Shown one piece after another: positions 1 through 64,000 of a DNA stretch of 64,000 nt; positions within the stretch are counted from its first letter, which is position 1; each line of letters starts with the position of its first letter. The position numbers were made by a program, and so were the translations under genes. This DNA comes from a virus (taxonomy: Duplodnaviria; Heunggongvirae; Uroviricota; Caudoviricetes): IMG/VR virus record IMGVR_UViG_3300045988_138358; one strand, written 5' to 3'. The notes beneath the pieces were generated by a model. That model ran no database searches. It was given only the letters and a program-made list of their open reading frames with translations, and was not told the DNA's origin.

Positions 1-617
1 TCACTTGCTGAGTTAATTTCGGAGAGTAAAACTTCGGCGGCTGTCACTGCTGCCCGTAAAGCATCAATTTCATCCTGAGTAATGACTGGAGCCTGAGCGC
101 CCCCAGCACCACCCTGTCCACCATTGCTTTCACCACCACCAGCACTTCCGGTAGCTTCAATTTTTGCGTTAATGGCGTTCATGGCGGTTTTCAGAGCATC
201 AAGTTTTAGCGCCGTCAATGCGTCCGTTAGAGATTGCGGAATGGAAACATTCCCCATTCCCTCAACAAGGGCGAAAGCAGGTATGGGGGTCAGCTCGTTA
301 CCTTTTGCGTAGCATTCCCAGCCAATCTTCATCTGTAACAGCTCTGATGGTTTGGTGTATGGGGAAAGAGAATCAGCCAGTAATGAAGACGCTTTGCTGG
401 CCTCATTGAGCTGTTCGGAAAATCCAAGCAATTGAGTCGTCCAGGCCGACACTGAATCAGGATAGGTTTTATCAGGGTGAACCATTTCCTGTATTGCGCT
501 CGCGAGTGACGAGGCTTTTGAAGAAGCCGCCCGGCTTATGGTTATTGATTCCGGTGTGGAGGCACCAGCACCAGACAGAATTTGGAAGGCTTTAACTTCA
601 CCTATTGAATCAAGCAT
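1..617 (-). CDS. hypothetical phage structural protein, Gly-rich; 3' end lies beyond window start
   Basis: Open frame on minus strand from ATG at 615-617 (MLDSIGEVKAFQ...) running off position 1 with no stop; start overlaps stop of upstream PAAR gene in a TAATG junction. Not in the ORF track because it is incomplete. Confidence 0.4.
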   Translation of the reverse strand, partial: MLDSIGEVKAFQILSGAGASTPESITISRAASSKASSLASAIQEMVHPDKTYPDSVSAWTTQLLGFSEQLNEASKASSLLADSLSPYTKPSELLQMKIGWECYAKGNELTPIPAFALVEGMGNVSIPQSLTDALTALKLDALKTAMNAINAKIEATGSAGGGESNGGQGGAGGAQAPVITQDEIDALRAAVTAAEVLLSEINSAS

Positions 618-901
618 TATGCGACCTGAAAAATATCCTCGCCGTTAGCGATAACAGAACCACAAGAAAGCGGATCGCCTACGCAGACTACTCCCTTTCC
701 ACCTATTGAATACCATGCCCGTGTCGATACAGCCGATCCGGGATGTGCACTGTTGCCATCTGTATGGCTGGGAAACATGGCACCATCCACAACAACTGGC
801 TTACCGTTGACGGTGAACCAGGGAACGGTTTCAGCTACCAGTCGCGGCGGAAATCCTCCGTGACCGGAACAAAGTGTGTCGCTGGTGGCTATTGCGCTCA
901 T
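617..901 (-). CDS. PAAR-repeat spike-tip protein
   Basis: 94 aa; repeated G-x-P / VNGKP...VGD...CG motifs typical of PAAR domain proteins that cap phage or T6SS spikes. Confidence 0.55.
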   Translation of the reverse strand: MSAIATSDTLCSGHGGFPPRLVAETVPWFTVNGKPVVVDGAMFPSHTDGNSAHPGSAVSTRAWYSIGGKGVVCVGDPLSCGSVIANGEDIFQVA

Positions 902-994
902 TCTTCATCTCCTGGTTATTCGCCTATTGTCATCACTTTGTTATTTCGTCACTCAAAGAGAGAGTGAAATCACGGAACATTTACAATTCCCGTT

Positions 995-1153
995 TTGTTC
1001 TCAAATTGTTCTCAAATTGTTCTCACTTCTATCCAAGTGCCCGGCAGGCGATTAAAGATATTCTCAAAACAACCTCAATTATGACTCTTATTTATCTCTA
1101 ATTATGTGGATTTTCGATGCCTCCTCTTTTAAAATCATGATTTGATTCTCAAA
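995..1153. repeat. parC-like centromere/promoter iterons upstream of parM
   Basis: Three tandem 11-bp repeats TTGTTCTCAAA at 995-1027 plus further TTCTCAAA copies at about 1051 and 1146, immediately upstream of parM. Confidence 0.55.
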
Positions 1154-1178
1154 TGTGTCTCAGAAGTGGAGCAAGAAG

Positions 1179-2135
1179 ATGCGCATTTTTATCGACGATG
1201 GTTCAACAAATATCAAAATGCTGTGGGAACACGACGGGGAAACTCGCACGCACATCAGCCCTAACAGCTTTAAGCGCGGATGGTCAGCAACATTTGGTGC
1301 TGGCAAGCCATTTAACTATGTCATTGACGACGAAAAGTATTCGTATGATTTGATCTCGCCAGATGTTCTGCCGACGAATAACGTGGAATGGCAATACAGC
1401 CCGCTTAACGTCCTGGCTGTTCACCACGCCCTGCTGACAAGTGGCATTGAGCCGCAGGAAGTAGAAATTGTGGTTACGCTGCCACTGGCGGAGTTTTACG
1501 ACGACGACGCGCAATACAATCTCGATAACATCGAGCGCAAGAAAGCCAGCCTTATGCGCCCCGTCACGCTGAATAAAGGCAATGTATTCACGATTAAGAA
1601 AGTTACGGTACGCCCGGAGTCTATTCCGGCAGGAATTGGCCTGTGCGACAATCTGACCCCTGCCCACTCTGTTCTTATCGTCGATTTGGGTGGAACTACC
1701 CTTGATGTTTCAATGGTCGCCGGGCAAATGACGGCAGTTTCCCGTGTTTTTGGCGATTCGAATCTTGGCGTCTCTCTGGTTACCAGGGAAGTAAGGCAAG
1801 CACTTGCCAGAGCCAATACCGAAACGTCAAATTACAATGTCGATCAGCTCATTATTAACCGCCACGATGAAGATTATCTGAACGACAATATCAATGACCC
1901 ATCAGCTATTGGTGATGTGAAAAAGGCCATTGCTGCAAGTATTGACCGTCTGCGTACCCGCGTTCTTGATGTGATTGGCGATTTTAAAGGATATACGCAT
2001 GTCATGGTGATCGGTGGCGGCGCACCGCTGGTGGCTGATGCAATTCGCGAGCAAGTTAATATTCGCGATGACCGTTTCTTCGTGGCGGATGACCCGCAAC
2101 TTGCTCTTGTTCATGGCCTGAAAGCAATCGGTTAA
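1179..2135 (+). CDS. parM: actin-like partition ATPase ParM (StbA)
   Basis: MRIFIDDGSTNIK...ISPNSF...WQYSPLNVLAVHHALLTSG closely matches plasmid R1 ParM; start moved to internal Met (ORF track 1155). Confidence 0.85.
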   Translation: MRIFIDDGSTNIKMLWEHDGETRTHISPNSFKRGWSATFGAGKPFNYVIDDEKYSYDLISPDVLPTNNVEWQYSPLNVLAVHHALLTSGIEPQEVEIVVTLPLAEFYDDDAQYNLDNIERKKASLMRPVTLNKGNVFTIKKVTVRPESIPAGIGLCDNLTPAHSVLIVDLGGTTLDVSMVAGQMTAVSRVFGDSNLGVSLVTREVRQALARANTETSNYNVDQLIINRHDEDYLNDNINDPSAIGDVKKAIAASIDRLRTRVLDVIGDFKGYTHVMVIGGGAPLVADAIREQVNIRDDRFFVADDPQLALVHGLKAIG

Positions 2136-2141
2136 CGAGGT

Positions 2142-2486
2142 ATGTCCATGTCTCAGGAACGTAAGAAAGTGATGATTTATCTTCGCCCAGGGGCTTATGC
2201 CAATGAAAAGGCGGCGAGCGAGAAGATAAAAAAACATAGCGATATGGCAAGAACTGCATTGTTGGCAGGGCTTGCGCTGGGAGAAGTCGATAGCAGGCTT
2301 CCTGGATTACTGGCTTCCCTGCTGACCGAAGACAATAACCCGGAGCAGATCCGAAAAATGCTGGCATCCTTCCTGGAATTACCTGCTGCTGTTGAGGAGC
2401 ACCCTGCCGCCATTGAGCCAGCGAAGGAGCAAGTTGTTGCCAAAAGCGTGTCGGCGCGTAATCTTGCTGATTCTCTACCTGATTGA
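2142..2486 (+). CDS. parR: partition adaptor ParR-like
   Basis: Small protein directly after parM with 7-nt gap; position and ALLAGLAL segment fit ParR/StbB. Confidence 0.6.
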   Translation: MSMSQERKKVMIYLRPGAYANEKAASEKIKKHSDMARTALLAGLALGEVDSRLPGLLASLLTEDNNPEQIRKMLASFLELPAAVEEHPAAIEPAKEQVVAKSVSARNLADSLPD

Positions 2487-2506
2487 TGGTCAAAACTCTA
2501 TTTTAA

Positions 2507-2529
2507 GGCTGCAAATTGCAGCCTTTTTT
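2507..2529 (+). terminator. rho-independent terminator after parR
   Basis: GGCTGCAA/TTGCAGCC stem followed by a T-run. Confidence 0.6.
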
Positions 2530-2585
2530 GTTCCTTTTTGGTGTTAAAATGGCATCAAAGCGACACCAAATGGGCGTCGTTAATG

Positions 2586-2730
2586 TACTGGTGCATACTT
2601 GGTGCTAATTTAGTGCTATTCAGGCGCAAAACGTGTACCAGTATCCATCGGATTTGATGTTATACTTCCGGCATTAAGAATGGTGCTATTGCTGTACCGT
2701 TGATGTGTAAAAGTGGTGCCGTTTTAGTGT
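2586..2730. repeat. GGTGC-type repeat array, candidate centromere for ParF/ParG module
   Basis: Several copies of (A/T)GTGGTGC(C/T)A and TGTACCAGT upstream of the Walker ATPase gene; similar copies recur downstream at 3713-3750. Confidence 0.4.
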
Positions 2731-2758
2731 AAAAATAGAGCCAAAATAAAGCCGAGGT

Positions 2759-3406
2759 ATGGACATGATTATCCTGGTAGCAAGTCAAAAGGGAGGCTGT
2801 GGCAAGTCAACCACCAGCGTCAATATTTGTGCCGAGCTGGCCCGAAAAAACAAAGATGTCGTCTTGATTGATGCTGATAAGCAGGGAACGGCAGCTCGAT
2901 GGGCGTCAGACCGTAATTCGTCCGAAGTGACACCAGTTATTCATTGCGTCCAGAAGTTTGGAAATATTCGAGAAACTCTGCTCGATCTTAACAATCGATA
3001 TGAATACGTGGTTGTTGATACCGCAGGTCGTGATAGTAAAGAGATGCGCACAGGTATAACGGCGGCGGATATTCTATTGGTTCCATTCAGGCCGTCTCAG
3101 CCAGATTTGGACACGCTGGCACACTTTGTTGAGGTGTTTGAAGAGGCTTTGGATCTGATGCCTAATCCCAATATTAAGGCGTGCGCAGTCTTAACTATGG
3201 CCCCGTCAAATCCGGTTGTGAATGAAGCAAATGAGGCCAAAGAGTATCTGGCAGAATATCCGCAACTGAAATTGCTGAAAACCATTATTCGCGATCGCAA
3301 GGTTTACCGCGACTGCATGGCTGAAGGAAAGGGTGTTGTTGAGATGGATAACGGTAAGGCGAAAGGTGAAATTCAGATGTTAGTTAAGGAGTTGCTAAGT
3401 GATTAA
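2759..3406 (+). CDS. ParA/ParF-type small Walker partition ATPase
   Basis: 215 aa; deviant Walker A VASQKGGCGKSTTS; size typical of type Ib ParA/ParF. Confidence 0.85.
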   Translation: MDMIILVASQKGGCGKSTTSVNICAELARKNKDVVLIDADKQGTAARWASDRNSSEVTPVIHCVQKFGNIRETLLDLNNRYEYVVVDTAGRDSKEMRTGITAADILLVPFRPSQPDLDTLAHFVEVFEEALDLMPNPNIKACAVLTMAPSNPVVNEANEAKEYLAEYPQLKLLKTIIRDRKVYRDCMAEGKGVVEMDNGKAKGEIQMLVKELLSD

Positions 3407-3683
3407 ACGTCGAGAACCAGCTAAAGCGCCTAAGGCTACTGATCCGGAACTTGAGCGAAGAATTGAAGAGTTCGCCAGCAAAGCGGATTTAATCCCGGAT
3501 GAAATTACAACGGGGAAGGTGCTTGATAAAGATGCGCCGCGCGACTTTAAATCCATACGCGTGAGCTTTAATGAATATGAGTACGGGGTGCTCGATGCGT
3601 TAAGCAAAAAGCTTAACCGCAGCAAATTGAACCTGATTCGACATGCCATCCTCATGCTTGCTGAGTCAGAGGATGCTAAATGA
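3399..3683 (+). CDS. ParG/ParB-like small centromere-binding protein (putative)
   Basis: 94 aa basic protein overlapping the end of the ParA-like gene, as in type Ib partition operons. Confidence 0.5.
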   Translation: MIKRREPAKAPKATDPELERRIEEFASKADLIPDEITTGKVLDKDAPRDFKSIRVSFNEYEYGVLDALSKKLNRSKLNLIRHAILMLAESEDAK

Positions 3684-3802
3684 TACCGATTTGATGCCTT
3701 ATTGGCGTCTATCGTGTACCAGTGCAATAATGTGTCAAAGTGGTGCCATAATGGTGTTAATATACAGCCATATTGATATCAAATTGACACTGTATCGGCA
3801 TC

Positions 3803-3830
3803 AAAAAGCCCCAGGCGGGGCTTTTTCTAT
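3803..3830. terminator. bidirectional hairpin terminator between parG-like and dam
   Basis: GCCCC-AGGC-GGGGC stem with A-run before and T-run after; sits where two converging genes meet. Confidence 0.55.
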
Positions 3831-4732
3831 TTGAGCGTTGCAATGATATCGTTAGCGACTATTCGCGTGGATGCTTTGCATGACACGGACCGTCTGGCTG
3901 GCATGTGGTACAGCTTAAAACCGTTTCTTTCGTACAATTCGCGAATTTTTGGCGCGCCACTGTTTGTTATTACTATCTTTGCACCGCGCTGGTGGGCCGC
4001 CACCAACAGTGATACAAGCCGTTTTTGTTCATCGAAAAGGAAGCTATTTCCTGAATAGCTGGTAAATCCCTCTGTATCTGGCAGCGGCTCATACGGCGGA
4101 TCACAAAAAATCACATCGTCTTCACCAGCCGCCTCGATGACACCAGCAAAGTCACCTGATACAAAGGAAGTGTTTTTGAGTACGTCATCAGCCAAAAATG
4201 CCTTCATCTCTGCATGTGGGAAGTAGGGCGCTTTGTATTTGCCATACCCCACGTTGAACTCGCCATTTTGGTTGTACCGCGTTACGCCATTAAAACAGTG
4301 ACGATTAAGGTACAAAAATGCGGCAGCATGATGTAGTTGGTCATACTTTCCTCTGTTAAATGCCTCACGCACTTCGAGGTAAGCGTCAGCGTTGTTGTAA
4401 TTTTTGAAAAAACTATATGACAGCGTGACGAGCGAATGTCCTTCTCGCTGCAATGTCTGATAGAAGTTAATCAGGTCACCGTTAATATCATTAAGCAGGT
4501 TGTGGCGAAATCCTGCATTCGTAAATACGGAACCGCCACCAACGAATGGTTCTATTAACCGCTTACCGTGTGGTAGATGCTCAAGCACTGTAGGCAATTC
4601 TGAGAATTTACCACCTACCCATTTGAATATCGGACGCTCATATTCATCCGGAGTCCGAATGGTGCGCATATAGCTAATTTCAGCCATCGTATCCTGTTTT
4701 TCTATGGCTATGCTTGCTATAGATTTACTCAT
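3827..4732 (-). CDS. dam: DNA adenine methyltransferase (Dam family)
   Basis: KWVGGK, NRHCFNG and DPPY motifs of Dam-type N6-adenine methyltransferases; start set at MSKS, 2 nt after the stop of the upstream gene (ORF track extends to 4828). Confidence 0.85.
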   Translation of the reverse strand: MSKSIASIAIEKQDTMAEISYMRTIRTPDEYERPIFKWVGGKFSELPTVLEHLPHGKRLIEPFVGGGSVFTNAGFRHNLLNDINGDLINFYQTLQREGHSLVTLSYSFFKNYNNADAYLEVREAFNRGKYDQLHHAAAFLYLNRHCFNGVTRYNQNGEFNVGYGKYKAPYFPHAEMKAFLADDVLKNTSFVSGDFAGVIEAAGEDDVIFCDPPYEPLPDTEGFTSYSGNSFLFDEQKRLVSLLVAAHQRGAKIVITNSGAPKIRELYERNGFKLYHMPARRSVSCKASTRIVANDIIATLK

Positions 4733-5477
4733 AGAGCACCCCCTTATTCGCTTCGAAAACTGCCTTTGCGAATCCATGTGGAGTAGCACTTCGAAAATTA
4801 GCCCTGTCAGGCCCTGGTGGCGCGGCATGGATTCTGTTATCTGGCTTGCCTAATGATTCGTCCATTAGGGCATCAGGCATGACAAAGCCCTGGCCGCTCC
4901 AGAGGCATGTTTTTTTTGTGTAGTTATCTTCCTGACAATATGCAGTGAAGAAGTAAGGGTGAAAGATGTGATCTGGCTTACGCCAGAATGTCGATATTTT
5001 GCTGACCGGATTTTCAATCATGTACGGACAACCGATCATCTTTGCAATGTCATAACACTGCCAGACAACCTGCATTGCTTTGAACTGGAAAACCGGATCT
5101 TTATTAGCCTTGTCCGAAAACCAGCGCGCGCCGGAAACAGCCAGGTCAGTACACGGTGGGAACCCGGCCAGAAACACGATGCGCTGCAAATTCTTACGGA
5201 GAAAAGCGTATACTTCATCGCTATCGATGATCGCACTAATACGCGTCAGAACGGCACCTGATTGCATCCGCTCGTCACTGGTCGATAAGTGCTGTGGATC
5301 GACGATAGCGGCATCGACACCGTATTCCAGCCAGGGGGCAACCATTGCCCCCGTAAAATCACAAAGACTCACAACAAGCTGTCGGTTATTATCGTTCTGC
5401 TTCACCGCCAATGGCCTCCACCAGCGCGTTAAACAGTGCAGATAATTCGCCCGTAAAGAGCACGAAATCAGCATCAA
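4725..5477 (-). CDS. C5-cytosine methyltransferase-like protein (short)
   Basis: FLAGFPPC (PC motif) and IENP (ENV-like) motifs; true start may be a GTG nearer the rdgC stop since the track start overlaps rdgC by about 90 nt. Confidence 0.55.
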
Positions 5478-6294
5478 ATCGTTGTGCTACATCCTCCCGG
5501 TCGATATCGTCGTTCTGGTCATAGAGATCATCACAGAATGTCAGGGCTTTGATACTCATATCATCGTTGACTCTGAACGACGCACGGTCCATCCAGTTAA
5601 TTGCAACGGTCGTAGCTACTTTCCCCGCCTCAATGTGAGACATAATCTCGTCGGACTGTAGATCAACTTTGTTGCAGCGAACGGCACCACCATTATCGAG
5701 CAGACCCTTTAATGTGGCGTCTTCACCTGCTGTAAATCCGGCAGGGAAGCCGCTTTTAAACCACTCGGTCATTGTAATTTCCAGCGGTTCGCGTGGTGTG
5801 AATGGAATGACAGGCAGGCTGCCGAGCGACTTTCGCAATAAAGCCAGCTGGTCCTCTGCCTTTTTGGCGCTGCTTGCCTCAACGAATACCAGATGGTTGC
5901 TGCGGTCGATCAGGATTTTGGCGAGTGATTTTCTCGTGAACGCGCGAGGCAAAAGTGAATGCAGGACTTCATCTTTAAGACTGTCTCTTTCCGTTTTCTT
6001 CAGCTTGCGGGCTTGCTCTTCTTCGAGTTTCAGGACTTTTTTCTGCAACTCTTCCTTGAGCACCTGCGAGGGGAGAATTTTTTCTTCTCGCTTATGCTGT
6101 ATTAGCAGAAAACCCTGGTATTCATGGGTGAGGTTGTCACCAAGAACAGGTGTCCAACCGACTTTAGCTGTGTCCTGAGAACCGCAAGGAGTAAACACGA
6201 ATTTGCTAAGAGCATCGGATACTTCTGCGGCACTCCAGTTAACTTCACGTGAAAGACGATAGATGAAGATGTTTTTGAAAGCGACTGATCTCAT
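5389..6294 (-). CDS. rdgC: recombination-associated protein RdgC
   Basis: Near full-length similarity to E. coli RdgC (YRLSRE..., [41 protein letters not shown] end). Confidence 0.85.
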
Positions 6295-6300
6295 GTTTCA

Positions 6301-6344
6301 CCAATTGTGTTAGAAAATTCTATTCAATTATCTAACACAATTGG
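6301..6344. promoter_or_regulatory. inverted pair of TGTTAGA operator-like half-sites upstream of rdgC
   Basis: CCAATTGTGTTAGA ... TCTAACACAATTGG, perfect 14-bp inverted repeat with 16-bp spacer, ending 7 bp from the rdgC start. Confidence 0.55.
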
Positions 6345-6353
6345 ATGTGTTTT

Positions 6354-7007
6354 CTATCCCTTCTTGAAATCAAAGTTGCTTGCGATGGCCTGGAAGGTGC
6401 CTCCAGCCTTGAAATCAATATTTTCGTCGGCTGTCACAGTAATGTTTTTGCCATTAACGCTGATGTTATCGGCTGATTTGACGTTAACACTCCCTCCCGC
6501 ATTCACTACTACATCAGCCGGACCAATGATGTATATCTGCCCTGATTCATTCATTCCAATCCTTGAGCCTGCTGCCGTATTCGCTATTTCATATCCACCG
6601 CCAGCCGTTCGCACTTCGAGCACATTGTTGCGGTGAATCACGAAATCTTTTGTCGCCGAAAATTGCGGGCGGGGAGGCGCTCCGTCTACTTCTGGTGGCG
6701 TCCAGCCGCTACCATTGCCTGACGCCTCCGGCGCGACGTTTGGTACTCCTCCAGGCGCATCCTGAGCTGCGCCAACTATCATTGGGCGTCTGGTATCAAT
6801 TCGACCATTAACATCCAGATAAGGAAACTCTACCCATACCAGGTCGCCTTTTACTGTAGGTACAAACGCGTTACCTATGGGTAACAGGTATTCTGCCCAG
6901 GGTAGATCGTCATCAGGAACGCCATTCCAGTCTGGTAAAACACGGACCTGAGCACGCATAAGCCCTGCCGGGTGCACAGTTCCAACAATTTGCGCTCTAC
7001 GCTTCAT
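6354..7007 (-). CDS. baseplate spike / gpV-like protein (putative)
   Basis: N-terminal region resembles the gpV OB-fold pattern (IVGTV...RVLP...GDLVWVEF); C-terminal short repeats (NVKSADNISVNGKNITV) typical of spike beta-structure. Confidence 0.45.
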   Translation of the reverse strand: MKRRAQIVGTVHPAGLMRAQVRVLPDWNGVPDDDLPWAEYLLPIGNAFVPTVKGDLVWVEFPYLDVNGRIDTRRPMIVGAAQDAPGGVPNVAPEASGNGSGWTPPEVDGAPPRPQFSATKDFVIHRNNVLEVRTAGGGYEIANTAAGSRIGMNESGQIYIIGPADVVVNAGGSVNVKSADNISVNGKNITVTADENIDFKAGGTFQAIASNFDFKKG

Positions 7008-7984
7008 TTGTTCGGCACTCCTAATATCATTCGTGTTGTGTAGCCTACGCGGTCTTCAAAGTGCGCAACATTTTTTACTATCAGCTTGCGGGGCATTGAT
7101 TCATCAATGCGGTTTTCCTGGTCATAGCGGTATACGATAATCTCTATTACCATTCCCGGTTTTATATCCGGATTGCCTGCGACTTCTATATCCATTTTGG
7201 GGACGAGAGACAGCTGCATATTGCGAAGAGTTTCCATATCAGAGTCGGATATATAACGCACTGGGAGTGAGCTATCGCCATATTCGACGTAGCCATCGGT
7301 CATGGAATACCCAACAAAACGATATTGATTCTTTGCTGTTGTCGCATGTTCCTGTTGGAGTAGGCGCATTTTGGACAAAGTGTATTCTGCTTTAGGGTTA
7401 TTCCCCTCGTAGGTAAATGATGGCGTTTGCTTCATCAGATCAGCCAGGGTGTAAAAGTTAAATTCCCCACGGCATACCCAACATAATGCACCTTTGTCTC
7501 GCGCTATCTGCGAGAGCATTTTTGACGGTTTGTCACCGGCATTCAGATGATATGTAACTGCGCGTTTTAGCACGCTGCTGGTAATTTTAAGCTTGCCGGA
7601 ATATGCCTTGAATATAGCGTCTGGTGTTTTGTTGGTATGTAAATTTGTGCGCGGGGAGGGGATCTTAAACCTGCGCACGTCTTCACTGACAGCAATAACG
7701 GTAACAACATCACCAGCCAGCATTGCAGACGTAACAAAGAAGTCTGTTTTAAAAGTGCCTGCATTACCGTTTGGATCGCCCATTTCAGCCACCAGCGATG
7801 CACCGTATTTGGCTTTCCAGTCATCAATTACAGTGCCGGTAGCGTCATGAATTTCCAGTTTTAGCAAAGGGGCTTTGAGGCTGGTTTTTTCTACATATAC
7901 TGCGGTAAAAATCCAGTCTCGTGGCACTTTGTTATCGTTAATGAGCACTGACTGTAGAAAATATTGTTGTAACTCCTGGGCCAC
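7004..7984 (-). CDS. hypothetical phage protein
   Basis: 326-aa ORF, stop overlaps next gene start; no recognised motif. Confidence 0.5.
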   Translation of the reverse strand: MAQELQQYFLQSVLINDNKVPRDWIFTAVYVEKTSLKAPLLKLEIHDATGTVIDDWKAKYGASLVAEMGDPNGNAGTFKTDFFVTSAMLAGDVVTVIAVSEDVRRFKIPSPRTNLHTNKTPDAIFKAYSGKLKITSSVLKRAVTYHLNAGDKPSKMLSQIARDKGALCWVCRGEFNFYTLADLMKQTPSFTYEGNNPKAEYTLSKMRLLQQEHATTAKNQYRFVGYSMTDGYVEYGDSSLPVRYISDSDMETLRNMQLSLVPKMDIEVAGNPDIKPGMVIEIIVYRYDQENRIDESMPRKLIVKNVAHFEDRVGYTTRMILGVPNK

Positions 7985-7987
7985 TTA

Positions 7988-8755
7988 TCACCCCATAGAT
8001 ATCGAGGTTTCGGTAATAATACGTTTTGCGTCCAACTCCCATGCTGTGATCACGTCTGCAATCACACTTATCGGCGCTTGTGTGGCATAAATACGCTCTT
8101 CTCCAATTGGTGCCGAAACATCCGTAAATCCGACTTCTTTGGCATCCTGTATCGAGCAAATCAGCGGGACCGGGACACGAACAAGGTGAGTGGTTGCTTC
8201 AAATTGTGTACCTGTCATCAGGCGAAGCCGTGCGCCCAGCGAATTACACATCAGACTCATGGTCGCTTTATCAGTTGCCATTAACGTAACGTCATACGTC
8301 AGAATGGCCTGGGTGTATTCCAGTTCTGCTAAAGGCATTCCGGTATCCGGTTCGCAAAAACTGGCTACTTTTTTGCGGTCAATCTGCTGATCATCGTTGA
8401 TATAATTGATATCCATAGTGCGTGAGATATTGACCAGGGGGAGAGCATCCCGGTTAATGTTCTGGTTTTCAGGTTTTCTCCCTTGCCCGGCATTTGCGCG
8501 ACGAACTGCTTTAAGAAACTCGATCGCATTGTCGAAACGGGCCACATAGACACGCTCTGCTGGTGGACGATTCAGGAATGACGCAAAGCGTTTTTCTTCC
8601 GGCGCGGGGGCCACCAGTAAGATATCAGAAAAGATATTGCTGATTAGCGTAGCAAACGCGTTATCCACGTTTTCAAAGCCCGTGGTCTGGAATTTTCCTG
8701 TGCGTGAGGTTTGCCATTCACCTGTTCGCGCCAGGAGGGTTTTATTTGAAGTCAT
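7988..8755 (-). CDS. hypothetical phage protein
   Basis: 255-aa ORF in the same tightly packed minus-strand operon. Confidence 0.5.
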   Translation of the reverse strand: MTSNKTLLARTGEWQTSRTGKFQTTGFENVDNAFATLISNIFSDILLVAPAPEEKRFASFLNRPPAERVYVARFDNAIEFLKAVRRANAGQGRKPENQNINRDALPLVNISRTMDINYINDDQQIDRKKVASFCEPDTGMPLAELEYTQAILTYDVTLMATDKATMSLMCNSLGARLRLMTGTQFEATTHLVRVPVPLICSIQDAKEVGFTDVSAPIGEERIYATQAPISVIADVITAWELDAKRIITETSISMG

Positions 8756-9549
8756 TCGATCACTCCGTTTTGAGTCGTATCAAAATTCCTGGCAGGTATG
8801 CAGTAGTAAAGCGAACCAACATGCTGTGTGCCGTAGCTAAAAATACGGTGCACGTACCACCAGCGGCGGGCTACGCCGTTTACCATCTCTTCATTCCATT
8901 CAAGAATTGATCCGACGGGGACGTTATTTGCTGCAATACGCAGAATCAGAACATCATCGGTTAAGCCATCCTGCTCACCGTCTGCGTCAATCGCATGGAA
9001 AGAGTCACGCCCGTCCGGGTTATCCAGCACATAAACGATTTCAGGTTCCTGGTAAGTCAGTTCGCGCTGGTTGTTATCCAGTTCAGTGAATGACTCTTCT
9101 CCTGTTTCGTCGCTGACTACCCCATATGTGCCAACATCTGGTCGATATAAGAGAGCCTGAAACGCGTCTGGGCTGGATTCAATAATCAGCATCCAGTCTG
9201 CGCGGATTTGGTCGTTAAAGGCTTTATGCCCGTTATAGCGTGCTTTTAGCTGTGGAGTTGGTTCTCTGCCAGCCAGGGAAGGTGGAAGTATGGCTATATC
9301 TGATTCGGCAGCATCCGGAGTAAGGCCAGCGTTGCTATCAGCAAAATTATCATGGCTATCAGCTTTGGCGGCGGGTTGCTCTTCCAGAATGCTGAATGAA
9401 TCCGAACCGGTATTGCCATGTTCCGGCGCACCTCCTGCATTCGCTTCAATCGGCGCTGGCGTTTCTCTCTGCGTGCTGTCATGTTCTGACTCCTTACTTG
9501 CCAGGTTTGCATCGTCAGCAAACCATTCGTCAAAACGGCCCATAAGCAT
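8752..9549 (-). CDS. hypothetical acidic protein
   Basis: ORF track 8752..9645; start moved to internal Met (MLMGRFDEWF) because the first 32 codons look non-coding. Confidence 0.4.
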   Translation of the reverse strand: MLMGRFDEWFADDANLASKESEHDSTQRETPAPIEANAGGAPEHGNTGSDSFSILEEQPAAKADSHDNFADSNAGLTPDAAESDIAILPPSLAGREPTPQLKARYNGHKAFNDQIRADWMLIIESSPDAFQALLYRPDVGTYGVVSDETGEESFTELDNNQRELTYQEPEIVYVLDNPDGRDSFHAIDADGEQDGLTDDVLILRIAANNVPVGSILEWNEEMVNGVARRWWYVHRIFSYGTQHVGSLYYCIPARNFDTTQNGVIE

Positions 9550-9705
9550 CCTCAAAGGTCGATCTGTCAGGTATCGAAAGGAAGATTTTCGGGAGATTGT
9601 GATTTTGGATGAAGGAGGGGGAATCCATAAAATGCACTTGCGCACAGTGCAACAGTGCGCTATAGTTATGGCATTCGGTAATCATCACGGAGGATCAAAT
9701 GACTA

Positions 9706-10008
9706 ATGACCAAAAAAATTAACATAAAGGATTTCAGGGATGCGTGGCTTGATGATTTTTTTGAATTTTCAACACCACATAGAAAGATACCTCCTGATAT
9801 TCATATGACATTGTCACGGAAGTTGGACATTATCAATGCCGCAACTACCTGTAAGGATTTAAGATCACCACCAGGTAATCGGTATGAGGAACTGTCAGGG
9901 AAGCTAAATGGCTATTCATCAGTAAGGGTGAATAAGCAATATAGGTTAATTTTTAAGTGGGTTAACGGAAAGGCCGAGGACTTGTATCTCGACCCTCACA
10001 AATACTAA
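9706..10008 (+). CDS. higB: type II toxin HigB (RelE/ParE superfamily killer protein)
   Basis: 100 aa; toxin-first gene order and C-terminal NGYSSVRVNKQYRLIF pattern typical of HigB-type killer proteins. Confidence 0.75.
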   Translation: MTKKINIKDFRDAWLDDFFEFSTPHRKIPPDIHMTLSRKLDIINAATTCKDLRSPPGNRYEELSGKLNGYSSVRVNKQYRLIFKWVNGKAEDLYLDPHKY

Positions 10009-10078
10009 AACAGATACCCGGTTACGGACCGGGTTCTGACCAGAGTCCACTTAATACGCACGCTAGTAAGGGCAAAAA

Positions 10079-10417
10079 ATGAAACAGGCAACCAGAAAAC
10101 CGACGACCGTAGGTGATATCCTTCTGTACGAATACCTGGAGCCGTTAGAGCTGAAGATCAACGAGTTAGCAGAAATACTTCATGTTCATCGTAACACCGT
10201 AAGTGCTCTTGTTAATAATAATCGTAAGCTAACGATGGATATGGCATATCGCCTGGCAAAAGCATTCGATACTTCTGTAGATTTTTGGATTAATCTTCAG
10301 ACCGCAGTAGATCTGTGGGAAGTCGAAAATGATATGCGCGTTCAGGAAGAGTTAAGTCGTATCAATACTGCTGAAAAATTTATTTCTCAGCGGAACCTGA
10401 ATAAAAAAGCAGCCTGA
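10079..10417 (+). CDS. higA: antitoxin HigA (XRE-family HTH)
   Basis: 112 aa with HTH segment (LAEILHVHRNTVSALVNN) directly downstream of higB. Confidence 0.75.
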   Translation: MKQATRKPTTVGDILLYEYLEPLELKINELAEILHVHRNTVSALVNNNRKLTMDMAYRLAKAFDTSVDFWINLQTAVDLWEVENDMRVQEELSRINTAEKFISQRNLNKKAA

Positions 10418-10435
10418 TATAGTAAAACACATACA

Positions 10436-10466
10436 AAAAGCCCACTTAGCAAGTGGGCTTTCCTTT
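10436..10466 (+). terminator. hairpin terminator after higA
   Basis: GCCCACT-TAGCA-AGTGGGC stem followed by a T-rich tract. Confidence 0.45.
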
Positions 10467-10473
10467 GTAATTA

Positions 10474-10674
10474 ATGAACATTAAACCTATCCGTACAGAA
10501 CAAGATTATGAGGCCGCACTGCGTGCGGTCGAACCGATGTTCGATAACGAACCGGAAATGAATACTCCGGAAGGTGATTTCTTTGAGGTTATGAGTCTTC
10601 TCATTGAGGAGTACGAGAAGAAACATTACCCAATTCAGCCACCATCACCTGTTGAATCTTTTAACTATCCATAA
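10474..10674 (+). CDS. antitoxin-like N-terminal domain protein, lacks HTH domain
   Basis: 66 aa (MNIKPIRTEQDYEAAL...PEGDFFEVMSLLIEEYEKKHYPI) resembles the N-terminal half of HigA-like antitoxins; the ORF ends before any HTH domain. Confidence 0.45.
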   Translation: MNIKPIRTEQDYEAALRAVEPMFDNEPEMNTPEGDFFEVMSLLIEEYEKKHYPIQPPSPVESFNYP

Positions 10675-10695
10675 TAAAAGTAATCAGGATAAGCT

Positions 10696-11424
10696 ATGAT
10701 GTCAGAAAAAGTTACAGATAATCCGTCTATAAATGAAACAGAACTAAAATCATTTTCTGAAATAATAAAAGATAAAATATTTAACAAGGTTTTTGCATAT
10801 GTTGTCATTTCTTTTCTAATTTTTAACTGGAAGGATATTTTAATTATATTAAAGTCAAAGGACGACATCCTATATACATTATCTATTGTTTTTGTTGGTG
10901 GTAATGTCCCGTTCTTTGATAATTGGATTGTATCCCCGTGGGTTTATCACGTTGTAATCCCATTTGTTTATGGAGTATTTGCATCTGTGTTAGCTCCTAT
11001 TCTCACACTGAAGATATCTAAGCTAACAAGTAAATTATACACTGAAATAAGATATTTAGATGAAGCTGCTGATTATGATAAAAGAATAGAATTGCAAAGA
11101 AAGAAAACAAAGTTAAATCAAGCAACCAATGACGCTAAATATTCAAAACAAATCTTAGATGAAAATGAAAATAAACTTAATGACCTAGCTAAGAAACAGC
11201 GAGAAATTTGCGGCGCGATAAAACTATTGCATACTGATGTTGGCAGTATTATTGAGCTATATAAAAATAAGGGGGTTAGCATTGAATCTCCGCAAGATTT
11301 ATGTGATTTTATAGTCGCTATAAAAAGCACATCATTCTATAATGATGACAAGCATTTTAATAAATTGGTGTCTGATATTTCCAGTTTGTTTGATAATACT
11401 GGAATTGATCTTTCAAAAAAATGA
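10696..11424 (+). CDS. low-GC membrane protein with C-terminal coiled coil, unknown function
   Basis: 242 aa; three hydrophobic helices in the N-terminal half, Lys/Glu-rich coiled coil after; GC content clearly lower than neighbours. Confidence 0.6.
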   Translation: MMSEKVTDNPSINETELKSFSEIIKDKIFNKVFAYVVISFLIFNWKDILIILKSKDDILYTLSIVFVGGNVPFFDNWIVSPWVYHVVIPFVYGVFASVLAPILTLKISKLTSKLYTEIRYLDEAADYDKRIELQRKKTKLNQATNDAKYSKQILDENENKLNDLAKKQREICGAIKLLHTDVGSIIELYKNKGVSIESPQDLCDFIVAIKSTSFYNDDKHFNKLVSDISSLFDNTGIDLSKK

Positions 11425-11457
11425 AAGCCCAGCATAAACTACTAGGCTATGTGTGGT

Positions 11458-12651
11458 TTATGCTTTTTTCACGTACTCTATAAACATCTTCTCAGCCTGT
11501 TCTTGTGGCGTTCCAGCCATGACAAGCGCATCAATGAACGCCTGCTTCTTCAGTGCGAACTGATCGGCAAGGCGTTGCTGAAGTTCCTTATTTTTCTGTT
11601 TCTCACGTTGCAAGGCCGCTTCTTTTGCAGCCGCCCGTTTTTTCTGTGCGTCTGACAACTTTCTGGCCCTGGTCAATTGGTCACGTAGCTTGTCGATCTT
11701 GCCGTTGTCCTTTGCCAGTTTTGTACTTAAAGCTGCCTGGCGTTTCTGATAGAGCCTCCATTCGCGTTTGGCGGCTTCAACGTTCGTTTTACTGCTACGA
11801 TTGCGATTAAACTCCTTCTCGTCTTCTTTTGAGAAGTGTTTAGTTGTACGGCGGCGATCGTCACCAAATGCAATTTGCGTTGCAGCCTTTTGTAGCGCAC
11901 GAGCAATACTCATTTGCCAACTGGCGGACTGTAACCGCGTCATTGAGTGGATCACGTGTTTACAGGCGACGCCTTGCAGCTTCGGGTTGCGAACTTTTGG
12001 ATAGGCGTATTCTTTTGGCGGTGCCAGGGCAAAGTTACCCGCAGTGGCGATGTAACGATACCAGTATTGATGACGACCACAGTCACAATCGAAAGACACT
12101 CGCCCGGCGCACAGTGATTTAGTGATTTTGAGAGCTGATTTATCGTCTTCTGCGATGTCATCAACCATCTGATCCCATTCTTCAAAGCGTATCCGGACGA
12201 TATGGTGCTGGTGGACGGATATATCCGATGCTTCTACGCGGATATTAATCACATTGTGGCGAAGAGATACGGGGGTAGCTCTTTTGATACCAGATCCGTC
12301 ATCCACGGCGTTATTTGCACGCTTAATATCGATTGCCTGGCTGGATGCCACCAGCTGGGCGTATGTGATGCCAGCCGTCTTGCTGTCATATTTTTCGCGC
12401 GTTTTACTCCGTAGCTTTTCGAAACCTTTCAGGTCGTCTCGCGTGAAGAACGTGCCGCCTTTTTTCTTCCCTAACTTGAGAATATCTTCGGCGGATTTGT
12501 TCCTCAGTCTACCTGGCGTCAGCGTCCGGTGAGCTTGTCGGCGCTTACGGGTTTGTTCTTTCCTGATAATCTCGAATAAACGCGTGAAGTCCTTAGAGGA
12601 CAGGCCGTCAGTGATATAGCGCCCGTCCTGGTTTTTCAGGAAATCAGGCAT
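11458..12651 (-). CDS. SWIM-type zinc-finger protein with basic coiled-coil tail
   Basis: 397 aa; CxC...CxH arrangement (FDCDCGRHQYW...GVACKHVIH) consistent with a SWIM finger. Confidence 0.5.
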   Translation of the reverse strand: MPDFLKNQDGRYITDGLSSKDFTRLFEIIRKEQTRKRRQAHRTLTPGRLRNKSAEDILKLGKKKGGTFFTRDDLKGFEKLRSKTREKYDSKTAGITYAQLVASSQAIDIKRANNAVDDGSGIKRATPVSLRHNVINIRVEASDISVHQHHIVRIRFEEWDQMVDDIAEDDKSALKITKSLCAGRVSFDCDCGRHQYWYRYIATAGNFALAPPKEYAYPKVRNPKLQGVACKHVIHSMTRLQSASWQMSIARALQKAATQIAFGDDRRRTTKHFSKEDEKEFNRNRSSKTNVEAAKREWRLYQKRQAALSTKLAKDNGKIDKLRDQLTRARKLSDAQKKRAAAKEAALQREKQKNKELQQRLADQFALKKQAFIDALVMAGTPQEQAEKMFIEYVKKA

Positions 12652-12973
12652 TTTCTATCTCCGGTTCCGCGCTTGCGTAATCACGGATCTTGTTCCTCAG
12701 CCATGCCACATCAGGAAGAGTTAACGTGGTCCCTGCGGGCATTTCTTCCATTTCTGACTCATGGCCCACCAGCACCCGGAATACCCAGCGCAAATCTGCA
12801 TTGCCATACGCCCTGTAGGCTGCAAGGTCTGAACGATATACTTCATCAATCTTTATCGTGTACTGGAAATTATCAGAGTGATACTCCGATACCCGCTTAA
12901 TCATTTCCTGGTGAAACAGCGCACGAAAAATATCGTCTTCAATGTACCTATCGTCGAGTCTGCTATAGCCCAT
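12644..12973 (-). CDS. hypothetical protein
   Basis: 109-aa ORF overlapping the start of the downstream gene. Confidence 0.45.
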   Translation of the reverse strand: MGYSRLDDRYIEDDIFRALFHQEMIKRVSEYHSDNFQYTIKIDEVYRSDLAAYRAYGNADLRWVFRVLVGHESEMEEMPAGTTLTLPDVAWLRNKIRDYASAEPEIENA

Positions 12974-13166
12974 AACAAAGCCTCTCAGTCATAACCTGGG
13001 GGAAACTGTATGCAGGGTGTGAAATGCGAGAAACAGACAGGCCACCAGTTCAGGGGGATGTGGTTCATAAATCCCCTCACTGGTGACAAGTGACTTTCAT
13101 TAATCTTTATGCGGGGGCCAGCTTCATTTGCTGGCATTAGATTAAAAATTAAACGGAGTGAATAAC

Positions 13167-13301
13167 ATGGATGTTATCTTCGAATTATTAATGCTAATTG
13201 ATCTGTTTATGAACGCTTCATTGACCACTCAAATACTGGCGTCAATATTTTTGTTACTCTTCTACCTGGTATTGAGGGAGTTAACAAAGCTACTAATGTG
13301 A
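13167..13301 (+). CDS. small hydrophobic peptide, 44 aa (candidate membrane toxin)
   Basis: ATG at 13167 preceded by GGAG; MDVIFELLMLIDLFMNASLTTQILASIFLLLFYLVLRELTKLLM; lies antisense between two minus-strand genes. Below the ORF track cutoff. Confidence 0.3.
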   Translation: MDVIFELLMLIDLFMNASLTTQILASIFLLLFYLVLRELTKLLM

Positions 13302-13955
13302 TCAAAGTATCACGGTATCTTCATCAACTTCTTTCCCAGTCAGTGTCTTTGACTGGGAGGTGCCTGCTTTAACTTTTTCATGCCCAATAATGGACAGGAA
13401 CGAAGCGAGTATGCCTGTTTTTTGCTCTTTCTCGACTGTACCGGTCATCTGCTCTACGTAATCCGCACTGGCTACATTGTGGTATACGGTCGCGTAGCAA
13501 CACAGGATCATCAAAATATGCTCCGGCCTGATATCCTGCCAGTTCACCCGGTAGACTTCTTCTCCGTTACCGTTGTATTCGGTGTCAACGATGGAGTCAG
13601 GGATTTCGAAAGCACCTTTGTTATTTTGCGGCAGGGATAATAGCTTCTGGAGTTTTAACTCTCTGTATCTTTCCATCCCGACGATGATTGCTGCTCTGCC
13701 ATCGGCATGACGGGTCTTGAGAGTCACCTGGCTTGCTCCGGTGCCAGCGGAGATCGTTGGCGTAATTTCGTCTACCAGTACCTTAAATTTGCTTTTCCGC
13801 AGGGCTGCTATAGCTGGAGGAATTTTTTGCTTTTGCTCCAATGCTGACGCGGGAAGGGGTTTTACTTCGTTAATAATGAGAGCACCGTCTTTCAGTATTG
13901 CAGTGAGCATTTGAGGCTTGCTGGTGGTCAGGCTGAATATTGCGATCTTTTCCAT
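13302..13955 (-). CDS. hypothetical protein
   Basis: Start set at MEKIAIFSL with a GGAGGAAGG ribosome-binding site (track start 13997). Confidence 0.5.
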   Translation of the reverse strand: MEKIAIFSLTTSKPQMLTAILKDGALIINEVKPLPASALEQKQKIPPAIAALRKSKFKVLVDEITPTISAGTGASQVTLKTRHADGRAAIIVGMERYRELKLQKLLSLPQNNKGAFEIPDSIVDTEYNGNGEEVYRVNWQDIRPEHILMILCCYATVYHNVASADYVEQMTGTVEKEQKTGILASFLSIIGHEKVKAGTSQSKTLTGKEVDEDTVIL

Positions 13956-14223
13956 TGTCCTTCCTCCACGGATGACGGATACAAAAAAAGGCCGCACATG
14001 GCGGCCTGCTTTGGCGTTATGACTCCCTACCGCGCTTCGGCTGAAAGTTAATCGTCAAAAGAACCTTCAACGGGAGCCGTTAGCGCGATGGATTATGTGC
14101 AGTTTGTGATTTCCAAAATAGTGTCAACCACTTTTGGTGGATTTTATTTTTTAACCGAAATTTGGCCTAAATCATGTTTATGTAGTTAATTGTTTTTATA
14201 ACATAAAACTTCATTTTGTTTGC

Positions 14224-14847
14224 ATGAAGGATGGTGTAGTGAAGTTAAGGGCTTTAGGGGCCGCGCTCGCGGCTATGTTGGGATGCGTATCTGCTAATAC
14301 TGCCAATGCAACTGCGTTACCTGCACAATTCAGGGCAGGGCAGCAGGTTATGAATAACGCTGGTGGAGATCATTCACAAGCGGCCATTATGGACTTTTGC
14401 AAGAGGGAGGGCATTCCATTACGGCCTGTTGGAACTCAGTTTATTGGTAAAACTGACTTTTGCGTTTTTGCATATACAGCATATCTGACGGACAAAGCTA
14501 TAACAAAAACAGGTTATTCAACCAAAGATACTCTTTCCAGATTAAGTCAGGGATGGCAGCAATTCGAAGTGTATCGCCAGCAAGGATTAGGTGAGTTATT
14601 GCAACCTCTTTTTATGCTTGCGTTGGTGCCAGAGGGGCAGCAATTTTTGGTTAAAAAGGGAATGCTTCGCCAAAGTGATATTGCCGGGTTCGATAGCATG
14701 ATGGCTTATGAGCGCAAACTAACCGAGCAGCGAAATAAAAAACCATCTGCTTCATGTGTGCAAAGTAAAACAGCAGAATACAGTGCAGTAGCCGGGCCTT
14801 TAGCCAAACAAATGGCAGAGCAATGGTGTAAAAAATACGGGCAATAA
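14224..14847 (+). CDS. secreted protein or lipoprotein, unknown function
   Basis: N-terminal signal-like segment ending AAMLGC. Confidence 0.5.
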   Translation: MKDGVVKLRALGAALAAMLGCVSANTANATALPAQFRAGQQVMNNAGGDHSQAAIMDFCKREGIPLRPVGTQFIGKTDFCVFAYTAYLTDKAITKTGYSTKDTLSRLSQGWQQFEVYRQQGLGELLQPLFMLALVPEGQQFLVKKGMLRQSDIAGFDSMMAYERKLTEQRNKKPSASCVQSKTAEYSAVAGPLAKQMAEQWCKKYGQ

Positions 14848-14867
14848 GTTACGCAGCGGAGGCAGAA

Positions 14868-15260
14868 TTGAAAAGATTGGCTATTGCTTTACTGGCGTCT
14901 TTCCCTTTGATCGCGAGCGCCGGAAATTTACAAGTTAAGTGCGGTCGGTTTGATATAAAAATCTATCCAGATGCCATATTTCTGAATGGGAATAAGGTTG
15001 ATAACGCACACCGAAAAACTGAATCTGACGTAATGAGCTATGTGTTCCAGGAGTATGCGGAGATGGGGGGAACTTACACGCTGTACTCGCTGGATGTTCC
15101 TTCTCGCGGTGATATGACATTATCCCATCAATGGCAGAACGCCGATGGCGAAGCTCTGCGCGAGGTTAAAACAGAAAAATGTGGCACTTTCCATTCTTTT
15201 AAAGGGAAAGCGCCAAATGTTAAATCTGTGCTTGAAAAACAGCGCGCAGGTGAGCTTTAA
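14868..15260 (+). CDS. secreted protein, unknown function
   Basis: Classic signal peptide MKRLAIALLASFPLIASA. Confidence 0.55.
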   Translation: MKRLAIALLASFPLIASAGNLQVKCGRFDIKIYPDAIFLNGNKVDNAHRKTESDVMSYVFQEYAEMGGTYTLYSLDVPSRGDMTLSHQWQNADGEALREVKTEKCGTFHSFKGKAPNVKSVLEKQRAGEL

Positions 15261-16146
15261 ACACCTTTAACCACGGAGATGCCGTTCCCTGCACGATAGC
15301 GGCGGGGAACGGAATTCTCCATCAGGTCACGAATTACTCCCGCCTCATGTAGTTCCACTGTTTCCCAGTATCTGTTTGTCACCAATTACGCCCCTTTCCG
15401 CCAGGGGAAGGTATGAACGAGCTTCTGCTTCGGTTGCAGCCATGACGCAGATATACAGGTGTTTTTGGCAGGAATAGAAACGCCAGATAAATTCAGAATG
15501 AGTTGGGGTGGGGATAGTAGCGATATTGGCAGCCTCCTTTGACTAAGTTAAGGAGCTACCGCGTGAGGTTCCAATCCCGGCACCCGTTTTTCTAAGGTGC
15601 CGTAGAAATATACCCCACGATAAGGCCAGGGCGCAAAAGTCAGTATTTTATGCTTTGGCGGATTTCTTCCGGGCTTGCTTGCAGGCGTAGGCCATTGCTT
15701 TAGCTTTCACTTCATCCAGCTTCCCGGTGATCACTTCTTTTCCGAGAGTGACAAACCAGTCATAGCAACCGCCAGTGATGTTCTGGATTTGAAAGTTGAG
15801 GTAGCGAACGGTCATTTTGACACCCCCAGCGCGAGTAAAGAATGCAGATTATCGCGTGAGTGGCGGACAACGAGTGATGGGAAAAGACAGTAGCTGTTCA
15901 TAGTGTAGTGACTCCTTGCTTTCGGAGCCGCCTTCGACTGTTCCACGGTCTGGTGGCGGCGCAATAAAGGCTGGAACACCGTGAGTCAACGGGGGCTTTT
16001 CAGCCACCTATATTGCACCGCCATAGGTATAGCGGCGGCAATAATACGAAAAACTAAACAGTTTGTCTCAAAAAGTTGACCGGTGTGCCAATCGGTAGTG
16101 AATGTACATCGGAGAAATTTACAATTCAACTTAAAATGTTAGAAAA

Positions 16147-16725
16147 CTAATTTATCAATTCAATCGCCATCTGATACAACGTCATTTCATCGGCATTGTG
16201 CCGCATGAAATCTGCTTTTCCGCCTATTTTTCCATCAGCATGAACAGGGACCAGCCAGGGATATTGTTCTCGGACCTCGGCTGGCGCTGCGTACTGGTGG
16301 TGCCATTTACACAAAGGGAGGACATATTTATGCGCGTTCTCTGCCGTTCTCCCGAAGATATGGTGCAGGGATACCACTGGGCTATGTTGCCCGTGAATAT
16401 GGCAGGCAATGCAGGGGAGAGTACCGATAGCGGTCTGTATCCGGCGTTCATCGGCTGTGAGTGATCTGCCCTTCAGGCCGCGTGACGTGCGTGTTTTTTT
16501 GGGCGGAGCGGATACCGCTTTATCTTTTCTCCGCTGTTCATATTGCTTTGCTTTTTCAATTTTCTTTTGCCGATATTCAGGCGATGCGGCTTTTTCTCTC
16601 GCTCGCTGCTGCTGGCGTTGAGCTTGTTGAAGGCGCTTTGCCCTTTGTTCCTCTCGCCAGGCTGGGTCAGCCAATTTTTGCATGGCTTTTTGTCTCTGTT
16701 TCTCCCAATAACTCTGTTTCTGCAT
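16147..16725 (-). CDS. ref: HNH-type endonuclease, Ref-like (recombination enhancement function)
   Basis: 192 aa; basic N-terminus then HNH-like core (LPCIACHIHG...SLHHI...LPLCKWHH); size and operator-linked promoter match P1 Ref. Confidence 0.5.
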   Translation of the reverse strand: MQKQSYWEKQRQKAMQKLADPAWREEQRAKRLQQAQRQQQRAREKAASPEYRQKKIEKAKQYEQRRKDKAVSAPPKKTRTSRGLKGRSLTADERRIQTAIGTLPCIACHIHGQHSPVVSLHHIFGRTAENAHKYVLPLCKWHHQYAAPAEVREQYPWLVPVHADGKIGGKADFMRHNADEMTLYQMAIELIN

Positions 16726-16770
16726 GATGGCAGTCTCTTACTTTTCAACGATTTTTCTATGATTGATCAA

Positions 16771-16806
16771 AATTGTTAGATATTCAAAATTGATTTTCTA
16801 ACACAA
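16771..16806. promoter_or_regulatory. inverted pair of TGTTAGA operator-like half-sites, divergent promoter region
   Basis: AATTGTTAGA ... TTTTCTAACAC with 16-17 bp spacer between the Ref-like gene and the plus-strand accessory operon. Confidence 0.55.
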
Positions 16807-16997
16807 AATATTAATATCATTCCTGATAACTGTTTGGAGGACATGATGCTTATAGCTTTAAGTGCGATCCACCAGCCATCTGTGAATGAAATTGGCCTGT
16901 TCTATGTGTTGTTTTTCGGGGCGTTGGCGCTACTTGAGCTTGGTATTGAGCTTTTCGCAGTGCTTATGTTTTGCGTCACGATTTTGGGGAAATTTTG

Positions 16998-17621
16998 ATG
17001 GTGAAACGTGTTTTGAAAATTTACATCGCGGGGCCGATGACTGGTTATCCAGATTACAACCGTGCGGCGTTTAATGCGAAAGCGAGCGAGCTGATGGCTG
17101 AAGGGCATATCGTTCTGAATCCAGCTGTGTTACCTGGTGGCCTTTGTCAGAGTGAATACATGGATATTTGCCTGGCAATGGTGCGTTCTGCTGATGCGAT
17201 CTATCTGCTTAAGGGATGGGATGTGTCCGCAGGAGCACGTGCAGAACACGCTCTGGCTGAAAAACTGGGGTTGACGGTAATTTATGAAGCACCATCTGAC
17301 ACAGATTGCAGAATGGCAGCGCATCTTTACCGTGAACTGGTCGATGCGTTACGTGATGTTGCTATTGAATGTCACGGCACGGATCAGCTTCGCGCTCGCT
17401 TAAGCCAAACCCTTTCCAGTTACCTGTCTTTAGCTGAAGGATACAACCTCCGGCAGCGGAGAATGGTCAAATTAATCACGCGTTTATCTCAATCCCTGGC
17501 AAATGCCGAACCAACTAATCCGCTACCTAATGACGCAATGAATTATCTGAAGTCATGCGGCGTTGTTTCTGAAGATGCAGTTCGTTTTGTGGAGTTTATG
17601 TCTCAGAGGATGTCGGCGTGA
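16998..17621 (+). CDS. DUF4406-like (nucleoside 2-deoxyribosyltransferase-like) protein with C-terminal extension
   Basis: KIYIAGPMTG...N...F segment typical of DUF4406; start at internal Met. Confidence 0.45.
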   Translation: MVKRVLKIYIAGPMTGYPDYNRAAFNAKASELMAEGHIVLNPAVLPGGLCQSEYMDICLAMVRSADAIYLLKGWDVSAGARAEHALAEKLGLTVIYEAPSDTDCRMAAHLYRELVDALRDVAIECHGTDQLRARLSQTLSSYLSLAEGYNLRQRRMVKLITRLSQSLANAEPTNPLPNDAMNYLKSCGVVSEDAVRFVEFMSQRMSA

Positions 17622-17935
17622 GCTGGCGGGGATGGGGAAGGGCAGAAATCATGATACTCCGCCAGTGCGCCGGAACTATGACGGTAGAGAGTATTGGGAA
17701 GCTGATCGGTCGTACCGGTGATGCCGTCAGGACTAAAGCGCGAGAGCTGGGGATCAGAATGATTCTGAAAGGTGACTTTCACCAGTCAGCCAAATATCGG
17801 CAGAGCGATATAGAGCTGGCGCGGCAGCTTCATCAGTGCGGTGTTCCCCGCCGTGAGATCGCAGAAAAACTCGAAATGCCCCTGGGCATGATTAATCAGT
17901 ACGTTTATTTCGAAAGGAGAGTGCATGAAGTCTGA
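17618..17935 (+). CDS. hypothetical HTH-like protein
   Basis: 105-aa ORF overlapping neighbours by 4 nt. Confidence 0.4.
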   Translation: MSWRGWGRAEIMILRQCAGTMTVESIGKLIGRTGDAVRTKARELGIRMILKGDFHQSAKYRQSDIELARQLHQCGVPRREIAEKLEMPLGMINQYVYFERRVHEV

Positions 17936-18626
17936 AGGTTTAACGCCAGAGCAACTGGCGGAGATCGAGCTTTACTATCCGTTACGTGAACGTTATTCAC
18001 CGAAACCAGCGCCTAAATGCCCTGTTTGTGGCGAGGAAATGTCAATGCAGCGCATATCTGGATCACATGTTGTTTATGCCTGTTCCGGCATGGAGGATGA
18101 CGGATGCTTCAAAACTGGACGAACTTATGCTGACGAGCATTACAAAAATTCGCGCATATCAGTAGTTGATGGTAGCGATCCTGATGTGATTGAACTGCTT
18201 GACGAGAAAGTGGAGATGGCCCTAACGCTTGAGAAGCTGCGTGTTGAGCTGGAGGCCGCTAAAAAGTGTATTGCAGAGCTGGAAAGCAATAGCGGGGCGC
18301 TGGTGGCGGAATGCCAAAACAAAAAAGCAGCACTTGAGGCAATTCTTAGCCATCTCCCAATTAATCATCCAGATATAGACATCGCATGCGTAGCGAACAT
18401 AGCTCATAACGAGTTAGGTGAAGCGAAAAGCACTATATCTGAGGCTTATCTTGTAGAAATACAGGCTCAGGGATTGGAGGCATTCGCTTTGACGATGCGC
18501 GATACCGGAGATGATCCATTTTTTGATTCCGTTGCTTCTGCTTGCGCGGATGCGGCCGACAGGTTCGCAGCCCTGCTTCGTAAAGGACAATCCTGCCTGC
18601 GCCCGAACTTTGAAGGGGAAAGATGA
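17925..18626 (+). CDS. Ea22-like protein with N-terminal zinc ribbon
   Basis: C-terminal [27 protein letters not shown] matches the shared tail of the other paralogs here; CPVCGEE...YACSG cysteines at N-terminus. Confidence 0.55.
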
Positions 18627-18949
18627 TGACCACATCTCATTCTGCAATTACCCAGGAAAAAGCCTTCCACATACTCGAACGATTAGAAACGCTCGCTACG
18701 GAGGAGAAGATATCCCCGGAGATGCTGGTCGAGTGCAGCCGTGTGATATTGCGTCGCAAGAACGACATCGCGCGGCTGACATCTGGCGCACCATCCGTAT
18801 CAGCCAGTCCAACGCTTTATTGCAGCTTCTGCAACAAATCCCAGCACACCGTTAAAAAGTTAATTGCCGGGGACAACGCTTTCATCTGCAACGAGTGCGT
18901 GAAAGATTGCAACAACATTATCCAGGAAGAGCAAAGGGAATCAGCATGA
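18623..18949 (+). CDS. ClpX-type zinc-binding domain protein
   Basis: C-terminal [39 protein letters not shown] is near-identical in pattern to the ClpX N-terminal C4 zinc-binding domain. Confidence 0.7.
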
Positions 18950-19662
18950 AATTTTCCAAATTTTCTGAGTTGGTGAATCGTATTTTGTCCGACAACCACA
19001 GCCATCGTCGCGATATGGATGTAACGATCGTTGTTCATTCGCCTGGTCGCATCGGTTCAACACCATCAGTTGAGGTTCAGTCAATTCAGGTGGGTTTTGA
19101 TTGGGATGCCGGGAAAGTGCTGATTTTCCCAGCACAGCCACTGACCACGCTAACACCAGAACAGATTACTGATATCACGGATAGTGTGCGCAAAGGTCAG
19201 TCTTGGCACGCATATCAGGAATACAAGAAGCATAAAGAGCAGTTGGAAAAATTGTCGATTGAACTGGATGCTGCAAGACGGCGCATTACAGAACTGGAGA
19301 GCGAACGCGCGGTGCTGGCGGCGGAGAATGCGGAGCTGAAGTCTGTGCACCCTCAACCATTCGGAGCTGAGATGATGAAGGCTCTTGATGCGTATGAGAA
19401 GCATCAGGATGAAGTGCCAGAGACTGGAATGCTCAATGCATTTTTCATCTTGCGCGACAGTATCTGTGTTGACACCCCAGCCACCGATGCTTTCCTGGCT
19501 GAAGTACGGGCGCAGGGGGTAGAGATGTACGCAGATAACCTCGACAACGGAGCAGACGACGCAGAACGAGGTGGTTTTGATTATGCCGTTAAGTTTCTAC
19601 GCAGTGAAGCGTCTAGTGTACGTTTGTTCGCCGACCAGCTTCGCAAAGGAGGCAGCCAGTGA
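18946..19662 (+). CDS. Ea22-like protein
   Basis: Coiled-coil segment ([22 protein letters not shown]) and conserved [17 protein letters not shown] tail; start at internal Met with AAGGGAA site. Confidence 0.6.
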
Positions 19663-19952
19663 ATATCGACACGACAATAACGATCGATACGCTCCTAAAT
19701 ACCGGTCTGGCACTTCTCGGTTGGCTTTACATCATGTCCCGTACATGGCGATGGCTGGGTTCCATTTTCCTGAAACAGTGGAAAAAACGGCGCAAACAGG
19801 AACTACGCCAGAAGGCATTAGAAGCGTTCTATGACGCATTTGAACTTGGCAGCATTGAACCAGGCACAACAGCGAGGATAGCGACAAAAGGTGACCTGAT
19901 GATCGTGATGTTCCGACAGGAGAAAGCAAATGGCAGCAAAGCGAATGACTAA
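19659..19952 (+). CDS. small membrane protein, unknown
   Basis: 97 aa with one hydrophobic helix. Confidence 0.4.
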   Translation: MNIDTTITIDTLLNTGLALLGWLYIMSRTWRWLGSIFLKQWKKRRKQELRQKALEAFYDAFELGSIEPGTTARIATKGDLMIVMFRQEKANGSKAND

Positions 19953-20157
19953 TCGCGAACTTGTTGATGCCGCGATTGAACTTGCTGGCGATTTTTATTC
20001 CATGATGGGTTACGAGCATCGACCTGGTTTTAAGTATTGGGAGTCACCGCATCCGCAAGAACAACAGGTGTTTGAAATGGCCTGCCGCGCTTTTGAAGTT
20101 ATTCGCGGTTCTGATGTGATGGACGCGGTTGCTGATTTGGAGGATGTTGCAGAATGA
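19930..20157 (+). CDS. hypothetical protein
   Basis: 75-aa ORF coupled to neighbours. Confidence 0.4.
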
Positions 20158-20837
20158 TCACCGTTAACGACCAGGCGTTATATAGCCGTATTGATGGTTC
20201 AGGATACAGAAACATATGGGTTGTTGGTGATTTGCACGGTTGCTACACCCTGCTTATGAATGAACTCCATCGTGTGGATTTTGACCCGGCGCAGGATTTA
20301 CTGATATCAGTCGGCGACCTTATCGATCGCGGCACTGAAAATGTCGAATGCCTGGAGTTATTGCAAATGCCCTGGTTCCGGGCTGTCATGGGTAACCATG
20401 AGCGGTTGATGATCGATGCGTTAAGCCCAGCTGGAAACGTGAATAACTGGCTAATGAATGGCGGTCAGTGGTTCTTTATGCTGGATAGTGATAAGGAAGT
20501 TTTAGCCAGGGCGCTGGTGGAGCTGGTAAGGCAATTGCCTCATATCATTGAGCTGAACACCGGGCAGGAGACTATTGTCATTGCTCATGCTGACTATCCG
20601 GATAGAGAGTATCAGTTCGGTAAGGCTGTGCCGCTTTTCAATGTCATCTGGTCGCGCGACCGTGTTAGTGATTCGATAGATGGCATCGGTGAAGAAATTA
20701 CAGGTGCAGATCGATTTATCTTCGGACACACCCCGGCTAAAAGCCCAAAAGCATTCTGGAACCAGCATTATATCGATACTGGTGCTGTATTTTGCGGAAA
20801 CCTGACGCTAATGCAGGTGAAGGGAGGGCAATCGTAA
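20154..20837 (+). CDS. serine/threonine protein phosphatase (lambda PPase family)
   Basis: GDLHG, GDLIDRG and GNHE metallophosphatase motifs. Confidence 0.85.
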
Positions 20838-20867
20838 GCCGGGTTACATCGTTTACGCGCTCAAAAG

Positions 20868-20900
20868 TGTGTTAGATTGTTGATTTTAATTTTCTAACAT
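20868..20900. promoter_or_regulatory. inverted pair of TGTTAGA operator-like half-sites
   Basis: GTGTGTTAGA ... TTTTCTAACAT followed by TATTAT, upstream of the 20942 gene. Confidence 0.55.
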
Positions 20901-20941
20901 ATTATTTTACCGCTCGGAACAAAACAGAGTCGGTATGCATT

Positions 20942-21937
20942 ATGAGTGCAATAATCACCCCATATGTCGTAAATGAAACTGGTGTGGCTGTCTTTCCTGT
21001 AGATAAGCCCACCAGCAATTACATCGGCGCAGGCCGCCGTTTTCTTATCTCCCCATTGCCGCGCGAACAGGCTGAAAACACCCCTGATGGCGTCGTGGAC
21101 CTGAATTATTCCCTGGTTGCCAACCAGTCACTGACACCCTTTTTTCAAAGTGAGCGCGTATTTAATGCGTTAGGTGGCGAGGATTCTATCGTTCACTGGG
21201 TTAGCACCAACATTCACGATTGCCAGGCGCATGATAAGCGCGATTGTAGCCACCAGCTAACCACTCACTTCTATAACGGTTCTGCCGTTCGCCTGTGCTG
21301 GAAGCATGATGCGGAATACATGATGAAGGGGTACAGCAAGCTGGACGACCAGTTATCCCTGAATCGCGCCAACTGGGTTATGAACTGGGCTGCGAGCGAG
21401 TTAAAACTACCGCCAGAACGCGATCTGAGCATGGTTGAACTCACTTTTTGGGCCATTCGCCGGAATCTGAAAGATGAGCTGCCAGATGAAGCCGGGCGCA
21501 TTGCATTTTGTCAGCCAAAAACTGAAATCCCTACCGGTACGCTGAAAGAATCAGATATCACCTGGGAGCGCAGTACGCGCGAGCTGGTGGACATAACCGC
21601 AGAGCAGATCGTCAACCTGTCTGTAGATGAGGATTCTGGCCTCCTATATATGCGCCGTCCAAAAACCTTACTCGGAAAAAGCCCGGCTTATCTCCGCTTT
21701 GTGGTTTCTCGTCCGTGCATCGGATGCGGTGGCAAAGTTAACCACCCGTTCATGTACCGCGCCCGCTCGTTAAACGAACACGACCGCTGGGCTGTTCCTC
21801 TTTGCGATGACTGCGCCAGAAGCGCAGAAAACGATGTCCGGGCATGGGAAAAAGCACATGGCATACGCCTTTACGTAGCCGCTAACCAGCTTTTTGACTT
21901 CGCCATCGAGCGCGGAGTGATCACGTTCAATAACTGA
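20942..21937 (+). CDS. phage protein with C-terminal HNH-like Cys/His module
   Basis: C-terminal CIGCGGKVNHP...PLCDDCAR resembles the Cys/His core of the Ref-like protein at 16147-16725. Confidence 0.45.
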   Translation: MSAIITPYVVNETGVAVFPVDKPTSNYIGAGRRFLISPLPREQAENTPDGVVDLNYSLVANQSLTPFFQSERVFNALGGEDSIVHWVSTNIHDCQAHDKRDCSHQLTTHFYNGSAVRLCWKHDAEYMMKGYSKLDDQLSLNRANWVMNWAASELKLPPERDLSMVELTFWAIRRNLKDELPDEAGRIAFCQPKTEIPTGTLKESDITWERSTRELVDITAEQIVNLSVDEDSGLLYMRRPKTLLGKSPAYLRFVVSRPCIGCGGKVNHPFMYRARSLNEHDRWAVPLCDDCARSAENDVRAWEKAHGIRLYVAANQLFDFAIERGVITFNN

Positions 21938-21950
21938 TGGGAACAATGCA

Positions 21951-22250
21951 ATGAGTCAAGGTAATGGTGACGGAGCTGCAAAGTGCAGAATCTCCACTTG
22001 TTTGATTAATGACAAAAAAATAGAACCGTGCGCGGCGTTGGCACAATCTCTGGAGCAGGATGCTGAATACACGACGCGGAAAGGTCTGCTGAAATACAAA
22101 ATCTATAACCATGAATTAATTCATTCACAAGACCTGATCATGCTGCGATCAGGCGAGTTTTCTAAATCGCCGATTCGAATTTCATTTTGCCCGTTCTGTG
22201 GTGAAAGTCTGAAAACGCGGGAAGCGGAGGCAACCAGTGAGCAAAATTAA
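21951..22250 (+). CDS. hypothetical protein with possible zinc ribbon
   Basis: 99 aa; CxxxC...CPFCGE cysteines. Confidence 0.4.
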   Translation: MSQGNGDGAAKCRISTCLINDKKIEPCAALAQSLEQDAEYTTRKGLLKYKIYNHELIHSQDLIMLRSGEFSKSPIRISFCPFCGESLKTREAEATSEQN

Positions 22251-22854
22251 CTATCAAGAACTGCGCGAGGCGGCGGAACAGGCAACGCAAGATGAATGGG
22301 TAGCATATATTTTGCCGGGTCATAACGGCATTTATCCTGCGCGCACATCTGAGGGTAGGCATTGCGGATACTTTATTGACTGGCCTGGCATTGATGGACA
22401 AAGGAATGCTGGTGCTAATGCCCGTTATATCGCTGCTATCCCACCAAAAGTTGCGTTGTCACTACTGGATGAAATTAAACGTCAGGAGGACTCAAATATT
22501 GATGCTATGTGCCGTATTGCAGAGCTTGAAACTAATATCGCGGCGCTGGTGGCAGAGAACGCCGGACTGAAACACGCAATGGCCGTAACTCTTGAGCATG
22601 TGTCGGTAACGGATGCAGGGCAGGCCGGAGTTGCTGCGATGATTATTAATGATGCCCTGCACCACAGCGAAACGCCAGCTACCGACGCTTTCATGGCGGA
22701 AGTGCGGGCGCAGGGGGTGGATATGGCTCGTAACGCGATGATTGATTTTGTTGATGGTGAAGTTGGGCCAAACAAGAACGTTCCGGGTCTGATTAGAGGC
22801 GCAGAGATATGCGTAAGTATTGCTGAACAGCTTCGCAAAGGAGGCAACCAGTGA
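22237..22854 (+). CDS. Ea22-like protein
   Basis: INYQELREAAEQAT N-terminus and [16 protein letters not shown] tail shared with paralogs. Confidence 0.6.
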   Translation: MSKINYQELREAAEQATQDEWVAYILPGHNGIYPARTSEGRHCGYFIDWPGIDGQRNAGANARYIAAIPPKVALSLLDEIKRQEDSNIDAMCRIAELETNIAALVAENAGLKHAMAVTLEHVSVTDAGQAGVAAMIINDALHHSETPATDAFMAEVRAQGVDMARNAMIDFVDGEVGPNKNVPGLIRGAEICVSIAEQLRKGGNQ

Positions 22855-23336
22855 GCGAAATTAATTACCAGGCACTGCGTGAGGCGGCGGAACGTGCAAC
22901 TCCAGCAATGGAACGCCTGTTAATGTTGCCAGCTGATGATGATTTGTTAAGTGAACAGGAACTTAAAGATTACGGTGTGGATATTGATGCGCTCAACGCC
23001 TTCAAATTTCTGATCGGACCAGAAACCGTGCTGGCGCTGCTGGATGAACGGGAAAGAAACCAGCAATACATAAAACGCCGCGATCAGGAGAACGAGGATA
23101 TTGCGCTAACGGTAGGGAAGCTGCGCGTTGAGCTTGAGGCAGAAAAACAGCGGGCAAAGGATCTGTTTATGGAAAATGCTCGGCTTAAGTCAGGTATAGC
23201 CGGTCTGATACACCTCGGTATTCGATATGCGGATGTTGAGGTCATGAAAATTGCTGGAGATGCCCAGCTTTCTACCCCATGCACTGACAGCATCATAAAC
23301 AGCATTGCAACAGGCATTCGCATCGAAGGAGAGTGA
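22851..23336 (+). CDS. Ea22-like protein
   Basis: INYQALREAAERAT N-terminus, same paralog family. Confidence 0.55.
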   Translation: MSEINYQALREAAERATPAMERLLMLPADDDLLSEQELKDYGVDIDALNAFKFLIGPETVLALLDERERNQQYIKRRDQENEDIALTVGKLRVELEAEKQRAKDLFMENARLKSGIAGLIHLGIRYADVEVMKIAGDAQLSTPCTDSIINSIATGIRIEGE

Positions 23337-23337
23337 C

Positions 23338-24111
23338 ATGACCACTTTAACCGACAAAGAACTGATTAAAGAAATCAAAGAGCGCATAGGCAGCTTGGAC
23401 GTTCGAGACAATATTGAGCGCCGTGCTTATGAAATTGCACTGGCATCGATGGAAGCAGATCCAGTTGCTTATATTTTCAAACATCCGGCCGGGAAATTAT
23501 TCTGGGCTTTAACGGATGAAAGCAATAAAGAGCAAGCGGACGTTATTCCTGTTTATGCCGCCCCTCCAGTACCAGTAGTACCTGCTGCATTACCTGAGAA
23601 CGACGATGATGACGGGCATGACATTGATTATCTTGAGCCATCTGAAGTTTACTCGCTTGGGCGAACAGCTGGCTGGAACGCCTGCCGTGCTGCCATGCTT
23701 CATGGTGCCGAACCTGTAAGCCAAACTTACAAGTTGCCTCCCCTGTCATCCAACGAAGTAAACGACGCGGCATGGAAATTACGCAACATGCTTACTGAAC
23801 ACGGTCCTCTTAATGGGCGTCAGTTCAACAATCTGAAAGGTTGCTTCTATGAGGCATTAAAGGTCGCAATGCGCAACTATCCGGTAACTCCGGATGGTTG
23901 GATAAGCTGTAGTGAGCGAATGCCGGATACCAAAACAGCCGTTCTTGTTGCCAAGGAGTTTGATAGGAAAGGTGACTGGCGAATGAAATGGGCGACTTAC
24001 ATCCCGGGGCATCCTGACGCTAATGATGGGTGGATCATTCCTGGGGCGTCGTGGAAACCGTCACACTGGATGCCGCTACCAGAACCGCCGCAGGAGGTTA
24101 ACCGTGGCTAA
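23338..24111 (+). CDS. DUF551-like protein
   Basis: C-terminal WISCSERMPD...WMPLPEPP typical of DUF551; start at internal Met with GAAGGAGAG site. Confidence 0.55.
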   Translation: MTTLTDKELIKEIKERIGSLDVRDNIERRAYEIALASMEADPVAYIFKHPAGKLFWALTDESNKEQADVIPVYAAPPVPVVPAALPENDDDDGHDIDYLEPSEVYSLGRTAGWNACRAAMLHGAEPVSQTYKLPPLSSNEVNDAAWKLRNMLTEHGPLNGRQFNNLKGCFYEALKVAMRNYPVTPDGWISCSERMPDTKTAVLVAKEFDRKGDWRMKWATYIPGHPDANDGWIIPGASWKPSHWMPLPEPPQEVNRG

Positions 24112-24385
24112 CCTTCAACTGGCAGTTAACGGTGAATATTTCGACCAGATGAAGTCTGGAGAGAAAACGGAAGAGTATCGCTTGTGTAATGACTACTGGA
24201 ATAAGCGAATTCTGTTCCGCGAGTATGACCGCCTGATTATCACAAAGGGATATCCGAAGCGCGATGATTCCAGCCGCAGAATAGACGTCCCGTATGACGG
24301 ATATGAAATCAAGACAATCACGCATCCCCACTTCGGCGATAAACCGGTAAAGGTTTACGCGATAAAGGTAAATATCAATGGCTAA
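24104..24385 (+). CDS. small ASCH/PUA-like protein (tentative)
   Basis: Probable GTG start after CAGGAGG; the ORF track extends upstream into the previous gene. Confidence 0.35.
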   Translation: MANLQLAVNGEYFDQMKSGEKTEEYRLCNDYWNKRILFREYDRLIITKGYPKRDDSSRRIDVPYDGYEIKTITHPHFGDKPVKVYAIKVNING

Positions 24386-24782
24386 ATTTCAAAGAAATAT
24401 TATTTTTCTGGCAATGTTATCTGCCTGTCATTTATCTCATGCATCGGTTATTGCTGCGGGAGCTGCGGCAACCGCTGTAATTAGCGCCTCATCCGCCAGC
24501 GAGCATGAGCAACGTACTGCAATCAATGCATCTGCCAATACCACCACGGTATCAGTAACACAAGAAAAGCCGAATATCGGCTTTGTTACTTGTGGCAAGC
24601 GATATGGTGAAATGGTTGGCTCTCTTGGTTGCGTAATGTGGCAAGACGACGACCGAACAGAAATTCCGTGGAACTCATGGCCTGGCTACATTCTTGGTAA
24701 GAAGCTGCCCACCAGCTATGAAGTAAATGCTATTTCGTTCGACCAATATAACAGTGTTGCAACGGTCTATTTCTCTTATTAA
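24378..24782 (+). CDS. secreted protein, unknown
   Basis: Signal-like N-terminus NIIFLAMLSACHLSHA. Confidence 0.45.
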   Translation: MAKFQRNIIFLAMLSACHLSHASVIAAGAAATAVISASSASEHEQRTAINASANTTTVSVTQEKPNIGFVTCGKRYGEMVGSLGCVMWQDDDRTEIPWNSWPGYILGKKLPTSYEVNAISFDQYNSVATVYFSY

Positions 24783-24794
24783 CACGGAGTAATT

Positions 24795-25088
24795 ATGTGG
24801 CGCGGTAATAATCATGGTGGAAGCCAGATGATACTTACCGAATATCAGCTCGACCACAAAACCAATAAATCACGCTCAGTATATTTGCTTCGGCACAATA
24901 GCCGCGTAAGGAATACCGTGCTGGAGCAAAATCTGACCGTTGAAATGGATAATTCGGGGAACTTCAAGCCAACAATTTCGCTTGATGATTTTCCGCGTGG
25001 TTTAAGCGAAAGAGAAGCCATGCTGAAATTAGCAGAATGGCTTCAGAGGTTAAGTATTGTTATTGAAGATAACTGGAGTCAACCATAA
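24795..25088 (+). CDS. hypothetical protein
   Basis: 97-aa ORF. Confidence 0.4.
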   Translation: MWRGNNHGGSQMILTEYQLDHKTNKSRSVYLLRHNSRVRNTVLEQNLTVEMDNSGNFKPTISLDDFPRGLSEREAMLKLAEWLQRLSIVIEDNWSQP

Positions 25089-25343
25089 TGAAAAACAGAA
25101 AGAAATTTTGGATTACTTTTTTGTTTGTATGCCTTTGCGGTTTATTTATTTTATTAGCTGGTGGTGTTAAATGGGGTACGGTGGGGTGTGGTTTTTGGAG
25201 CGGGGTTACTCTTTTCGCAGCCTGGCTTATCGCCAACTTTGAGTCAGGCGGAGGGTATTGGTAAGTGGTCTTATTCCCCACTTCATAACGGATATCACGC
25301 TCGTGATAACGGATATTCCAATTTTGATAACGGATAAGGCCAA

Positions 25344-25553
25344 ATGAAGCATTTTTTAAGGTTGGCATTTGTTCTGGCGCTATTTGATCCTCCGGCTGCA
25401 ATGGCTGGAGAACAGCAACATTGCACAAAAGAGAATGAACCCCCTTTCATCGTTATTCAATGCGATGACGGAACGGTGACTGTGGTTAATGTAAGAAATG
25501 ACCGTGTAGCTGTTTGCCGTAAAGGCGAACCATGCAAGGAAATAAAACTATGA
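25344..25553 (+). CDS. small secreted protein
   Basis: Signal peptide MKHFLRLAFVLALFDPPAAMA. Confidence 0.4.
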   Translation: MKHFLRLAFVLALFDPPAAMAGEQQHCTKENEPPFIVIQCDDGTVTVVNVRNDRVAVCRKGEPCKEIKL

Positions 25554-26308
25554 CAAGAATCACTAAAGAGCGTATTTCAGATATTATTTCCCGTATCGAA
25601 ATGTATGGTCACGGTGCTGGATATACGGCAGATGAAGTATTGGCACTTGCCCAAATGGCTTTGGCGGCTTGCAAAGATGATAAAAAAATGAAGCTTATCG
25701 ACTTGTTAGTGAAGGAGCTGCCTAAGTGCGGCGGGTGGCCTGATGGTATGATCGATTGTCGCCTGCTCAGTGCCAATTTAATGGCGCCATGCGCGACTTT
25801 TGCTTTTGGCTCAGACCACAAAAAAGACACGTTCTTTGGGCGCAATTTTTGTTGTGAGATTGAGCTTCCAATTGGTGACCTTGATAGCGATGAATACCTG
25901 TCAGTTGTCACTCGCGAACAATACGAATCAGCTCTCATAGCGTCGCAGAAAGTCGAGTTCAATGGTGATGAACTTGAAAGTAAGACTTACAGGTTGGATT
26001 TTGGGCAATGGCTGGAACAGCAACGCGGGAAAATCGATGTGGACTGTGGTTGTGTGTCCACTGAAACATTCATGCACTGGCTGCGGGTAGCTTACGAGGC
26101 TGGCAACCATCCGGATTTTCCGGATAGTTCCCAACAATCGCCCAAGAAAAGCGTAAAAACCACTCTGGAAAGAGGCTATCTTGAGGCCGCATTAAAGATT
26201 AAGCCTGGCCATACGCTAGGCGTCATTGATGCCATGTTGGTTCATGAAATGGCGAAGGCTTTATTGCCGCTGGTGGCTGATAAAATTCCGAATAAAGCCG
26301 ATATCTGA
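25550..26308 (+). CDS. hypothetical protein
   Basis: Start at internal Met (MTRITKER), 4-nt overlap with upstream stop. Confidence 0.45.
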   Translation: MTRITKERISDIISRIEMYGHGAGYTADEVLALAQMALAACKDDKKMKLIDLLVKELPKCGGWPDGMIDCRLLSANLMAPCATFAFGSDHKKDTFFGRNFCCEIELPIGDLDSDEYLSVVTREQYESALIASQKVEFNGDELESKTYRLDFGQWLEQQRGKIDVDCGCVSTETFMHWLRVAYEAGNHPDFPDSSQQSPKKSVKTTLERGYLEAALKIKPGHTLGVIDAMLVHEMAKALLPLVADKIPNKADI

Positions 26309-26347
26309 TCACCATGCTAAAATCCCCTCAATTCACAGAGGGGATTT

Positions 26348-26620
26348 TTGTATATGTTGCATAGAGTTTTATGGAAAAGCGTTATTGTCGGCGCGATACT
26401 GGCTATATCTGGGTGTGCAATGGTGCAATACAACGACGGTGAAAAGGTAAGCATACAGTCAGATGGTTGGTATGGCCTGGATAGCCTGCAAAAAACCGCA
26501 GATAAAGCCTGTCAGCAATATGGGAAGTCTAAAGCAGTATATCAGCATAGCGCGAACGCTAACCCTCATCTAGCGCCCGGTTCTGGTGTTCAGAATACCA
26601 TCTGGAAATGTGAGCCTTAA
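26348..26620 (+). CDS. small lipoprotein (putative)
   Basis: Signal peptide ending in lipobox-like LAISGC. Confidence 0.45.
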
Positions 26621-26622
26621 AT

Positions 26623-26874
26623 ATGAGCGACTGGAATATTGCAGCTAAAAGTCAGGAAGAACGGGATAAGGTTAACGTTGATCTGGCTGCCAGCGGTGTG
26701 GCGTACAAAGAGCGATTGAACATACCTGTCATAGCTGAACAGGTAGCCCGCGAGCAACCAGAGAATCTGCGCACCTATTTCATGGAACGGCTACGGCACT
26801 ACCGGCAGTTAAGCCTCCAGTTGCCAAAAGGGAGCGATCCGGTGTATCAGAACGAGGATGCACCAAAAAAATAG
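26623..26874 (+). CDS. hypothetical protein
   Basis: 83-aa ORF 3 nt after previous stop. Confidence 0.4.
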
Positions 26875-26959
26875 CGGCAAGATGGGGGAGAAATGTGATT
26901 AGCCCCCAGCGTGGCGCGCCTACAAACCCAGCTTTCACAAACTATGCCTTTTCAATGTA

Positions 26960-26979
26960 TACTGTATGAATAAACAGTA
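26960..26979. promoter_or_regulatory. LexA (SOS) box upstream of humD
   Basis: TACTGTATGAATAAACAGTA fits CTGT-N8-ACAG, centred about 30 bp before the humD start. Confidence 0.75.
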
Positions 26980-26997
26980 TCATTAAGGTAAAACGCT

Positions 26998-27387
26998 ATG
27001 GGCTTCCCTTCTCCTGCGGCGGATTATGCAGAGAGCCGCATTTCTCTTGATCAGCAACTAATCAGACATCCTTCCGCGACCTACTTCATGCGGGCGGCAG
27101 ACAGCCATCACCGTGAGGGAATATTGCAAGGTGCTTTGCTGGTGGTTGATTCCTCACTTACTCCGGTTGATGGTTCACTGCTTATATGCGCTATGGAGGG
27201 TGAATATCGCATAAAGAGATACAGGAAGTATCCGCGCCAGCACCTGGAGGATTTAAGCACCGGGAAGAAAGAGGCGTTACCAGTAGATGACGATGGATAC
27301 ACGGGCAGTAATGCTGTTTTTGGTGTGATCACTCATGTCATCAATGATGCCCGAAGTGGGGAGTTTGATTATAGACCTGTGATTTAA
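26998..27387 (+). CDS. humD: UmuD'-like protein (pre-processed form), HumD-like
   Basis: MGFPSPAADYAE... aligns with UmuD starting just after its autocleavage site; Ser and Lys of the S24 dyad appear retained; no umuC follows. Confidence 0.75.
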   Translation: MGFPSPAADYAESRISLDQQLIRHPSATYFMRAADSHHREGILQGALLVVDSSLTPVDGSLLICAMEGEYRIKRYRKYPRQHLEDLSTGKKEALPVDDDGYTGSNAVFGVITHVINDARSGEFDYRPVI

Positions 27388-27432
27388 GGCGCATAAAGAA
27401 GCCCGCCAGACCAGGCGGGCTTTTTGTTGATA

Positions 27433-28527
27433 TCATTCAATGATTTTTTCGGCTGTCAGCCAGCTAATTTCGTGCCTGTCTTTCGGCGGTTTTAGCATGT
27501 GAGCATATTCAGCGACATGCTCCCACGGAATTGTTTTTGCCCACTCAACGATAGCATTGTGATCTGCAGTGAAGAGTGGAATAGTGTGCGATTTCAACCA
27601 TTCTAATGTCGTGACGCCATGTTTTTTGGCGTGGTGCTGCGCATGATGCCGGGCTATCACTCGTAATGGCATTGTCCATTCACTACCATCAGGCATCGAA
27701 AAGCGCATTGTCTTCGGCATATCTGATTCAAGAACAGCCTCCCTAATACCAGGGAACTCACCAAGAATCATACGACGATAGTCATCACTATTTCGCCCGC
27801 CATACCTTTCGGCAAAATGATCAAGATATTCTTGGGTAATAAATGGTGAATCCTCCGCACTCAGCTTAATGGCTTTATATACACCACTCGGATTATCTTC
27901 AGCTAAAGCACGTCCATGATGTGAATCATAAAAAAAGCCTATTTCCTCTGGTGACGGAATTGAAGTGAGCAATATGCGTGAATCACCACTAGTCATGCTT
28001 GCCCACACAATGCTGTATGCCCGATCGCTGATATGTGCGGAATCCACAATAATGAATAAAAGATGGTCGGCGTAGTGACCTGCAATGCTATCTTCATAGT
28101 TAAGGCGGTAGTTACAAAAGCACATTCCCCAAAATTCATTGAACATCAGACCGCTATCACCGACCTTAAAATACTCAATGATAAAAGGTTGTTTTTTCAG
28201 CAATGCCTCCCAACATTGCCACACATATGCAACAATTCCTCTTTTGCAAACATTTGATTTTGGATAAACAATTACTGTCCGGGAATCAGGATACATAATC
28301 GTATAAAGGGTACTAATAACAGCAAGCACTTGCGGTCGTCCGATCCCATACGGAGTGGTGACAGTAGCTTTTGCATTATTGGGCTGTATAGCTTCAACAA
28401 TTTGTTGTTGCTGGTGGCTTAAATCAATATCAAACAATTCTTTTGCTGCCAGTACCCAATTGTCTTTATATTTCTCCACCAGCGACAGCCAGCGCGGATC
28501 TTTATAAATATTGCTCTTAGTCGCCAT
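27433..28527 (-). CDS. terminase large-subunit paralog with degenerate ATPase motifs and divergent C-terminus
   Basis: Aligns with PacB-like protein at 33675-35183 (HQQQQIVEAIQ, FYDSHHG...NP.G...I.L..E.SPF), but Walker A GTGKS is replaced by GIGRPQ and Walker B DE by DS; start at internal Met. Confidence 0.55.
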   Translation of the reverse strand: MATKSNIYKDPRWLSLVEKYKDNWVLAAKELFDIDLSHQQQQIVEAIQPNNAKATVTTPYGIGRPQVLAVISTLYTIMYPDSRTVIVYPKSNVCKRGIVAYVWQCWEALLKKQPFIIEYFKVGDSGLMFNEFWGMCFCNYRLNYEDSIAGHYADHLLFIIVDSAHISDRAYSIVWASMTSGDSRILLTSIPSPEEIGFFYDSHHGRALAEDNPSGVYKAIKLSAEDSPFITQEYLDHFAERYGGRNSDDYRRMILGEFPGIREAVLESDMPKTMRFSMPDGSEWTMPLRVIARHHAQHHAKKHGVTTLEWLKSHTIPLFTADHNAIVEWAKTIPWEHVAEYAHMLKPPKDRHEISWLTAEKIIE

Positions 28528-29284
28528 CTGCCACTTCCTTAACTTCTTCTTTGGCCTGTTCTGCAATCGCCGCACGGCATTTCGCCCTGGCCGTAGCGAT
28601 TGCTTCAGCACGCACATCATCAGGAATCGTTGACGTGATATACATATCCAGTTCTTCGGCGCGGAACACTGTTTGGTCCAGATATTCGCGTAGCATCCAG
28701 GTAAATTCGAAATCACACGCGATAATCTCTGCGCTACCTTCTGCACCATTTGGGAAATGAATAAAAGCCTGTTTAGCCAAACCGATAACACGACATGCGG
28801 TTGCCAAAACAGCGGCAACCAGGTTTACATTTTCACACGCTACGGGCTGATTAACGCCGGAGATTACTCCATTTAACTGTCGGTTATATGGAAGGTAGTT
28901 TGAGATGCGTTCTACGCGCCATGTGCCAGTCAGGCTGCCATTCTTAAAGATAATTGGTGTAACGGATAGCCCAAGCTCGCGTATAAGTCGTTGCGCTATA
29001 GCAGGATCATTAAACATGTCTAATGCTACACATTCGAAAGACTGTGCAAGGGTAAACAGTTCTTCCAGAGAGTAGTCTTTGCCCCTGGCGGTGATGTAAC
29101 GATGAACGCCGCTTTCTGCATCACTCCATATAGCTACGCCATGCTCTTCATTCAGCTCTTCATTAAAGCCGAGATACGTCATGATAGTACGTTCAATCGT
29201 GTCAAACGGCAGTGACATGTCGGCGTTAACAGCCACCAGCAGGCCATTACGCAAGCGGTATTGAATTGCTTTAGTATTTTCCAC
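28517..29284 (-). CDS. hypothetical protein
   Basis: 255-aa ORF in the dUTPase operon. Confidence 0.5.
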   Translation of the reverse strand: MENTKAIQYRLRNGLLVAVNADMSLPFDTIERTIMTYLGFNEELNEEHGVAIWSDAESGVHRYITARGKDYSLEELFTLAQSFECVALDMFNDPAIAQRLIRELGLSVTPIIFKNGSLTGTWRVERISNYLPYNRQLNGVISGVNQPVACENVNLVAAVLATACRVIGLAKQAFIHFPNGAEGSAEIIACDFEFTWMLREYLDQTVFRAEELDMYITSTIPDDVRAEAIATARAKCRAAIAEQAKEEVKEVADGD

Positions 29285-29290
29285 GTTAAA

Positions 29291-29755
29291 TCACTCCACT
29301 ACAAACCAGTCACATGCCAGTAAGTCGCCTACAGAAGGCGCCCACGGAACAACTACACCTTGTGCATTTTTTAAGGCGAAATAAGCACCATACGGAACGA
29401 GATCGCCGGGGAAATATCCCTTAATGGCTTCCATTCGTGCCGGGTACTGTCCTTCAGGAACCAGCCAGCAGAATTGGTTTTCGCCGTTCCACCCGCGCCG
29501 GGCAACTTTCTTGCCATCCTTCAGCCACATCAGCGCGTCAGAAAAGTCGGCTGCTTCAAGGTCGATTTCTTCTTGCTGGGTGGTGATGCCACCAGCAGAA
29601 ATAGTTACGCTCCCGGTAAGATTAATCATCACGCCGTTGTCATCCGTAATGATGACCGTGGTTCCATTTTTGGAGGCGTCGTTAACCAGGCCATAGCGTT
29701 CCTCAGATGATTTGGGAAGGAACTTAAAAAGCTCTTTCGTTGCCATGTTATTCAT
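29291..29755 (-). CDS. hypothetical protein
   Basis: 154 aa; ALMWLKDGKKVARRGW motif is shared with the protein at 37437-38012. Confidence 0.45.
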   Translation of the reverse strand: MNNMATKELFKFLPKSSEERYGLVNDASKNGTTVIITDDNGVMINLTGSVTISAGGITTQQEEIDLEAADFSDALMWLKDGKKVARRGWNGENQFCWLVPEGQYPARMEAIKGYFPGDLVPYGAYFALKNAQGVVVPWAPSVGDLLACDWFVVE

Positions 29756-29769
29756 AGTCTTTTCTCTGC

Positions 29770-30264
29770 TTATAACTTTTCGTACTGAAGCGGTGAACGC
29801 TTAATTTCAAAGTGGCCTTCCGATGTGCTACCAAAGCCACCAGCGCCTCGCTCTGTTTCATCGAGTTCATCAACTTCTACCAGCGATACCGGTTCAACAC
29901 GCTCAAAAATGCCTTGCATGACCGCCATTCCTGGCTTGAGGCAAACGCCTTCACCACCGGGATCTGTAATCAGTTTTGCCATGATTTCACCGCGATAATC
30001 GGAGTCGATAATTCCTACGCAGTTAGCCAGGCGAGTATGTTTTTTGCAGCCCAATCCGGAACGCGGATAGAGTTTCAGACACCAGCCGGGCGGGATCTCC
30101 ATAGCCAGTCCGGTGTACACCCACCAGCTTGAGGAAATTGCACCATTGCTATCGACACATGGTTTTATTTCAACAGCCTCAAAATCCATCGCCGCCGATC
30201 CGGAGGTGGCATAAGCTGGAAGTTTTGCTGCCGGATGTAGGCGTTTCACTTTTACGTAAATCAT
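29770..30264 (-). CDS. dut: dUTP diphosphatase (trimeric dUTPase)
   Basis: PRSGL, GIIDSDYRGEI and GGFGSTS motifs. Confidence 0.85.
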   Translation of the reverse strand: MIYVKVKRLHPAAKLPAYATSGSAAMDFEAVEIKPCVDSNGAISSSWWVYTGLAMEIPPGWCLKLYPRSGLGCKKHTRLANCVGIIDSDYRGEIMAKLITDPGGEGVCLKPGMAVMQGIFERVEPVSLVEVDELDETERGAGGFGSTSEGHFEIKRSPLQYEKL

Positions 30265-30737
30265 TGTTTTTTAGCTCTCTGCGTGAATGTGTAAACCCGA
30301 CGTTTGATATGTGGAACGGTAGGAACAGGAAGACAGGAACTTTCAATAACTCCTTGCTCCTCCAGCGATCGCACCGCCCGCAAGAACTGCGACGTGTCGC
30401 CGCCAAACTGGCGGGCATAGGTGCTGCCGTTATGAAGTATTTGAGCTATTACCCGAGCTTTTGTCTGGCTGTCACGATATGCGAATAGCCGCACGGCCTC
30501 TTCTGGCGCAATCGCTAACTGATAGCCTTTCCCGGCACGGTGTCGAATGAATCCATGCGCCAGTAGGTTTTTGAGTTCGTTACGAGTGCGAACAGATCCG
30601 TAACCCAGGAAGTGTGGATTGATAACGACTGGCTTAAACCATTCCGTAGGTGCTTTAGCTAATAGAGCTAACAGCTTCCCGGATAATTCTGGATAGGAAG
30701 ACGGGTAACAATTCAGAGATGGGTAATAAGTTTTCAC
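30261..30737 (-). CDS. hypothetical protein
   Basis: 158-aa ORF, 4-nt overlap with dut. Confidence 0.45.
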   Translation of the reverse strand: MKTYYPSLNCYPSSYPELSGKLLALLAKAPTEWFKPVVINPHFLGYGSVRTRNELKNLLAHGFIRHRAGKGYQLAIAPEEAVRLFAYRDSQTKARVIAQILHNGSTYARQFGGDTSQFLRAVRSLEEQGVIESSCLPVPTVPHIKRRVYTFTQRAKKQ

Positions 30738-31078
30738 CGACGCCCCCTTGCAGGATATCGACCGGCATTAGTATCCGGTGCAATAAAGCCGGTAGTGGGG
30801 CGAGTGAAAGCGAGATTAATCTTCTCGACCATAGTGCGATAATTTTCCTGATAGTGGGCCAGGAGTTTTTCGGCGGCAATGATGGTTACTTTCCGGACGT
30901 AGCTTTCTGCTTCCTCCAGATTTCGCCAGTTTTTTTCGAGGGTAAACACAGGGACGGCCTCAAGCCCGGTCATGATGCCGAACACAACGACAGCATGACT
31001 GTTCTTAACACCAGCGGCGAAGGTTACGGTGTAACCATCCACCTTGAAGCGTCTTGATTCCGTGATTTGACTCTGCAA
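30734..31078 (-). CDS. hypothetical protein
   Basis: 114-aa ORF; first gene after an operator-like motif at about 31137. Confidence 0.45.
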   Translation of the reverse strand: MQSQITESRRFKVDGYTVTFAAGVKNSHAVVVFGIMTGLEAVPVFTLEKNWRNLEEAESYVRKVTIIAAEKLLAHYQENYRTMVEKINLAFTRPTTGFIAPDTNAGRYPARGRR

Positions 31079-31151
31079 AGCACCCTCCTAAATAGGCGAG
31101 GGTACTTTACAGCAAAGACGTTAATCTAAAAAGATGTGTTAGAAATTTAAT

Positions 31152-32180
31152 TTACGAATCCATCAGGCGGCTATTAGCCCCCACAGACACGCCGCCACGG
31201 CGAAGATACCGCATAAGTGTTTCCGGTTTCTTCCAGGTTCCTTCCTGCATGATCTCCACCATAGACACCTGCTTTTCAGCCATATCAATAGCGGCCCCGA
31301 CGCGTGCACTATGCCCGGTCCACGTCCGGTATCTTCCTTTGTTTGGCGTAGCATCTCTTTTATTCAGCAACACCCAGGCGTCGCTGAATATTTTCTCCAT
31401 TGCAGGTGCAGTAAGGGGCGTTGTCGTGATCCTGGCCTTATTGCTACGGTGTATCGGCGGGAACAGCACTGCGTCAGGATGTTCGCGAAGCCCGGAAACA
31501 TCCAGCCAGTCATTCAGCACAGCGGTAGTGCGACGGGAAAGCACCTTATCAAGCCCGGCGGCGGTCGTTATTGTCTTCGTGTGTGAAATATGTAGCGTGA
31601 CAGTGTCACCTGTTTGGTCCAGATCTCCTACACGAATACGCGAGATTTCCGACATACGCATCAGCGTATTGTATGCAACAAAGAGAAAAGCCCGGTTGCG
31701 CAGGTCCACCAGCCGTTCTGACCTGGACAACAGGACGTCGAGCAGTTTCAGATCGTCCCACCGCAGCGGTATAGCCTGGCCTGTTCGTTCGCCTTTTTCA
31801 GTTGCCGCTTCGCGCCGGATGCGCCGCATAGCCAGAGAAACACTTTTATCATCCGAAAGTGGCGGAAGGCCACAATGCGAAAGCAGCATGTTCAGCATGG
31901 CGTAGTGCTTATCAATGGTGGTCGAAGCCAGATCGGCATCATGCAGCTGAAGAAAATACTCGCGGGCCATTTCTGGTGAGATCGGAAACCAGGCAAGCTG
32001 GCGAGCGTGACACCAGCGCGCCCAGGAATGAAACACCAAACGGAGGTCGCGCAGAGTATTCGGCGCATAAGCTCCCTGGTCATTCATGAACCGCATAAAG
32101 TTTTCTGCGGCTTCCTGGTACTCTTTGCCAATGTTGCGCAGAAAACCACCGGAACTGCCAGAGATAATTAATTCACTCAT
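31152..32180 (-). CDS. dre: Cre-family tyrosine recombinase, Dre-like
   Basis: Roughly 45% identity to P1 Cre by eye across the catalytic domain (SLAMRRIRRE, AYNTLMRMSEISRIRV, WTGHSARVGAA, LMRYLR); paired with a rox-like site. Confidence 0.9.
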   Translation of the reverse strand: MSELIISGSSGGFLRNIGKEYQEAAENFMRFMNDQGAYAPNTLRDLRLVFHSWARWCHARQLAWFPISPEMAREYFLQLHDADLASTTIDKHYAMLNMLLSHCGLPPLSDDKSVSLAMRRIRREAATEKGERTGQAIPLRWDDLKLLDVLLSRSERLVDLRNRAFLFVAYNTLMRMSEISRIRVGDLDQTGDTVTLHISHTKTITTAAGLDKVLSRRTTAVLNDWLDVSGLREHPDAVLFPPIHRSNKARITTTPLTAPAMEKIFSDAWVLLNKRDATPNKGRYRTWTGHSARVGAAIDMAEKQVSMVEIMQEGTWKKPETLMRYLRRGGVSVGANSRLMDS

Positions 32181-32332
32181 GAAACTATTTAACCTCTATA
32201 TACAGATGACGCTACGCGAAAAATATAAAAATGACAGGGTAGCTATAAGTTAATTTTCAAGATTCAAGCCTTTGATTCGATGCACGTATTTTCAGTGATG
32301 TCAATACTGATCATCTACCCATGATTATAGCC

Positions 32333-32364
32333 TAACTTTAAATAATGCCAATTATCTAAAGTTA
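32333..32364. other. rox-like recombination site (14-bp inverted arms, 4-bp spacer)
   Basis: TAACTTTAAATAAT-GCCA-ATTATCTAAAGTTA; differs at one right-arm position from the D6 rox site as recalled; 152 bp upstream of the recombinase start. Confidence 0.8.
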
Positions 32365-32565
32365 GAAATTTAGGAATTTTTTTCCTTTCCGCGCAGATGG
32401 GCAATGCATTGCTGGTGTGGGCTTTAAGTTATGCCTGGCAGTTTTTAAGCAGAATTTTCTAAATTGGATGATAAAAAAATGCATCTTGATCCTTTACTCA
32501 CCCTGTTATTCGGCATAGATTTGTCATAGTAATTTTATGTTAGAAAACTAAATCGAGTAGGAATA

Positions 32566-33603
32566 ATGAGTAAGAAGTCGATCGAGAAAGAGTACAAACG
32601 GTTCCTGCAAACCGCTGAACGGTGGAAAGAGCTGGTGGTCGCAAACTCTGTTTTCCATGATACCAGTTATTCCGGCGAGGAATTCCGCCATGTTGCACTA
32701 ACACATGATCAGAATGTGCTAGAAGAAGCTGAAAAGTGCCTCACAGAATGGAAAGCCTTTGTTGACTTGTGCCGTAACGCTGACGGCAAAGCGTCTAACA
32801 TTGTTGAGTCTGTATATTCTCCGATCCCATTCATTATCGAGGACACAAATCAAAGCACGCATATTGTTGTGCAAAGCGCGACCACCACCCGCTCATTTAC
32901 GCGCGAAAATCTGCTCAAAAAATATGATGCAATTATAAAGAAAAGCCTGAAAAACAAGATATTTTCGCAGATTGTTGGTGCACTTGAAGAAGAGCGCCGT
33001 TTTTTCGCATCAGAACCTGAAGGGGAAGTTTACCGGGCGCGCAAAGATGGATACACAGATGTAGTGCTTACAACAAACATTGAAGGCAGCAATGCTCTGT
33101 CACGATTCAGGGTAGGCGCACACGGAGCCTTAGTGTTCGCAAAACTTCCGAACACCACAGTGCCCGTTGTTAATAATGTCGGCGAACGTCGCAGCATTAC
33201 TATTTATTCTGGGGTTGAGTCGATACCTTGCGGCCTGCTTGGTGACTTTAGTCTCTATCGCGTTCGCGATCTGGAGAAACACCAACCAAGCTATGTTGCG
33301 AAGTCATACATCTTGCGAAACATCGACATCCGCAATGAGAGCTTAAAGAACAAATCAGCCAAAATGCTTGAGGAAGCCGATCCGGCTATTCGCCATATCA
33401 TTGAGCGTAAAATACAGACAGCACGCGAAGCGATGGCGAGACTGAATAAAATGGATCTGGAGTTGTTAGACGTAATGATGACATCCGGAGATGACCTGAC
33501 AGGCATAAAACTGACAGACGCGCGGAAAAGATACGGTAAAACCATAGAAGAACGTTACGGGTTCACTTTCTCCCAAACACAGCACGCCGCTAAACTCTGG
33601 TAA
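32566..33603 (+). CDS. hypothetical protein, candidate regulator
   Basis: 345 aa; an operator-like motif (TATGTTAGAAAACTAAAT) sits about 15 bp upstream of its ribosome-binding site. Confidence 0.45.
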   Translation: MSKKSIEKEYKRFLQTAERWKELVVANSVFHDTSYSGEEFRHVALTHDQNVLEEAEKCLTEWKAFVDLCRNADGKASNIVESVYSPIPFIIEDTNQSTHIVVQSATTTRSFTRENLLKKYDAIIKKSLKNKIFSQIVGALEEERRFFASEPEGEVYRARKDGYTDVVLTTNIEGSNALSRFRVGAHGALVFAKLPNTTVPVVNNVGERRSITIYSGVESIPCGLLGDFSLYRVRDLEKHQPSYVAKSYILRNIDIRNESLKNKSAKMLEEADPAIRHIIERKIQTAREAMARLNKMDLELLDVMMTSGDDLTGIKLTDARKRYGKTIEERYGFTFSQTQHAAKLW

Positions 33604-33674
33604 TCACAAGCCCCGCATTGCCGGGGCTTTATCCGGTGCGCCGTAAAACCCCGTCCTTCAGGGCGTGGAGGATG

Positions 33675-35183
33675 TCAAATATCCAGATCTGGCATTTCTA
33701 CATCTGCAAGAACCTGATCGCGGAAGGTAGCCATTTCAGCGCCGATATCTTCATTAGCAGGAACATAGTCCACCAGCATTGTAAAGCAGTAGGTATCCCA
33801 TCGGTCAGGTGATTTGATGTTCAGCTTTTGCCGCATGTGCTCCTTGCGCATCATCGCCATCTTCCCTTCTTCATTAAGTAAAAAGGGGATTTTTGACGCT
33901 TGCTCTGCCGTTTTAGGGTCGCTGTCTATTCGCATACGACCTGACTTTATGGCATCACGAGCCATAATATTTGCGTAGGCACGCTGGTTAACAAAACGCT
34001 CCTTGTCTTTGTTCGAAAACATGGGTTTCCCCCACCGAATCCGTACCGGATTAGCCCCACGGCGCACCAGCTGCGCACAGGTATCTGAACCAAAACCGTC
34101 TGCGTCAACCGCGATTGTAATATTCGGGTATTTATCCGGCGTGCATTCGTTGTATATAAAGTCAGCAAAAGCCAGCGGGTCCATAGTCCCTGGCATTTCC
34201 ATTACCTTAAAGTTAACAACACGCCGCTTTTCCCGGTGACCAGACACTTTACAGATATTAAGAACTGACTTGTCTCGCCCGTTACCAACGTCAGCAGTAG
34301 CCACCCATCCCCAGTTTTTCTCCAACAACACCTTGCGCCGCGCAGCGCGATCGCATTCATCACGACCAAGCAAATAGCCGTTAATCTCCCGAGGAAACTG
34401 ACCAAGAACCTTGACCATGTACTCAATAGAATCGCGCCCGCCATATTCTAGGAGTTTCTGCCTGATGAATTGTGGTGTGACGAACGGTGATTCTTCTGAG
34501 TTAAGAACAATTGCTGTCCAGATCCCTTTCGGGTTGTCTGGGGTTTTAGCTTGAGAATGGTGCGAATCGTAGAAATAACCACTTGGCCTTGTTGGCTGGG
34601 ATAGCATCAACATTCGGTTATCTTCTTCAGTCAGAGCGCCAGTCATTACGCCGATCGCTTTATCAGATATACCTGATGCTTCATCCAGAATTAGAAGCAA
34701 ATGTGCCGCGTGCTCCCCCGCCAGAGCTTCTTCGTTACCGAGTCGATAGCCTTTGCAGAGAACTTCCCAGATCCCCTTTCGAGAGCGTTCATAAAACATG
34801 GTGTCAGACAGGACAAAATAGGTCTGTAACCACCCATGACGCTTAACGGCATTCGCCCAATACTGTTTAACGTATTTGAATACACCTGTCTTAACCTGAC
34901 CTATTTTGTTAGCAACAATGATGACACGGGCATCGGGGAACAGAATCAAATAAATCAGCAACAACATAGCCGTTAGCGACGATTTCCCTGTACCGTGACC
35001 AGAGGTAACAGTGGTTCTGCTCCCTTTTTGCTGTACGGACTGGATAATCTCCTGCTGCTGGTGGGAGGGAAACATCCCGAATATATCAACAACAGCCTGG
35101 GTAAAGTTGTAGCGGTATTTGATTACCATATCGCGCCAGCGTGGATCGCTGGTGACGCATTTAATCTTGCGCCCACCAGCCAT
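33675..35183 (-). CDS. pacB: terminase large subunit (PacB-like)
   Basis: Walker A TSGHGTGKS, Walker B LLILDEASG, C-terminal Asp-rich nuclease-like domain. Confidence 0.85.
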   Translation of the reverse strand: MAGGRKIKCVTSDPRWRDMVIKYRYNFTQAVVDIFGMFPSHQQQEIIQSVQQKGSRTTVTSGHGTGKSSLTAMLLLIYLILFPDARVIIVANKIGQVKTGVFKYVKQYWANAVKRHGWLQTYFVLSDTMFYERSRKGIWEVLCKGYRLGNEEALAGEHAAHLLLILDEASGISDKAIGVMTGALTEEDNRMLMLSQPTRPSGYFYDSHHSQAKTPDNPKGIWTAIVLNSEESPFVTPQFIRQKLLEYGGRDSIEYMVKVLGQFPREINGYLLGRDECDRAARRKVLLEKNWGWVATADVGNGRDKSVLNICKVSGHREKRRVVNFKVMEMPGTMDPLAFADFIYNECTPDKYPNITIAVDADGFGSDTCAQLVRRGANPVRIRWGKPMFSNKDKERFVNQRAYANIMARDAIKSGRMRIDSDPKTAEQASKIPFLLNEEGKMAMMRKEHMRQKLNIKSPDRWDTYCFTMLVDYVPANEDIGAEMATFRDQVLADVEMPDLDI

Positions 35184-36547
35184 TAGTCATCCTCCGGCGG
35201 TTCTATCGCAATATCATCATCTCCGGCGTCATACCCTGCATCTGATGCATCATAATCACCGTAAATTTCAGCCGTTGCCGAAGGGTCAATGTCCAACTCT
35301 TCATCGTTGGCCTCGAATTCCCCAGCCTTACGCTCGCCATTGTGGTCGTAATCTCCGCACCCCAGATCTTCAACAATGGTTGCCACATCCGCCCGGCGCT
35401 CTGCCAGCCATTGCGGATGGTTAGCCTGAAGCGATGCAAACTCCTTCGCTTCTTTGTCCAGCTGTTCATCATCAACATCATTGATGTCAGAAACTGGAGG
35501 TTCGAGAAGAGTGATAGCTTTCGCCGCGCGCGCCGCGAGGATAGCCGGGACACTGACACCCTGACGCTCGATGTATTCAGCAACACCGATATCGTCCAGC
35601 TCCTCGCGCTCACGCATACGTATAGCGGCGGCGATAACTCTGGCTGCGCGTGCGTCAGCGCCAATGCGATATTCAATCTCTTTGCCACGCTGTTCGGCCT
35701 GTAGGCGTGCTAATTCGAGTTTTTCTCTGGCCTCGGCCTCTCTGAATGCTTGCTGGCGAGCACCCTGACGAAGTTTTTCATCACCCTGTCGCAGCTTTTG
35801 TTCGGACTGATATATCGCTGCCAACCTACTGATAAAATCGTTCATGTAGTAGGCCGCGTCACTGATTAGACCGAGAAGTCGCTGCCCAGGGTGCATTCCT
35901 TCTGGCTGTTCATCACCCAGGGCGTCTATCTCCGCCTGTAGGCGTTCGGCCTCCTGATCAACAATGCTTTGGTACTGAAGTGCGCGTTCTTGCGCCATTT
36001 GAATTGCTAACCGCAGGTGCTCTTCTGCGCCGTTCTTCATCATGTCGCGAGCCACACTCGTAGTGGGCAACGTGGCACGCTGCACAGCACCGCCAGGGAT
36101 CATTGCTGAAGATCCCTCGATTTTTGAGGCGCATTTATCTTCGGTGGGGATCATTTTCGCCATTTTTTCGCGCAATGATCTCCTGACAGATTCTTTTATC
36201 TCATTGTTATTATTTGCATTATTTTCATGATCCGAAGTTTTCTTTCTCGGCATACTTCGGAAAGAACCTGTGCCCTGCGAATTGTCAATTTCTGTAAATT
36301 TTGTTGTTTCTGTACCCTCTTCTGGTCTTTTTTTTGCTCTTCCTGCCCGTTTTTTTTGAGGTGATTTGGTGCTTTTTTTTGTAGTCTTCACCTGCGACCG
36401 CACCTCATTTTTTTTCATATTGAGATGCTTTCTGGCGGTATTGAAGCTAAGGTCGTGTTGCTCGCAGTATTCCTTTACGGTGATCCCTTTTTCTTCACGC
36501 AACGCTATAAATTTGGCGCGGTGCTCTTCCCAATTAACCAGACTCAT
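35183..36547 (-). CDS. pacA: terminase small-subunit / pac-recognition protein (PacA-like)
   Basis: N-terminal HTH (EYCEQHDLSFNTARKHL), long basic and acidic coiled regions; stop overlaps pacB start. Confidence 0.65.
   Translation of the reverse strand: MSLVNWEEHRAKFIALREEKGITVKEYCEQHDLSFNTARKHLNMKKNEVRSQVKTTKKSTKSPQKKRAGRAKKRPEEGTETTKFTEIDNSQGTGSFRSMPRKKTSDHENNANNNNEIKESVRRSLREKMAKMIPTEDKCASKIEGSSAMIPGGAVQRATLPTTSVARDMMKNGAEEHLRLAIQMAQERALQYQSIVDQEAERLQAEIDALGDEQPEGMHPGQRLLGLISDAAYYMNDFISRLAAIYQSEQKLRQGDEKLRQGARQQAFREAEAREKLELARLQAEQRGKEIEYRIGADARAARVIAAAIRMREREELDDIGVAEYIERQGVSVPAILAARAAKAITLLEPPVSDINDVDDEQLDKEAKEFASLQANHPQWLAERRADVATIVEDLGCGDYDHNGERKAGEFEANDEELDIDPSATAEIYGDYDASDAGYDAGDDDIAIEPPEDD
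36095..36235. other. candidate pac site: GATC-hexamer cluster inside pacA
   Basis: Five GATC within about 135 bp (near 36098, 36111, 36149, 36177, 36229), each in a TGATC-like hexamer; P1 pac is a cluster of TGATCA hexamers in the 5' part of pacA. Confidence 0.4.
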
Positions 36548-36936
36548 AAAGCAACACCACGCTTTTTAACGGCGGCATTCCACAGCTTATTCGCCATGTC
36601 CACCAGCTCTCGTTGCTCTTTTCGCGCCTGTTCGACTGATTTCCTGCTACAGTTTTTAACCAGTAAGCTACCGTATTCAGGGGTGCGCCCGCGCACCTTG
36701 AACTGATATCCGTTCAGGCCATGCAACCAGTATTTCCGTGGGTAAACACGATCATCAAGCTCACAAATAGCTCGGCTTGACCGCACAAAATGCCGAATGA
36801 TGTTGGTTACACTTACTCGTGAAACATGAAGGTGAGGATATTTTTCTTTAGCTAGAGTGGTGATTTCGGTGACTGTCAGATAGCAGTCAGCCCTAATCAT
36901 GATATCCGCAATTTCTGCGCTGCTGATATGCTCCAT
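36544..36936 (-). CDS. small HTH protein upstream of pacA, possible late-promoter activator (Lpa-like)
   Basis: 130 aa; first gene after an operator pair; assignment is by position only. Confidence 0.3.
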   Translation of the reverse strand: MEHISSAEIADIMIRADCYLTVTEITTLAKEKYPHLHVSRVSVTNIIRHFVRSSRAICELDDRVYPRKYWLHGLNGYQFKVRGRTPEYGSLLVKNCSRKSVEQARKEQRELVDMANKLWNAAVKKRGVAL

Positions 36937-37011
36937 TAATCCCCCAGGCAGGAAATGACCGAGGGGATGATAATGAGAATGTTATTTCTGTATAGACTGG
37001 CAAAAAGTTGG

Positions 37012-37046
37012 TTATATTAGAAAATTAATTCCATTCATCTAACACT
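37012..37046. promoter_or_regulatory. inverted pair of TGTTAGA operator-like half-sites upstream of the pac operon
   Basis: TATTAGAAAATT ... TCTAACAC; on the gene strand the distal half-site is followed by TATAAC. Confidence 0.55.
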
Positions 37047-37437
37047 ACCAGCGAGATAAGCGAACGACGTGTTTTACCTTAGCGATCCACTTACCACGTG
37101 AGTTATTAATTACGGCCTGCGCCACCTTTAAGCTGACTTCAAAATCAGCCTTACGACCATCAGAATCCACCAGCGTTGCACCGTCTATTTCCGGCAGGCT
37201 TAAATAATCCTGTTCTACCTCTAATGGCATTGACGGCTCTCTGAATGGTGTCAATTGCCGAGCTTTCCAGATAAAGCGAACTCTCAATCCCCTATAAGCC
37301 ATTACCATGTAGCCTGTTATCGTGCTCTTATGGCCTGCATCAGTACGCGCAGCATTACACGATACAATCTTACAGGTGACGATATTCCACTCCACGTTGG
37401 AGACTTCGTGAATGCTTAATTTTGTTGTCTCGTACAT
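37045..37437 (-). CDS. hypothetical protein
   Basis: 130-aa ORF. Confidence 0.4.
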   Translation of the reverse strand: MYETTKLSIHEVSNVEWNIVTCKIVSCNAARTDAGHKSTITGYMVMAYRGLRVRFIWKARQLTPFREPSMPLEVEQDYLSLPEIDGATLVDSDGRKADFEVSLKVAQAVINNSRGKWIAKVKHVVRLSRW

Positions 37438-38012
37438 CAGAATGCCTCCCAGTCAGTTGCGATAATATCCACGCCAGTTGCGAACCAGTCTGTCTGCGCC
37501 TGTAAATCCCCATTCATCATTACCAGGCGAGGCATAACCATCACATCGCACCCTTCCACAATATCGAATGCCTCTTCCGGCAAGAATTCGAAGAGCTTTT
37601 CTTTGCTGCCAATGCTGCCACGGAACATCGATAAATAGCTCCCTTTAGGCCATGATGCCCGGCGGGCATCCAGCCCCTTCATCATCCAGAACATGGCGGC
37701 AGAAAAATTGATGTTCTTTTTGGCGATGAAAACATTATTGGCTTCTGTTTGCTTCAGAAACTTAATTAGCCTTGCCATCGACTCGGATAACGCTACGTAT
37801 GGCTCATGATTGGCTGCGGACACGCTCACACCATGTAATCCAACACTGACTACCGTCATATCGCCGCTTTGAGCGGTTTCAATGTTGACACCTTTGCGAA
37901 CTAACGAGGCATAAAGTTCCTCTCGCTTTTGTGTCCAGCGTTCCCGCTGACCGATGAAGTCACTCAATATGAGGTCTGCTTCTGCATACGCGTTATCGTT
38001 CGCCGTTAACAT
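37437..38012 (-). CDS. hypothetical protein
   Basis: 191 aa; AMFWMMKGLDARRASW motif similar to the protein at 29291-29755. Confidence 0.45.
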   Translation of the reverse strand: MLTANDNAYAEADLILSDFIGQRERWTQKREELYASLVRKGVNIETAQSGDMTVVSVGLHGVSVSAANHEPYVALSESMARLIKFLKQTEANNVFIAKKNINFSAAMFWMMKGLDARRASWPKGSYLSMFRGSIGSKEKLFEFLPEEAFDIVEGCDVMVMPRLVMMNGDLQAQTDWFATGVDIIATDWEAF

Positions 38013-38465
38013 AACGTCTCCTTTTTACACGCGCGACCATCCCTCGGTTAAACCGATAGAGATGTCGAAACTTCGTATTAATTAAGGGTTACAGCCTGAG
38101 CGGCTATATGATGAATTGAAAGGAGTTGTGGCGGTGGTGCCTCCACCTGCCAGGTTAGCCACTCCTGGCGACGTCACTTATCAGAACGTAGTGAATGAAA
38201 ATGGCTTCGTCACGAGCGCATAGCCGCAATTACCACAACGGAAACGGCGCTCACGCTAATTAAACGCCTTTTCCTGTTGTGCGCCGTACTCTTCCGGCTG
38301 TCACACCGAATCGCCAGGGTGGTGAGTCCTCGGTCCGACGATATGAACGGGGCTTGCACATTCCGGCTACCTGGTTTGTTGCCTGAGCTAGGGGAAAAGG
38401 TAACCCCTTTAACGTCACCAGACCGCTAACGACGCATGTGCCATACGCCGTGTTACAACCAAATA

Positions 38466-38541
38466 TGGTGGCCCCTACCGGACTTGAACCGGTGACCGTG
38501 CGATTATGAGTCGCCAGCTCTAACCACTGAGCTAAAGGGCC
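38466..38541 (-). tRNA. tRNA-Ile (anticodon CAT, ileX-like; Met not excluded)
   Basis: Reverse complement folds as a canonical cloverleaf with anticodon loop CTCATAA and encoded CCA; very close to E. coli ileX as recalled. Confidence 0.8.
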
Positions 38542-38953
38542 AGATTACTGTTAATTCCGCTTACGCTTTTTGCCAGAACCGCGTAAGGCTTTTGCCGCTT
38601 GCTCGATCCCATATGCAACCACCAGCAGAAATAAAAATGTCCAACCAGGGTTCTTATCGGCAAAGGCCCAAAAATCCATCACTTGCAGCTACCTTTTAAG
38701 ACAAAACGCCATTGCTGTTAGATTGCGGTGCCTGGTGCCTCCAGGTGACGTTAACCAGTTAACAATTAACGCCGGGATGTTTGATTTAACCACTAAGGAG
38801 GATTGTTTTAACTGTTCCGCGTGCGCTTAGCCGCATTCACCGCAATGGTAAGAGCACTTGGCTGGCTGGGCGGCGATGACGCCTGTACGCATTTGGTGAT
38901 CCGGTTCTGCTTCCGGCATTCGCTTAATTAGCCAAATACTCTTAACGTTGCGC

Positions 38954-39040
38954 TGGCGGAGAGTAATGGAATCGAACCATCATCGCTTGCGCAATGGGAC
39001 GGTTTTCAAGACCGCTTGAGCACCATGCTCCCTACTCTCC
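38954..39040 (-). tRNA. class II tRNA, probably Ser (anticodon TGA), atypical D-arm
   Basis: 87 nt; 7-bp acceptor stem, anticodon loop CTTGAAA, long variable arm, T-arm GATGG-TTCGATT-CCATT, G73, CCA; D-arm does not fold canonically. Confidence 0.45.
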
Positions 39041-39185
39041 GGCCGTTGTGGTGGCCGGTACTGAATCTCCGGCATACGGTGCAGCCAATTAGGACTACGG
39101 ACGATCACCGCTCGCGAAAGGGAAGATTTGCGGCCGCATTTCCCTAACATCCAAGAAAGCTATCGCATCAGTCTGCGAATCCACC

Positions 39186-39277
39186 ACAACGTTGAGAACA
39201 CTGGTTGTCACGCTGCAACGCAACATTTATTCGTAGATTGGGATATGACCCCGTTACGTCAGTGTTCTCAACGTTGT
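39186..39277. repeat. perfect 18-bp inverted repeat with 56-nt loop
   Basis: ACAACGTTGAGAACACTG at 39186-39203 and its exact reverse complement at 39260-39277, in the non-coding tRNA region. Confidence 0.6.
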
Positions 39278-39420
39278 AGTACCGGTTACGGTTCCGGCCA
39301 GGCCTCTTCCTCAACGGGGTATTCTCCATACGGACTACCGTTTATTGGTCGTTCCTGCGGTTTATGTTGTGAAGCCAGATGCTTATCTTCTGGTTGCTTC
39401 AAAGAGCTGCACTTCATCAC

Positions 39421-39500
39421 AACGGTAAGGGTACTTCGTAGGGATTCGAACCCTCTGCCAAGCACGGCGATCTCCGACGTCGCAAAATACCCTTACCTGT
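39421..39500 (-). pseudogene. tRNA-like remnant
   Basis: GGGTTCGAATCCC T-arm-like element enclosed by a 10-bp helix (GGTAAGGGTA/TACCCTTACC); no canonical cloverleaf can be drawn. Confidence 0.25.
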
Positions 39501-39505
39501 TGTGT

Positions 39506-39581
39506 TGGTGCCGATTAACGGACTCGAACCGCTGACATCCTGCTTACAAGGCAGGCGCTCTACCAACTGAGCTAAACCGGC
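39506..39581 (-). tRNA. tRNA-Thr (anticodon TGT)
   Basis: Canonical cloverleaf, anticodon loop CTTGTAA, T-loop TTCGAGT, CCA encoded. Confidence 0.85.
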
Positions 39582-39583
39582 AT

Positions 39584-39660
39584 TGGCGATGGTGGGTGGA
39601 TTCGAACCACCGACCGACAGCTTAGAAGGCTGCTGCTCTATCCTACTGAGCTACACCATC
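39584..39660 (-). tRNA. tRNA-Arg (anticodon TCT)
   Basis: Canonical cloverleaf, anticodon loop CTTCTAA, T-loop TTCGAAT, CCA encoded; 2 nt from tRNA-Thr. Confidence 0.8.
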
Positions 39661-40163
39661 ACTTGCCGGTTACGTCTCCGGCGAGGGCTTCCACCTCCGT
39701 ATGCTTTTCGGCGCACCGCGCCCTGGCTGCAATTCGGTAACAGGGGATGCACAACCCTGGCTTCCAGCGTGATTAGCGCCTTCAGCATGACGGGATATAC
39801 CCGTAACCAACAAACTTTCCCATATACCATCAAACAATGGCTGTTACGCGGGAGGGACGTAACAGGTAAGGGCGCTGACCAGAAAGACCTGACCCTTCTC
39901 ATTCATCTGGTTAATCACACCAGCGCCCTTGCCTGTTATGCCTCCCCGTTCCCTAATACACAGACGGGGACACTCTGCGGTCGATTTTTTGACGGGGGAC
40001 GACTCATACCCCGTGGCGTCTGGCTTCTTAGGCCGCTACCATCATCAGATCATCGTTTGCATTTACTTTAATGGTCGGTTTCTAAACCGCCGCAAAGCCG
40101 CTAACCATGACGAAAACCCTAAAAAAGCCCACCCGAAGATGGGCAAATACGCTACATCTCACA

Positions 40164-40242
40164 CAAGAAAGAAGCCGACTGCCTGAGCTGGATTCACTTT
40201 CAAATGCCCGCAGAAAGGGAACACAAGTCGGCTTCTTTCTTG
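40164..40242. repeat. perfect 17-bp inverted repeat with 45-nt loop
   Basis: CAAGAAAGAAGCCGACT at 40164-40180 and its exact reverse complement at 40226-40242. Confidence 0.6.
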
Positions 40243-40899
40243 ATGCGGCACTCTCTCCGCCCGTCACCGCTCTGTCTCGGTTGTCGCGTTTGCCACGCCA
40301 GCCATAACGAGGTTTAAAGTCTTTGCACGTTTCCATCACTCGACTGCCGTCTGTGGCTGTTCGTTGCAGCGGGGGTGCCTCCCCCTGGGGATATCCCCGG
40401 CCTTACCCCATTCTTTCAAGACACAATGCAAGGCCGCATCCGCATAGGTGCATTACCGCAACATTAAGGAGACTTAGGGCAAAAGGTAATCGCCACAAAA
40501 AAATCCCTATGCCTCCTTAATGTTGAGGATGTGCATTGATGATGATTCGATGCGGCGAGTCCCGTTACTCTCTGCCGGACCATCATCAATGAACATCTTA
40601 AAAAGACCTTCCGTGGCTCAACATGTCTTGTCGTTTACTCCGTAAAGTGCTCTCTCTGAAACCACTTTACGCACTAAACCTGCTGAACTTTGGCTTGCTC
40701 GGTGCCAAAGCGAATCCCTGTATGCATGTAATTTTCTAACACTTTAATTTGTTATTTGCTGGTGGGCGAACAACAACCAATAAGTGACTATCAAGCCCAG
40801 CAAGCGAAATGTGGCAACGCTCCACCAGCAAGGAAAATTCTAAGTTAAGTTACTCTCACAATCAATATGTTCGTTTGGTGAAATTAGATTTCTAACACA

Positions 40900-42106
40900 T
40901 TATTTCCCATAAAGATCTTCTACGCCCCCATTCTTCTTGTCCCATTCGTTAGCCCACACCCGGCAGGCATCAATAATTTCTTGACGACGGTCGCCCTGCA
41001 TAAAGGGGATGCTTTCATGAAAACTACTTGGGATACAGGCCACGCTGAATACGGTATCAAACGCAGTCTGTTTGATAGCTTCCAACGTCTCTGGGCGCAT
41101 TTTCAATTCATCGATCGGCGCATCCTTAGAGTCCATAATCCGGCGATGCAGGCGCGGGAAATCAGTCTCCAGGTACGCCATAATTTTATCTGCCAGGCAT
41201 TCGTCTATATCGGTATTCCAGTCCGTTTCGAAGCCGGGCAGGCGATAGTAAAGCGGCGTTCCCCATACTGATGGGATCACATCCATCGTCAGCAGGCGGT
41301 TGGTTCTAATTTGTTGATGGTAATTAGCCGTCAACAGAGCTTCACCACGCTGACCAGTCTCCGCAACCAGACCATGCGGGTACTCATGGATATAGGCAAT
41401 AGCATCCACCCCGTCATACATGAGCGGGAATGTCTCTGGCCTTTGTCCCATACCACAAGCGCGGTTCAGATCATGACCAAGCTGTGAGCACTCTCGTTTC
41501 AGCGTTTCAATAATGTTCTGCGCTGCTGCTAACTTTTTACGCAGTGTGACGCCTTCGCCTTGATACTTAATGCATTGCTGATTCAGCTCTGTTAAACGCT
41601 CTTTTAGTTCCCGACGCTCTCTTTTCAGCGCACGGTTATCCTTCTCCGCAACATCCAGTCGTTTTGACAGACTGGCTGGATAGTCTTTTTTGTAACGACT
41701 CAAATCGGCTTCTGCGGATTTGCGCAGTGTGTTTGCCTGTTCAAGACGCGCTTCCAGATTGCCGATCTCACTACGCATATTCGCGGCAAATTGATTAACA
41801 GCATTGCCAAGACTTTCAACTGTCGCTGATACGCCTGTGACTTGTGAAAAACGGATCAAGCCATCATTAACGGCTTGTTGATATTCCTCAAACTGATCCA
41901 CCAGCTTGTTGTAATCAACCGTCCCTTCCTCAAGTAGCTGGTTGATCTCCGCGACCAGGTTATCAGTAGTGGCAATGACGCTCTCATGTAGCCGTCTAGA
42001 CAGGTCATCCCCCGGATTCCGCTTTTGAATAAGGGCGATCTGTGTCCGCAGCGTTTCAATCGCGGCTGAGATGATTTCCAGATTAGAAGTATCAGTTTGT
42101 TGACTC
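40900..42106 (-). CDS. coiled-coil protein, unknown function
   Basis: About 400 aa; long N-terminal heptad-rich region; start at MSQQTD; operator-like motif just upstream. Confidence 0.5.
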
Positions 42107-42189
42107 ATTGCAGTTCCCATTGTTTTTGCAAAATTAGTTTTCTAACATATTTTATTAGTATGAGAACAAGATCGAAAGATGTGATAAAC

Positions 42190-42216
42190 AAAAAACCCGC
42201 TAATCGGCGGGTTTTT
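42190..42216. terminator. bidirectional hairpin terminator
   Basis: A-run, CCCGC-TAATCG-GCGGG stem, T-run. Confidence 0.6.
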
Positions 42217-42222
42217 GAGCGG

Positions 42223-42537
42223 TTATTGTGTCATTGCCTGGTAGATAAAATACACGATGCATACCGGTACGATAGCCCATTGCAGCAATGAAAGCAGCCT
42301 CATGGCTGTCATTGGAGTAACTCCGTCTACGTATTCCTTCTCTGACATTTTCCCTAACCAACTAACCGACAAAAGGGTCGAGTTCTCCCCCATTTCCAGC
42401 TCCCTGAGGGCTTCCCGGATTAAAGGCGCTGTTACCACCTTGCGGGCAGTGTTGAGCGTAATGCTCCGCGTCCTCCCGGCGTCATCGGCAAACGCCAGGT
42501 TCACATGATATTTTTTGCTCAATGTACAAACTCCCAA
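42223..42537 (-). CDS. hypothetical protein with C-terminal hydrophobic helix
   Basis: 104-aa ORF. Confidence 0.4.
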   Translation of the reverse strand: MGVCTLSKKYHVNLAFADDAGRTRSITLNTARKVVTAPLIREALRELEMGENSTLLSVSWLGKMSEKEYVDGVTPMTAMRLLSLLQWAIVPVCIVYFIYQAMTQ

Positions 42538-42719
42538 TCATCAGCGCCTGTACTTTCCGGGGTAATGTGAACCTTATCACCAGTGACAATATTCCGAGCC
42601 TCTATTGTTCCATTGCTGTGTTTCAACAACTCAACACACAATGGTTGCTGCCAGGAACGACGGCGAGCAACAACGTTAGCACCAGCAGGGATAAGTTCAG
42701 CCACGTTAAGTAAACGCAA
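42519..42719 (-). CDS. hypothetical small protein
   Basis: 66-aa ORF. Confidence 0.35.
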   Translation of the reverse strand: MRLLNVAELIPAGANVVARRRSWQQPLCVELLKHSNGTIEARNIVTGDKVHITPESTGADDWEFVH

Positions 42720-42733
42720 AACGATTTCTCCGT

Positions 42734-43225
42734 TTAATCAAGACAAACATATTCCGTGATAGCTTTTATGGCTTCAGCGGCACTGCGCGCCTCAAAGCAG
42801 TAGTAACCTGCTTCGGTGAGGCGAGTCATCCAGACGAGTTGTTCGGGAGTCAGGCGATTTCTCCCATGTTTCATCTCAATGCGCATTCCGTGGTATCCCC
42901 CACAAGCAAGGTCTATAGAAAGATCGGGATATCCCTTCTTTTGGCCCTCTGCCACCATTTTTATTGCCGTCCTTATGCCTCGCAGACCGCCGTTTGGAGT
43001 GGCGTGTGTATGCTCATACACATAGCGCATATTGCGATACAACCAATCCAGGACGCGTACCTGCTCGTAATGCTCATGGTTCCTTTTGATTAGATCTGGG
43101 TTTTTCTCCAGTTCTCTGAGAGCTGCGGCATGTGGTGATGTTTCAGAATATTCACTGCGACGCCTTCTTTTTCTCGCTATTTTTCTAACACACCCATTGA
43201 TAGTAAATAAGCGAAATAATAACAA
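42734..43225 (-). CDS. VRR-NUC domain nuclease
   Basis: KGYPDLSIDLACGGYHGMRIEMKHGRNRLTPEQLVWMTRLTEAGYY fits the VRR-NUC core; the 5' end is uncertain because the frame opens on TTG. Confidence 0.55.
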   Translation of the reverse strand: MLLFRLFTINGCVRKIARKRRRRSEYSETSPHAAALRELEKNPDLIKRNHEHYEQVRVLDWLYRNMRYVYEHTHATPNGGLRGIRTAIKMVAEGQKKGYPDLSIDLACGGYHGMRIEMKHGRNRLTPEQLVWMTRLTEAGYYCFEARSAAEAIKAITEYVCLD

Positions 43226-43364
43226 CTGCGTTAGATTTGTAAAACAAGAGAGATACTACTCAAGGCTGGGCTATATGCAACAGGTCGGATTTGCTTTTAG
43301 AGTAAAAAGTGACCTTAATCAACAAGGAGGGTAAATCGCATGGCATTTACCCAACTTGTTATTT

Positions 43365-43625
43365 TTAAAGGTTTATTTTATCCGGTTCGGATATTTCTGT
43401 GATTGTCTTGTCGATTGCGATCAACCACCCTTCATAGGTTAAATCATCAACAAGCTCTACCAGTTTGTCTTCTGTATGAGGGAAGTATACCCAGCTCCAG
43501 CTCGCTGGGTTTTCTGCTTTTCGCAGCGTAAAAACCTTCTTGTAACGGTGAAACTCAAGGACATACCCCTTCGATATGGAATATTCCTTTAGGTCTTCGA
43601 CCGTAAACCTACGATTCTTTCGCAT
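43365..43625 (-). CDS. hypothetical protein
   Basis: 86-aa ORF. Confidence 0.4.
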   Translation of the reverse strand: MRKNRRFTVEDLKEYSISKGYVLEFHRYKKVFTLRKAENPASWSWVYFPHTEDKLVELVDDLTYEGWLIAIDKTITEISEPDKINL

Positions 43626-43627
43626 GG

Positions 43628-44062
43628 CTACCCCATGATTCGATATTTCTCTATTGACTCGTCGTAACTTGTGTACACGTATGGCTCTGTATCATCAGCA
43701 TAAGGTGCGACTTCCAGAGCATGAACGGGATTGTATACCGCGTCATTTTCCAGGCGATCGCTCGAATACAGATGCCCAGCCAAAACCGTAAGCGCCGGGC
43801 GACTCATTTTGTAGATCTCTGCCACATCACTATCTACAACTTGTCCAAATGATATGTCGCCGCGCTCCAGCAATATCGTTTTGAGCGCGGGCCACCACGG
43901 ACCATAAAGGTGATAAAGCTGTGGATTTTTCTTCAGTCTTTCTACCATGCCATCAAGATAAACTGTCAGGTATTCTTCTTCACTCCTGCCATTGAGTGCC
44001 TGCGGCAAGATTTCCTCAAGGTAGGATTCCGTCGGTTTTACAGTGTCAATTAGTGTCGTCAT
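43628..44062 (-). CDS. hypothetical protein
   Basis: 144-aa ORF directly downstream of the giant gene. Confidence 0.45.
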   Translation of the reverse strand: MTTLIDTVKPTESYLEEILPQALNGRSEEEYLTVYLDGMVERLKKNPQLYHLYGPWWPALKTILLERGDISFGQVVDSDVAEIYKMSRPALTVLAGHLYSSDRLENDAVYNPVHALEVAPYADDTEPYVYTSYDESIEKYRIMG

Positions 44063-44098
44063 TCAAATTCGGCCCCGGTTGGGGCCGCTCCTTATCTG

Positions 44099-47000
44099 TT
44101 AGGCCGCATCGGCGATTATTTTACGCAGTTCATCTACCGAGTAACGCGTAGATACCATCCACGCCGGACGGTCAAAGTTCACATCAGCAACCGGGTTTGC
44201 TTCAAAATTCCAGAAACGCCCGCCAATCTTCTTAATCGCGTCTTTGGCGTTCCGTATTGTCGAGGAACCTGGCTGGTCGGCAATGAGATAAACCGCGCCA
44301 ACGTCTTCGCTGACGCTCCACCAGCGCCCGCGAACACGCGCCTTAGCGCGAATCGGCTTATCATTAACCACAATGATATAGTCATCATTCGCCGCTTCAT
44401 CAGCTCTGGCTTCAGCCACTGCCGCCTGCTCTTCTCTTTTGCTTTCAGCCTGCTCAAGCCTTTCCGCGATCTCTGATTCAGTGGCCCCGCCGTTTTTCAG
44501 CGATACATAGTCCTGCCACGTTGCCGATTTGAGCGCATCCGGCAACTCATTCACATAGTCGCCGTCTTTCAACTCACGGGCGCGACGGGTAGCCATTTCT
44601 ACCAGGCGATTAACAGAAACAGCATCAGCAAAATCGTCCTTACTAATGTGTTTTTCATCAAATGCATTGATGACAGCCCCCACCTTAATCCACTGTGCTG
44701 CTGGCGAATCCAGAGGATTATCGGCCTGAACAATGGCTAATTTCGCTCCATCGACACCATTATTAGCCAGCTGCTCCAATGCCGACCAGCCATCGGCATC
44801 GCTGAGTGATTTATATTGCTCAAACAATGCATCGCGCCAGGCCACCAGCGCAGCTCGTGTTTTCTCAATTTTCGCCGTAATTTTCGCGGCCTTCACCTGA
44901 TTAAACATCCGTTCAATGTCATCAGTGTTGCTAAAGGCTTTCATCCTGCCCTGGAATAAACGGTATGCCACCACGGTCTTCCAGAAAGATTCCAGCCCTT
45001 CTCCGGACGGTTTACGGAACAGGCTAAGAATATCTTCAGAAGTAACTTTATTAAGTGAGCGACCGGACAAACCACGCCCTGCCATCCAGTTTTCAAACTC
45101 CTGGGAAACATCATCCATCGTGGCCTGTGACCCCCATGCCTGCATTCCCTGGATGTAATCATATCCATACAATGCCTGGAGGAATCCCTCTCCGTCCACG
45201 ATATTCAGCGGGTTATCACTGGCTTGTATTTTTGCCACTTCACGCTTCAGCGCCTCATCGTTGCCATCAGGGTAAATCCACCGCTCAGGCGCTATATCCG
45301 ATGCTCGCCCGATTTTTTGACCTATTACGCCATCATAAGCCGATGACAGTGCAATCTGACCATCATCGGTGCGATAAGCCCAGTATTTAATAGCTGAACC
45401 ACCGCCCCATACTCTACCAGGCTTCCCGGCAGTGACATTCATTACCCCATTGCGAATAGCATCATAGAACTGATCGCGCGTAAGTGTTGTTGATAGCTGG
45501 TGGCATTGAACACCACGTGCAGCTGTTTCACGCGATTCTGCAACTCCCTCTTCAAAGGTTACCGATTCAATTATCAGGTTAAAGGGCAAAAATAATGCCG
45601 TCCCCGGAGAACGAGAGTAACGACTAGCCACATCCAGCCAGGATATGCGGCACGTACACCCGCCCCTTTCCGCATCAATGGCGGTAACACGAACAATTGC
45701 TGTCGTATTGTGATTCTCATCGATGATCGCGCGATAATGGCTGCCCTTGTGCAACAAGATATTTTTCTCAGTGCGTACATACTCCTGTGGGTTCTGCAAT
45801 ACATCGGCATCAAGCTCCAGAACCCCGGCTTTAATCGCACGTTCCAGATCACCACGAGAACGTTTCATAACGGTGTCAGCGTCTTTAGCTCTGGTGATCG
45901 CAAAGCGTAGCTCCCGCACACGTTTTCTGTAGTCTCGCAACTGTTCCAGAACATATTTCTGCCCGTTCCTGTTCGTCCCCGCTTTAATCAGGTCGTCAAC
46001 ATTGCGCTGGTAATGCTCTACCTGCTCCATCGCGCTTTTCAGTTCAGTCTCCATCATGCCGATATCTTTCCCGGCAGCATTCGCCGCTTTCAGGTAGTTA
46101 TCGAGAGCATTATTGGCTTCGCGTAGGGCTTTCAGTTTCAGACGTTCTTCACGCTCTTGCGCCTGACGACTCATGATTGCACGGCGTTCTTCCGGATTTG
46201 CCGCCAGCATAATGGCGCGTTCATCTGCGTCATCCGCATCACCATTGGCGATCTCTGACATGTCGGAGGTCATCACCATATTGATCCAGTCCTTCTTACG
46301 TTTCAGCGTATCCAGACGGAAGTCATCAAATGTGCCTTTGCCACAATAGTAGTGAACATTGACCTTTTCTTGTGGTGAGCCTACCCGAGCGCCGCGTCCA
46401 TTACGTTGGTCGATACTGGCAGGAGTCCAGGGTAGTGTCAGATGGTGGATATCGGTTGTCCCGATGTGCAAGTTAATACCTACTTCAGCCTTCTTGTTAC
46501 AGATTATGATGCGCGTGCGACCTTCGTTATAGTCGGCGGCAATACCTTCCATGCCCTCAAGGCCAGCATCATTTTTAGCTGAGAGATAATCCTCATATTG
46601 GGCAAGTTTGCTGTAGTAGGTTTCCCATGCACCTTCTTTGTATTCACCGTTTTTATTTGGCGTAGGTTCAGTCGGCTTATTCACCTTCTTCAGCTTGACG
46701 CCGCCAGCCTGGCTAACTGTCGTCGCATTGATAATGCCTATCTCCTGCTCCGGCATTTGCAGTGCACTGGCAATAATACGGCGCAGCTTCTGGTGCTGGG
46801 CTTTTTCATCAATGAAGACGATTTGTTTACCGTTCTTCAGACCTTCACGAAGGTTTTCGATCAGCGCGGCATACTTCGGCGGGATGGGGTGTGATACCTG
46901 CTGCATATCAATACCGGCAGCCGCAATGGCCTTCAGTATTTCAGCTTCCAGTTCAATGCCAGCACGTATTTCAACATGCGACGGATGTTCGCTAAAGGTG

Positions 47001-50000
47001 GTCTTCACTACCTTGCTGGTACGCGTACTGACCAGCCCACCAGCGCCATCTTCTTCGGCATCGTCTACATCATCTGCCACTTTACCGCCAGCTACTTTTG
47101 GCAGGGCATCAGCAATAGCTTTTACCTTGTCTGCAAGCTCAACGGGGAACTGGAATGTAATCGCACTGGCATACAGATCAGGATCTATAGCAACCTTATC
47201 CATGTCGCGGATGATGGAGAAGATGAAATCATCCGGTTTTTCGTTTGTGATATGCCCGTTTTCATCGACCGTCAGCGCATCTTTACTGCTTAACTCCTGT
47301 GCACGCTTACGAAGTTCTTCGTAAATGGCCTCTTGCTCTCCTGTCATCGGGATCTGCAAGGTATTCTCGACAATATCAGGGATTTTTACCGTCGCCCCGA
47401 CGTCAGCAGCAGTCTTCAGAGTAGTCCAGCGATGGAAAATACCACGCAGACCATCCAGGTTCTGGAAGCCCACCAGTCCCTGCTTCTCTTCCACCTCACC
47501 GGAAATTTTCTGAACCTGAACTGTGGCTGTTTTACCGAACACGCGAACGAAATCATCCGGCGTAACAATACCCATGCGCATCCACTCTTCCTGCGGAATG
47601 ACAGTAGACAGCATGTTGAAAGCATCAATCGGGCTGTTCACCAGCGGTGTTGCCGTCAGCATAACCACACCACGCCCGTTGTTGCGTTTCATCATGTACG
47701 CAGCTTTTACAGCCATGTCGCGGGCCATTTTGGATACTGCCGGGTTAGGCAAATATGCCAGTTGCCCCGCTTCGCGCCCGGCGCTAAAGGAGTTGCGGTA
47801 GTTATGCCCTTCGTCGGCAATTACGCTATCGAAGTTCATATCCTCAAAGTACGGGATATTCTGCTTCTTCGTTGTACCGGTATTTGCGGCCTGGTCCTTA
47901 ATCTTGTTCTTCTTCTGCGCGTCACGGTGTTTGCCAGATGCCAGGTCAAGACGCCCCATTTCCACAGCATTAAAGACCGCTTGCTGTGAGTTTTCCTCAA
48001 TGGTTTCTTCTCGTAGCGGGATAGACGCGAATTGCTCTTTTGTCATGATGACCGTTCGCCAATTTGACGACGGGATCATGTTCATGCGCTGAACGATAAC
48101 GGCGCTGGCGGACTCTTTCACAACATTTCTGGTAAGAGCCTGCCCGTTACTGTCGAGGCGTGGTTCGCCATTTTCATCAAGCACCGGCGCGGTCAGAATA
48201 TTTCCGCTGTCATCACGAACTTCATCCAAACCGATAAACATCATATTGGCGAAGGCATCAGCACTGTAGAAACTCTGTGCCTCGTGATACCAGTTCTGAT
48301 AAACCGCCTTCGGAACAACAATACACGTGCGTTTAGTGCGACCTGTTTCGAAGTTATACGCCTCAAGCGCAAGCGCGGTCGTGGTTTTACCCAGCCCGGT
48401 GCCAAATCCCATGATGCCGCGCCCATCTTCTGATAAGCGACGAACTTCTTCATTCTGATAAGTCAGAGGAATGCGCTTCCCACTAATCCCCTCCAGGCCA
48501 AGCGGTGCGTCAGAATGCGTAAACGGGATGAAGCCATTAAATGCGTCGTTATAGTCGCGGGCTATCTGATCAGCCTGCGGGTGAGTGCGTAACCAGTCGT
48601 TGAAGCTAATTTCCAGTTGAGCAATCTTATCCAGGTACTCGTTAGCGTTCTGCCCACGCGGTTTAATGCCGTTCAGGTAGTTTTCTAACTGGTTCAGGAA
48701 GCCGTCTTTATTGTTGGCCTTCTTGAACTCATTCCCGTTTTTGCCGTTTACGGTTCGTAGTTGATAGCCAGTAAATACCCCGTCCTTACCTTCGTAATCG
48801 TCCGGAGATACCAGAATGCCGTCCTCAACCTTAAGGTCGGGTTCTGTATACTTAAACTCGTCATAGCCTTGCTCTGCCAGGAACTCTTTTATCAAGCGGC
48901 GATCCAGCCAGCGGGCGTTCAGATTAACGGTGACTTTATTTAGTGGCGTGAAAATGCGTTTCTCTTCGATTTTCGCCAACTGACGCTCAAAGTTCGCTTT
49001 CTGCTCACCTGTTGACGCATCACGCCAGCCCACCAGCAATGCTGTTTTGGTTGCAATATCGCCGCTGGTGGCGCGGTCCATAGGCAGCAGGCAGCCATAC
49101 CCATCAATAGCGATATCATCAAATTTCGCCAGGTATTCCAGAGCAGCATCGTCGTCTCCTGGCAGTTCGCCAGCAAACGCCTCACGAAAATAGTCCAGTG
49201 TGATTGGATTAAGTGCCACGTCACTGAAAAGGTGGGTTACAACTTGTTCCGGGCGTGTAAAGTCAATACCGGCAGCACCATCCGTTACATCAAGTCGTCC
49301 AGCAAGGAGGTCAGAAGCAGAGCCGTCCTGTTTCACGTTGCCAGTGAAAGTCATCCAGTTTTTAGCGCCAGCTTCAGCAATCCCATTCAGCTTAATCGCG
49401 TGCGGCGGACCATACTTCGCAATTTCGGCTTCCGCCAGGCGCGCGGCATCAGCAAGTTCATCATCAACATTTTCCCCCAGATTACGCTTATCAAGCGCCT
49501 TGTTGATCAACTGCCCTATCAGTGCGCCGCGCATAACGCGTTCTCTGTCTTTTTCTCTCTGCTTGCCAGCAAAGCGAATCATTGCCGCTACTTCATCACT
49601 GATAACCGACGGATAGTCGGACGCGATCGCCGATATCTGGTCCCATGACAACGCCAGAATGCCATTTGTTGACTGAAACGCGATCTGCAGATCACCAAAC
49701 GTCGTAACACCATATCGATTTACATCAAGCGCGGAGGATTTGGTTGTCGCGTCCTTGACCCATTTCAGACCATCAAACTCATGCCAGATGCCGCCTACAA
49801 GGCGTTTATCGCCCACTTTCGCGCCCTGCCATGCCTGAGTAGTTACGCCAAGCAAATCCCAATTAATGCGGCTTTCAAAGCGGCGCGATAGAGCGGTTTT
49901 CATCGACTCATTGGATACACGACCGTCCTTTTTCACCACCAGGGTATTGCGGAAGCTGGTACGCTCCATATCGCCGTAAACAAATCGCTTCCCTTCGGTT

Positions 50001-50938
50001 GTAAACCATTTCCCTTTGAGGAAGGTATCCCAAAGGACGTTTGCCGACTTGAGCGTTGCATCATCCGTGTCGGGGATCATCTCCAGGAAGGTTTCCGGGT
50101 GTTTACGCAATACCCATACGTCCACCACTGTATCTGTACCGGATTCGCTGAACGTACCAGAAGGCATACGATGTGCGCCCAAAAATTCCGCTTTACGGCT
50201 GACTTTATCGCGCAATTTTTTGTATTTCGTACCATCGGTCATGCCATTCGGCACCACCAATACAATTAGTCCACCAGGCTTAACCTTGTCGATCGTGCGC
50301 AGCACAAAATAATTGCCAACGTTCTTCTCGTTTGCATATGCCGGATCAAGCCCGGCGACACCGGAACGCCCTTCGCCAAACGGTACGTTACCAACAGCAT
50401 GGTCATACATTGCGTCTTTCGCCGCCAGAGCTTCAAACGCCCCGATATTCACATCGTCTTCCGGGTGCAAAAGCTGGTTTATTCGACCGGAAATCGGAGA
50501 CAGTTCGGCGCTGGTCATTATCATGCCCTGCCGTTTTGTCTCCTGGAAAATACCTGTGCCCGCTGATGGTTCCAGTACGTGCCCACCATCAATACCGTAG
50601 TCAGCAAACAGATCCCATATACCTTCAGCCATAAACTGTGGCGTGTAGTATTCGTATTGGCTGCCCTCACCATCTGTCAGGCCACCTTCACCGGTATACC
50701 CGGCAAGAATCTGACGTTGTTCGTCAGTTAATTTCGCCCCATCGAAGCCGGGCGGAAGGGAATTAAGAAGATTTACTGCGGCATTGTTTGCTGCCCGGCG
50801 TGTTTTCTGAATACTGACGCCATCGGCTTTCCTGACGCCAAAGGTCGCAACAGCACGTAATTTATGCAACCGACTAACAATTTCAATCAGTTCGCCTAAG
50901 CTGGAGGCTTCACTGATTGAATGAAGTAGTTTGTCCAA
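44099..50938 (-). CDS. darB: giant methyltransferase-helicase, DarB-like anti-restriction protein
   Basis: 2279 aa; N-terminal methyltransferase-like region (GNVPFG), central helicase motifs (GFGTGLGKTTTA, VIADEGHNYRNS); size and domain order match P1 DarB. Confidence 0.75.
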   Translation of the reverse strand: MDKLLHSISEASSLGELIEIVSRLHKLRAVATFGVRKADGVSIQKTRRAANNAAVNLLNSLPPGFDGAKLTDEQRQILAGYTGEGGLTDGEGSQYEYYTPQFMAEGIWDLFADYGIDGGHVLEPSAGTGIFQETKRQGMIMTSAELSPISGRINQLLHPEDDVNIGAFEALAAKDAMYDHAVGNVPFGEGRSGVAGLDPAYANEKNVGNYFVLRTIDKVKPGGLIVLVVPNGMTDGTKYKKLRDKVSRKAEFLGAHRMPSGTFSESGTDTVVDVWVLRKHPETFLEMIPDTDDATLKSANVLWDTFLKGKWFTTEGKRFVYGDMERTSFRNTLVVKKDGRVSNESMKTALSRRFESRINWDLLGVTTQAWQGAKVGDKRLVGGIWHEFDGLKWVKDATTKSSALDVNRYGVTTFGDLQIAFQSTNGILALSWDQISAIASDYPSVISDEVAAMIRFAGKQREKDRERVMRGALIGQLINKALDKRNLGENVDDELADAARLAEAEIAKYGPPHAIKLNGIAEAGAKNWMTFTGNVKQDGSASDLLAGRLDVTDGAAGIDFTRPEQVVTHLFSDVALNPITLDYFREAFAGELPGDDDAALEYLAKFDDIAIDGYGCLLPMDRATSGDIATKTALLVGWRDASTGEQKANFERQLAKIEEKRIFTPLNKVTVNLNARWLDRRLIKEFLAEQGYDEFKYTEPDLKVEDGILVSPDDYEGKDGVFTGYQLRTVNGKNGNEFKKANNKDGFLNQLENYLNGIKPRGQNANEYLDKIAQLEISFNDWLRTHPQADQIARDYNDAFNGFIPFTHSDAPLGLEGISGKRIPLTYQNEEVRRLSEDGRGIMGFGTGLGKTTTALALEAYNFETGRTKRTCIVVPKAVYQNWYHEAQSFYSADAFANMMFIGLDEVRDDSGNILTAPVLDENGEPRLDSNGQALTRNVVKESASAVIVQRMNMIPSSNWRTVIMTKEQFASIPLREETIEENSQQAVFNAVEMGRLDLASGKHRDAQKKNKIKDQAANTGTTKKQNIPYFEDMNFDSVIADEGHNYRNSFSAGREAGQLAYLPNPAVSKMARDMAVKAAYMMKRNNGRGVVMLTATPLVNSPIDAFNMLSTVIPQEEWMRMGIVTPDDFVRVFGKTATVQVQKISGEVEEKQGLVGFQNLDGLRGIFHRWTTLKTAADVGATVKIPDIVENTLQIPMTGEQEAIYEELRKRAQELSSKDALTVDENGHITNEKPDDFIFSIIRDMDKVAIDPDLYASAITFQFPVELADKVKAIADALPKVAGGKVADDVDDAEEDGAGGLVSTRTSKVVKTTFSEHPSHVEIRAGIELEAEILKAIAAAGIDMQQVSHPIPPKYAALIENLREGLKNGKQIVFIDEKAQHQKLRRIIASALQMPEQEIGIINATTVSQAGGVKLKKVNKPTEPTPNKNGEYKEGAWETYYSKLAQYEDYLSAKNDAGLEGMEGIAADYNEGRTRIIICNKKAEVGINLHIGTTDIHHLTLPWTPASIDQRNGRGARVGSPQEKVNVHYYCGKGTFDDFRLDTLKRKKDWINMVMTSDMSEIANGDADDADERAIMLAANPEERRAIMSRQAQEREERLKLKALREANNALDNYLKAANAAGKDIGMMETELKSAMEQVEHYQRNVDDLIKAGTNRNGQKYVLEQLRDYRKRVRELRFAITRAKDADTVMKRSRGDLERAIKAGVLELDADVLQNPQEYVRTEKNILLHKGSHYRAIIDENHNTTAIVRVTAIDAERGGCTCRISWLDVASRYSRSPGTALFLPFNLIIESVTFEEGVAESRETAARGVQCHQLSTTLTRDQFYDAIRNGVMNVTAGKPGRVWGGGSAIKYWAYRTDDGQIALSSAYDGVIGQKIGRASDIAPERWIYPDGNDEALKREVAKIQASDNPLNIVDGEGFLQALYGYDYIQGMQAWGSQATMDDVSQEFENWMAGRGLSGRSLNKVTSEDILSLFRKPSGEGLESFWKTVVAYRLFQGRMKAFSNTDDIERMFNQVKAAKITAKIEKTRAALVAWRDALFEQYKSLSDADGWSALEQLANNGVDGAKLAIVQADNPLDSPAAQWIKVGAVINAFDEKHISKDDFADAVSVNRLVEMATRRARELKDGDYVNELPDALKSATWQDYVSLKNGGATESEIAERLEQAESKREEQAAVAEARADEAANDDYIIVVNDKPIRAKARVRGRWWSVSEDVGAVYLIADQPGSSTIRNAKDAIKKIGGRFWNFEANPVADVNFDRPAWMVSTRYSVDELRKIIADAA

Positions 50939-51089
50939 AGGATTTCCCCCTCTAAACCGTAAAAAATTCCGCTATGCGGTACGGTTGAGAGGGTATGGAG
51001 AATGTTATTTTCATGGGGACGATACTACCGTCAAAATCACATACTCCCCATAGTTTGCCTACTTATTAACCCATGACCGGGAGAAAAAT

Positions 51090-51575
51090 ATGGCAAATAT
51101 TGAACCTCGCTGGCTAATTGAAGCCCGTAAGCACATTGGCCTGACTGAAATAAAAGGCGCTAAACACAACCCTGAAATCGTTCAGTTCTGGCGCGACATC
51201 AAGCGCGGCGGAATTAAAGACGATGAAACGCCGTGGTGCGCAGCATTTGTCGGTGCAATGCTGGAACGTGTAGGCATCCACTCAACAAGATTTGAGTCGG
51301 CAAAATCCTATCTGGATTGGGGCGAGAAATTAGATACACCGGCATACGGATGTATCGTTGTATTTACCCGCGTAGGCGGTGGGCACGTAGGCTTCGTTGT
51401 CGGACGCCGTGCCAATGGCGATCTGCTTGTCCTGGGTGGGAACCAGGGGGATGCGGTTAATATTCGCGCATTCCCAACATCAAGAGTGTCTGGCTATCGC
51501 TGGCCTGCTGGCGAACCACGCAATACCGCTCTGTTACCAGTCGGAGACGCAGCAACCTCAACTAATGAGGCATGA
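51090..51575 (+). CDS. NlpC/P60-CHAP-like peptidoglycan hydrolase (putative)
   Basis: Candidate Cys (ETPWCAAFVGA) and His (GGGHVGFVVG) catalytic segments. Confidence 0.55.
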   Translation: MANIEPRWLIEARKHIGLTEIKGAKHNPEIVQFWRDIKRGGIKDDETPWCAAFVGAMLERVGIHSTRFESAKSYLDWGEKLDTPAYGCIVVFTRVGGGHVGFVVGRRANGDLLVLGGNQGDAVNIRAFPTSRVSGYRWPAGEPRNTALLPVGDAATSTNEA

Positions 51576-51804
51576 AAAAAGCCCCGGCCTGGCCGGGGCA
51601 TCACGCTTCAAGTCACGATCCAATCATTACCGACTATATCAGCCGTCGATAAATCAACTTCCCGGATCTGGAGTCCATTAATACAAAACCATCCGGTAGT
51701 AGAGTAATTATCAGGCCAGGCCCATACACCAACACTCCATGCTTTACGGCGGCACACTTCAGCCTGTTCTTCCCTGATTTTTTTTACCGCCTGCATGATG
51801 TCCA

Positions 51805-52512
51805 TCACTCACCTCCCCAACCGATCACCTGGAATTGCCCCATTTTTGGGTGATACCAGCGTTTTCCTCGGTGTTCAGCCTCCGACATCATCCGGTTAAA
51901 AGCATTCATGAAGGGAGATAAGGCCACGATGGATCGACGCGACAATACCCCCTCTGGAGTTAAAAACTCATGTGTATCGGTGGGAATCCGGTAAGCGTTG
52001 ACCAGGTTGCGACATTTGGCTTTGGTCAGGCCGCATTTTGCCGCCAGCTGGCGGTAGCCAATGTAGCCTTCCGGCATATTGCCTTTCTTGATTTGCTCAA
52101 CGGTTTCAGCGACCTGGCTAACCTTTGACTCAACAGCATGAAGCCGCTTTTGCTGCTGAACTGCATTTGCAGCCATTGCGGCGATCATCTCTATTTCGGT
52201 CAACGGCTGGCGTACTTGTTCTTCCAGTTCGCGCCAGCGGTCCACCAGCCGGGCGGTGAATTCCGGAGAGAGCTGCGCAACGACAATAATGCTGTCTCGT
52301 TTGCCTTGCTCGCCTTCGAAGACGTAAGCCTCGACACTACGGCGTAGTCCTAAGTTATTGATTTTTTCGAAAACCTGCAATGCAGGAAGTTGAATAACTC
52401 CAGATTTAGCCAGGCGCTCTATTGATATTTTTACGTTATCTGGACGACTTCCCACCAGCTCCGCGATCTCAATGCTGGTCATTGATGGCTTTTCAAGAAT
52501 GCAGATATCCAT
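51805..52512 (-). CDS. Rha/antirepressor-like regulatory protein
   Basis: N-terminal TSIEIAELVGSRPDNVKISIERL resembles Rha-family N-termini; start at internal Met. Confidence 0.55.
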   Translation of the reverse strand: MDICILEKPSMTSIEIAELVGSRPDNVKISIERLAKSGVIQLPALQVFEKINNLGLRRSVEAYVFEGEQGKRDSIIVVAQLSPEFTARLVDRWRELEEQVRQPLTEIEMIAAMAANAVQQQKRLHAVESKVSQVAETVEQIKKGNMPEGYIGYRQLAAKCGLTKAKCRNLVNAYRIPTDTHEFLTPEGVLSRRSIVALSPFMNAFNRMMSEAEHRGKRWYHPKMGQFQVIGWGGE

Positions 52513-52934
52513 CAGTGTGCCTCCGCAATTCCGGGATTGGTAATATTGCGATACCAAGGATTAGTGTTTGGTTGTGATGAAGTAGAGAAACGGCCAGTCA
52601 GGACGCCATGTTGATCAGGGATCAGAGAACGGGCTTCTTTTTCAGTTGCGGCAATTGCGAAGTGATCACAGTGTTTTTGCAGGGAGTGGAAACGCCAGAT
52701 AAATTCCGGGCGCGAGCAAGGATTGGCATTAACCATAGTTACGGCCTCATTCGTAGGTTTAACAACCTGCGCCCCGCTGCTAAACGGGTGGCAGGACGTG
52801 ACGGGGTTAGCAGACTGGCACGAATGAAACCAGCAGGCCGAAGCCTCCCCATCACGCCCCACCATAATTCGGGCGTAACGTGGTTTTACGGACACAAAAA
52901 TACCGCAATATCGGATATCTGCGGTTGTCCGCAT
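52512..52934 (-). CDS. Icd/Ash-like small protein (tentative)
   Basis: Overlaps the start of the Rha/Ant-like gene as icd does in P1; the 5' part may be structured leader RNA rather than coding. Confidence 0.3.
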   Translation of the reverse strand: MRTTADIRYCGIFVSVKPRYARIMVGRDGEASACWFHSCQSANPVTSCHPFSSGAQVVKPTNEAVTMVNANPCSRPEFIWRFHSLQKHCDHFAIAATEKEARSLIPDQHGVLTGRFSTSSQPNTNPWYRNITNPGIAEAH

Positions 52935-53066
52935 TCGTATTCAGGCTGCTAAACCCGGTCGCAGAATTTGCTACGACGACATGAATATAAGCCTGAAAAC
53001 ATGGAAGATCAACTAAAAATTTCAGCAATGGATGACTTCAGTCGATGATGCAGATCATACATTCCG

Positions 53067-53097
53067 ATTTAGAAACAGCAAATTAATTTTCTAACAC
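53067..53097. promoter_or_regulatory. operator pair and promoter for the icd/ant-like operon
   Basis: On the minus strand: TGTGTTAGAAAAT, 16 bp, TTCTAAAT, then TGTATGAT (extended -10-like). Confidence 0.5.
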
Positions 53098-53150
53098 AAA
53101 TTATCGGGCGAGCATTTTCCGATCATTGGGATGCTTTGTAGACACACAGG

Positions 53151-54113
53151 TCATCCCCTAAATCCCGCAGGGATTGACCAATCCTCACGGTCAAATTCAG
53201 ACCGATAGCCACGCTGTTTCATCAGGTCAAAGGCTTCACCAATGGTTGCACACCCCTGGGAGCCAGAATAATCCATTGAGAAATCCAGGGCACTGGATTG
53301 TTTAGGCTTATTCACTGCGGTAGCGGCACTACGTATCCATGCAAATTTTTTTGCCAGCTTTTCAGCGGTACGATACAGAGCCTGCCGTTTTGTGTGCCCC
53401 TCGTCTGAACGACGCTTTGCAGCTCTCGCTTTTGCCGCCGCCAGGCAGTGGTTGGTATGTTCTTCCCTGATTGCTGTTTTTTTATCCAGTACCCCGTGAT
53501 CCGTTTGAGAACTATCTGCTGGTGAAGCCTTTGGCTGAACCGCGCATGATCTTTCTCTTCTTTTGGCTATAGAGTGACTCTTATTTTCTATTGGCTGTTC
53601 ATTTTGAACATGGGGGGACTTGTTCAATTTGAACAGGGGGTTCCCAGTTTCAAAAAAATAACGAACCTTTGAAATCAACTGCTTAACCAGTTTTGTGGCG
53701 TTGGCAAATTTGATGCCCTGCTTACCCCCTATCTCCATTGCTACATGAATGAAGTGGAGAAATTGTGTCGTAAACCGATATACGTTACACACCTGGGCAT
53801 TGTTATTCGCTACCTGATGTTGCTTAACAAGCATTCCGCACTTCGTCGCTTCAGCAAATGCCCGGCGTACAGTAGAAATACTGCGTCCTGTAATCTCGGA
53901 CATATCAGCATATGAGCGACGGATCATGTATTCATCGGTAGACCCTGCCAGGTTGGCGAACTCGGCAATAATGGCGCTATGTGAAGGAGAAAGAAGACCA
54001 CTATGACGAGCAAAAAAACTCAACTGATGACCTTTGATTTTTTTGTGGTATTCAGTGTTGTTTTTATACTCAGAAGTGTTGAAAGTTACTGAAACTGAAT
54101 TTAAAATATTCAT
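53151..54113 (-). CDS. repL: RepL-like replication protein (putative)
   Basis: HTH segment DMSEITGRSISTVRRAFAEATKCGMLV; internal repeats and an operator-linked promoter parallel the P1 lytic replicon. Confidence 0.4.
   Translation of the reverse strand: MNILNSVSVTFNTSEYKNNTEYHKKIKGHQLSFFARHSGLLSPSHSAIIAEFANLAGSTDEYMIRRSYADMSEITGRSISTVRRAFAEATKCGMLVKQHQVANNNAQVCNVYRFTTQFLHFIHVAMEIGGKQGIKFANATKLVKQLISKVRYFFETGNPLFKLNKSPHVQNEQPIENKSHSIAKRRERSCAVQPKASPADSSQTDHGVLDKKTAIREEHTNHCLAAAKARAAKRRSDEGHTKRQALYRTAEKLAKKFAWIRSAATAVNKPKQSSALDFSMDYSGSQGCATIGEAFDLMKQRGYRSEFDREDWSIPAGFRG
53604..53640. repeat. TTGAACA / TGTTCAA repeats with G-runs inside the repL-like gene (candidate origin)
   Basis: TTGAACATGGGGGGAC-TTGTTCAA-TTTGAACAGGGGG. 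Confidence 0.35.
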
Positions 54114-54173
54114 CAGATAGTTCCGTGCAAAAATCTATCTACCGTATAAATCTATGCCAGTGGATTTATACAC

Positions 54174-54207
54174 CAAAAAGCCGCTTCTCAGCGGCTTTTG
54201 CTTTTTT
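54174..54207. terminator. bidirectional hairpin terminator
   Basis: A-run, GCCGC-TTCTCA-GCGGC stem, T-run. Confidence 0.55.
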
Positions 54208-54313
54208 TGGCAGTCGCTACCGGAGCAGTGACCGCGATCCTACTCGATCACATCGGACAGGATCAACAGTGTATATAAATACACTATGTTAGAAATTTAA
54301 TTTCATGCAGCGG

Positions 54314-55312
54314 TTATCCCCGTCGCGAAACGAAGAGTAATGGGGTAGTATTTTTGCTCTCCTTCGGCGATAACTCCGGCTCTTTCTTGCCTGATATCGG
54401 CAAGCCATAAGTCGCATTTGCCCCCAGAGATTCAAGCATCGCAGCCACTATGCGAGCATCATCTTCAGACTGCATACGGCAGAGCGCCCGACGCTGTTCT
54501 GCGCTGATAAAAACAGGCAGCTCCTGGATAGCATCACGCAAAATCCTACGGCATTTCTTCGCATCTTCGCCCTGGCTTTCCATCATTGCGGCCTGGTTGC
54601 GTAATTTGTCGCGAAGTTGCATATTTTCCACTTCAAGGAGCATCAATTCTGACTCAAGGGCTTCACGCTGTGCTGACTCGAAAATAGCCTGCTGATTCTT
54701 CATTGCTGAAAAGTGGTGAACAAGATCCGTAGCCGCGTTATCGGTAAAACCTTGTTCGATAAGTGCCGCATGAATAGCCGCGTCGCGCTCTTCTGCTGAT
54801 TCAAGCATCAGGCTTTTCTTGTCGAGGCTGATATAGTTAGGAACAGTTACGTAATCAAAGCCGTGGAAAGACTTTACCAGGGATACCGATGAATCTGGAC
54901 CAGATGTAGCCCACGACCAACCACCAGCACCAGAGTTAATCATGCCCTGAACAATACGCCCGGTGTCTGTATCCAGTATTTCCTGCGTATGAGTAACAAT
55001 GCCGTTGTCGTCAATCGAAATGTCGATAGTCCTGTTTGACGGCACGTTCTCCAATACAACAGGCTTCCCATCTACCATCACAACAGAGACTTCCGGCAAG
55101 TTCAGGCTTTTCGTTTTGTTATAGTGCATCGCCCGGCGACCATGACCGTAATAACCATACATCTCACCCAGCGCGATACGCTCTTTTGTTTCTGGCGAGT
55201 TGAATGTGTCTCGTACCGACTGAATGACGTAATTTCGGTTGTTCTGCGGTGTGTGTTTGCGGATTTTCTCTACCAGGGAGAAGCGATCCGTAACAGTATT
55301 CAGTGATTGCAT
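54314..55312 (-). CDS. head morphogenesis protein (protease or scaffold, tentative)
   Basis: 332 aa with C-terminal coiled coil, immediately after the putative portal gene. Confidence 0.3.
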   Translation of the reverse strand: MQSLNTVTDRFSLVEKIRKHTPQNNRNYVIQSVRDTFNSPETKERIALGEMYGYYGHGRRAMHYNKTKSLNLPEVSVVMVDGKPVVLENVPSNRTIDISIDDNGIVTHTQEILDTDTGRIVQGMINSGAGGWSWATSGPDSSVSLVKSFHGFDYVTVPNYISLDKKSLMLESAEERDAAIHAALIEQGFTDNAATDLVHHFSAMKNQQAIFESAQREALESELMLLEVENMQLRDKLRNQAAMMESQGEDAKKCRRILRDAIQELPVFISAEQRRALCRMQSEDDARIVAAMLESLGANATYGLPISGKKEPELSPKESKNTTPLLFVSRRG

Positions 55313-55325
55313 TATTTCCCTCCGG

Positions 55326-57008
55326 TTAATTGCTCATCACAAATTTTGCAAAGTTTATTAACTGTTCTGGCGTCCAGTTTTCCGGATCGTCACCGGACGA
55401 CAACGGCGCGGATTCGTACATACCATGCTCGTTGTTTTGCTCTGATTCATTCGCCTTAAACTCTTTGATCATGGTGTTGAGAGTGTCATCGTCGATGTGC
55501 AACTGCTCAGTGAACAGATAACGCATAAACGCGTCGCTACCAGCCAGTTTCGGGTTGTTCTGGATCTGGTCCATAATTTGGGAGATGACAGCAACAAAGT
55601 TGGCGCGTGCATCCAGTTCTCGGTTTTCCTCTTCCTGGATAGCAGTGTTCATTGAGTTGAATTGCACGTCATAAGGGCGGTTTGTTTCGGTGTAAACCTT
55701 GCCGTATTTATAAGCGAGGTGAATGTCCAGAAGCCGATAAATAGTTCGCTGGGCGGCCTGTCTGATCCAGTTCGCACGCAATGCAGCCTGGATAGCAGTT
55801 TGCTGCCAGCCGCCTTCTCCAAGCCCTCCGCTCATCTGATCAGCCCAGCCAAGCATTGTTGCGTCAATGCCGAGGCTTGCAGCAAGCTGCCGGAGGTGAA
55901 ACATAACGTCTTCGATACCACTGATATCTGCGGGTATGGATTGCGTATCAATGGTGATGCCGTTCTTCCCGTCTCCCATAACAGGTATCAGATGGTTAAG
56001 CACAGTCGGAATAGCGTTGGCATTAATCGACCTTTGCGCCACCAGGTCACTATGACGCTTCAATGCCTGGCTGACGCCACGCGTATAGTTCGCCGCATTA
56101 ACCGGGTCCAGTGTGTTCGTCGTAAGAGCAATCAGGCGGTCAATTTTGGCTGCATTATTTCGCGTTGATTTCAGCGCGGCGAGCGAAGCACATAAATTAA
56201 GGTAAGGTTCATAGCTGTATTCCAGGAATGAAGTTCCGTAATTCTGCGTCTCCATTAACGGCTTATCAGCCTGATCACTTAACAGTGAATACCCTTTTGT
56301 ACCGTAGCTAACCGGAATAACCTTATGCTGCGGCGTCCAATACGGGTTTTTCATGGAAACAAGATTCCACGGTTCGGTTATTACCCTGCGCAAACTATGC
56401 GTATCCAGAATGTAATCACCACTGAAACCGACCAGCTGGCTACCGCGATAAAATTCCTGGACGAAGTGTGGAAGAGTGTAATAACTGGATTCAATGCCAG
56501 TTATCCCTCTGCCCTGTTCAGCATAAGGTCGGACATAAGACACCCCAAAGATCGCCATAATCATGGCCCATGAAGGAAGTCCGTCATTAATCATTGCCCC
56601 CAAATCAGCTGTTAACTCTTCACACCTACTTACCGCCTCGGCATCGGAACCATCTTTTGGCGAAAGCATGAATGCCAGCCCGGTTTTCTTTGAAGGCGCA
56701 AGCGCATGTGCAATATGAATGTTTAAAGCCGTTGAGATAGTCGGGCTTTTAGCCATCGTTTCCAGGATGTTGTACTTTTGCAGGCGCTCGCCGGGCAGTT
56801 CAGCGGATAAAGAAATTGAATCTGCTGCACTCGTCATGCCATCGCTGTTGCCACCCAGGATGCCTGGACGTAAAGCGGACAGGCCGGAACGAGCAACGAC
56901 ACTATGCCCGCTCGTAAAAACGACCGGATCGGCGGGCGTAACATCACCACCGTTGAAGGCTTTCTTCAATGCCGACAGAAAGCCTTTGTTTTTGTCTTTC
57001 GTTGCCAT
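55326..57008 (-). CDS. portal-like protein (putative)
   Basis: 560-aa protein preceding the head gene; assigned by size and position only. Confidence 0.35.
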   Translation of the reverse strand: MATKDKNKGFLSALKKAFNGGDVTPADPVVFTSGHSVVARSGLSALRPGILGGNSDGMTSAADSISLSAELPGERLQKYNILETMAKSPTISTALNIHIAHALAPSKKTGLAFMLSPKDGSDAEAVSRCEELTADLGAMINDGLPSWAMIMAIFGVSYVRPYAEQGRGITGIESSYYTLPHFVQEFYRGSQLVGFSGDYILDTHSLRRVITEPWNLVSMKNPYWTPQHKVIPVSYGTKGYSLLSDQADKPLMETQNYGTSFLEYSYEPYLNLCASLAALKSTRNNAAKIDRLIALTTNTLDPVNAANYTRGVSQALKRHSDLVAQRSINANAIPTVLNHLIPVMGDGKNGITIDTQSIPADISGIEDVMFHLRQLAASLGIDATMLGWADQMSGGLGEGGWQQTAIQAALRANWIRQAAQRTIYRLLDIHLAYKYGKVYTETNRPYDVQFNSMNTAIQEEENRELDARANFVAVISQIMDQIQNNPKLAGSDAFMRYLFTEQLHIDDDTLNTMIKEFKANESEQNNEHGMYESAPLSSGDDPENWTPEQLINFAKFVMSN

Positions 57009-57092
57009 GAATCACCGCGAATTGTTTCCAGTTTCGCGGCAGCATAATCAGTATGTGATTTGATAGGAGAGTTTTATTGGTGCTGTTAATGA

Positions 57093-57425
57093 TTACTTAC
57101 ACGCTTCCCTGCCCACATAGTCAGCGATGGAACCACTTACAATCCCCACCATTTTGGGATCAGGTTTTGAATTTTTCATCTGTTCAAGCGTCTCCCCAGA
57201 ACCAAGATACTTCACTTCATTTGTCATGCAATTATATATTCTCTTCGAATATGCTGTCCCAGATGGGCCTTCCCTTTTTGTAATGATAGTTTTATATTCA
57301 CCTTCACGACCAATATCCAGCACTGTATAAGTAGCTTTTGGATCAGAAGGGATTTTTATCTTATAGGGCGCAGCACAAACTGATGCAGAAGCTAATAAAG
57401 CACAAACCAGGATTATATTTCTCAT
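57093..57425 (-). CDS. small secreted protein, low GC
   Basis: Signal peptide MRNIILVCALLASASVCA. Confidence 0.45.
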   Translation of the reverse strand: MRNIILVCALLASASVCAAPYKIKIPSDPKATYTVLDIGREGEYKTIITKREGPSGTAYSKRIYNCMTNEVKYLGSGETLEQMKNSKPDPKMVGIVSGSIADYVGREACK

Positions 57426-57469
57426 AACTATACTCCATGTTATAAATTATCAAAGCTAAGTAAGTAAAA

Positions 57470-58027
57470 CTAATCTGGATCAACAATAAGTTGTGAAACC
57501 TTCGCTGCAAGTCTTATATAGCGTTCAGCTTCATTTCTGGTGATTTCAAAATCCAGAAAGTGCGCGGCTTCATTTCTTAGCGAGCGAAGCCGTTTTAACA
57601 GCAAAGCAGCGGAATCTTCAAGTTTTCCTTCTTGAATCAACCAGTCAATGAATAGTTCTGGATTCCGTTTCGGCTTTAACCCTCCCTGTATAAAACCAGA
57701 GCGCCCGGCAGCCTCCTCTACCATCAACCATGACTCCATAATAGCAGCTCTAGGTGAAAAATCAGCAATTCTCTCTAATTGTGCGATTTTATTTATATAT
57801 TCAGAGTTATTATTACCATTGTTAATATTTTTATTCCCAACTGATGCATCTGTTGCTAATACTTCTGCTGCGGTTAGTCCCGCATTAAACTCAGCTTCAG
57901 CTGCTCCAATCTTGAATCTACTCAGACGTACTATTAACTCCTTAATATCAACCCCATACTTATTAACAAACCACACAAACACCAATGGCCATGCAAGAGC
58001 TGAAACCAAATCTGTAAATGATGACAT
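57470..58027 (-). CDS. HEPN-motif protein with N-terminal transmembrane helix, low GC
   Basis: 185 aa; hydrophobic helix LVSALAWPLVFVWFV then R-x4-H motif (LRSLRNEAAHF) near the C-terminus. Confidence 0.55.
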   Translation of the reverse strand: MSSFTDLVSALAWPLVFVWFVNKYGVDIKELIVRLSRFKIGAAEAEFNAGLTAAEVLATDASVGNKNINNGNNNSEYINKIAQLERIADFSPRAAIMESWLMVEEAAGRSGFIQGGLKPKRNPELFIDWLIQEGKLEDSAALLLKRLRSLRNEAAHFLDFEITRNEAERYIRLAAKVSQLIVDPD

Positions 58028-58152
58028 CGGTTATCCTCATTCATTATATTCTCAGCTAGTTTACATATTATTAAACAGGAACAAAAATGAATTATGCGCC
58101 CATCTTCAGATATGTTATGAACGCACAGAAAGAGCATTAAGTTACATTGATG

Positions 58153-59517
58153 TTACCCAACAGAGGTTGACTCAAACATAGAAAAAATTAACCCTTTACC
58201 TTCGCCAAACTCAGTCTCAATTTCATCAGAAACGGCAGATAAAATGCTACGCAGATCGACATCTCCGCCGCCGAACATATCGCCTAACGCTTGTTGCTGG
58301 TGAATAAGCTCATCGTTAATTTTTTGCGCCAGTTTCTTGAAAGCAGCCCCCATACGCTTAGCGCTTCTGTTGTTGGCAACAATAAACAGAGCAAGCGCTT
58401 CCGCTTCCGGAGTGCTATCTCCAAACAATCCGCGCTGTGCGATCACCTCTTCTACTGCCTGACCGTTATCTTTTGCTTCACGAACAAGGTTAATTGCTTC
58501 CTGTAGCGCGGCAATAGCCTGTTTATCCAGCCCATTCAATTGCTCTATGCCGTCTACTAGTCCGGTTACCGTGTCATGGTGAACATCGCCTGAAAGTGAC
58601 TGCATTTGCGCAAAATCGCTGGCTGCCGTATTTAATGCGGTAAGGATGTTACGCATTTCCGGATCTGGCTCTTCCGCCACCAGCCGGACAAGCCTTTCAT
58701 CCTTGTACGCTTTGGCAAAAATTGCATTCTGGATGCGGTCGATAAGTTGTTTCGTTGGACGCCCATCGGCAGTAAGCAAACCTGCCGTCGCCGTATCACC
58801 TATTTCGCGCAGAAACGCACGAATAAACGCATCATTGGACCGCGCCAGTAGATTCCCATCATCTGAAGGATTAAATAGCGCCATGACGCTCTCAGTGAGA
58901 AATTGCGCATCCGCATACGCTTTTTCACTTGCAGCCATCTCTTGCAGATCGCTGATGTTTGAATCGCGGGCAAATTGTGCGCGGTCTACATCTGTGAGTC
59001 TTTCGCGCACCAATACGGGCATAGACATTTGTGAAATGTCGTCAGGATTCAGACCAAACTCTTTTGCATGATCGATCAGGTACTGGCGATATTCATCCGC
59101 CTGCCCTTGCTCATAGGCACGCCAGATACCCATGCTCCTTCCGTTGCCGGATTCAACAACGTTGTCCGGACCAACTATCGGCGCTCCGTGGCTGCTCATG
59201 CCGGAATCCGTTAATTGTGCCGGGCGTAAATTGGAGGCAATACGGTTAACCTGGAGTTTGCTGGATAGCCGTGTACGGTCACGTGGCTGGAGTTCTTCCG
59301 GGAAGGCCGGATTAATCGTACCGTCAAGGTTGTTCGAAATGATCAGGCTGCTGGCATCAACGACCTTAAAAGCCGTCTTTACCTCTGCCCCTTTACTGGT
59401 GACTACGTAACTACTGCGCCCCTGGCGTGTTTCTCGCCTCTCTAATGAAGAAACCAGCGCAATAACACTGTTAATGTCTGCTGCTTCGGATATCGCGGAA
59501 GTAACTGACTTGTTCAA
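58153..59517 (-). CDS. hypothetical protein, possibly virion-associated
   Basis: 454-aa ORF in the darA-like operon. Confidence 0.45.
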   Translation of the reverse strand: MNKSVTSAISEAADINSVIALVSSLERRETRQGRSSYVVTSKGAEVKTAFKVVDASSLIISNNLDGTINPAFPEELQPRDRTRLSSKLQVNRIASNLRPAQLTDSGMSSHGAPIVGPDNVVESGNGRSMGIWRAYEQGQADEYRQYLIDHAKEFGLNPDDISQMSMPVLVRERLTDVDRAQFARDSNISDLQEMAASEKAYADAQFLTESVMALFNPSDDGNLLARSNDAFIRAFLREIGDTATAGLLTADGRPTKQLIDRIQNAIFAKAYKDERLVRLVAEEPDPEMRNILTALNTAASDFAQMQSLSGDVHHDTVTGLVDGIEQLNGLDKQAIAALQEAINLVREAKDNGQAVEEVIAQRGLFGDSTPEAEALALFIVANNRSAKRMGAAFKKLAQKINDELIHQQQALGDMFGGGDVDLRSILSAVSDEIETEFGEGKGLIFSMFESTSVG

Positions 59518-59610
59518 AATACACTCCCCTTACATAGAAAGCAGGAAGTGTAAAAAGTGTGTGATTTATGGACTTACAGGAAAGTGAAAGGGGCATTTCA
59601 GCCCCTTTGA

Positions 59611-59979
59611 TTACCCTGCATAACCGTTGGCTTTCACCCAGCTTATGGTCTGCTCTTTAGCCTGTTCCAACGTAAGGAACTCGCCTACATAGTTTGAGAT
59701 CCCACGTAGCGCATCAATAAATTCCATTTGCGTGGACTTTGTGAATGCACCTCCAAGGAAGTCTGTCACTATCTTAGGAATGTCACCTGCAACAGTATCT
59801 GGCTGCGCCTGCGGGTCCGATACTGATTGGGCCGCAGCCCCAAGCCCCAGTTTAAGCATCACATCAACAATCTGCTTACCAATTGAGACGCGTTGCAATA
59901 CTGGCGCGGTTTTCTGCGCCTGCATTAGATCTGATAGCTCTTTACCTAATTTCAGGCGTTCTAAAACAGAGATAGCCAT
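59611..59979 (-). CDS. hypothetical protein
   Basis: 122-aa ORF. Confidence 0.4.
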   Translation of the reverse strand: MAISVLERLKLGKELSDLMQAQKTAPVLQRVSIGKQIVDVMLKLGLGAAAQSVSDPQAQPDTVAGDIPKIVTDFLGGAFTKSTQMEFIDALRGISNYVGEFLTLEQAKEQTISWVKANGYAG

Positions 59980-61910
59980 TAAGCACCTCCCTGCTGAATT
60001 TCAGCCAGAATATTGATCAGGTAGTCAACGGCTGCACCTACAGTTGCTTCGTTCTCGTCATATCGACCAGCACTGATTAGAGCGTTTGCTGCTTCCTGCA
60101 CATGATCAAGTTCAGCACTGATGACCGTCAGATCGCGGGATGTAAACTGCTTCGGCACGGATTTCAGGTACTCCAGCGCTTTATCTGCCTCCTGATCAGC
60201 TTCACTTGCTGATTCACCAGCTTCTTCTGGCTCCGGCTCCTGTTCTGGTGCTGGTTGTGGTTGTGATTCCGGCTCAACCACATGCTCTGTTTTTACTTCG
60301 CTTGAATGATTTTGAAGGGCGTTATACACGTCCATAATGAAAAGGTTCTCCCCATCACCAAGTGGATACGCCACGTTTGGAAACGCTTTGCGGAAAAGAA
60401 TTTTCACTTGCGCCTTGAATGTTTTCAGGTCACTGCCAAACAGGTCTACATAGCCATCAATATGTTTCGACATGCTGGACACAACCAATTGGCCTGCAAA
60501 ATCTTTCAGCTCATCTTCATCAGGAAGATAGAGCAACTCGTACTGGCTGACTTCTTCATCTGTCAGTTTACGGTCATACGTAATGATACCGTGACGAGCA
60601 TATTCGTAATACTGATCAGCCTGGTCAGGACGATCAAGCACGGCTTTATTTCCATCCGGCACAGCACCAACACCAGCCGGGCGAGATTGAAGTGCATAGT
60701 GGTATTTACCTACATCTTGGCTCTCTGGTTGTGATACTGGGTTCGTCTCGGGGTCTGTCTGTGGTGGTTCGGAGTCTTCCTGCTGGCCTGGTAACACATC
60801 AACTTTATATTTATCTGCGTTATGCTCTCGGTAGGCTTTAAGTAATTTGGTTGCAGCATCTGCCAAACTGCCTCCTTTGACAGCACTGGCATCAATACTG
60901 AATTTACCTTCAGGTGCTACTATCGTAACGAAATTGTCACTGCCGGACGTGACATAATTAACTTCAGCGCCATTATCCAGCACTGTTTTTCCGTCAATGG
61001 CAAGATTATGTTTTACATGTCGCAGCTGGTCACTAAACGCTCGTTCTTTCGTTTTTTCACCTTTAGCAGACAACAATTTATCGCGTTTTGCTTGTAATTC
61101 CTCGTTGATGGCTTTCTGGGCATCAAGTTTTTTTTGCATCTCCGTAAGAGCAGCACGCTTTTCAGTCAGCCCACGTTGTGCAACGTCCACCTGATCAATC
61201 ATTATTGACCGTTCTTCTGCCAGTTTATCTGCCTCATTGAGATAACTCTCAATATCTGCCTTCATTTTGTCCTGGCGCTCTTTTGCTTTCTTAAATTTTT
61301 CGCTGTTACGCTCAATCAAATTAGATAGCGCCTGGCATACCTGGCTTAAAGAAACATCTCTCCCACCAATCGGGGCGACAACGTGAGTTACGTTACGCTT
61401 ATTAAGTAAAAACTGAAATGCAACAAGCTCGTCGTTACTCTTTATTTTTGCCCCGTCAGCTGTTGGAGAGTGGAAAATTATGCTTGTACTCTGCCCGTCA
61501 GTAAGCGGTATCTGCGCGGTCAAAACAGGGATATTAGCTACCCGACGCACACGACCGATAATCGCACCACCAATACAATTACGTCCATTTTCATCGGTCC
61601 CGGCTTCATCAGTCCCTGCCATAATATTCGTACCATTCAGGCCACGATTCAGCGCACGGACGAAAGCTCGCATTGTTTGAGCTAACCGAATTCTGGTTGT
61701 AGTTATGGACTCAAACATAGCTTCGTCAGACACAACCAGTATTTCATTGCCCATATAGGCAAGCTCAATATCTTCTAAGGTCGCCGCCTCAAAAATCAGG
61801 TCATCTTCGCTTAATTCTTCTGAAGACCAGCGACTTGGCACATAGCCGGGGATCGTATCAGCAAAAGTAGACTGAATATTAATTCGTAAAGGATTGTTAA
61901 TCATGCTCAT
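59979..61910 (-). CDS. DarA-like virion protein (tentative)
   Basis: About 640 aa with central coiled coil and acidic tail, placed after lydA/lydB-like genes as darA is in P1; start at internal Met. Confidence 0.35.
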   Translation of the reverse strand: MSMINNPLRINIQSTFADTIPGYVPSRWSSEELSEDDLIFEAATLEDIELAYMGNEILVVSDEAMFESITTTRIRLAQTMRAFVRALNRGLNGTNIMAGTDEAGTDENGRNCIGGAIIGRVRRVANIPVLTAQIPLTDGQSTSIIFHSPTADGAKIKSNDELVAFQFLLNKRNVTHVVAPIGGRDVSLSQVCQALSNLIERNSEKFKKAKERQDKMKADIESYLNEADKLAEERSIMIDQVDVAQRGLTEKRAALTEMQKKLDAQKAINEELQAKRDKLLSAKGEKTKERAFSDQLRHVKHNLAIDGKTVLDNGAEVNYVTSGSDNFVTIVAPEGKFSIDASAVKGGSLADAATKLLKAYREHNADKYKVDVLPGQQEDSEPPQTDPETNPVSQPESQDVGKYHYALQSRPAGVGAVPDGNKAVLDRPDQADQYYEYARHGIITYDRKLTDEEVSQYELLYLPDEDELKDFAGQLVVSSMSKHIDGYVDLFGSDLKTFKAQVKILFRKAFPNVAYPLGDGENLFIMDVYNALQNHSSEVKTEHVVEPESQPQPAPEQEPEPEEAGESASEADQEADKALEYLKSVPKQFTSRDLTVISAELDHVQEAANALISAGRYDENEATVGAAVDYLINILAEIQQGGA

Positions 61911-62532
61911 CCTCCAGGCGCGCGATTTCTTCTTTAAGAGCACGTGTCTTAGCTACTTCCTGAGACAAGGCAGCTTTAACGTTACCCGTATCTTGCATTA
62001 CTTTGTCTGACTTGCTCTGGAGTTTAGACAGTTTGTCGTTAGCATTAGCGATATCTTCACGGAGTGCATCACGTGATTCTTTCGCTTCAGCTAATTTCTG
62101 AGCGTTAGATTTAACTCCCTGCCGCTTCTTATTTCCGTCATCAATATTTTTTGCTGCACGAGCAAGTTTTCGAGCTAATGACTTCTGGAAAGAAGTTGCT
62201 CCGCGATTAAATAAAGCCGCAAGAGATTGCCCCAAAGCCGACATTGTTTTTACTGGCTTGAACGGTACTGTTTTACCATTCAGTTTGATCCCAGATATAT
62301 CACCGGTATCGTTAACCTGAACTTCCATTGTCTGTTCATCAATACCAATAAGGGTAAACGTGCGCGTCATGATCCCATCTTTCTTCCTGCCATTACTTGC
62401 AGGGATCACCCTCGCTATCTTGTAACCACCTTTGCTGATTTCTTTGACGAGTTTTGCCAGCCCCTTTTCGTTTAACTCATCATAATTAAGAAGAACATAA
62501 TTATTCTTATTTGACATCCCAGTCTCCTTCAC
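61897..62532 (-). CDS. hypothetical basic coiled-coil protein
   Basis: 211-aa ORF between the lydB-like and darA-like genes. Confidence 0.4.
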   Translation of the reverse strand: MKETGMSNKNNYVLLNYDELNEKGLAKLVKEISKGGYKIARVIPASNGRKKDGIMTRTFTLIGIDEQTMEVQVNDTGDISGIKLNGKTVPFKPVKTMSALGQSLAALFNRGATSFQKSLARKLARAAKNIDDGNKKRQGVKSNAQKLAEAKESRDALREDIANANDKLSKLQSKSDKVMQDTGNVKAALSQEVAKTRALKEEIARLEDEHD

Positions 62533-62953
62533 GCTTTTCGATCGTAAACTGGCGCTCTATGCAGTCATTGATAGGGAAAATGCGATAAAGCGGATTCAGT
62601 CGACAGTTACCGTTAGTCAATGTGACTTTCAGATCCCACTTCGTTGGCTCAAGATATTTCGTATCGATGAGCAAATACTCTTCTCTCTCACCGCGTTTTG
62701 AGGCGTCAACTGGTCGCGTTTTCCCTGAAATAACCACAGATGGATTTTTCAGGTCTTGCAACCAATATTCGATTTGAGCATTGCTGACCCAGCTTCGCTT
62801 AACACGTAGCGAAACAGGAAATGCTATAGCGGATTCTTTCACTACAGCGTCACCAATACTCAAAATCTCAACACTCTTGCGACGAAAAATGAAACGGTCA
62901 ATGATGGCAACAAATGCCATGATAAAAATGAAATAATTTCCAAAGTTACCCAT
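62507..62953 (-). CDS. LydB-like protein (tentative)
   Basis: 148 aa with N-terminal hydrophobic helix, directly after the holin-like gene; P1 LydB is of similar size. Confidence 0.35.
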   Translation of the reverse strand: MGNFGNYFIFIMAFVAIIDRFIFRRKSVEILSIGDAVVKESAIAFPVSLRVKRSWVSNAQIEYWLQDLKNPSVVISGKTRPVDASKRGEREEYLLIDTKYLEPTKWDLKVTLTNGNCRLNPLYRIFPINDCIERQFTIEKREGDWDVK

Positions 62954-63279
62954 TATTTCTCTCCACCTTTTCCCCCATTCGCTATTACGCTTAAGAGATT
63001 CAAGACGTTACTAGCTCTGGACTTCAAGCCCTGTAAAATTTCACTACCGTTGTTACTGGCAATCAGAACAACGCAGAAAATGATACCTTCAGGCCATTCT
63101 TGGCTAACCGCCACCCCATACCCCGCAAGCCCGGCTGTTACCGCAGTAAACAATTCACTCGCAAGATTGAGCAGGGACGCAGAAATGCGCCCGTCTCTAA
63201 CTCCGAGAAGGAATACGCCGGTTCCACTTAGTAGGGATGTTATGACTACTACAGCCAGATTTTCATAATCTGCAAACAT
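62953..63279 (-). CDS. holin-like membrane protein (LydA-like)
   Basis: 108 aa with three predicted transmembrane helices; first gene of the operon. Confidence 0.45.
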   Translation of the reverse strand: MFADYENLAVVVITSLLSGTGVFLLGVRDGRISASLLNLASELFTAVTAGLAGYGVAVSQEWPEGIIFCVVLIASNNGSEILQGLKSRASNVLNLLSVIANGGKGGEK

Positions 63280-63357
63280 ACCCCTCCAGAAATAACATCT
63301 AATGCGCCACTAACTTAGTCAGTTTGTTATTTCCTTACAGGACATCTTCTAGAATCT

Positions 63358-63380
63358 CCCCCCTTAACATACAAGGGGGG
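63358..63380 (+). promoter_or_regulatory. hairpin that sequesters the cin ribosome-binding site
   Basis: CCCCCCTT-AACATAC-AAGGGGGG; the 3' arm is the only Shine-Dalgarno-like sequence, 4 nt before the cin ATG. Confidence 0.4.
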
Positions 63381-63384
63381 ACAT

Positions 63385-63945
63385 ATGCTTATTGGATACA
63401 TTCGCGTATCAACTAATGACCAAAACACCGCTTTACAACGAAACGCCCTTGAAAGCGCAGGATGTGAGCTAATTTTTGAGGATAAGGCGAGCGGCAAAAA
63501 GGCTGAACGCCCAGGGTTAAAAAAGGTTCTGCGTATTCTTTCCAGAGGTGACACCCTGGTCGTATGGAAGTTAGATCGTCTTGGGCGCAGCATGCGTCAC
63601 TTGGTTGTGCTGGTGGAAGAGCTGCGTGACAGAGGCATTAACTTCCGGAGTCTCACTGACTCCATCGACACCAGTACACCAATGGGGCGCTTTTTCTTTC
63701 ACGTAATGGGGGCGCTGGCAGAAATGGAACGTGAGCTTATCATTGAACGTACACGCGCTGGACTTGATGCAGCTCGCGCAGAAGGTCGTATAGGTGGGCG
63801 TCGGCCTAAATACCAAGAAGAAACATGGCAGCAAATGCGGCGATTGCTGGAGAAGGGCATCCCTCGTAAGCAAGTTGCAATCATCTATGATGTGGCTGTT
63901 TCCACGCTTTATAAGAAGTTTCCGGCATCATCATTTCAATCCTAA
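63385..63945 (+). CDS. cin: serine DNA invertase Cin
   Basis: MLIGYIRVSTNDQNT...TLVVWKLDRLGRSM...GRFFFHVMGALAEMERELIIERT...GIPRKQVAIIYDVAVSTLYKK, near-identical in pattern to P1 Cin and the Hin/Gin family. Confidence 0.9.
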   Translation: MLIGYIRVSTNDQNTALQRNALESAGCELIFEDKASGKKAERPGLKKVLRILSRGDTLVVWKLDRLGRSMRHLVVLVEELRDRGINFRSLTDSIDTSTPMGRFFFHVMGALAEMERELIIERTRAGLDAARAEGRIGGRRPKYQEETWQQMRRLLEKGIPRKQVAIIYDVAVSTLYKKFPASSFQS

Positions 63946-63962
63946 ACCTTGGTTTAAGAGAA
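63937..63962. other. cix-like inversion crossover site
   Basis: CAATCCTAAACC-TT-GGTTTAAGAGAA: 12-bp imperfect inverted half-sites around a 2-bp core, overlapping the cin stop codon. Confidence 0.65.
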
Positions 63963-64000
63963 CTCGGTACCAGCGGTGAAAAGATCCCCCTGTTGAGTAC

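Follow-up and report, generated by a model that had tools for sequence, protein, structure and literature searches.

The stretch of DNA analysed here (64,000 nucleotides, the window) belongs to a D6/P1-like phage-plasmid, because its DNA is 90% identical to that of phage D6, and the phage origin given to the gene in a preliminary description therefore stands; 104 of 110 E. coli matches were on plasmids, and the listed records are ∼75–96 kb long. The gene of interest and its surroundings are listed in Table 1. The open reading frame is a genuine 108-aa gene, with ∼50 homologous clusters of the protein and a full-length match to PHROG 6797 (E = 8.3e-56), a family listed as function unknown. Identical genes in RefSeq/PGAP start at the second ATG (18626) to give 107 aa, and the spacing to the Shine–Dalgarno-like run GAAGGGGA is better from this ATG than from the first. 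The coding sequence overlaps its neighbours at both ends: ATGA/TGATG (18623–18628) holds its start together with the stop of the upstream Ead/Ea22-like gene, whose TGA (18624–18626) overlaps both candidate ATGs, and ATGA (18946–18949) holds its own stop together with the downstream gene's start. That GAAGGGGA falls within the 3′ end of the upstream gene is consistent with translational coupling. In near-identical plasmids the PGAP coding sequence already bears the public RefSeq name ‘ClpX C4-type zinc finger protein’. Many GenBank copies are named ‘carboxylate-amine ligase’ instead, and this appears to be a propagated mis-annotation, as no ligase family was found even among the weak stray Pfam hits of 34 family members.

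Table 1. Features of the locus, in window coordinates
Feature	Position	Strand	Basis or remark
Operator-like 17-bp site AAATTGATTTTCTAACA (AAATTAATTTTCTAACA site)	16787..16803	+	between divergent ref and the + strand operon with the zinc-domain gene
Upstream Ead/Ea22-like gene	17925..18626	+	Pfam Ead_Ea22 E = 5.8e-10; PHROG 368
Shine–Dalgarno-like run GAAGGGGA	18612..18619	+	read from the sequence; within 3′ end of upstream gene
Two-domain protein CDS	18623..18949	+	ORF list; 108 aa from first ATG
N-terminal helical hairpin, residues 11–53 (helices 11–27, 32–53)	18653..18781	+	AF2 prediction; family-defining module
Flexible linker, residues 54–63	18782..18811	+	low pLDDT 59–67, pTM 0.40; length varies across family
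ClpX-type C4 zinc-binding domain, residues 64–103	18812..18931	+	Pfam PF06689, PDB phmmer, Foldseek
Cys codons	18821–18823, 18830–18832, 18887–18889, 18896–18898	+	
Downstream Ea22-like gene	18946..19662	+	PHROG 368 E = 2.4e-51; C-terminal half aligns with other Ea22-like paralogs
Further Ea22-like genes	22237 and 22851		
UmuD′-length S24 peptidase, HumD-like	26998..27387	+	Pfam Peptidase_S24 E = 1.2e-08; same + strand gene train

The preliminary description had also placed a copy of the ClpX N-domain in the C-terminal 40–45 residues of the protein, and this was borne out. Residues 66–102 match Pfam zf-C4_ClpX (PF06689) with E = 1.8e-17 and 63.3 bits against a cutoff of 27, the best PDB sequence match by phmmer is the E. 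coli ClpX zinc-binding domain (ZBD; 1ovx, E = 3.8e-15; 2ds5, E = 1.5e-14), and 27 of 39 core residues are identical to E. coli ClpX, so that the match is far above chance. The cysteines C67, C70, C89 and C92 reproduce the C-x2-C-x18-C-x2-C spacing of ClpX C15/C18/C37/C40 exactly and are invariant in all 30 of the 30 family members compared, and PF06689, found in 34 of 34 members, is the sole Pfam family common to all. In the AF2 model the ZBD (pLDDT 83–90) adopts a predicted treble-clef fold with a C-terminal helix, which Foldseek matched to 2ds5, 2ds6, 2ds8 and 1ovx with probability 1.00 and rmsd of 1.9–2.5 Å. While domain identity and predicted fold are in this way established directly, the AAA+ module of ClpX is absent: the NCBIfam equivalogs NF003745 and TIGR00382 gave 46.4 and 41.8 bits, where the cutoffs are 359 and 371, with only profile positions 5–50 matched, and the ClpP-binding IGF loop of the ClpX AAA+ unfoldase is missing from the 108-aa protein.

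The N-terminal 55 residues, passed over in the preliminary description, contain the module that defines the family. AF2 with a 34-sequence alignment predicted a helical hairpin with pLDDT 88–96, and the hairpin is kept in D6-like and P2-like members alike, at 23–90% identity. It had no Pfam match in any of the 34 members, no Foldseek match in PDB or BFVD, and only a weak match to PHROG 1058 (E = 0.008); nor did Pfam detect a DNA-binding or other further domain in the 34 members. In family members P0023 and P0024 different N-termini are fused at ‘...SGAPSVS’, and between the window and L013 the zinc-domain DNA is identical whereas the N-domain has a dS of 0.29. As read from these sequences, the linker is a recombination junction between the hairpin and zinc modules, and the gene product, by sequence and predicted structure, mimics the docking domain of ClpX without the rest of ClpX and carries it on a flexible linker behind a phage-specific helical hairpin. 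The gene had been described as lying among Ea22 paralogs, which is right for its surroundings, as the flanking genes are Ea22-like, but the protein itself is no Ea22 paralog or derivative, having no such Pfam hit and a probability of 0.1% in hhalign of its family against the four Ea22-like paralogs of the window. The equivalent of the downstream gene is called ‘ead/Ea22-like’ by PGAP in the related plasmid L001 and ‘hypothetical protein’ in the closest record, L009. Rare chimeras (P0001, P0003 and P0023) bear Ea22-like N-terminal pieces.

The ligand pocket of the ClpX N-domain was mapped by NMR and mutagenesis to L12, L13, H23, K27, I29 and A30 (PMC8808172). Their counterparts in the window protein are T64, L65, H75, K79, I81 and A82, that is, five of six are identical and L12 is replaced by T64. 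Direct comparison of 30 family members showed that the I29 position is kept in all, the L13 position is L or I in 29, the A30 position is kept in 26, the K27 position is K or R in 24, and the H23 position is H in 16 and mostly Y in the rest. The family ZBDs are 67–90% identical to E. coli ClpX and only 54–69% to one another, and across the same family the identity of the hairpin falls to 23%. Relative to E. coli clpX, the synonymous sites of the ZBDs are saturated (pS 0.83–1.0) and dN is 0.08–0.34, a selection pattern that argues for long-term constraint and against recent capture; a recent capture of the 5′ end of host clpX is ruled out by the saturated synonymous sites. In the D6-like clade, where omega is ∼0.7–1.0 for the ZBD and 0.2–0.4 for the hairpin (from small counts), the ZBD is the faster-evolving module, and the window subclade has Asp at ClpX L43 and Ala/Phe at ClpX V34/Y35. 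Fast evolution of the ZBD and the change of L43 to Asp could reflect altered specificity or relaxed constraint.

An exhaustive search returned 9,492 non-identical proteins with a ClpX zinc domain at E ≤ 1e-3, and among the top 150 matches many are ∼100–300 aa long or have several matched stretches, two inspected sequences having four tandem copies; to judge from such proteins, the ClpX zinc domain is not necessarily tied to ClpXP. The protein may then be a small ClpX-independent regulator, in which the treble-clef zinc domain would be only a dimerisation or peptide-binding module and the protein would bind another phage or host partner, for example a replication, partition or Ea22-type factor, and ClpXP would be unaffected. 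This abundance of short and multi-copy carriers, the shuffling of the domain onto other N-termini (P0023 and P0024), the omega near 1 of the ZBD in the D6-like clade, and the ParM/StbB-like partition genes that precede the family gene in some P2-like prophages would all suit such a regulator. However, the ZBDs cluster around host ClpX, reaching 90% identity although their synonymous sites are saturated, and keep the mapped ligand pocket, neither of which is expected for a generic zinc scaffold, and no DNA-binding or other domain is detectable, and we consider a ClpX-independent role somewhat unlikely.

The genomic contexts, which were likewise read directly, bear on when the protein is made. 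Besides phage-plasmids, P2-like prophages of Escherichia, Salmonella and Yersinia also carry members of the two-domain family, placed right after replication gene A in the interval from gene A to the portal gene and on the same strand as gene A, an early-operon gene; in these prophages no terminator was found between gene A and the family gene, and a simple scan found no promoter of its own. In the window, the 17-mer of the operator-like site is dispersed in 12 copies against 0.30 expected, and, if the C1 operators dispersed in P1 are a guide, the site is probably a repressor site. The P1 C1 operator consensus ATTGCTCTAATAAATTT itself had 0 matches in the window at ≤3 mismatches, the dispersed 17-mer present being a different one. 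An operon of overlapping genes behind an operator-like site, together with the P2-like position after gene A, points to early lytic expression, a timing that we infer from arrangement. The UmuD′-like gene that had been reported in the same block was recovered as an S24 peptidase gene in the same + strand gene train, and its HumD-like product begins at position 8 of the Peptidase_S24 profile and hence is without the N-terminal arm.

The P2-like position can also be read in another way. The interval between gene A and the portal gene of P2-like prophages is the old/tin cargo hotspot, known for its defence genes, and the family gene might be anti-phage or lysogenic-conversion cargo that alters ClpXP-dependent steps of other phages, such as the turnover of lambda O or the transposition of Mu, for which the ClpX N-domain is needed. 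Both MuA and lambda O are indeed N-domain clients (PMC8808172), but stabilised lambda O would aid lambda and not hinder it. Moreover, four family members (the window protein and three P2-like relatives) had no defence match in PADLOC-DB 2.0 at E ≤ 0.01, the P2-like gene shares the strand of the early operon and showed no own promoter in a simple scan, and the operon position of the window gene behind an operator-like site argues for silence in the lysogen. Hence we regard a cargo function as very improbable.

We tentatively favour a decoy or anti-adaptor, which would vie with ClpX for the adaptors and substrates that depend on the N-domain (SspB, RssB, UmuD/UmuD′ and lambda-O-type proteins), a serious possibility that still falls a little short of probable. 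Ligands of the ClpX N-domain include UmuD′, lambda O, MuA, FtsZ and SspB (PMC8808172), and these known clients fit the neighbourhood, with a UmuD′-like gene in the same block. The isolated E. coli ClpX ZBD supplied in trans inhibited RssB-mediated sigmaS degradation in a dose-dependent manner and was crosslinked to RssB, and its effect comes from binding to the adaptor or the substrate (RssB/sigmaS) and not from any poisoning of ClpX (PMC7226468). The phage protein would be expressed early after induction or infection from its tightly coupled, probably repressor-controlled operon. As the pocket of the ClpX N-domain is kept, we propose that the zinc domain binds the same peptides as that pocket, namely the short, hydrophobic peptides of XB type by which adaptors and N-domain-dependent substrates are docked onto ClpX. 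Candidate ligands would include the SspB tail and RssB, the UmuD arm, proteins resembling lambda O or MuA, and unfolded antitoxin degrons. With the AAA+ motor absent, such binding would make the protein a competitive sink. N-domain-dependent degradation by ClpXP would be selectively slowed and direct pore substrates (bare ssrA tags) would be spared, and the hairpin would probably add oligomerisation or avidity, or one further specific partner. The likely beneficiaries would be ClpXP-labile phage or SOS proteins (the neighbouring UmuD′-like HumD homologue, replication proteins) or ClpXP-controlled host responses. ClpX without its zinc domain degrades ssrA-tagged substrates normally (PMC7226468), thus an ssrA-GFP assay without SspB would read negative even if the decoy reading is correct.

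Several points speak against a decoy. To act as a decoy alone, the protein would have to be present in roughly stoichiometric excess over the N-domains of ClpX or over their ligands, and the replacement of L12 by T64, the faster evolution of the ZBD in the D6-like clade and the frequency of the domain in short non-ClpX proteins do not favour it. Moreover, it gives no explanation for the conserved 45-residue hairpin that is always attached, while ZBD-only phage proteins exist.

A conserved, ever-attached hairpin suits a cargo-binding module, and the protein may instead be a hijacker or adaptor of ClpX, in line with the pairing and redirection of ClpX put forward in the preliminary description, whose zinc domain would heterodimerise with the ClpX N-domain or dock on the ring, and whose hairpin would recruit a target, or the pore would be sterically blocked. 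Such a target could be a subunit of a host defence or restriction system (HsdR, for instance), a repressor, or a protein of a competitor phage. The ClpX N-domain dimer has been reported to be constitutive, which makes exchange into assembled hexamers uncertain and counts against a hijacker; known ClpX adaptors tether via short peptides and not via a second ZBD, and Asp at L43 and Ala/Phe at V34/Y35 would weaken the heterodimer if these are interface positions. On the other side, ClpX N-domains are obligate dimers (PMC7226468, PMC8808172), and a long-term identity of 67–90% to the host domain is what a heterodimer interface would require. ClpXP also degrades HsdR in restriction alleviation, and a review notes that restriction might be a target of phage Clp homologues whose function is unknown (PMC12707154). 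Weighing these points, we think a hijacker unlikely. In a bolder form, a docking-domain mimic with a target-binding hairpin would reprogram ClpXP, either diverting it onto a defence or restriction protein or a repressor, or shielding a key phage protein, and this seems to us quite unlikely. That such a natural ‘degrader/anti-degrader’, made from a stolen protease domain, is carried by temperate phages of enterobacteria (D6/P1-like phage-plasmids and P2-like prophages) is a proposal to which we give only a small chance.

ClpXP controls sigmaS, the SOS mutagenesis proteins UmuD/UmuD′, antitoxins, phage and plasmid replication initiators, and type I restriction alleviation. Mimicry of a domain of the protease itself would, if the decoy reading is true, be a new route by which mobile elements tune host proteolysis, and the protein would offer ClpXP research an N-domain-specific competitor already optimised by evolution. 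It could also explain the survival of labile phage-plasmid proteins, such as the HumD-like protein and the Phd antitoxin in the related plasmids L001 and L009. The domain call was already known from RefSeq; the hairpin, the occurrence in P2-like prophages, the selection pattern and the retention of five of six pocket residues are new.

Stand-alone ClpX-type zinc fingers of phages are also found in PHROG 12435, 5259 and 20296 and in the 65-aa ‘Clp protease’ of Pseudomonas phage PP9W2, but these lack the N-terminal hairpin, fall into other PHROG families and are likewise uncharacterised, and full-text literature searches found no study of a stand-alone phage ClpX zinc domain. T4 PinA and T7 Gp4.5 inhibit Lon, and lambda CIII inhibits FtsH. 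The logic is alike, in that a small early phage protein shields labile proteins from a host ATP-dependent protease, but the target proteases and mechanisms are different, and none of the three is known to copy a domain of its protease. With the N-domain of E. coli ClpX, the phage domain shares the fold, the C-x2-C-x18-C-x2-C site and the core and pocket residues counted above, but it has no AAA+ motor, is placed C-terminally behind a hairpin in a 108-aa protein, and has Thr at L12 and Asp at L43. The isolated ClpX ZBD (PMC7226468) is closer in that it is free and has no motor, and its competitive inhibition is the activity that we propose for the phage protein; it is, however, a laboratory construct, whereas the phage protein is the product of a natural, selected gene and has an extra domain. 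IraD, IraM, IraP and IraL of E. coli are alike in mode, being small, partly horizontally acquired proteins that bind RssB and block delivery to ClpXP, and the ZBD and IraD were proposed to use a common site on RssB (PMC7226468). Yet the Ira proteins are RssB-specific and unrelated in sequence and fold; from a mimic of the ZBD, competition for every N-domain ligand would be expected.

The preliminary description had assigned a ClpX-type C4 zinc-binding domain (ZBD) to this phage protein, and the ORF, Pfam, structure-sequence matching, cysteine spacing and AF2 modelling together confirm it (coordinates are collected in the table). Pfam zf-C4_ClpX matches residues 66–102 with 63.3 bits (cutoff 27; E=1.8e-17), and the top match among the sequences of all solved structures is the ZBD of E. 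coli ClpX (1ovx, E=3.8e-15). C67, C70, C89 and C92 have a spacing identical to that in ClpX, 27 of the 39 residues of the ZBD core are identical to E. coli ClpX, and AF2 models of the domain superpose on 2ds5, 2ds6, 2ds8 and 1ovx at ~2 Å. By membership the protein is a PF06689 domain protein. An identity as ClpX itself was ruled out, because the AAA+ module is absent and the ClpX equivalog HMMs give 46 bits (cutoff 359). The zinc-domain call is already in public annotation, the PGAP name being ‘ClpX C4-type zinc finger protein’, and the protein belongs over its full length to PHROG 6797, which is labelled function unknown. Many GenBank/RefSeq homologues (phage D6 orf93, phage P88, E. coli, Salmonella) are named ‘carboxylate--amine ligase’; domain evidence for this name was not found, the ligase identity was rejected, and the name looks like a propagated mis-annotation. 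The start of the ZBD gene overlaps the stop codon of the upstream gene, and the downstream gene begins with an ATG that overlaps the stop codon of the ZBD gene (ATGA), as is typical of translational coupling with both neighbours.

Features in the window around the ZBD gene and elsewhere
Feature	Position	Strand	Remark
Upstream Ea22-like gene	17925–18626	+	N-terminal Cys-rich stretch KCPVCGEEM...YACSG...DDGC resembles a small zinc ribbon; weak YdjO match, E=0.0096
Shine-Dalgarno-like run GAAGGGGA	18612–18619		upstream of the ZBD gene
ZBD gene	18623–18949	+	108 aa
RefSeq start of identical genes	18626	+	second ATG
Linker	18782–18811	+	residues 54–63
ZBD	18812–18931	+	
Lambda-PPase/PrpA-like Ser/Thr phosphatase gene	20154–20837	+	same operon as the ZBD gene; NCBIfam PRK11439 274 bits, under the equivalog cutoff of 326
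Copies of the 17-bp site	6308, 16137, 16787, 20883, 31137, 32538, 37015, 40725, 40881, 42131, 53080, 54287		
Four-tRNA cluster	38466–39660	-	Met-CAT, Ser-TGA, Thr-TGT, Arg-TCT

In an AF2 model built with a 34-sequence alignment, the N-terminal hairpin (helices 11–27 and 32–53) was predicted very confidently (block pLDDT 88–96), the ZBD reached pLDDT 83–90 and the linker was modelled at low confidence; the pTM of 0.40 points to two domains that tumble independently. The hairpin is without a Pfam family in all 34 members, and structural neighbours were found for it in neither PDB nor BFVD. Moreover, the linker is a recombination junction between the two modules. Between the window and plasmid CP085065 (302–625 of the related locus) the ZBD DNA is identical and the hairpin has dS=0.29, and two chimeric relatives (P0023 and P0024) join Ea22-type coiled-coil N-termini to the same ZBD; in some relatives (the set of P0023, P0024, P0001 and P0003) Ea22-type N-terminal or coiled-coil pieces are fused at ‘...SGAPSVS’. 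In hhalign the hairpin-ZBD protein itself shows no relation to the Ea22-like proteins on either side (probability 0.1%), which rules out Ea22 membership.

In every family member the ZBD is 67–90% identical to that of E. coli ClpX, which exceeds the 54–69% identity of the members' ZBDs to one another, and the hairpin falls to 23%. Against E. coli clpX the synonymous sites of the ZBD are saturated (pS 0.83–1.0) with dN of 0.08–0.34, and the same codon is used at just about half of the identical amino acids. This saturation rules out recent capture from host clpX and, together with the low dN, indicates long-standing purifying selection for ClpX-likeness. Within the D6-like clade (window against D6 and PhiR41_1) the pattern is locally reversed, with omega of about 0.2–0.4 in the hairpin and about 0.7–1.0 in the ZBD, values from small counts (8–14 non-synonymous and 2–4.5 synonymous differences) that are only suggestive of faster evolution of the ZBD. 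No Cys or pocket residue has changed in this clade; its ZBD changes lie at ClpX positions G19, E24, P32–Y35, D38, D42, L43, D46 and R49, and may reflect either a relaxed constraint or diversifying selection.

The N-domain of ClpX is a zinc-dependent dimer whose ligands are SspB, UmuD′, lambda O, MuA and FtsZ; its pocket includes L12, L13, H23, K27, I29 and A30, recognition is abolished by L12S, L13A/D and H23A, and the SspB tail also uses H23 (PMC8808172). With ClpX residue n mapped to n+52, the window protein keeps L65, H75, K79, I81 and A82, the sole change being L12 to T64, and the mapped positions are mostly conserved in the family as a whole. A use of the zinc module independent of ClpX would fit the wide occurrence of the domain in non-ClpX proteins, but the retained pocket and a conservation centred on ClpX make it doubtful. 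The most economical reading, which we favour tentatively, is that the protein is a naturally occurring decoy for the ClpX N-domain, or an anti-adaptor. The ZBD would capture the peptides through which adaptors and substrates dock on ClpX, N-domain-dependent degradation would thereby be selectively slowed, and the hairpin may supply oligomerisation or a specific partner. An isolated ZBD in trans inhibits RssB-mediated sigmaS degradation, and ssrA substrates are still degraded by ClpX without its ZBD (PMC7226468). Adaptor- or N-domain-dependent substrates should therefore fit better for testing the protein than the ssrA-GFP assay suggested in the preliminary description. It is unlikely that the protein acts as a hijacker or adaptor, with the ZBD pairing with ClpX and the hairpin delivering cargo; such a role would account for the hairpin in every member and is consistent with the strong ClpX-likeness, and an anti-restriction version is conceivable in view of the ClpXP-dependent degradation of HsdR (PMC12707154).

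The DNA of the window is that of a D6/P1-like phage-plasmid. Its ZBD gene has 90% DNA identity to orf93 of phage D6 and 87–88% to CMS-2020a and PhiR41_1, two records of roughly 108 kb. Among 5,426 complete genomes of E. coli the gene is present in 110, with 104 of the 110 copies plasmid-borne (plasmid records of about 75–96 kb among those listed). It belongs to a plus-strand train of overlapping genes, in the order DUF4406, small DNA-binding protein, Ea22-like, ZBD protein, second Ea22-like, DUF4752, PrpA-like phosphatase, DUF968, further Ea22-like, theta-subunit homologue and UmuD′-length S24 peptidase. The reported position among Ea22-like genes, in one block with a UmuD′-like gene, was thus borne out. 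Phd/Doc follows the S24 gene in two related plasmids; the next ORF in the window encodes 460 aa on the minus strand, so Phd/Doc is possibly missing here. According to works listed in PMC8808172 (Neher et al. 2003; Gonzalez et al. 2000), ClpXP degrades UmuD′ when it is tethered via the UmuD arm. For a decoy, the neighbouring UmuD′-like protein is a plausible local beneficiary; P2-like carriers lack such a gene, which means that whatever role is conserved must be broader.

A divergently transcribed ref gene adjoins the start of the train, and the region between them holds one copy (16787–16803) of an asymmetric 17-bp site, AAATTAATTTTCTAACA, found 12 times in the window at ≤3 mismatches where chance predicts 0.30. 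Among copies with gene context checked, those at 16787 and 20883 are intergenic and that at 16137 is just beyond the ref end. By analogy with the dispersed P1 C1 operators, the site is probably the operator of the immunity repressor of this D6-type phage-plasmid; the P1 C1 operator consensus is absent from the window, and likeness to its reverse complement is limited to the first 9 bases. An operator-like site beside the train makes early, derepression-dependent expression of the ZBD gene likely.

A word-indexed search returned close Escherichia/Salmonella relatives only, and exhaustive phmmer gave 9,492 proteins with the ZBD as well as full-length relatives at 40–54% identity. Among the best 150 of the 9,492, many are either short proteins other than ClpX or match over several stretches, with four tandem copies in two proteins whose sequences were read. 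Five metagenomic non-ClpX proteins (P0025, P0027, P0033, P0049, P0053) contain ClpX-type zinc fingers in tandem arrays of two to four, and one of these proteins has an Hsp70-like plus Sel1-like N-terminal part before two ZBDs. By profile search, proteins that combine the hairpin with the ZBD occur in Escherichia, Salmonella and Yersinia, and a single cluster holds 378 member sequences. Distant members lie in P2-like prophages (phage P88 is a sequenced carrier) on the early-operon strand, right after replication gene A and before the portal gene, in some cases preceded by ParM/StbB-like genes; neither a terminator nor a convincing promoter was found between the early operon and the ZBD gene. 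The family thus spans two types of temperate phage that are unrelated to each other, and in each it sits at an early-expressed position. The P2-like site, which lies in the P2 cargo hotspot, would suit defence or lysogenic-conversion cargo, but a PADLOC match was not found for four family members and the genomic setting suggests a gene silent in lysogens, so we consider cargo highly improbable. In the P2-like E. coli prophages L002–L004 (6662–7937), ParM/StbA-like and StbB-like partition genes separate gene A from the ZBD gene and a YafO-family toxin gene lies downstream, a possible sign that an integrated P2-like element has maintenance functions like those of a plasmid.

In full-text literature searches, neither experimental nor computational work on a stand-alone ClpX ZBD from a phage was found, and the sole remark, in a 2025 review, concerns phage Clp homologues of unknown function (PMC12707154). 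The protein plausibly modulates a host AAA+ protease on behalf of the phage by mimicking the docking domain of that protease, and this proposed mechanism is easy to test. Among the closest to the proposed mechanism are the laboratory ZBD fragment, the Ira anti-adaptors, and phage inhibitors of proteases such as PinA, Gp4.5 and CIII.

Follow-up and report, generated by a model that had tools for sequence, protein, structure and literature searches.

Can a temperate phage hand its host a DNA polymerase V subunit that is already activated, under the control of the SOS response and in the absence of a polymerase gene of its own? This question is raised by a short gene in the stretch of DNA analyzed here, which is 64,000 nucleotides in length and is called the window below. 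The window is part of a P1/D6-like phage-plasmid of E. coli. It encodes ParM, a Dam-type methylase, RdgC, Ref, Hot, dUTPase, a tyrosine recombinase, and terminase, and further carries four tRNA genes and the genes for a 2,279-aa DarB-like protein, a portal protein, a DdrB-like protein, and DarA. The gene in question, humD, follows hot after a gap of 123 bp. The coding features of this region are as follows.

26623-26874, plus strand: hot, a homologue of the DNA polymerase III theta subunit (Pfam DNA_pol3_theta, 116 bits), outside the humD unit
26985-26988, plus strand: Shine-Dalgarno sequence AAGG, 9 nt before the humD ATG, by direct reading
26998-27387, plus strand: humD coding sequence, a pre-truncated UmuD' homologue of 129 aa plus stop, with an ATG start and a TAA stop

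The preliminary description had given 26960-27387 as the extent of the locus. This span holds for the LexA box and the ORF taken together but not for the ORF itself, which starts at 26998; position 26960 is where the LexA box begins.

Where does the HumD product begin in relation to UmuD? Its N-terminus reads MGFPSPAADY, and the translation begins MGFPSPAADYAESRISLDQQLIRHPSATYF. In a MAFFT alignment with K-12 UmuD, the GFPSPAADY motif is the same in the two proteins, and Gly2 of the product falls on Gly25 of UmuD, directly after the Cys24-Gly25 cleavage site. By sequence matching, residues 2-118 of the product align with residues 1-114 of the chain in the UmuD' crystal structure 1UMU (E 6e-23), while residues 2-116 align with residues 25-136 of the full UmuD in the pol V structure 8GMT. 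Thus, 1UMU, 8GMT, and MAFFT alike bear out the earlier statement that the ORF begins at the equivalent of the first UmuD' residue. The S24/UmuD' fold was taken as settled because of the match to the solved 1UMU structure. An in-frame TAA lies two codons 5' of the humD ATG and there is no alternative start codon between them, so that a longer humD product is impossible. A longer, cleavable form translated from an upstream start was thereby ruled out. Both the alignment and the check for upstream stops revealed that the cleavage site with its N-terminal arm is absent and that the initiator Met alone precedes the Gly residue. Since the arm cannot be encoded, the product does not need RecA-mediated cleavage, as had been proposed. 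The position of the Shine-Dalgarno sequence is kept as GAGG or AAGG across the homologous loci in the locus alignment.

The family assignment is unambiguous in the model scores. The product matches the NCBIfam equivalog model NF051876, 'HumD family translesion DNA polymerase', from end to end (residues 1-129 on positions 1-129 of 129) with 210.3 bits against a cutoff of 120, while it stays under the cutoff of 110 for the UmuD subfamily model NF007621 (86.9 bits). It also matches Pfam Peptidase_S24 (PF00717; 35.1 bits against a cutoff of 23.3) and PHROG 811, 'UmuD-like protein' (E 1e-54). A repressor of the LexA or CI type was considered and rejected, as there is no N-terminal DNA-binding domain; the TIGR00498 lexA model gave 25.7 bits against a cutoff of 110.95, and only its positions 91-168, in the C-terminal domain, were matched. 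The model score, the UmuD'-type start, the sequence of the LexA box, and the lack of umuC on the element together place the gene in the HumD family. All 129 of 129 residues are identical to those of WP_052896600.1, a RefSeq protein named 'HumD family translesion DNA polymerase'. Identity is 43% to K-12 UmuD (over UmuD residues 25-139), 124/129 (96%) to P1 HumD, 125/129 to P7 HumD, and 122/129 to D6 HumD. Two of the five residues that differ from P1 HumD, D125Y and C126R, lie within an otherwise well-conserved C-terminal tail. The dN/dS values of humD against P1, P7, RCS47, D6, and Cyrano are between 0.06 and 0.12, which, as judged from the coding sequences, indicates strong purifying selection on humD.

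Is the pre-truncated form peculiar to P1-like elements? A survey of 50%-identity cluster representatives gave 3,447 matches at E<=1e-3, among them dozens of distinct pre-truncated clusters, and the best 150 of the 3,447 were examined. Seventy-nine complete-looking sequences (77 representatives, this HumD, and K-12 UmuD) were aligned, and 41 of the 79 start at the column of UmuD Gly25. The pre-truncated MGFPSPA... architecture is a broad class. The Ser-Lys dyad of self-cleaving S24 proteins is present in this HumD, where S36 and K72 align with S60 and K97 of UmuD, although the conserved GDSM motif is altered to A-DSH with a one-residue deletion beside the serine. Both dyad residues are kept in 3 of the 41 pre-truncated sequences, all three belonging to the P1 clade and this HumD being one of them, versus 24 of the 30 full-length UmuD-like proteins. 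This difference fits a putative decay of the protease site once self-cleavage had become unnecessary.

The retained dyad raises another reading, in which HumD of the P1 clade is an active S24 protease in trans, cleaving for example host UmuD in a heterodimer and thus speeding the activation of pol V. The equivalents of UmuD Ser60 and Lys97 are in place for such a reaction, and intermolecular cleavage by UmuD-like proteins was reportedly described by McDonald et al. in 1998-99. Trans-cleavage of host UmuD by means of the dyad kept in the P1 clade is formally possible. However, the scarcity of the dyad among the pre-truncated representatives compared with the full-length proteins speaks against a protease, as do the altered motif and the deletion beside the serine, and the persistence of the dyad in the P1 clade seems to reflect slow decay and not selection. 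I consider the trans-protease very improbable.

Another trait of the pre-truncated class is a conserved acidic C-terminal extension of ~10 residues, which is absent from UmuD. The extension follows the consensus SGEFDDCPV[IM]; GGEFDDTPF and EFHDNLPF are among its variants. Of the representatives classed as pre-truncated by a strict definition, 9 of 30 contain the tail motif, compared with 0 of 36 full-length ones. The tail was likened to the amphipathic acidic tip of SSB (DFDDDIPF), which recruits about 20 genome-maintenance proteins. This apparent resemblance is a lead and not a result. If it were true, HumD or the HumD2-UmuC complex would dock on the binding pockets for the SSB tip or on SSB, which would provide a private route of polymerase recruitment. 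In the present allele, the tail is partly degenerate (EFDYRPVI, ending in DYRPVI where P1 HumD has DDCPVI), and the SSB-tip idea may therefore hold less well for this allele than for the family. It seems unlikely on the whole that HumD-type proteins do more than imitate UmuD', be it by a docking tail resembling the SSB tip or, separately, by the dyad of the P1 clade.

Is humD controlled by LexA? The following site lies in front of the gene.

26960-26979, no strand assigned: predicted LexA operator (SOS box) TACTGTATGAATAAACAGTA, 17/20 to the consensus and unique in the window

The 20 bases of TACTGTATGAATAAACAGTA have near-perfect dyad symmetry, and 17 of them agree with the LexA consensus TACTGTATATATATACAGTA; the CTGT-N8-ACAG core occupies 26962-26977 within the 20-mer. 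No other SOS box with three or fewer mismatches from TACTGTATATATATACAGTA exists in the 64-kb window, and 0 of 100 shuffled windows contained such a site. If both half-sites, TACTGT and ACAGTA, are required and one mismatch is allowed, 0.09 sites are expected. The minimal 16-mer CTGT-N8-ACAG was rejected as evidence by itself because it is not significant, with 0.65 sites expected per window and at least one in 48 of 100 shuffles. Thus, the case for the SOS box rests on the 20-mer and on the conservation across phages. The box ends 18 bp before the humD ATG and its center is ~28 bp upstream of it, and so the SOS box that had been described about 30 bp upstream of the gene is present. The K-12 umuDC box TACTGTATATAAAAACAGTA, which is 18/20 to the consensus and 19 bp from the ATG, shows the same geometry.

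The cross-phage comparison is the strongest evidence for the predicted box. A LexA box was found 14-21 bp before the start codons of the HumD homologues of P1, P7, RCS47, D6, Cyrano, CMS-2020a, N15, HK639, and yong1, and the distance is kept in 10 diverged homologous loci though the flanks differ. In a DNA alignment of nine loci, the invariant columns are roughly TACTGT...ACAGT and a G of the ribosome-binding site, while the flanks cannot be aligned between phage groups. The sequence of the box is identical in RCS47, D6, and pTB423, and the P1/P7 box, annotated as 'LexA', differs from TACTGTATGAATAAACAGTA by two spacer bases. Some loci deviate from this arrangement; the box of phiKO2 is 44 bp upstream of its humD homologue, Aeromonas phage pAEv1818 has one perfect half-site upstream of its homologue, and HK140, whose homologue follows another small gene, has no LexA box within 200 bp upstream. 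The GenBank records of P1, P7, and phiKO2 annotate the site as a LexA binding site, the P1 record with the wording 'LexA binding site in the regulatory region of lxr and humD'. Repression of humD by LexA is probable because of the sequence of the site, its conservation, and its annotation in P1, P7, and phiKO2.

It may be asked whether the ORF and the palindrome are nothing but a chance coincidence, or a decaying remnant devoid of function. The minimal motif alone is common enough for chance, and P1 humD proved dispensable for lytic growth when screened by CRISPRi (PMC10695390). These points are outweighed by several others: the 20-mer was matched in none of the shuffles, the box and the ORF occur together across diverged phages, the dN/dS values are low, the curated equivalog model is matched over its full length, and homologues are found by the thousands in the survey described above, many clusters of them pre-truncated. 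Chance or decay is effectively refuted by this sequence evidence, and its probability is close to nil.

The predicted transcription signals delimit a small unit around humD.

26934-26963, plus strand: putative sigma-70 promoter of humD, with -35 TTCACA at 26934-26939, an 18-bp spacer, and -10 TATACT at 26958-26963
27396-27429, no strand assigned: intrinsic terminator, probably bidirectional, between humD and the minus-strand block convergent with it

The promoter matches the consensus at 10 of 12 positions and is the only promoter-like site on the plus strand in 26600-27600; the number of promoter-like sites in the region is not above the shuffled expectation, and the humD promoter is a prediction. 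The predicted -10 and the left half-site of the box share bases, so that LexA on its operator would block access to both the -10 and the start region of this predicted promoter. Read-through transcription into humD from the upstream hot gene is possible. The terminator has a 12-bp stem with a GC-rich core (GCCCGCC/GGCGGGC) and a 6-nt loop, followed by TTTTTGTT. Its RNA fold has an energy of -23.8 kcal/mol (z = -5.1), and none of 200 shuffles was as stable; the terminator scan calls the same hairpin on the minus strand too. The N15 and phiKO2 records annotate an equivalently placed terminator behind their humD homologues. The next gene after humD is convergent and belongs to a block encoding a 364-aa phrog_5902 protein, a 255-aa phrog_2326 protein, a Tad2-like protein, and Dut. 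Because it has its own terminator and a convergent neighbor, humD constitutes a moron-like, monocistronic unit of the kind seen in N15 and phiKO2.

Does the element encode a partner polymerase? A tblastn search with K-12 UmuC against all frames of the window gave a best E of 0.21. Pfam scanning found a Y-family polymerase domain in none of the 19 ORFs of at least 280 aa in the window; smaller ORFs were covered by tblastn alone. A 461-aa ORF on the minus strand (27433-28818) was considered as the partner gene and rejected, as it has no polymerase similarity. It is an over-extended call, and the real product is the phrog_5902 protein of ~364 aa mentioned above, which has an unknown function. Since the window is part of a replicon, the complete sibling plasmid pMTY12355_3 was also used. 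This plasmid of 92,738 bp can be aligned with 57.2 kb of the 64-kb window, and the HumD that it encodes is identical to the present one. It has no match to UmuC (best E 0.30), and no such gene is among its 115 annotated features. Thus, the lack of a UmuC-like polymerase gene stated in the preliminary description was confirmed both in the 64-kb window and in the 92.7-kb sibling plasmid. A pol V operon of the umuDC type was rejected for this locus, given the terminator right after humD, the convergent next gene, and the lack of a UmuC homologue. Chromosomal umuDC is present in the host species, E. coli.

How does the locus compare with known systems? The HumD proteins of P1 (P1_gp103, YP_006569.1) and P7 are likewise 129-aa orphans with an M-G-F-P-S-P-A start on P1-type phage-plasmids. 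The LexA box is 19 bp from the ATG in P1 and 18 bp here, and hot lies upstream of humD here as in RCS47, D6, P1, and P7. Unlike the present locus, RCS47, and D6, where lxr is absent, P1 has a divergent lxr gene between hot and humD. Therefore, the box of the present locus serves humD only, while that of P1 serves lxr and humD. P1, P7, RCS47, and D6 have phd-doc downstream of humD, whereas the terminator and the convergent block are found here instead. These differences from P1 are minor. More distant relatives are N15 gp26, phiKO2 gp23, and the UmuD-like proteins of HK639, HK140, pAEv1818, and yong1. These belong to lambdoid or linear-plasmid prophages and not to P1-like elements. They are 44-67% identical to the present HumD and share the pre-truncated MGFPSPA... 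start, but have T, Q, or Y in place of the dyad Ser and, in some cases, M or R in place of the Lys. In the loci that were fetched, there is no adjacent umuC; the genes are moron-like single genes beside tail-fiber or partition genes, with, for the group as a whole, a LexA box before and a terminator after.

E. coli UmuD (1UMU, 1I4V, and 8GMT) resembles HumD in its S24 fold, as judged by sequence, and in a LexA box that overlaps with the promoter. It is, however, a 139-aa precursor from which an arm of 24 residues is removed by RecA-stimulated self-cleavage, and it is co-transcribed with umuC. HumD has no arm, no cleavage site, and no partner gene, and is longer by ~10 residues at the C-terminus. 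The mucAB, impCAB, samAB, and rumAB operons also provide SOS-regulated UmuD homologues that are borne by mobile elements and promote mutagenesis. These operons encode a full-length, cleavable UmuD-like protein together with its own UmuC-like polymerase; the present element encodes neither.

What, then, would the protein do in the host cell? Work by McLenigan et al. in 1999 is said to have noted that P1 HumD has the size of UmuD' and is missing a umuC partner, and HumD reportedly restored mutagenesis in non-mutable strains. The protein was reportedly poorly expressed; it is also reported to have dimerized and, in vitro, to have bound both UmuC and RecA filaments. The RefSeq record of P1 describes humD with the words 'DNA repair; functionally complements E. 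coli UmuD'' (McLenigan et al. 1999, J Bacteriol 181:7005), and PMC7092418 supports a UmuD'-type function of P1 HumD with host UmuC. I infer a partnership of the present HumD with UmuC and RecA because it is 96% identical to P1 HumD, for which the activity has been shown experimentally. The idea that the phage supplies the activated subunit to host UmuC during SOS is supported, and it is the published conclusion for the P1 protein.

An opposite effect on the host has also to be weighed. HumD may be mainly a modulator or an antagonist that binds UmuC, host UmuD/UmuD', or RecA filaments without forming a productive polymerase, in which case host pol V, recombination, or SOS signaling would be damped to the advantage of the plasmid prophage. 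Such a role would suit an element that has no polymerase of its own; the C-terminal tail of the family, which UmuD lacks, could add or change partners; and the adjoining hot gene, as well as ref and rdgC elsewhere in the window, also target the host replication or recombination machinery. On the other hand, the P1 orthologue is on record as complementing UmuD', that is, as promoting mutagenesis, and the UmuD'-like core is under purifying selection. Antagonism is thus an improbable main function, and none of the three rival readings considered in this study is favored.

It is highly probable that humD of this P1/D6-like phage-plasmid is a self-contained, monocistronic SOS unit that supplies a UmuD' look-alike to host UmuC. 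The proposed course of events is as follows. In an undamaged cell, host LexA would sit on the operator over the -10 and start region and keep humD off. DNA damage would activate RecA, LexA would be cleaved, and humD would be transcribed as far as the hairpin terminator past its stop codon. As HumD begins where the RecA-mediated cleavage of UmuD would end, the slow post-translational activation would be skipped. HumD would then dimerize and join host chromosomal UmuC and the RecA filament to form a translesion polymerase like pol V. Damage tolerance and mutagenesis would increase as a result, for the host as well as for the plasmid prophage residing in it.

How common is this unit? A 24-kb stretch with humD inside it is covered to 80% or more by 33 plasmids of PLSDB. 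Of 5,426 complete E. coli genomes, 696 (~13%) contain the 491-bp humD unit, and 711 of its 728 places are on plasmids. PGAP names the product at the locus 'HumD family translesion DNA polymerase' or 'S24 family peptidase'. The locus is a textbook humD module that is already known: curated models name it, its P1 orthologue has been characterized, and many E. coli genomes carry it. The finding is not a discovery and re-identifies a gene to which the NCBI pipeline already gives its HumD family name. It confirms the standard humD SOS module on this P1/D6-like phage-plasmid, and as it stands it matters little by itself. It may serve as background for the possibility that plasmid prophages raise stress-induced mutagenesis in their hosts, for example under antibiotic exposure. 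The small added value is comparative. It lies in the apparent decay of the dyad and in the C-terminal tail of the HumD class, both described above, and in the observation that a LexA box followed by a pre-truncated ORF recurs as a conserved module of two parts in widely different temperate phages.

As listed below, humD follows hot on the same strand, and a convergent block lies downstream of it.

26623-26874, plus strand: hot, homologous to the theta subunit of DNA polymerase III (Pfam score of 116 bits)
26998-27387, plus strand: humD
27433-30264, minus strand: convergent block, containing the next four genes
within the block, minus strand: phrog_5902 protein of 364 aa with a weak terminase-large-like stretch
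within the block, minus strand: phrog_2326 protein of 255 aa
29291-29755, minus strand: Tad2-like (Thoeris anti-defence) protein (PF11195, E 2e-22)
29770-30264, minus strand: dUTPase

The distance between hot and humD is 123 bp. In P1, a divergent lxr gene lies between the two, whereas the spacer of the window lacks lxr, as do those of RCS47 and D6. A 5-bp GGGGG/CCCCC stem was found in this spacer at about 26886-26907. Since the stem has no T-run, transcription from hot may read through into humD. On the other side of humD, the phage-plasmids P1, P7, RCS47, and D6 have phd-doc in place of the convergent block. A mechanical call of a 461-aa ORF with a TTG start (27433-28818, minus strand) was rejected as an over-extension that overlaps by about 300 bp with the upstream gene (28517-29284). 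In the sibling plasmids, a 364-aa product is annotated, in agreement with a start at the ATG at 28527.

Elsewhere in the window, the following genes were found.

1155-2135, plus strand: ParM
3827-4828, minus strand: Dam-class methyltransferase, neighbouring ParM
5389-6294, minus strand: RdgC homologue, in the same neighbourhood
38466-39660, minus strand: tRNA cluster of four genes (Met-CAT, Ser-TGA, Thr-TGT, and Arg-TCT)
44099-50938 and 58153-61943, minus strand: P1-type anti-restriction set, comprising a DarB-like protein of 2,279 aa with SNF2 helicase and N6-methylase signatures, a DdrB-like ParB-domain protein, and DarA

The ParM is of the actin type, unlike the ParAB partition system of P1. 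At the place corresponding to the tRNA genes, the sibling plasmid pMTY12355_3 has five (Ile, Ser, Thr, Tyr, and Arg) rather than four; thus, the tRNA set differs among close relatives. The same plasmid has glnS, encoding a glutaminyl-tRNA ligase, in its non-aligning segment opposite about 2550-3840 of the window.

In the phages HK140 (locus L013, 1-1590) and phiKO2 (locus L012, 881-1584), the humD homologue adjoins a phage-borne dinI gene. DinI binds the RecA filament. The two phiKO2 genes are divergently oriented, with one annotated LexA site between them. In HK140, humD comes after a small upstream ORF, and no LexA box was found within 200 bp of humD.

HumD-type proteins share a C-terminal extension that is missing from UmuD (consensus ...SGEFDDCPV[IM]; variants GGEFDDTPF and EFHDNLPF). 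The tail motif is present in 9 of 30 pre-truncated versus 0 of 36 full-length representatives among the best 150 of 3,447 matches. The tail resembles DFDDDIPF, the C-terminal tip of SSB. In the window, the tail is encoded by the last 10 codons of humD (27355-27384) and reads EFDYRPVI, which differs from P1 HumD by D125Y and C126R; this variant is also found in pMTY12355_3 and pTB423.

I also compared the catalytic residues, using the 50%-identity cluster representatives from the same best 150 of 3,447 matches together with the HumD of the window. Only 3 of the 41 aligned sequences starting at the UmuD Gly25 column retain the equivalents of both Ser60 and Lys97. All three belong to the P1 clade and include the HumD of the window, in which the residues aligned to this dyad are S36 and K72. 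Both residues are retained in 24 of 30 full-length UmuD-like proteins in the survey. From these alignments, it seems that the protease dyad decays after the loss of the cleavable arm.

Follow-up and report, generated by a model that had tools for sequence, protein, structure and literature searches.

Few phage proteins are as conserved as the large terminases, which are treated as single-copy markers and are also a main target of bacterial pattern-recognition immunity. In P1, the pacase is made before the heads, and pac cleavage requires control. PacB, the large terminase of P1- and D6-type phages, combines an ASCE ATPase with an RNase H-like nuclease. Factors that act on the packaging machinery of other phages are encoded by satellites, whose proteins Ppi and Rpp bind the helper TerS. 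In the PLE satellite of Vibrio, the protein Gpi binds TerL of the helper (PMC11417361). All three are accessory, non-enzymatic proteins that work by protein binding in conflicts between genetic elements. On the bacterial side, the ATPase domain of a terminase suffices to activate the STAND immunity protein Avs2 (PDB 8dgc), and Avs2 and Avs3 sense the ATP-bound Walker A motif and the catalytic Glu of the terminase (bioRxiv 10.64898/2026.08.25.746987).

Here, we describe a terminase derivative, paralog X, encoded in a stretch of 64,000 nucleotides (IMG/VR record IMGVR_UViG_3300045988_138358; 'the window'), which is a phage D6-like plasmid prophage of the P1 family. A full-text literature search found no publication on a dead terminase paralog or on the X family. 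A conserved, catalytically inactive terminase derivative, maintained by selection, expressed early and passed on as a cassette, would be a new category, not described in the searchable literature.

The dUTPase operon and its operator-like motif

Paralog X is the last of six genes that form a compact minus-strand set (31078-27433) with junctions of -4, -4, +14, +6 and -11 nt. The original prediction of six co-directional, coupled genes, a dUTPase among them, is thereby borne out. The operon and its flanks comprise:

31136..31149, minus strand: operator-like motif TAAATTTCTAACAC, within the 73-nt gap between a cre-like gene and operon gene 1
30734..31078, minus strand: gene 1, 114 aa, TTG start after AGGAGG; D6 orf117, PHROG 1968
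30261..30737, minus strand: gene 2, 158 aa, 4-nt overlap with gene 1; D6 orf116, PHROG 6669
29770..30264, minus strand: dUTPase (Pfam PF00692, 1.3e-13), 4-nt overlap with gene 2
29291..29755, minus strand: Tad2-like/DUF2829 protein, 154 aa (Pfam PF11195, 2e-22)
28517..29284, minus strand: IsaA-like protein, 255 aa, 47% identical to P1 IsaA; PHROG 2326
28527-27433, minus strand: paralog X, whole gene, 364 aa
27392..27416, minus strand: intrinsic terminator directly 3′ of the X stop codon, common to the convergent humD

The operator-like motif, which had been noted near 31137, is strongly over-represented: its core TTTCTAACA[CT] occurs 12 times across the window, against 0.24 expected from shuffles, and with three mismatches allowed the motif has 20 matches in the window against 6.7 expected, two inverted pairs among them. 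Further copies precede the lpa-like gene (37014) and the C4 RNA (53084), where the operator map of P1 has C1 operators. The over-represented motif is probably a D6-type C1 operator. The P1-type C1 operator consensus was not found in the window, even with three mismatches; a P1-type identity of the motif was ruled out, the local motif being a different, D6-type sequence. The c1-like gene of the window, with a product of 345 aa, matches the NCBIfam C1 model only weakly. A consensus scan detected no sigma-70-like promoter in the 73-nt gap, where a weak TTAAAT-16-TAGATT can be discerned by eye.

Searches of Pfam and NCBIfam returned no match for genes 1 and 2 or for IsaA, and a PDB sequence search none for IsaA. 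An IsaA-like gene is the usual partner directly upstream of X. The true pacA-pacB pair of the window is located elsewhere (36547-33675); the possibility that IsaA is a PacA paralog, and isaA-X thus a duplicated terminase operon, was ruled out because IsaA and PacA have no similarity.

Architecture and ancestry of paralog X

The program-made reading frame of X opens at a TTG (28818). The true start is the ATG at 28527, which has a GGAAG Shine-Dalgarno sequence 6 nt upstream, overlaps the isaA stop codon and is also the annotated start in relatives. The features needed for a comparison with the resident terminase are:

27742..28527, minus strand: X N-domain, aa 1-262, a predicted terminase-type ATPase fold without catalytic motifs; polymorphic cassette
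28330..28359, minus strand: degenerate Walker A, TTPYGIGRPQ where PacB has TSGHGTGKSS
28036..28062, minus strand: degenerate Walker B, LLFIIVDSA where PacB has LLLILDEAS
27433..27741, minus strand: X C-domain (tail), aa 263-364 and stop codon, a diverged, His-rich member of a family of ~100-aa early phage proteins
33675..35183, minus strand: resident PacB, the large terminase used for comparison, with GHGTGKS and LDEAS intact

The identity and architecture of X are near certain. Its first ~260 aa are homologous to PacB of P1/D6-type phages (33-37% identity), and BLASTP against the resident PacB gives 37% identity over 258 aa (E 6e-62), in agreement with the proposed paralogy. The N-domain is predicted with high confidence to carry an ASCE-type ATPase fold: its AlphaFold2 model has a pLDDT of 92 and a pTM of 0.86, and its best Foldseek matches in the PDB are the large terminases of Sf6, P74-26, T4 and HK97 (E 1e-7 to 1e-6), with 8dgc also among the fold matches. 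X and PacB have in common the N-terminal helices and blocks in the lid region, and the sequence blocks GxFYDSHH and LNxExSP are preserved. These common blocks would be equally compatible with binding of X to PacA, PacB or the portal. Over its whole length, X matches the PHROG 5902 profile (E 1.1e-164, residues 4-363 on positions 2-358 of 359); Pfam, NCBIfam and PADLOC (the last scanned with full-length X only) gave no match to X, nor did a PDB sequence search.

Compared with the 502-aa PacB, X has neither a coupling motif nor a nuclease domain, and the Lys and Ser of the P-loop and the Asp of Walker B are missing as well. As the original prediction held, Walker A is degenerate (GHGTGKSS to PYGIGRPQ), and alignment left neither motif intact. 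For Walker B the acidic pair is broken, as had been claimed, but the gapless alignment turns LDEAS into IVDSA, so the change is DE to VD and not DE to DS. Throughout the family, the QPT.R coupling motif that follows strand 4 in PacB is replaced by IPS, APS, TPP, KPS or DPE, the conserved basic K..R positions between the Walker motifs are not kept, and V, T, A, M, I or L occupies the position of the Walker B Asp; X does retain a Q of the adenine-binding motif further upstream. Past aa 262, X has no similarity to the PacB nuclease domain. Since all catalytic motifs are gone, X would act by binding.

In a phylogenetic tree, the X family is monophyletic, consists of four subfamilies and is the sister of the PacB proteins from P1-like elements. 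X goes back to an ancient duplication of the large terminase, of PacB type, in P1-like phage-plasmids. Two of the subfamilies (52% and 37%) were missed by a word-indexed homology search and recovered by tblastn and a scan of IMG/VR. The original prediction had overlooked that X is an old monophyletic family rather than a local duplicate. None of the four subfamilies has the P-loop Lys in its usual place: it is either lost or shifted, the Walker A variants being GIGRPQ (window type), GIGETS (P1 type), GIGQKT, GIGHKS and GVGTKT, and TTPxGIG is invariant in six of six aligned X sequences from three subfamilies.

The intact reading frame noted in the window is the rule for the family: each of the 27 full-length copies examined, which stem from independent contigs, has an unbroken frame. 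In most pairs, the N-domain has a dN/dS of 0.07-0.30 and the C-domain one of 0.06-0.20; one pair (L014/L015) reaches 0.51-0.54. Given intact copies and purifying selection, X is not a recent pseudogene; judged from these coding-sequence comparisons, it is kept by selection.

The tail domain, genomic context and apparent cassette exchange

The original prediction was right that the nuclease domain is replaced by a His-rich tail (10 His residues in the C-terminal ~100 aa), but the tail is not unrelated to other proteins: it belongs to a large and widespread family of early phage proteins that occur on their own, with which it aligns end to end at 30-40% identity (E down to 1.5e-14). The family has 197 representatives at E<=1e-3 and about 945 clusters; its signature, 'MPDGSxW...DTLPLF...DWAxNNMxW', corresponds to the C-terminal part of PHROG 17928, and it has no counterpart in Pfam. 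The predicted fold of the X tail, two hairpins and a helical bundle, is that of the free-standing proteins and differs from the PacB nuclease domain. The alignment, X included, has an invariant F, W and W. X differs from the free-standing proteins in the fusion to a dead terminase domain, in the gain of a His-rich helix (RHHAQHHAKKH) and in its polar residues: those near-invariant in the family (R31, E38, E49, D50, N67, N68, D87, N94 and G95 in alignment A7) are mostly replaced in the E. coli X types, while a distant type (L027) retains more of them. Free-standing copies sit among runs of small early genes, for instance in the lambdoid nin region and in the early-left operon, and adjoin genes for replication and recombination (DnaB, NinB, NinG). 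Some family members are fused to DUF1351, a fusion of Lar type exists, and so does an independent fusion of reverse domain order, in which the tail domain is combined with a terminase-like domain whose P-loop has no Lys. For the X tail alone Pfam gave nothing, and no structural relative of the tail was found.

Full-length X is found in 163 PLSDB plasmids. Of 5426 complete E. coli genomes, 45 carry its window type, which is plasmid-borne in every case. X is absent from D6 itself and from reference P1, where the slot holds IS1 and an unrelated isaB and is already known as a variable hot spot (PMC6906374). The idea that isaB of P1 is a remnant of X split by IS1 was ruled out, as the two have no similarity. 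In P1-like plasmids, X follows ssb-isaA, at which the C1 operator Ossb is annotated in P1; in a distant relative, it follows a gene for a DnaB-type helicase; in the window, it closes the dut operon behind the operator-like motif. Its end-of-operon partners are ssb, ban or dut, and it does not adjoin pacA or pacB. The neighbours of X are genes of the counter-defence type: the Tad2-like gene in the window, and the hxr-ddrB-ddrA-darA operon in P1-like plasmids.

Between near-identical backbones (PacB 98%, PacA 94%, IsaA 96% identical), the N-domain of X is only 53% identical, whereas the tail stays at about 96% (93-98% at the nucleotide level), with sharp boundaries to the N-domain. In the comparison of the window with pCUVET20-PYO4.3, nucleotide identity drops to 45-78% exactly across 28544-27747. 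The cassette has a dS of about 1.4 and a dN/dS of about 0.3, which looks like allele exchange following an old divergence and not demonstrable positive selection. X therefore does not co-vary with PacA and PacB.

Possible functions of X

The reading that we lean towards, tentatively and with somewhat less than even confidence, is that X is a terminase-derived pseudoenzyme that acts by binding, an accessory terminase mimic in conflict with host immunity or a rival element. In outline, a PacB-type duplicate kept its ATPase fold and some surface blocks, lost the P-loop Lys/Ser, Walker B Asp, QPT motif and nuclease domain, and acquired in place of the latter a small domain that exists as a free-standing early protein in hundreds of phages. 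As the last gene of a probably operator-controlled operon, X would be made early. Its terminase-like domain may be a variable recognition module, swapped as a cassette between otherwise identical plasmids, with the tail as the conserved working module, and X would engage something that recognises the ATPase domain of terminases. The conflict part of this proposal is faintly suggested by the neighbourhood and the exchange of alleles. If X binds as we propose, it would resemble Gpi, Ppi and Rpp in its mode of action; unlike these satellite-encoded proteins, which are not terminase homologues, X is a terminase homologue encoded by a phage-plasmid.

A possible, though rather unlikely, alternative is that the terminase-like domain is an inert scaffold and that the tail acts early, in replication or recombination of DNA or in host takeover, without terminase partners. 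The near identity of the tail between X alleles, the company and DUF1351 fusions of the free-standing genes, and the position of X, which in three lineages comes after ssb, dut or the gene for a DnaB-type helicase, would fit such a role. An inert domain, however, sits poorly with the purifying selection on the N-domain (dN/dS 0.07-0.54) and its PacB-type surface blocks, and the X tail has lost many of the residues that are near-invariant in the free-standing family. The independent reverse-order fusion, moreover, argues for a functional link between the tail and the terminase domain.

It is unlikely that X regulates the packaging of its own phage by binding PacA, PacB or pac DNA and thereby restrains or schedules the cleavage of pac until heads are available. 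The preserved terminase fold and the blocks and helices common to X and PacB suggest a common partner. X is an accessory gene, though, missing from D6 and P1, unlinked to pacA/pacB and placed in early operons, and its N-domain diverges where its supposed partners do not. The original prediction had offered packaging regulation or interference with a competing phage; neither is established, and accessory status, early operons and the swapped N-domain lower the former. Our bet is against a housekeeping regulator.

To return to a terminase mimic in conflict, one specific form of it, which we regard as improbable, is a 'trigger mimic': an early terminase domain without an ATP site that would occupy or blind terminase sensors such as Avs-type STAND proteins. 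X would be present before the real PacB, which appears late in infection, the fused tail would block oligomerisation of the sensor or bring an inhibitory activity, and the exchanged N-domain alleles would track sensor diversity. X corresponds approximately to the ATPase domain that activates Avs2. Since it lacks exactly the sensed features, ATP at Walker A and the catalytic Glu, X is expected neither to trigger Avs2/Avs3 nor to serve as a simple high-affinity decoy for them.

That X is still an NTPase, with GIGQKT, GIGHKS and GVGTKT representing a non-canonical P-loop with a one-residue insertion, is very improbable. Two of the four subfamilies do keep a Lys followed by Ser/Thr, displaced downstream by one position, and the adenine-binding Q is kept; the window type and the P1 type, however, lack this Lys, every subfamily has a hydrophobic residue or Thr in place of the Walker B Asp, and the QPT motif and K..R are gone. 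A decaying duplicate, a pseudogene in progress, which the loss of all catalytic motifs and the truncated copies in databases (P0003, P0007) might suggest, is effectively refuted by the intact copies, a dN/dS below 1 in all pairs and below 0.3 in most for both domains, the unchanged architecture of four subfamilies saturated at synonymous sites, and newly arisen invariant motifs such as TTPxGIG.

Should X, as a terminase mimic, indeed act on immunity or rivals, phages would recycle their own immune-visible proteins as weapons, and a trigger mimic would be the first case of a counter-defence protein that descends from the very viral protein detected by immunity. X also provides a handle on the large tail family with its small early phage proteins. 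Database entries call X 'hypothetical protein', place it in PHROG 5902 ('unknown function') or mislabel it as 'terminase large subunit', and terminase-based phage typing and annotation may catch the paralog.

The dUTPase operon of a D6-like prophage

The window is a D6-like, P1-family plasmid prophage. This assignment follows from its matches to D6 and the P1 group (96% identity to Escherichia phage D6 over 72% of the length of 27000-31200; 93-94% to P1-group phages in humD) and from a P1-family gene set, in which the tRNA cluster and the C4 RNA are standard for P1-type elements. G+C at 10001-12000 is 0.39 vs about 0.47 elsewhere, and this part may be an accessory segment acquired recently.

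P1-family features of the window
32180-31152, cre-like recombinase
32566-33603, c1-like gene (weak NCBIfam match)
36547-33675, pacA and pacB
38466-39660, four clustered tRNA genes (Met, Ser, Thr, Arg)
52784-52990, C4 antisense RNA of P1-type immunity, with a1/b1 target

Six minus-strand genes occupy 31078-27433, co-directional as originally predicted; their junctions measure -4, -4, +14, +6 and -11 nt.

Operon genes, all on the minus strand
Genes 1 and 2, 114 and 158 aa, function not assigned
Gene 3, dUTPase
Gene 4, 29291-29755, Tad2/DUF2829-like protein
Gene 5, IsaA-like protein
Gene 6, 28527-27433, terminase paralog (X)

The mechanical ORF of X opens at TTG 28818, but its true start is ATG 28527, yielding a 364-aa protein: a Shine-Dalgarno sequence precedes this codon, the isaA stop overlaps with it, and relatives are annotated with the same start. 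Beyond the stop codon lies a strong intrinsic terminator. At the other end of the operon, a 9-nt inverted repeat at 31079-31106 (ACCCTC...GAGGGT on the coding strand) would fold the first gene's ribosome-binding site, AGGAGG, into a hairpin, which may be a translational control element. Tad2/DUF2829 is a family of anti-Thoeris sponges; the member encoded here, between dut and isaA, has 154 aa, its D6 counterpart 146 aa, and those of two further D6-like plasmids 220-225 aa. The window gene has a 96.5% patch in common with phage vB_EcoM-Ro157c2YLVW; the Tad2-like gene is therefore also mosaic.

X is an accessory gene. Identical copies are carried by the E. coli plasmid pTB423 and other ~90-kb plasmids, full-length X is found in 163 PLSDB plasmids, and a survey of 5426 complete E. 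coli genomes found the window type in 45, plasmid-borne every time. The slot is filled by pdcA-doc-phd-orf109 instead in D6 and holds IS1 and an unrelated isaB in reference P1, whose slot was described earlier as a variable hot spot (PMC6906374). The humD/isaA junction is a recombination hot spot. The D6 segment orf109-phd-doc-pdcA (5389-6889 of the D6 sequence L001, humD to isaA) is missing in the window at 27388-27432, and the D6-like plasmid L004 carries both X and doc-phd.

X cannot be a terminase

X and the resident PacB are 37% identical over 258 residues (E 6e-62); past residue 262 of X, pairwise alignment finds no similarity to the resident PacB, i.e. the nuclease domain is gone. Walker A changes from GHGTGKSS in PacB to PYGIGRPQ in X, and Walker B from LDEAS to IVDSA. 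The original prediction of a nuclease-less PacB paralog with lost ATPase motifs thus survives alignment, save for the trivial point that DE becomes VD in the gapless alignment and not DS. X keeps the terminase fold in an AlphaFold2 prediction (75-sequence alignment; pLDDT 92, pTM 0.86), with matches of the predicted N-domain to solved large-terminase structures from Sf6, P74-26, T4, HK97 and D6E.

When five X sequences spanning four subfamilies are compared with 21 PacB-type terminases, the PacB-conserved catalytic positions are missing from X: SGHGTGKS is reduced to G.G, and DEAS, K..R, GALT..NR and QPT.R are all gone. The blocks common to both (GxFYDSHH, LNxExSP, Y..G, G.F) are surface or structural, and X has invariant motifs of its own, e.g. 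TTPxGIG. Overall, X fails five of the six defining terminase features despite its homology to PacB and should therefore not be annotated as a terminase; it belongs to PHROG 5902 (unknown function). Residual NTPase activity is very improbable for such a protein.

The tail (residues 263-364) is His-rich and unrelated to PacB, as predicted, and can now be placed as a diverged member of the 'MPDGSxW' family of free-standing, ~100-aa early phage proteins. X is thus a pseudoenzyme derived from a terminase, to which an uncharacterised early-phage domain is fused. Free-standing members sit in rows of small early genes: in lambdoid prophages, between NinB and the DnaB-type replication gene; in the early-left operon, beside int; and in early regions of unrelated phages. 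Some members of the family are fused to DUF1351 or a Lar-type zinc ribbon. In the tails of E. coli X proteins, many polar residues that are near-invariant in the family are replaced and a His-rich helix has been gained.

Descent and exchange of the two domains

Four subfamilies of X
Subfamily 1, window type
Subfamily 2, ~65% type, same slot in other D6-like plasmids
Subfamily 3, 52% type, true P1-like plasmids, between ssb-isaA and hxr
Subfamily 4, 37% type, distant P1-like element, immediately after a DnaB-type helicase

A neighbour-joining tree built on the N-domain recovers X as one clade, with the PacB proteins of P1-like elements as its sister group. Each of the 27 copies, taken from independent contigs, has an intact frame and no catalytic residues, bearing out the predicted intact ORF. 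The dN/dS ratio in most pairs is 0.07-0.30 in the N-domain and 0.06-0.20 in the tail, rising to 0.51-0.54 between two ~65%-type alleles. With all 27 copies intact, dN/dS low in most pairs (0.07-0.54 overall in the N-domain) and private invariant motifs, a pseudogene is the least credible account of X; the family is old and selected, and neither a local duplicate nor a pseudogene.

The most distant type (L027 3995-5083; IMGVR_UViG_2773857937_000001) is without isaA, and no X of this type is present in PLSDB. Its tail retains far more of the residues conserved in the free-standing family, and on this ground the type may lie near the ancestral fusion.

Identity between the window and one D6-like plasmid, pCUVET20-PYO4.3
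PacB protein, 98%
PacA protein, 94%
IsaA protein, 96%
29564-28545, isaA region, nucleotide, 95-100%
28544-27747, X N-domain, nucleotide, 45-78%
27746-27447, X tail, nucleotide, 93-98%

dS is 1.4 in the N-domain vs 0.18 in the tail. Such divergence on a near-identical backbone makes the dead ATPase domain an exchangeable cassette, and the N-domain does not co-vary with PacA/PacB, its conceivable binding partners.

Operator-like sites and the possible role of X

The predicted operator-like motif near 31137 is genuine (31136-31149): its core TTTCTAACA[CT] occurs 12 times in 64 kb vs 0.24 expected, and two inverted pairs are present in the window. It belongs to a strongly over-represented ~17-nt site family with the rough consensus AAATTARTTTTCTAACAY.

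Copies of the site family
6307-6338, 16136-16149, 16773-16804, 20887-20900, 31136-31149
32359-32372, 32537-32550, 37014-37027, 40729-40742, 40885-40898
42135-42148, 43178-43191, 53084-53097, 54286-54299

Copies precede the lpa-like, C4, cre-like and c1-like genes, and one also lies downstream of cre; the positions by the lpa-like gene, C4 RNA and cre correspond to sites of C1 operators in P1. A scan for the P1 operator consensus found none in the window. The family is probably the operator set of a D6-type C1 repressor, unlike the P1 consensus. The 345-aa protein at 32566-33603, between pacB and cre, is the positional equivalent of C1; at 23 bits with the NCBIfam C1 model (cut-off 500) it would be a very divergent C1, consistent with the differing operator sequence. 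From this motif, from Ossb, the annotated P1 operator that precedes ssb-isaA, and from the location of X behind a ban-like helicase in the distant relative, we infer that X would be made early, under repressor control.

X combines a kept terminase fold, selection and modularity, and its architecture suggests that it acts by binding; the terminase-like domain would be a variable recognition module and the tail a conserved working module. The original interpretation, an ATPase-inactive protein that regulates packaging or interferes with a competing phage, is partly supported: the intact, selected, catalytically dead paralog in an operon behind an operator-like site stands. We tentatively favour a role in conflict over housekeeping packaging control, because X is accessory, located in a hot spot, probably early and not tracking PacA/PacB. 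Its neighbours are of counter-defence type: a Tad2-like gene in the window and, in P1-like plasmids, the operon ddrB-ddrA-darA.

Less likely, the tail alone carries the function and the N-domain is a mere scaffold. A reverse-order fusion argues for a functional link between the two domains: P0015 (L093 6001-6741; GCA_024867085.4, contig ABHTOV040000060.1) starts with the tail domain and continues with a PacB-like N-terminus whose P-loop, GSGTGTT, has no Lys. A large ORF of 548 aa on the reverse strand, presumably a Tn3-family transposase by the look of its sequence, truncates this gene, and AbiH and RecA-dependent-nuclease genes lie close by. Regulation of the phage's own packaging is somewhat more doubtful still, for the same reasons that favour a conflict role.

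It is rather improbable that X could act as a trigger mimic, or immune decoy. A terminase ATPase domain by itself activates Avs2, and Avs2 and Avs3 read ATP on Walker A and the catalytic Glu (2026 preprint, bioRxiv 10.64898/2026.08.25.746987). X, too, is an ATPase domain alone but lacks these features; both sensors should therefore fail to see it, which would allow early expression, and it is for the same reason unlikely as a simple high-affinity competitor. The interest of the pseudoenzyme lies in its being conserved, modular and testable. A literature search turned up no account of a terminase paralog that is both catalytically dead and domain-swapped; the nearest functional analogue type is Gpi of the Vibrio PLE satellite, which is non-enzymatic and handles packaging via terminase binding, although proteins of this type are satellite-encoded and have no terminase homology.

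Follow-up and report, generated by a model that had tools for sequence, protein, structure and literature searches.

The 64-kb stretch of viral DNA analysed here, referred to below as the window, is best explained as a D6-like plasmid prophage with its Dre/rox system of site-specific recombination, in which one arm of the rox site holds a single C for T substitution (the C allele) that is very probably tolerated by Dre. The system is already known, and the C allele is both frequent and natural.

The gene dre (31152..32180, minus strand) encodes a Cre-type tyrosine recombinase of 342 amino acids plus stop. Alignment of the translated open reading frame with the Dre protein of phage D6 (AAV84949.1) revealed identity at 342 of 342 residues; the recombinase in the window is Dre itself. 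The initial annotation had described a "Dre-like" Cre homolog, a description that is right about the Cre type but too weak in the word "like". Its estimate of about 45% identity to P1 Cre was too high, as the measured value is 41% over 322 aligned residues (133/342, or 39%, over the full length), in agreement with the Dre/Cre identity given in the literature. At the nucleotide level, dre differs from the D6 gene at 25 of 1029 positions, and since these differences are exclusively synonymous, the recombinase is under purifying selection in the elements that carry the C allele. A Pfam search of the protein returned Phage_integrase (E = 5e-17) together with an N-terminal SAM-like domain. The complete catalytic set (R175, K202, H290, R293, W316, and Y325) and the Dre-type specificity residues R44, P259, and K263, as listed by Chuang 2016 and Karimova 2016, are all retained. 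Among phage records, Escherichia phage D6 alone was matched by megablast (96.6–97.0% DNA identity), and the matched D6 records annotate the region as dre plus the rox crossover site. A search of the PDB yielded no Dre structure, the relatives there being Cre and engineered Cre variants only (best E-value 5e-69).

The rox site of the window (TAACTTTAAATAATGCCAATTATCTAAAGTTA; 32333..32364, plus strand) matches rox at 31 of its 32 positions and can be written as TAACTTTAAATAAT-GCCA-ATTATCTAAAGTTA. The 14-bp left arm, which is proximal to dre (32333..32346), and the asymmetric 4-bp spacer GCCA (32347..32350) are canonical and the same as in D6, while the right arm, proximal to c1 (32351..32364), reads ATTATCTAAAGTTA instead of the ATTATTTAAAGTTA of D6, so that the two half-sites are TAACTTTAAATAAT and TAACTTTAGATAAT. 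The single difference is a T to C change at site position 24 (window position 32356). Counting outward from the spacer, this is base 6 of the right arm; counting inward from the end of the arm, it is arm position 9. The reference for this comparison is the rox annotated in GenBank AY753669 (TAACTTTAAATAATGCCAATTATTTAAAGTTA), whose sequence is the same as that of the rox cloning oligonucleotides in Supplementary Table 2 of Karimova 2016. Both agree with the rox sequence that the initial annotation had quoted, and its description of one right-arm mismatch, C for T, leaving the arms slightly asymmetric, is confirmed by T24C in an otherwise canonical site. It had also placed the 32-bp site 152 bp from the recombinase; the gap between the site and the ATG of dre is exactly 152 bases (32181..32332), and the spacing in D6 is equal. 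The two alignments it had proposed, of the protein with published Dre and of the site with published rox, gave 342/342 and 31/32, respectively. The site is unique in the window even when three mismatches are allowed, no match to it was obtained in 100 shuffles of the window, and its inverted arms were recovered by an independent repeat search.

The genetic surroundings are those of a plasmid prophage of the P1/D6 type, with the site located between dre and c1. As much as 56.7 kb of the 64 kb can be aligned collinearly with the D6 genome (91 kb) at 87–97% identity, and the gene order dut, two small ORFs, dre, rox, c1, and pacB is exactly that of D6. The first gene to the right of rox, in the position of D6 c1, is the prophage repressor gene c1 (32566..33603, plus strand), whose product is 90% identical to D6 C1. 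The dre-rox region matches 120 plasmids in PLSDB, mostly of ~90 kb and non-mobilizable, and D6-like replicons were found in 101 of 5,426 complete E. coli genomes, always as a plasmid and never in the chromosome. Its collinearity with D6 and the plasmid-only occurrence of its relatives identify the window as a plasmid prophage of the D6 type, in line with the initial annotation.

Several accessory regions differ from D6. One is a 4.6-kb segment (22268–26902) without D6 counterpart, which holds a DUF551 gene and a tandem pair of Ead/Ea22-like genes (22237..24111); neighbouring ORFs gave no Pfam match. Another (27380–28543) is absent from D6, which has orf109, phd, doc, and pdcA in that place. 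It encodes on the minus strand (27436..28530) a 365-residue protein paralogous to the N-terminal ATPase half of the terminase large subunit PacB, 37% identical over 258 amino acids to the PacB of the window itself and without the nuclease half. The motifs of this paralogue look degenerate (Walker A GTGKSS replaced by GIGRPQ, and Walker B LLILDEASG by LFIIVDSAH). It matches PHROG 5902, a family of unknown function, from end to end, and had no Pfam or PADLOC match.

The abundance of the C allele was determined in two collections. In PLSDB, which was searched by megablast with 30-nt queries whose 28-nt seeds were each forced across the variable base, the C allele is present in 28 plasmids and the canonical T in 110, so that C represents about 20%. 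The 28 plasmids come from Escherichia (24), Shigella (2), and Salmonella (2). An IMG/VR search in which any base was allowed at position 9 of either arm yielded 30 sites; 21 of them are canonical, while 9 (about 30%) carry the C allele of the window. Left-arm position 9 is A in all 30, the change being confined to the right arm. A second IMG/VR census, anchored on the Dre protein and hence unbiased by site sequence, gave the same allele split plus a few spacer variants. The Dre proteins encoded beside C-allele sites are intact and 89–100% identical to Dre, and identical Dre sequences adjoin both alleles. The C variant is therefore a common and stable polymorphism, and the natural rox variant that the initial annotation had seen in it recurs across many independent records. 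Because the difference is a single base, a sequencing or assembly error in the window was also considered; it is refuted by the recurrence of the same 30-mer in 28 independent PLSDB plasmids and of the allele in 9 IMG/VR contigs, which makes an error of this kind negligibly probable.

The searches also brought up rox sites in other settings. E. coli ECCNB20-2 contains two rox-bearing replicons, L146 (NZ_CP034789.1, pTB422) and L147 (NZ_CP034790.1, pTB423). One is a D6-like phage-plasmid with a Dre of 100% identity and the C allele of rox; the other, an IncFIB/MOBH plasmid of 159 kb, encodes a Dre homologue of 90% identity and carries a canonical rox, with IS903B and IS26 flanking the homologue and its site. 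This pair of replicons indicates that dre-rox cassettes also occur outside phage-plasmids, and that both alleles can share one cell. Several further canonical rox sites lie on plasmids of 145–218 kb. In addition, some spacer variants found beside Dre-like genes in IMG/VR are candidates for natural heterospecific rox sites: L053 (spacer CCCC; Dre 99%), L067 (spacer GCTA; Dre 70%), and L063 (site TAACTTTAAATAAC-TCCA-ATTATCTAAAGTTA; Dre 89%). Another candidate is the site TAACTTTATATAAT-GTCA-GTTATATAAAGTTA of L069 and L070, which accompanies a recombinase 55% identical to Dre.

The variant base falls within the triplet (C8G9T10/A25C26G27) by which rox and loxP are told apart (Karimova 2016, Fig. 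7 legend) and which faces helices B and J (Karimova 2016). In our alignment of the two sites, its counterpart is loxP position 25, the partner of left-arm position 10. In the molecular dynamics model of Dre/rox (Soni 2020), it is base pair A12/T64, and contacts are seen to the neighbouring T63 and T65 and none to T64. The spacer and its adjacent bases decide which rox sites can recombine together (Chuang 2016). The published rox variants all alter the spacer and neighbouring bases, and no published experiment on arm position 9 was found. Likewise, neither the variant site, on either strand, nor each variant arm appeared in any paper of the searchable full texts, a set that does not include Sauer and McDermott 2004 and Gilcrease and Casjens 2018. 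The "one point mutation" reported for E. coli DEC12A (Karimova 2016) affects the Dre protein (99.7% identity) rather than rox. The recombination of pox by Dre was considered as a test of arm position 9 and discarded: native pox is asymmetric at the same arm position, whereas the primers of Karimova 2016 reveal that the version used in the assay had been symmetrised and carried the rox base there.

A wider view of this position was obtained from a scan of the recombinase family that used one genome per species. The E. coli representative lacks a D6-like plasmid, and hence the scan contains only distant relatives. It yielded 74 of them (L072–L145), 41–47% identical to Dre and located on large replicons of Pantoea, Rahnella, Mixta, Erwinia, and allied genera. 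A 12-8-12 lox/rox-like site could be predicted in 50 of the 74 loci, usually 150–370 bp upstream of the gene. The arm consensus of these 50 predicted sites is TAACTT[T/C][A/G/C][T/A/C]ATA, with the variation clustering at the loxP/rox triplet. Arm position 9 is T in most loci and C in L114 and L122, compared with A in rox and G in the right arm of the window. The arms are symmetric in 21 predicted sites, differ by one mismatch in 24, and by two in 5; with 29 of 50 sites mismatched between arms, a one-base asymmetry is normal for natural sites of this family. Some family sites hold exact loxP-type 12-nt arms (TAACTTCGTATA) around different spacers; in one of them, L134, the accompanying recombinase is 43% identical to Cre and has kept R259.

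These relatives bear on the idea that the C variant marks a co-evolved heterospecific pair of recombinase and site, with a specificity distinct from that of Dre/rox. In distant relatives, arm position 9 does change along with the recombinase, as in L069/L070, with T on both arms and a recombinase 55% identical to Dre, and in L114/L122, with C on both arms. A Pantoea relative with a loxP-type-arm site retains R259 of Cre, and the comparison fits a scheme in which the triplet and helix J co-vary when specificity truly changes, which is not the case in the window. Here, the protein is 100% identical to Dre, a single arm is changed, the spacer is canonical, and identical Dre proteins flank both alleles. 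The first and the last of these observations effectively refute a new specificity, which we regard as having almost no chance of being correct.

Dre/rox recombination is expected to proceed in the window as it does in D6. A Dre monomer would bind each inverted arm of the 32-bp rox, two occupied sites would synapse into a tetramer, and strand exchange would take place in the central GCCA region with no need for accessory proteins. Arm binding, synapsis of two sites, and cofactor-free strand exchange have been established for Dre/rox (Chuang 2016; Karimova 2016). By analogy with P1, two roles can be inferred for the system: the resolution of plasmid dimers to monomers, which would ensure proper partition, and the circularisation of terminally redundant phage DNA after infection. 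The same two roles, dimer resolution and cyclisation of the infecting DNA, are assumed in the literature on D6-like plasmids.

From the population data, it is highly probable that the C allele yields a working site, and one compatible with canonical rox, given its unchanged spacer. Recombination of two such sites by Dre receives indirect support from the recurrence of the allele next to an intact dre that is under selection. Tolerance by Dre is the most likely outcome because the spacer that governs site compatibility and the adjacent Dre are both unchanged, and because, of the four half-sites that a synapse-forming pair brings together with its two arms per site, the change affects a single one. 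At the same time, some loss of half-site affinity is plausible, given that the changed base lies inside the loxP/rox specificity triplet, and a mildly weakened site could have persisted in many plasmids as well.

In a stronger form of this argument, the change would make the right arm a partly disabled half-site, bound more weakly by Dre, so that the site would recombine noticeably less well and the C allele would travel as a slightly deleterious hitch-hiker on the c1 module. Helices B and J contact the specificity triplet to which the base belongs, and a change in both arms was never seen beside a near-identical Dre, which could mean that the double change is not tolerated. However, an allele present at 20–30%, in several host genera, in several Dre backgrounds, and in at least two right-flank lineages is not what a disabled site would lead one to expect, nor is the purifying selection that acts on dre in the elements concerned. 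The Cre/loxP system also offers a precedent, as lox66 and lox71 each have a single heavily mutated arm and yet retain recombination with Cre. A partly disabled half-site is for these reasons unlikely, and a decayed relic site was rejected on the same grounds that count against the other alternatives. Tolerance of the C allele by Dre is the reading that we retain.

The distribution of the allele also reveals a link with the DNA that follows rox. From c1 onward, this DNA occurs in two discrete types, about 83% identical to each other, and the c1 region of the window belongs to the second. As only two types of right module are found among close relatives, the sequences suggest two immunity or packaging groups of D6-like elements. 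In the window, the c1-pacB-pacA-lpa module (32365..38681) is 83–89% identical to D6 at the DNA level, and the first ~90 bp right of rox cannot be aligned between the two. On the other side, the 1.18 kb left of rox (dre and the intergenic region) forms a continuum of 96–100% identity that is independent of the right-hand type; L039 and L065, for instance, are 99.4–99.7% identical to the window on the left and 99.6–99.8% identical to the D6 type on the right. The C allele is present in 8 of 9 loci with the right module of the window type (the exception being L042) and in none of the 17 loci with the D6-type module. In the informative recombinants, the switch between types, as bounded by the closest discordant markers, falls between ~36 bp left of the site and site position 24, an interval that includes the spacer.

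Such a pattern fits what would be expected of Dre-mediated exchange at or near rox between co-resident elements. In P1, lox acts as an exchange point in mixed infections, and the genetic map of this phage is linear as a consequence. Ordinary homologous recombination in the conserved dre-rox stretch may be the source of the switching instead. A third right-flank lineage (GAAGGG...) carries C in the IMG/VR loci L063 and L064 and T in plasmid pTB422, which indicates that the polymorphism arose more than once or moved between lineages. We regard the C allele primarily as a marker of the module that starts at rox on the c1 side. A broader proposal, possible but rather doubtful at present, is that rox acts as a natural module boundary at which Dre-mediated exchange between co-resident D6-like elements re-assorts the c1/pac immunity-packaging module relative to the remainder of the genome, the C allele being the right-arm signature of one of the two c1 modules. 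If so, sites with the C allele and canonical rox recombine together in nature, and Dre reads arm position 9 loosely in spite of the specificity triplet, which would give recombinase engineers a mutagenesis result supplied by nature. This role of rox would represent an extension of the classical biology of P1 lox.

A sigma-70-like promoter directed toward dre is predicted to overlap rox (32324..32351, minus strand; 11 of 12 consensus positions). Its −35 hexamer TTGGCA (32351..32346) lies in the rox core and is separated by a 16-nt gap from the −10 hexamer TATAAT (32329..32324), located just beyond the left arm. It is the best match within a 20-kb stretch. In D6 and in every IMG/VR relative with Dre identity as low as 70%, the −10 hexamer is conserved at an equal spacing, and the −35 hexamer is unchanged among the relatives except in the spacer variants L053, L063, and L067. 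The promoter function of these hexamers is inferred from their sequence. With a conserved predicted promoter whose −35 hexamer lies inside the rox core, Dre bound to rox could repress its own gene.

This arrangement raises the question of whether the C allele acts mainly on transcription, tuning dre expression or Dre autoregulation. The predicted promoter is strong and conserved, and the variant base lies 5 nt upstream of its −35 hexamer. However, the promoter is a consensus match, the changed base falls outside both hexamers, and nothing ties the allele to an expression difference, all of which renders an effect exerted chiefly through transcription very improbable.

Dre/rox is a standard tool of genome engineering beside Cre/loxP, and the system itself is not new. 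What the window and its relatives add is that about a fifth of natural rox sites carry, next to an unchanged Dre, a one-arm transition at a position that separates loxP from rox. If its tolerance is confirmed, the C allele would provide a natural data point on the half-site tolerance of Dre, with a bearing on the prediction of off-target pseudo-rox sites and on the design of left-element/right-element rox pairs. It would also mean that rox, as P1 lox, marks a recombination boundary in the evolution of phage-plasmids. None of these implications would surprise specialists.

The closest known system is the Dre/rox of D6 (Sauer and McDermott 2004; AY753669, MF356679). The recombinases are identical and the genomes collinear, and the sites, which coincide at 31 of 32 positions, share spacer, orientation, the 152-bp distance to dre, and the location between dre and c1. 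The window differs in T24C of the right arm, in the 25 synonymous changes of dre, in a c1-pac module of the second type (about 83–89% DNA identity, with C1 at 90% protein identity), and in the replacement of several accessory genes.

Cre/loxP of P1 shares its enzyme family and fold class with Dre/rox; the recombinases are 41% identical, and all the catalytic residues are conserved. In both systems, inverted arms surround an asymmetric core, the site lies upstream of the recombinase gene and by c1, and the host element is the same kind of plasmid prophage. However, Cre has K43, R259, and G263 where Dre has R, P, and K, and the loxP triplet C8G9T10 contrasts with TAA in rox. The window does not conform to Cre/loxP, defined by Cre and by arms ATAACTTCGTATA around an 8-bp spacer: its arms show TAA (TAG in the variant arm) instead of CGT, and its spacer differs. 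The annotated cre promoters are clear of lox, unlike the predicted dre promoter over rox. According to the literature, Cre and Dre do not cross-recombine.

Panto, the Cre-type recombinase of Pantoea sp. aB, shares 52% identity with Dre, and the two enzymes recombine each other's sites (Karimova et al. 2016). The arms of pox are nearly those of rox, and native pox is asymmetric at the same position as the site of the window (TATATAAAG vs. TATTTAAAG), although the pox used in the assays had been symmetrised by hand. Protein and spacer are unlike those of Dre/rox. The window does not belong to Panto/pox, whose site is GAAACTTTAAATA-ATAAGTCT-TATTTAAAGTTTC, as its protein is Dre and its site differs from pox in the spacer and in the outer arm base.

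Finally, the C allele resembles arm mutants of the lox66/lox71 type and the variants rox7, rox8, rox12, rox61, and rox85 in that these are non-wild-type sites still processed by the wild-type enzyme. In the rox variants, the spacer and adjacent bases have been altered, and the pairing of sites has changed in consequence. In contrast to these engineered variants, the allele of the window is natural, keeps its spacer intact, and has a single inner arm base changed.
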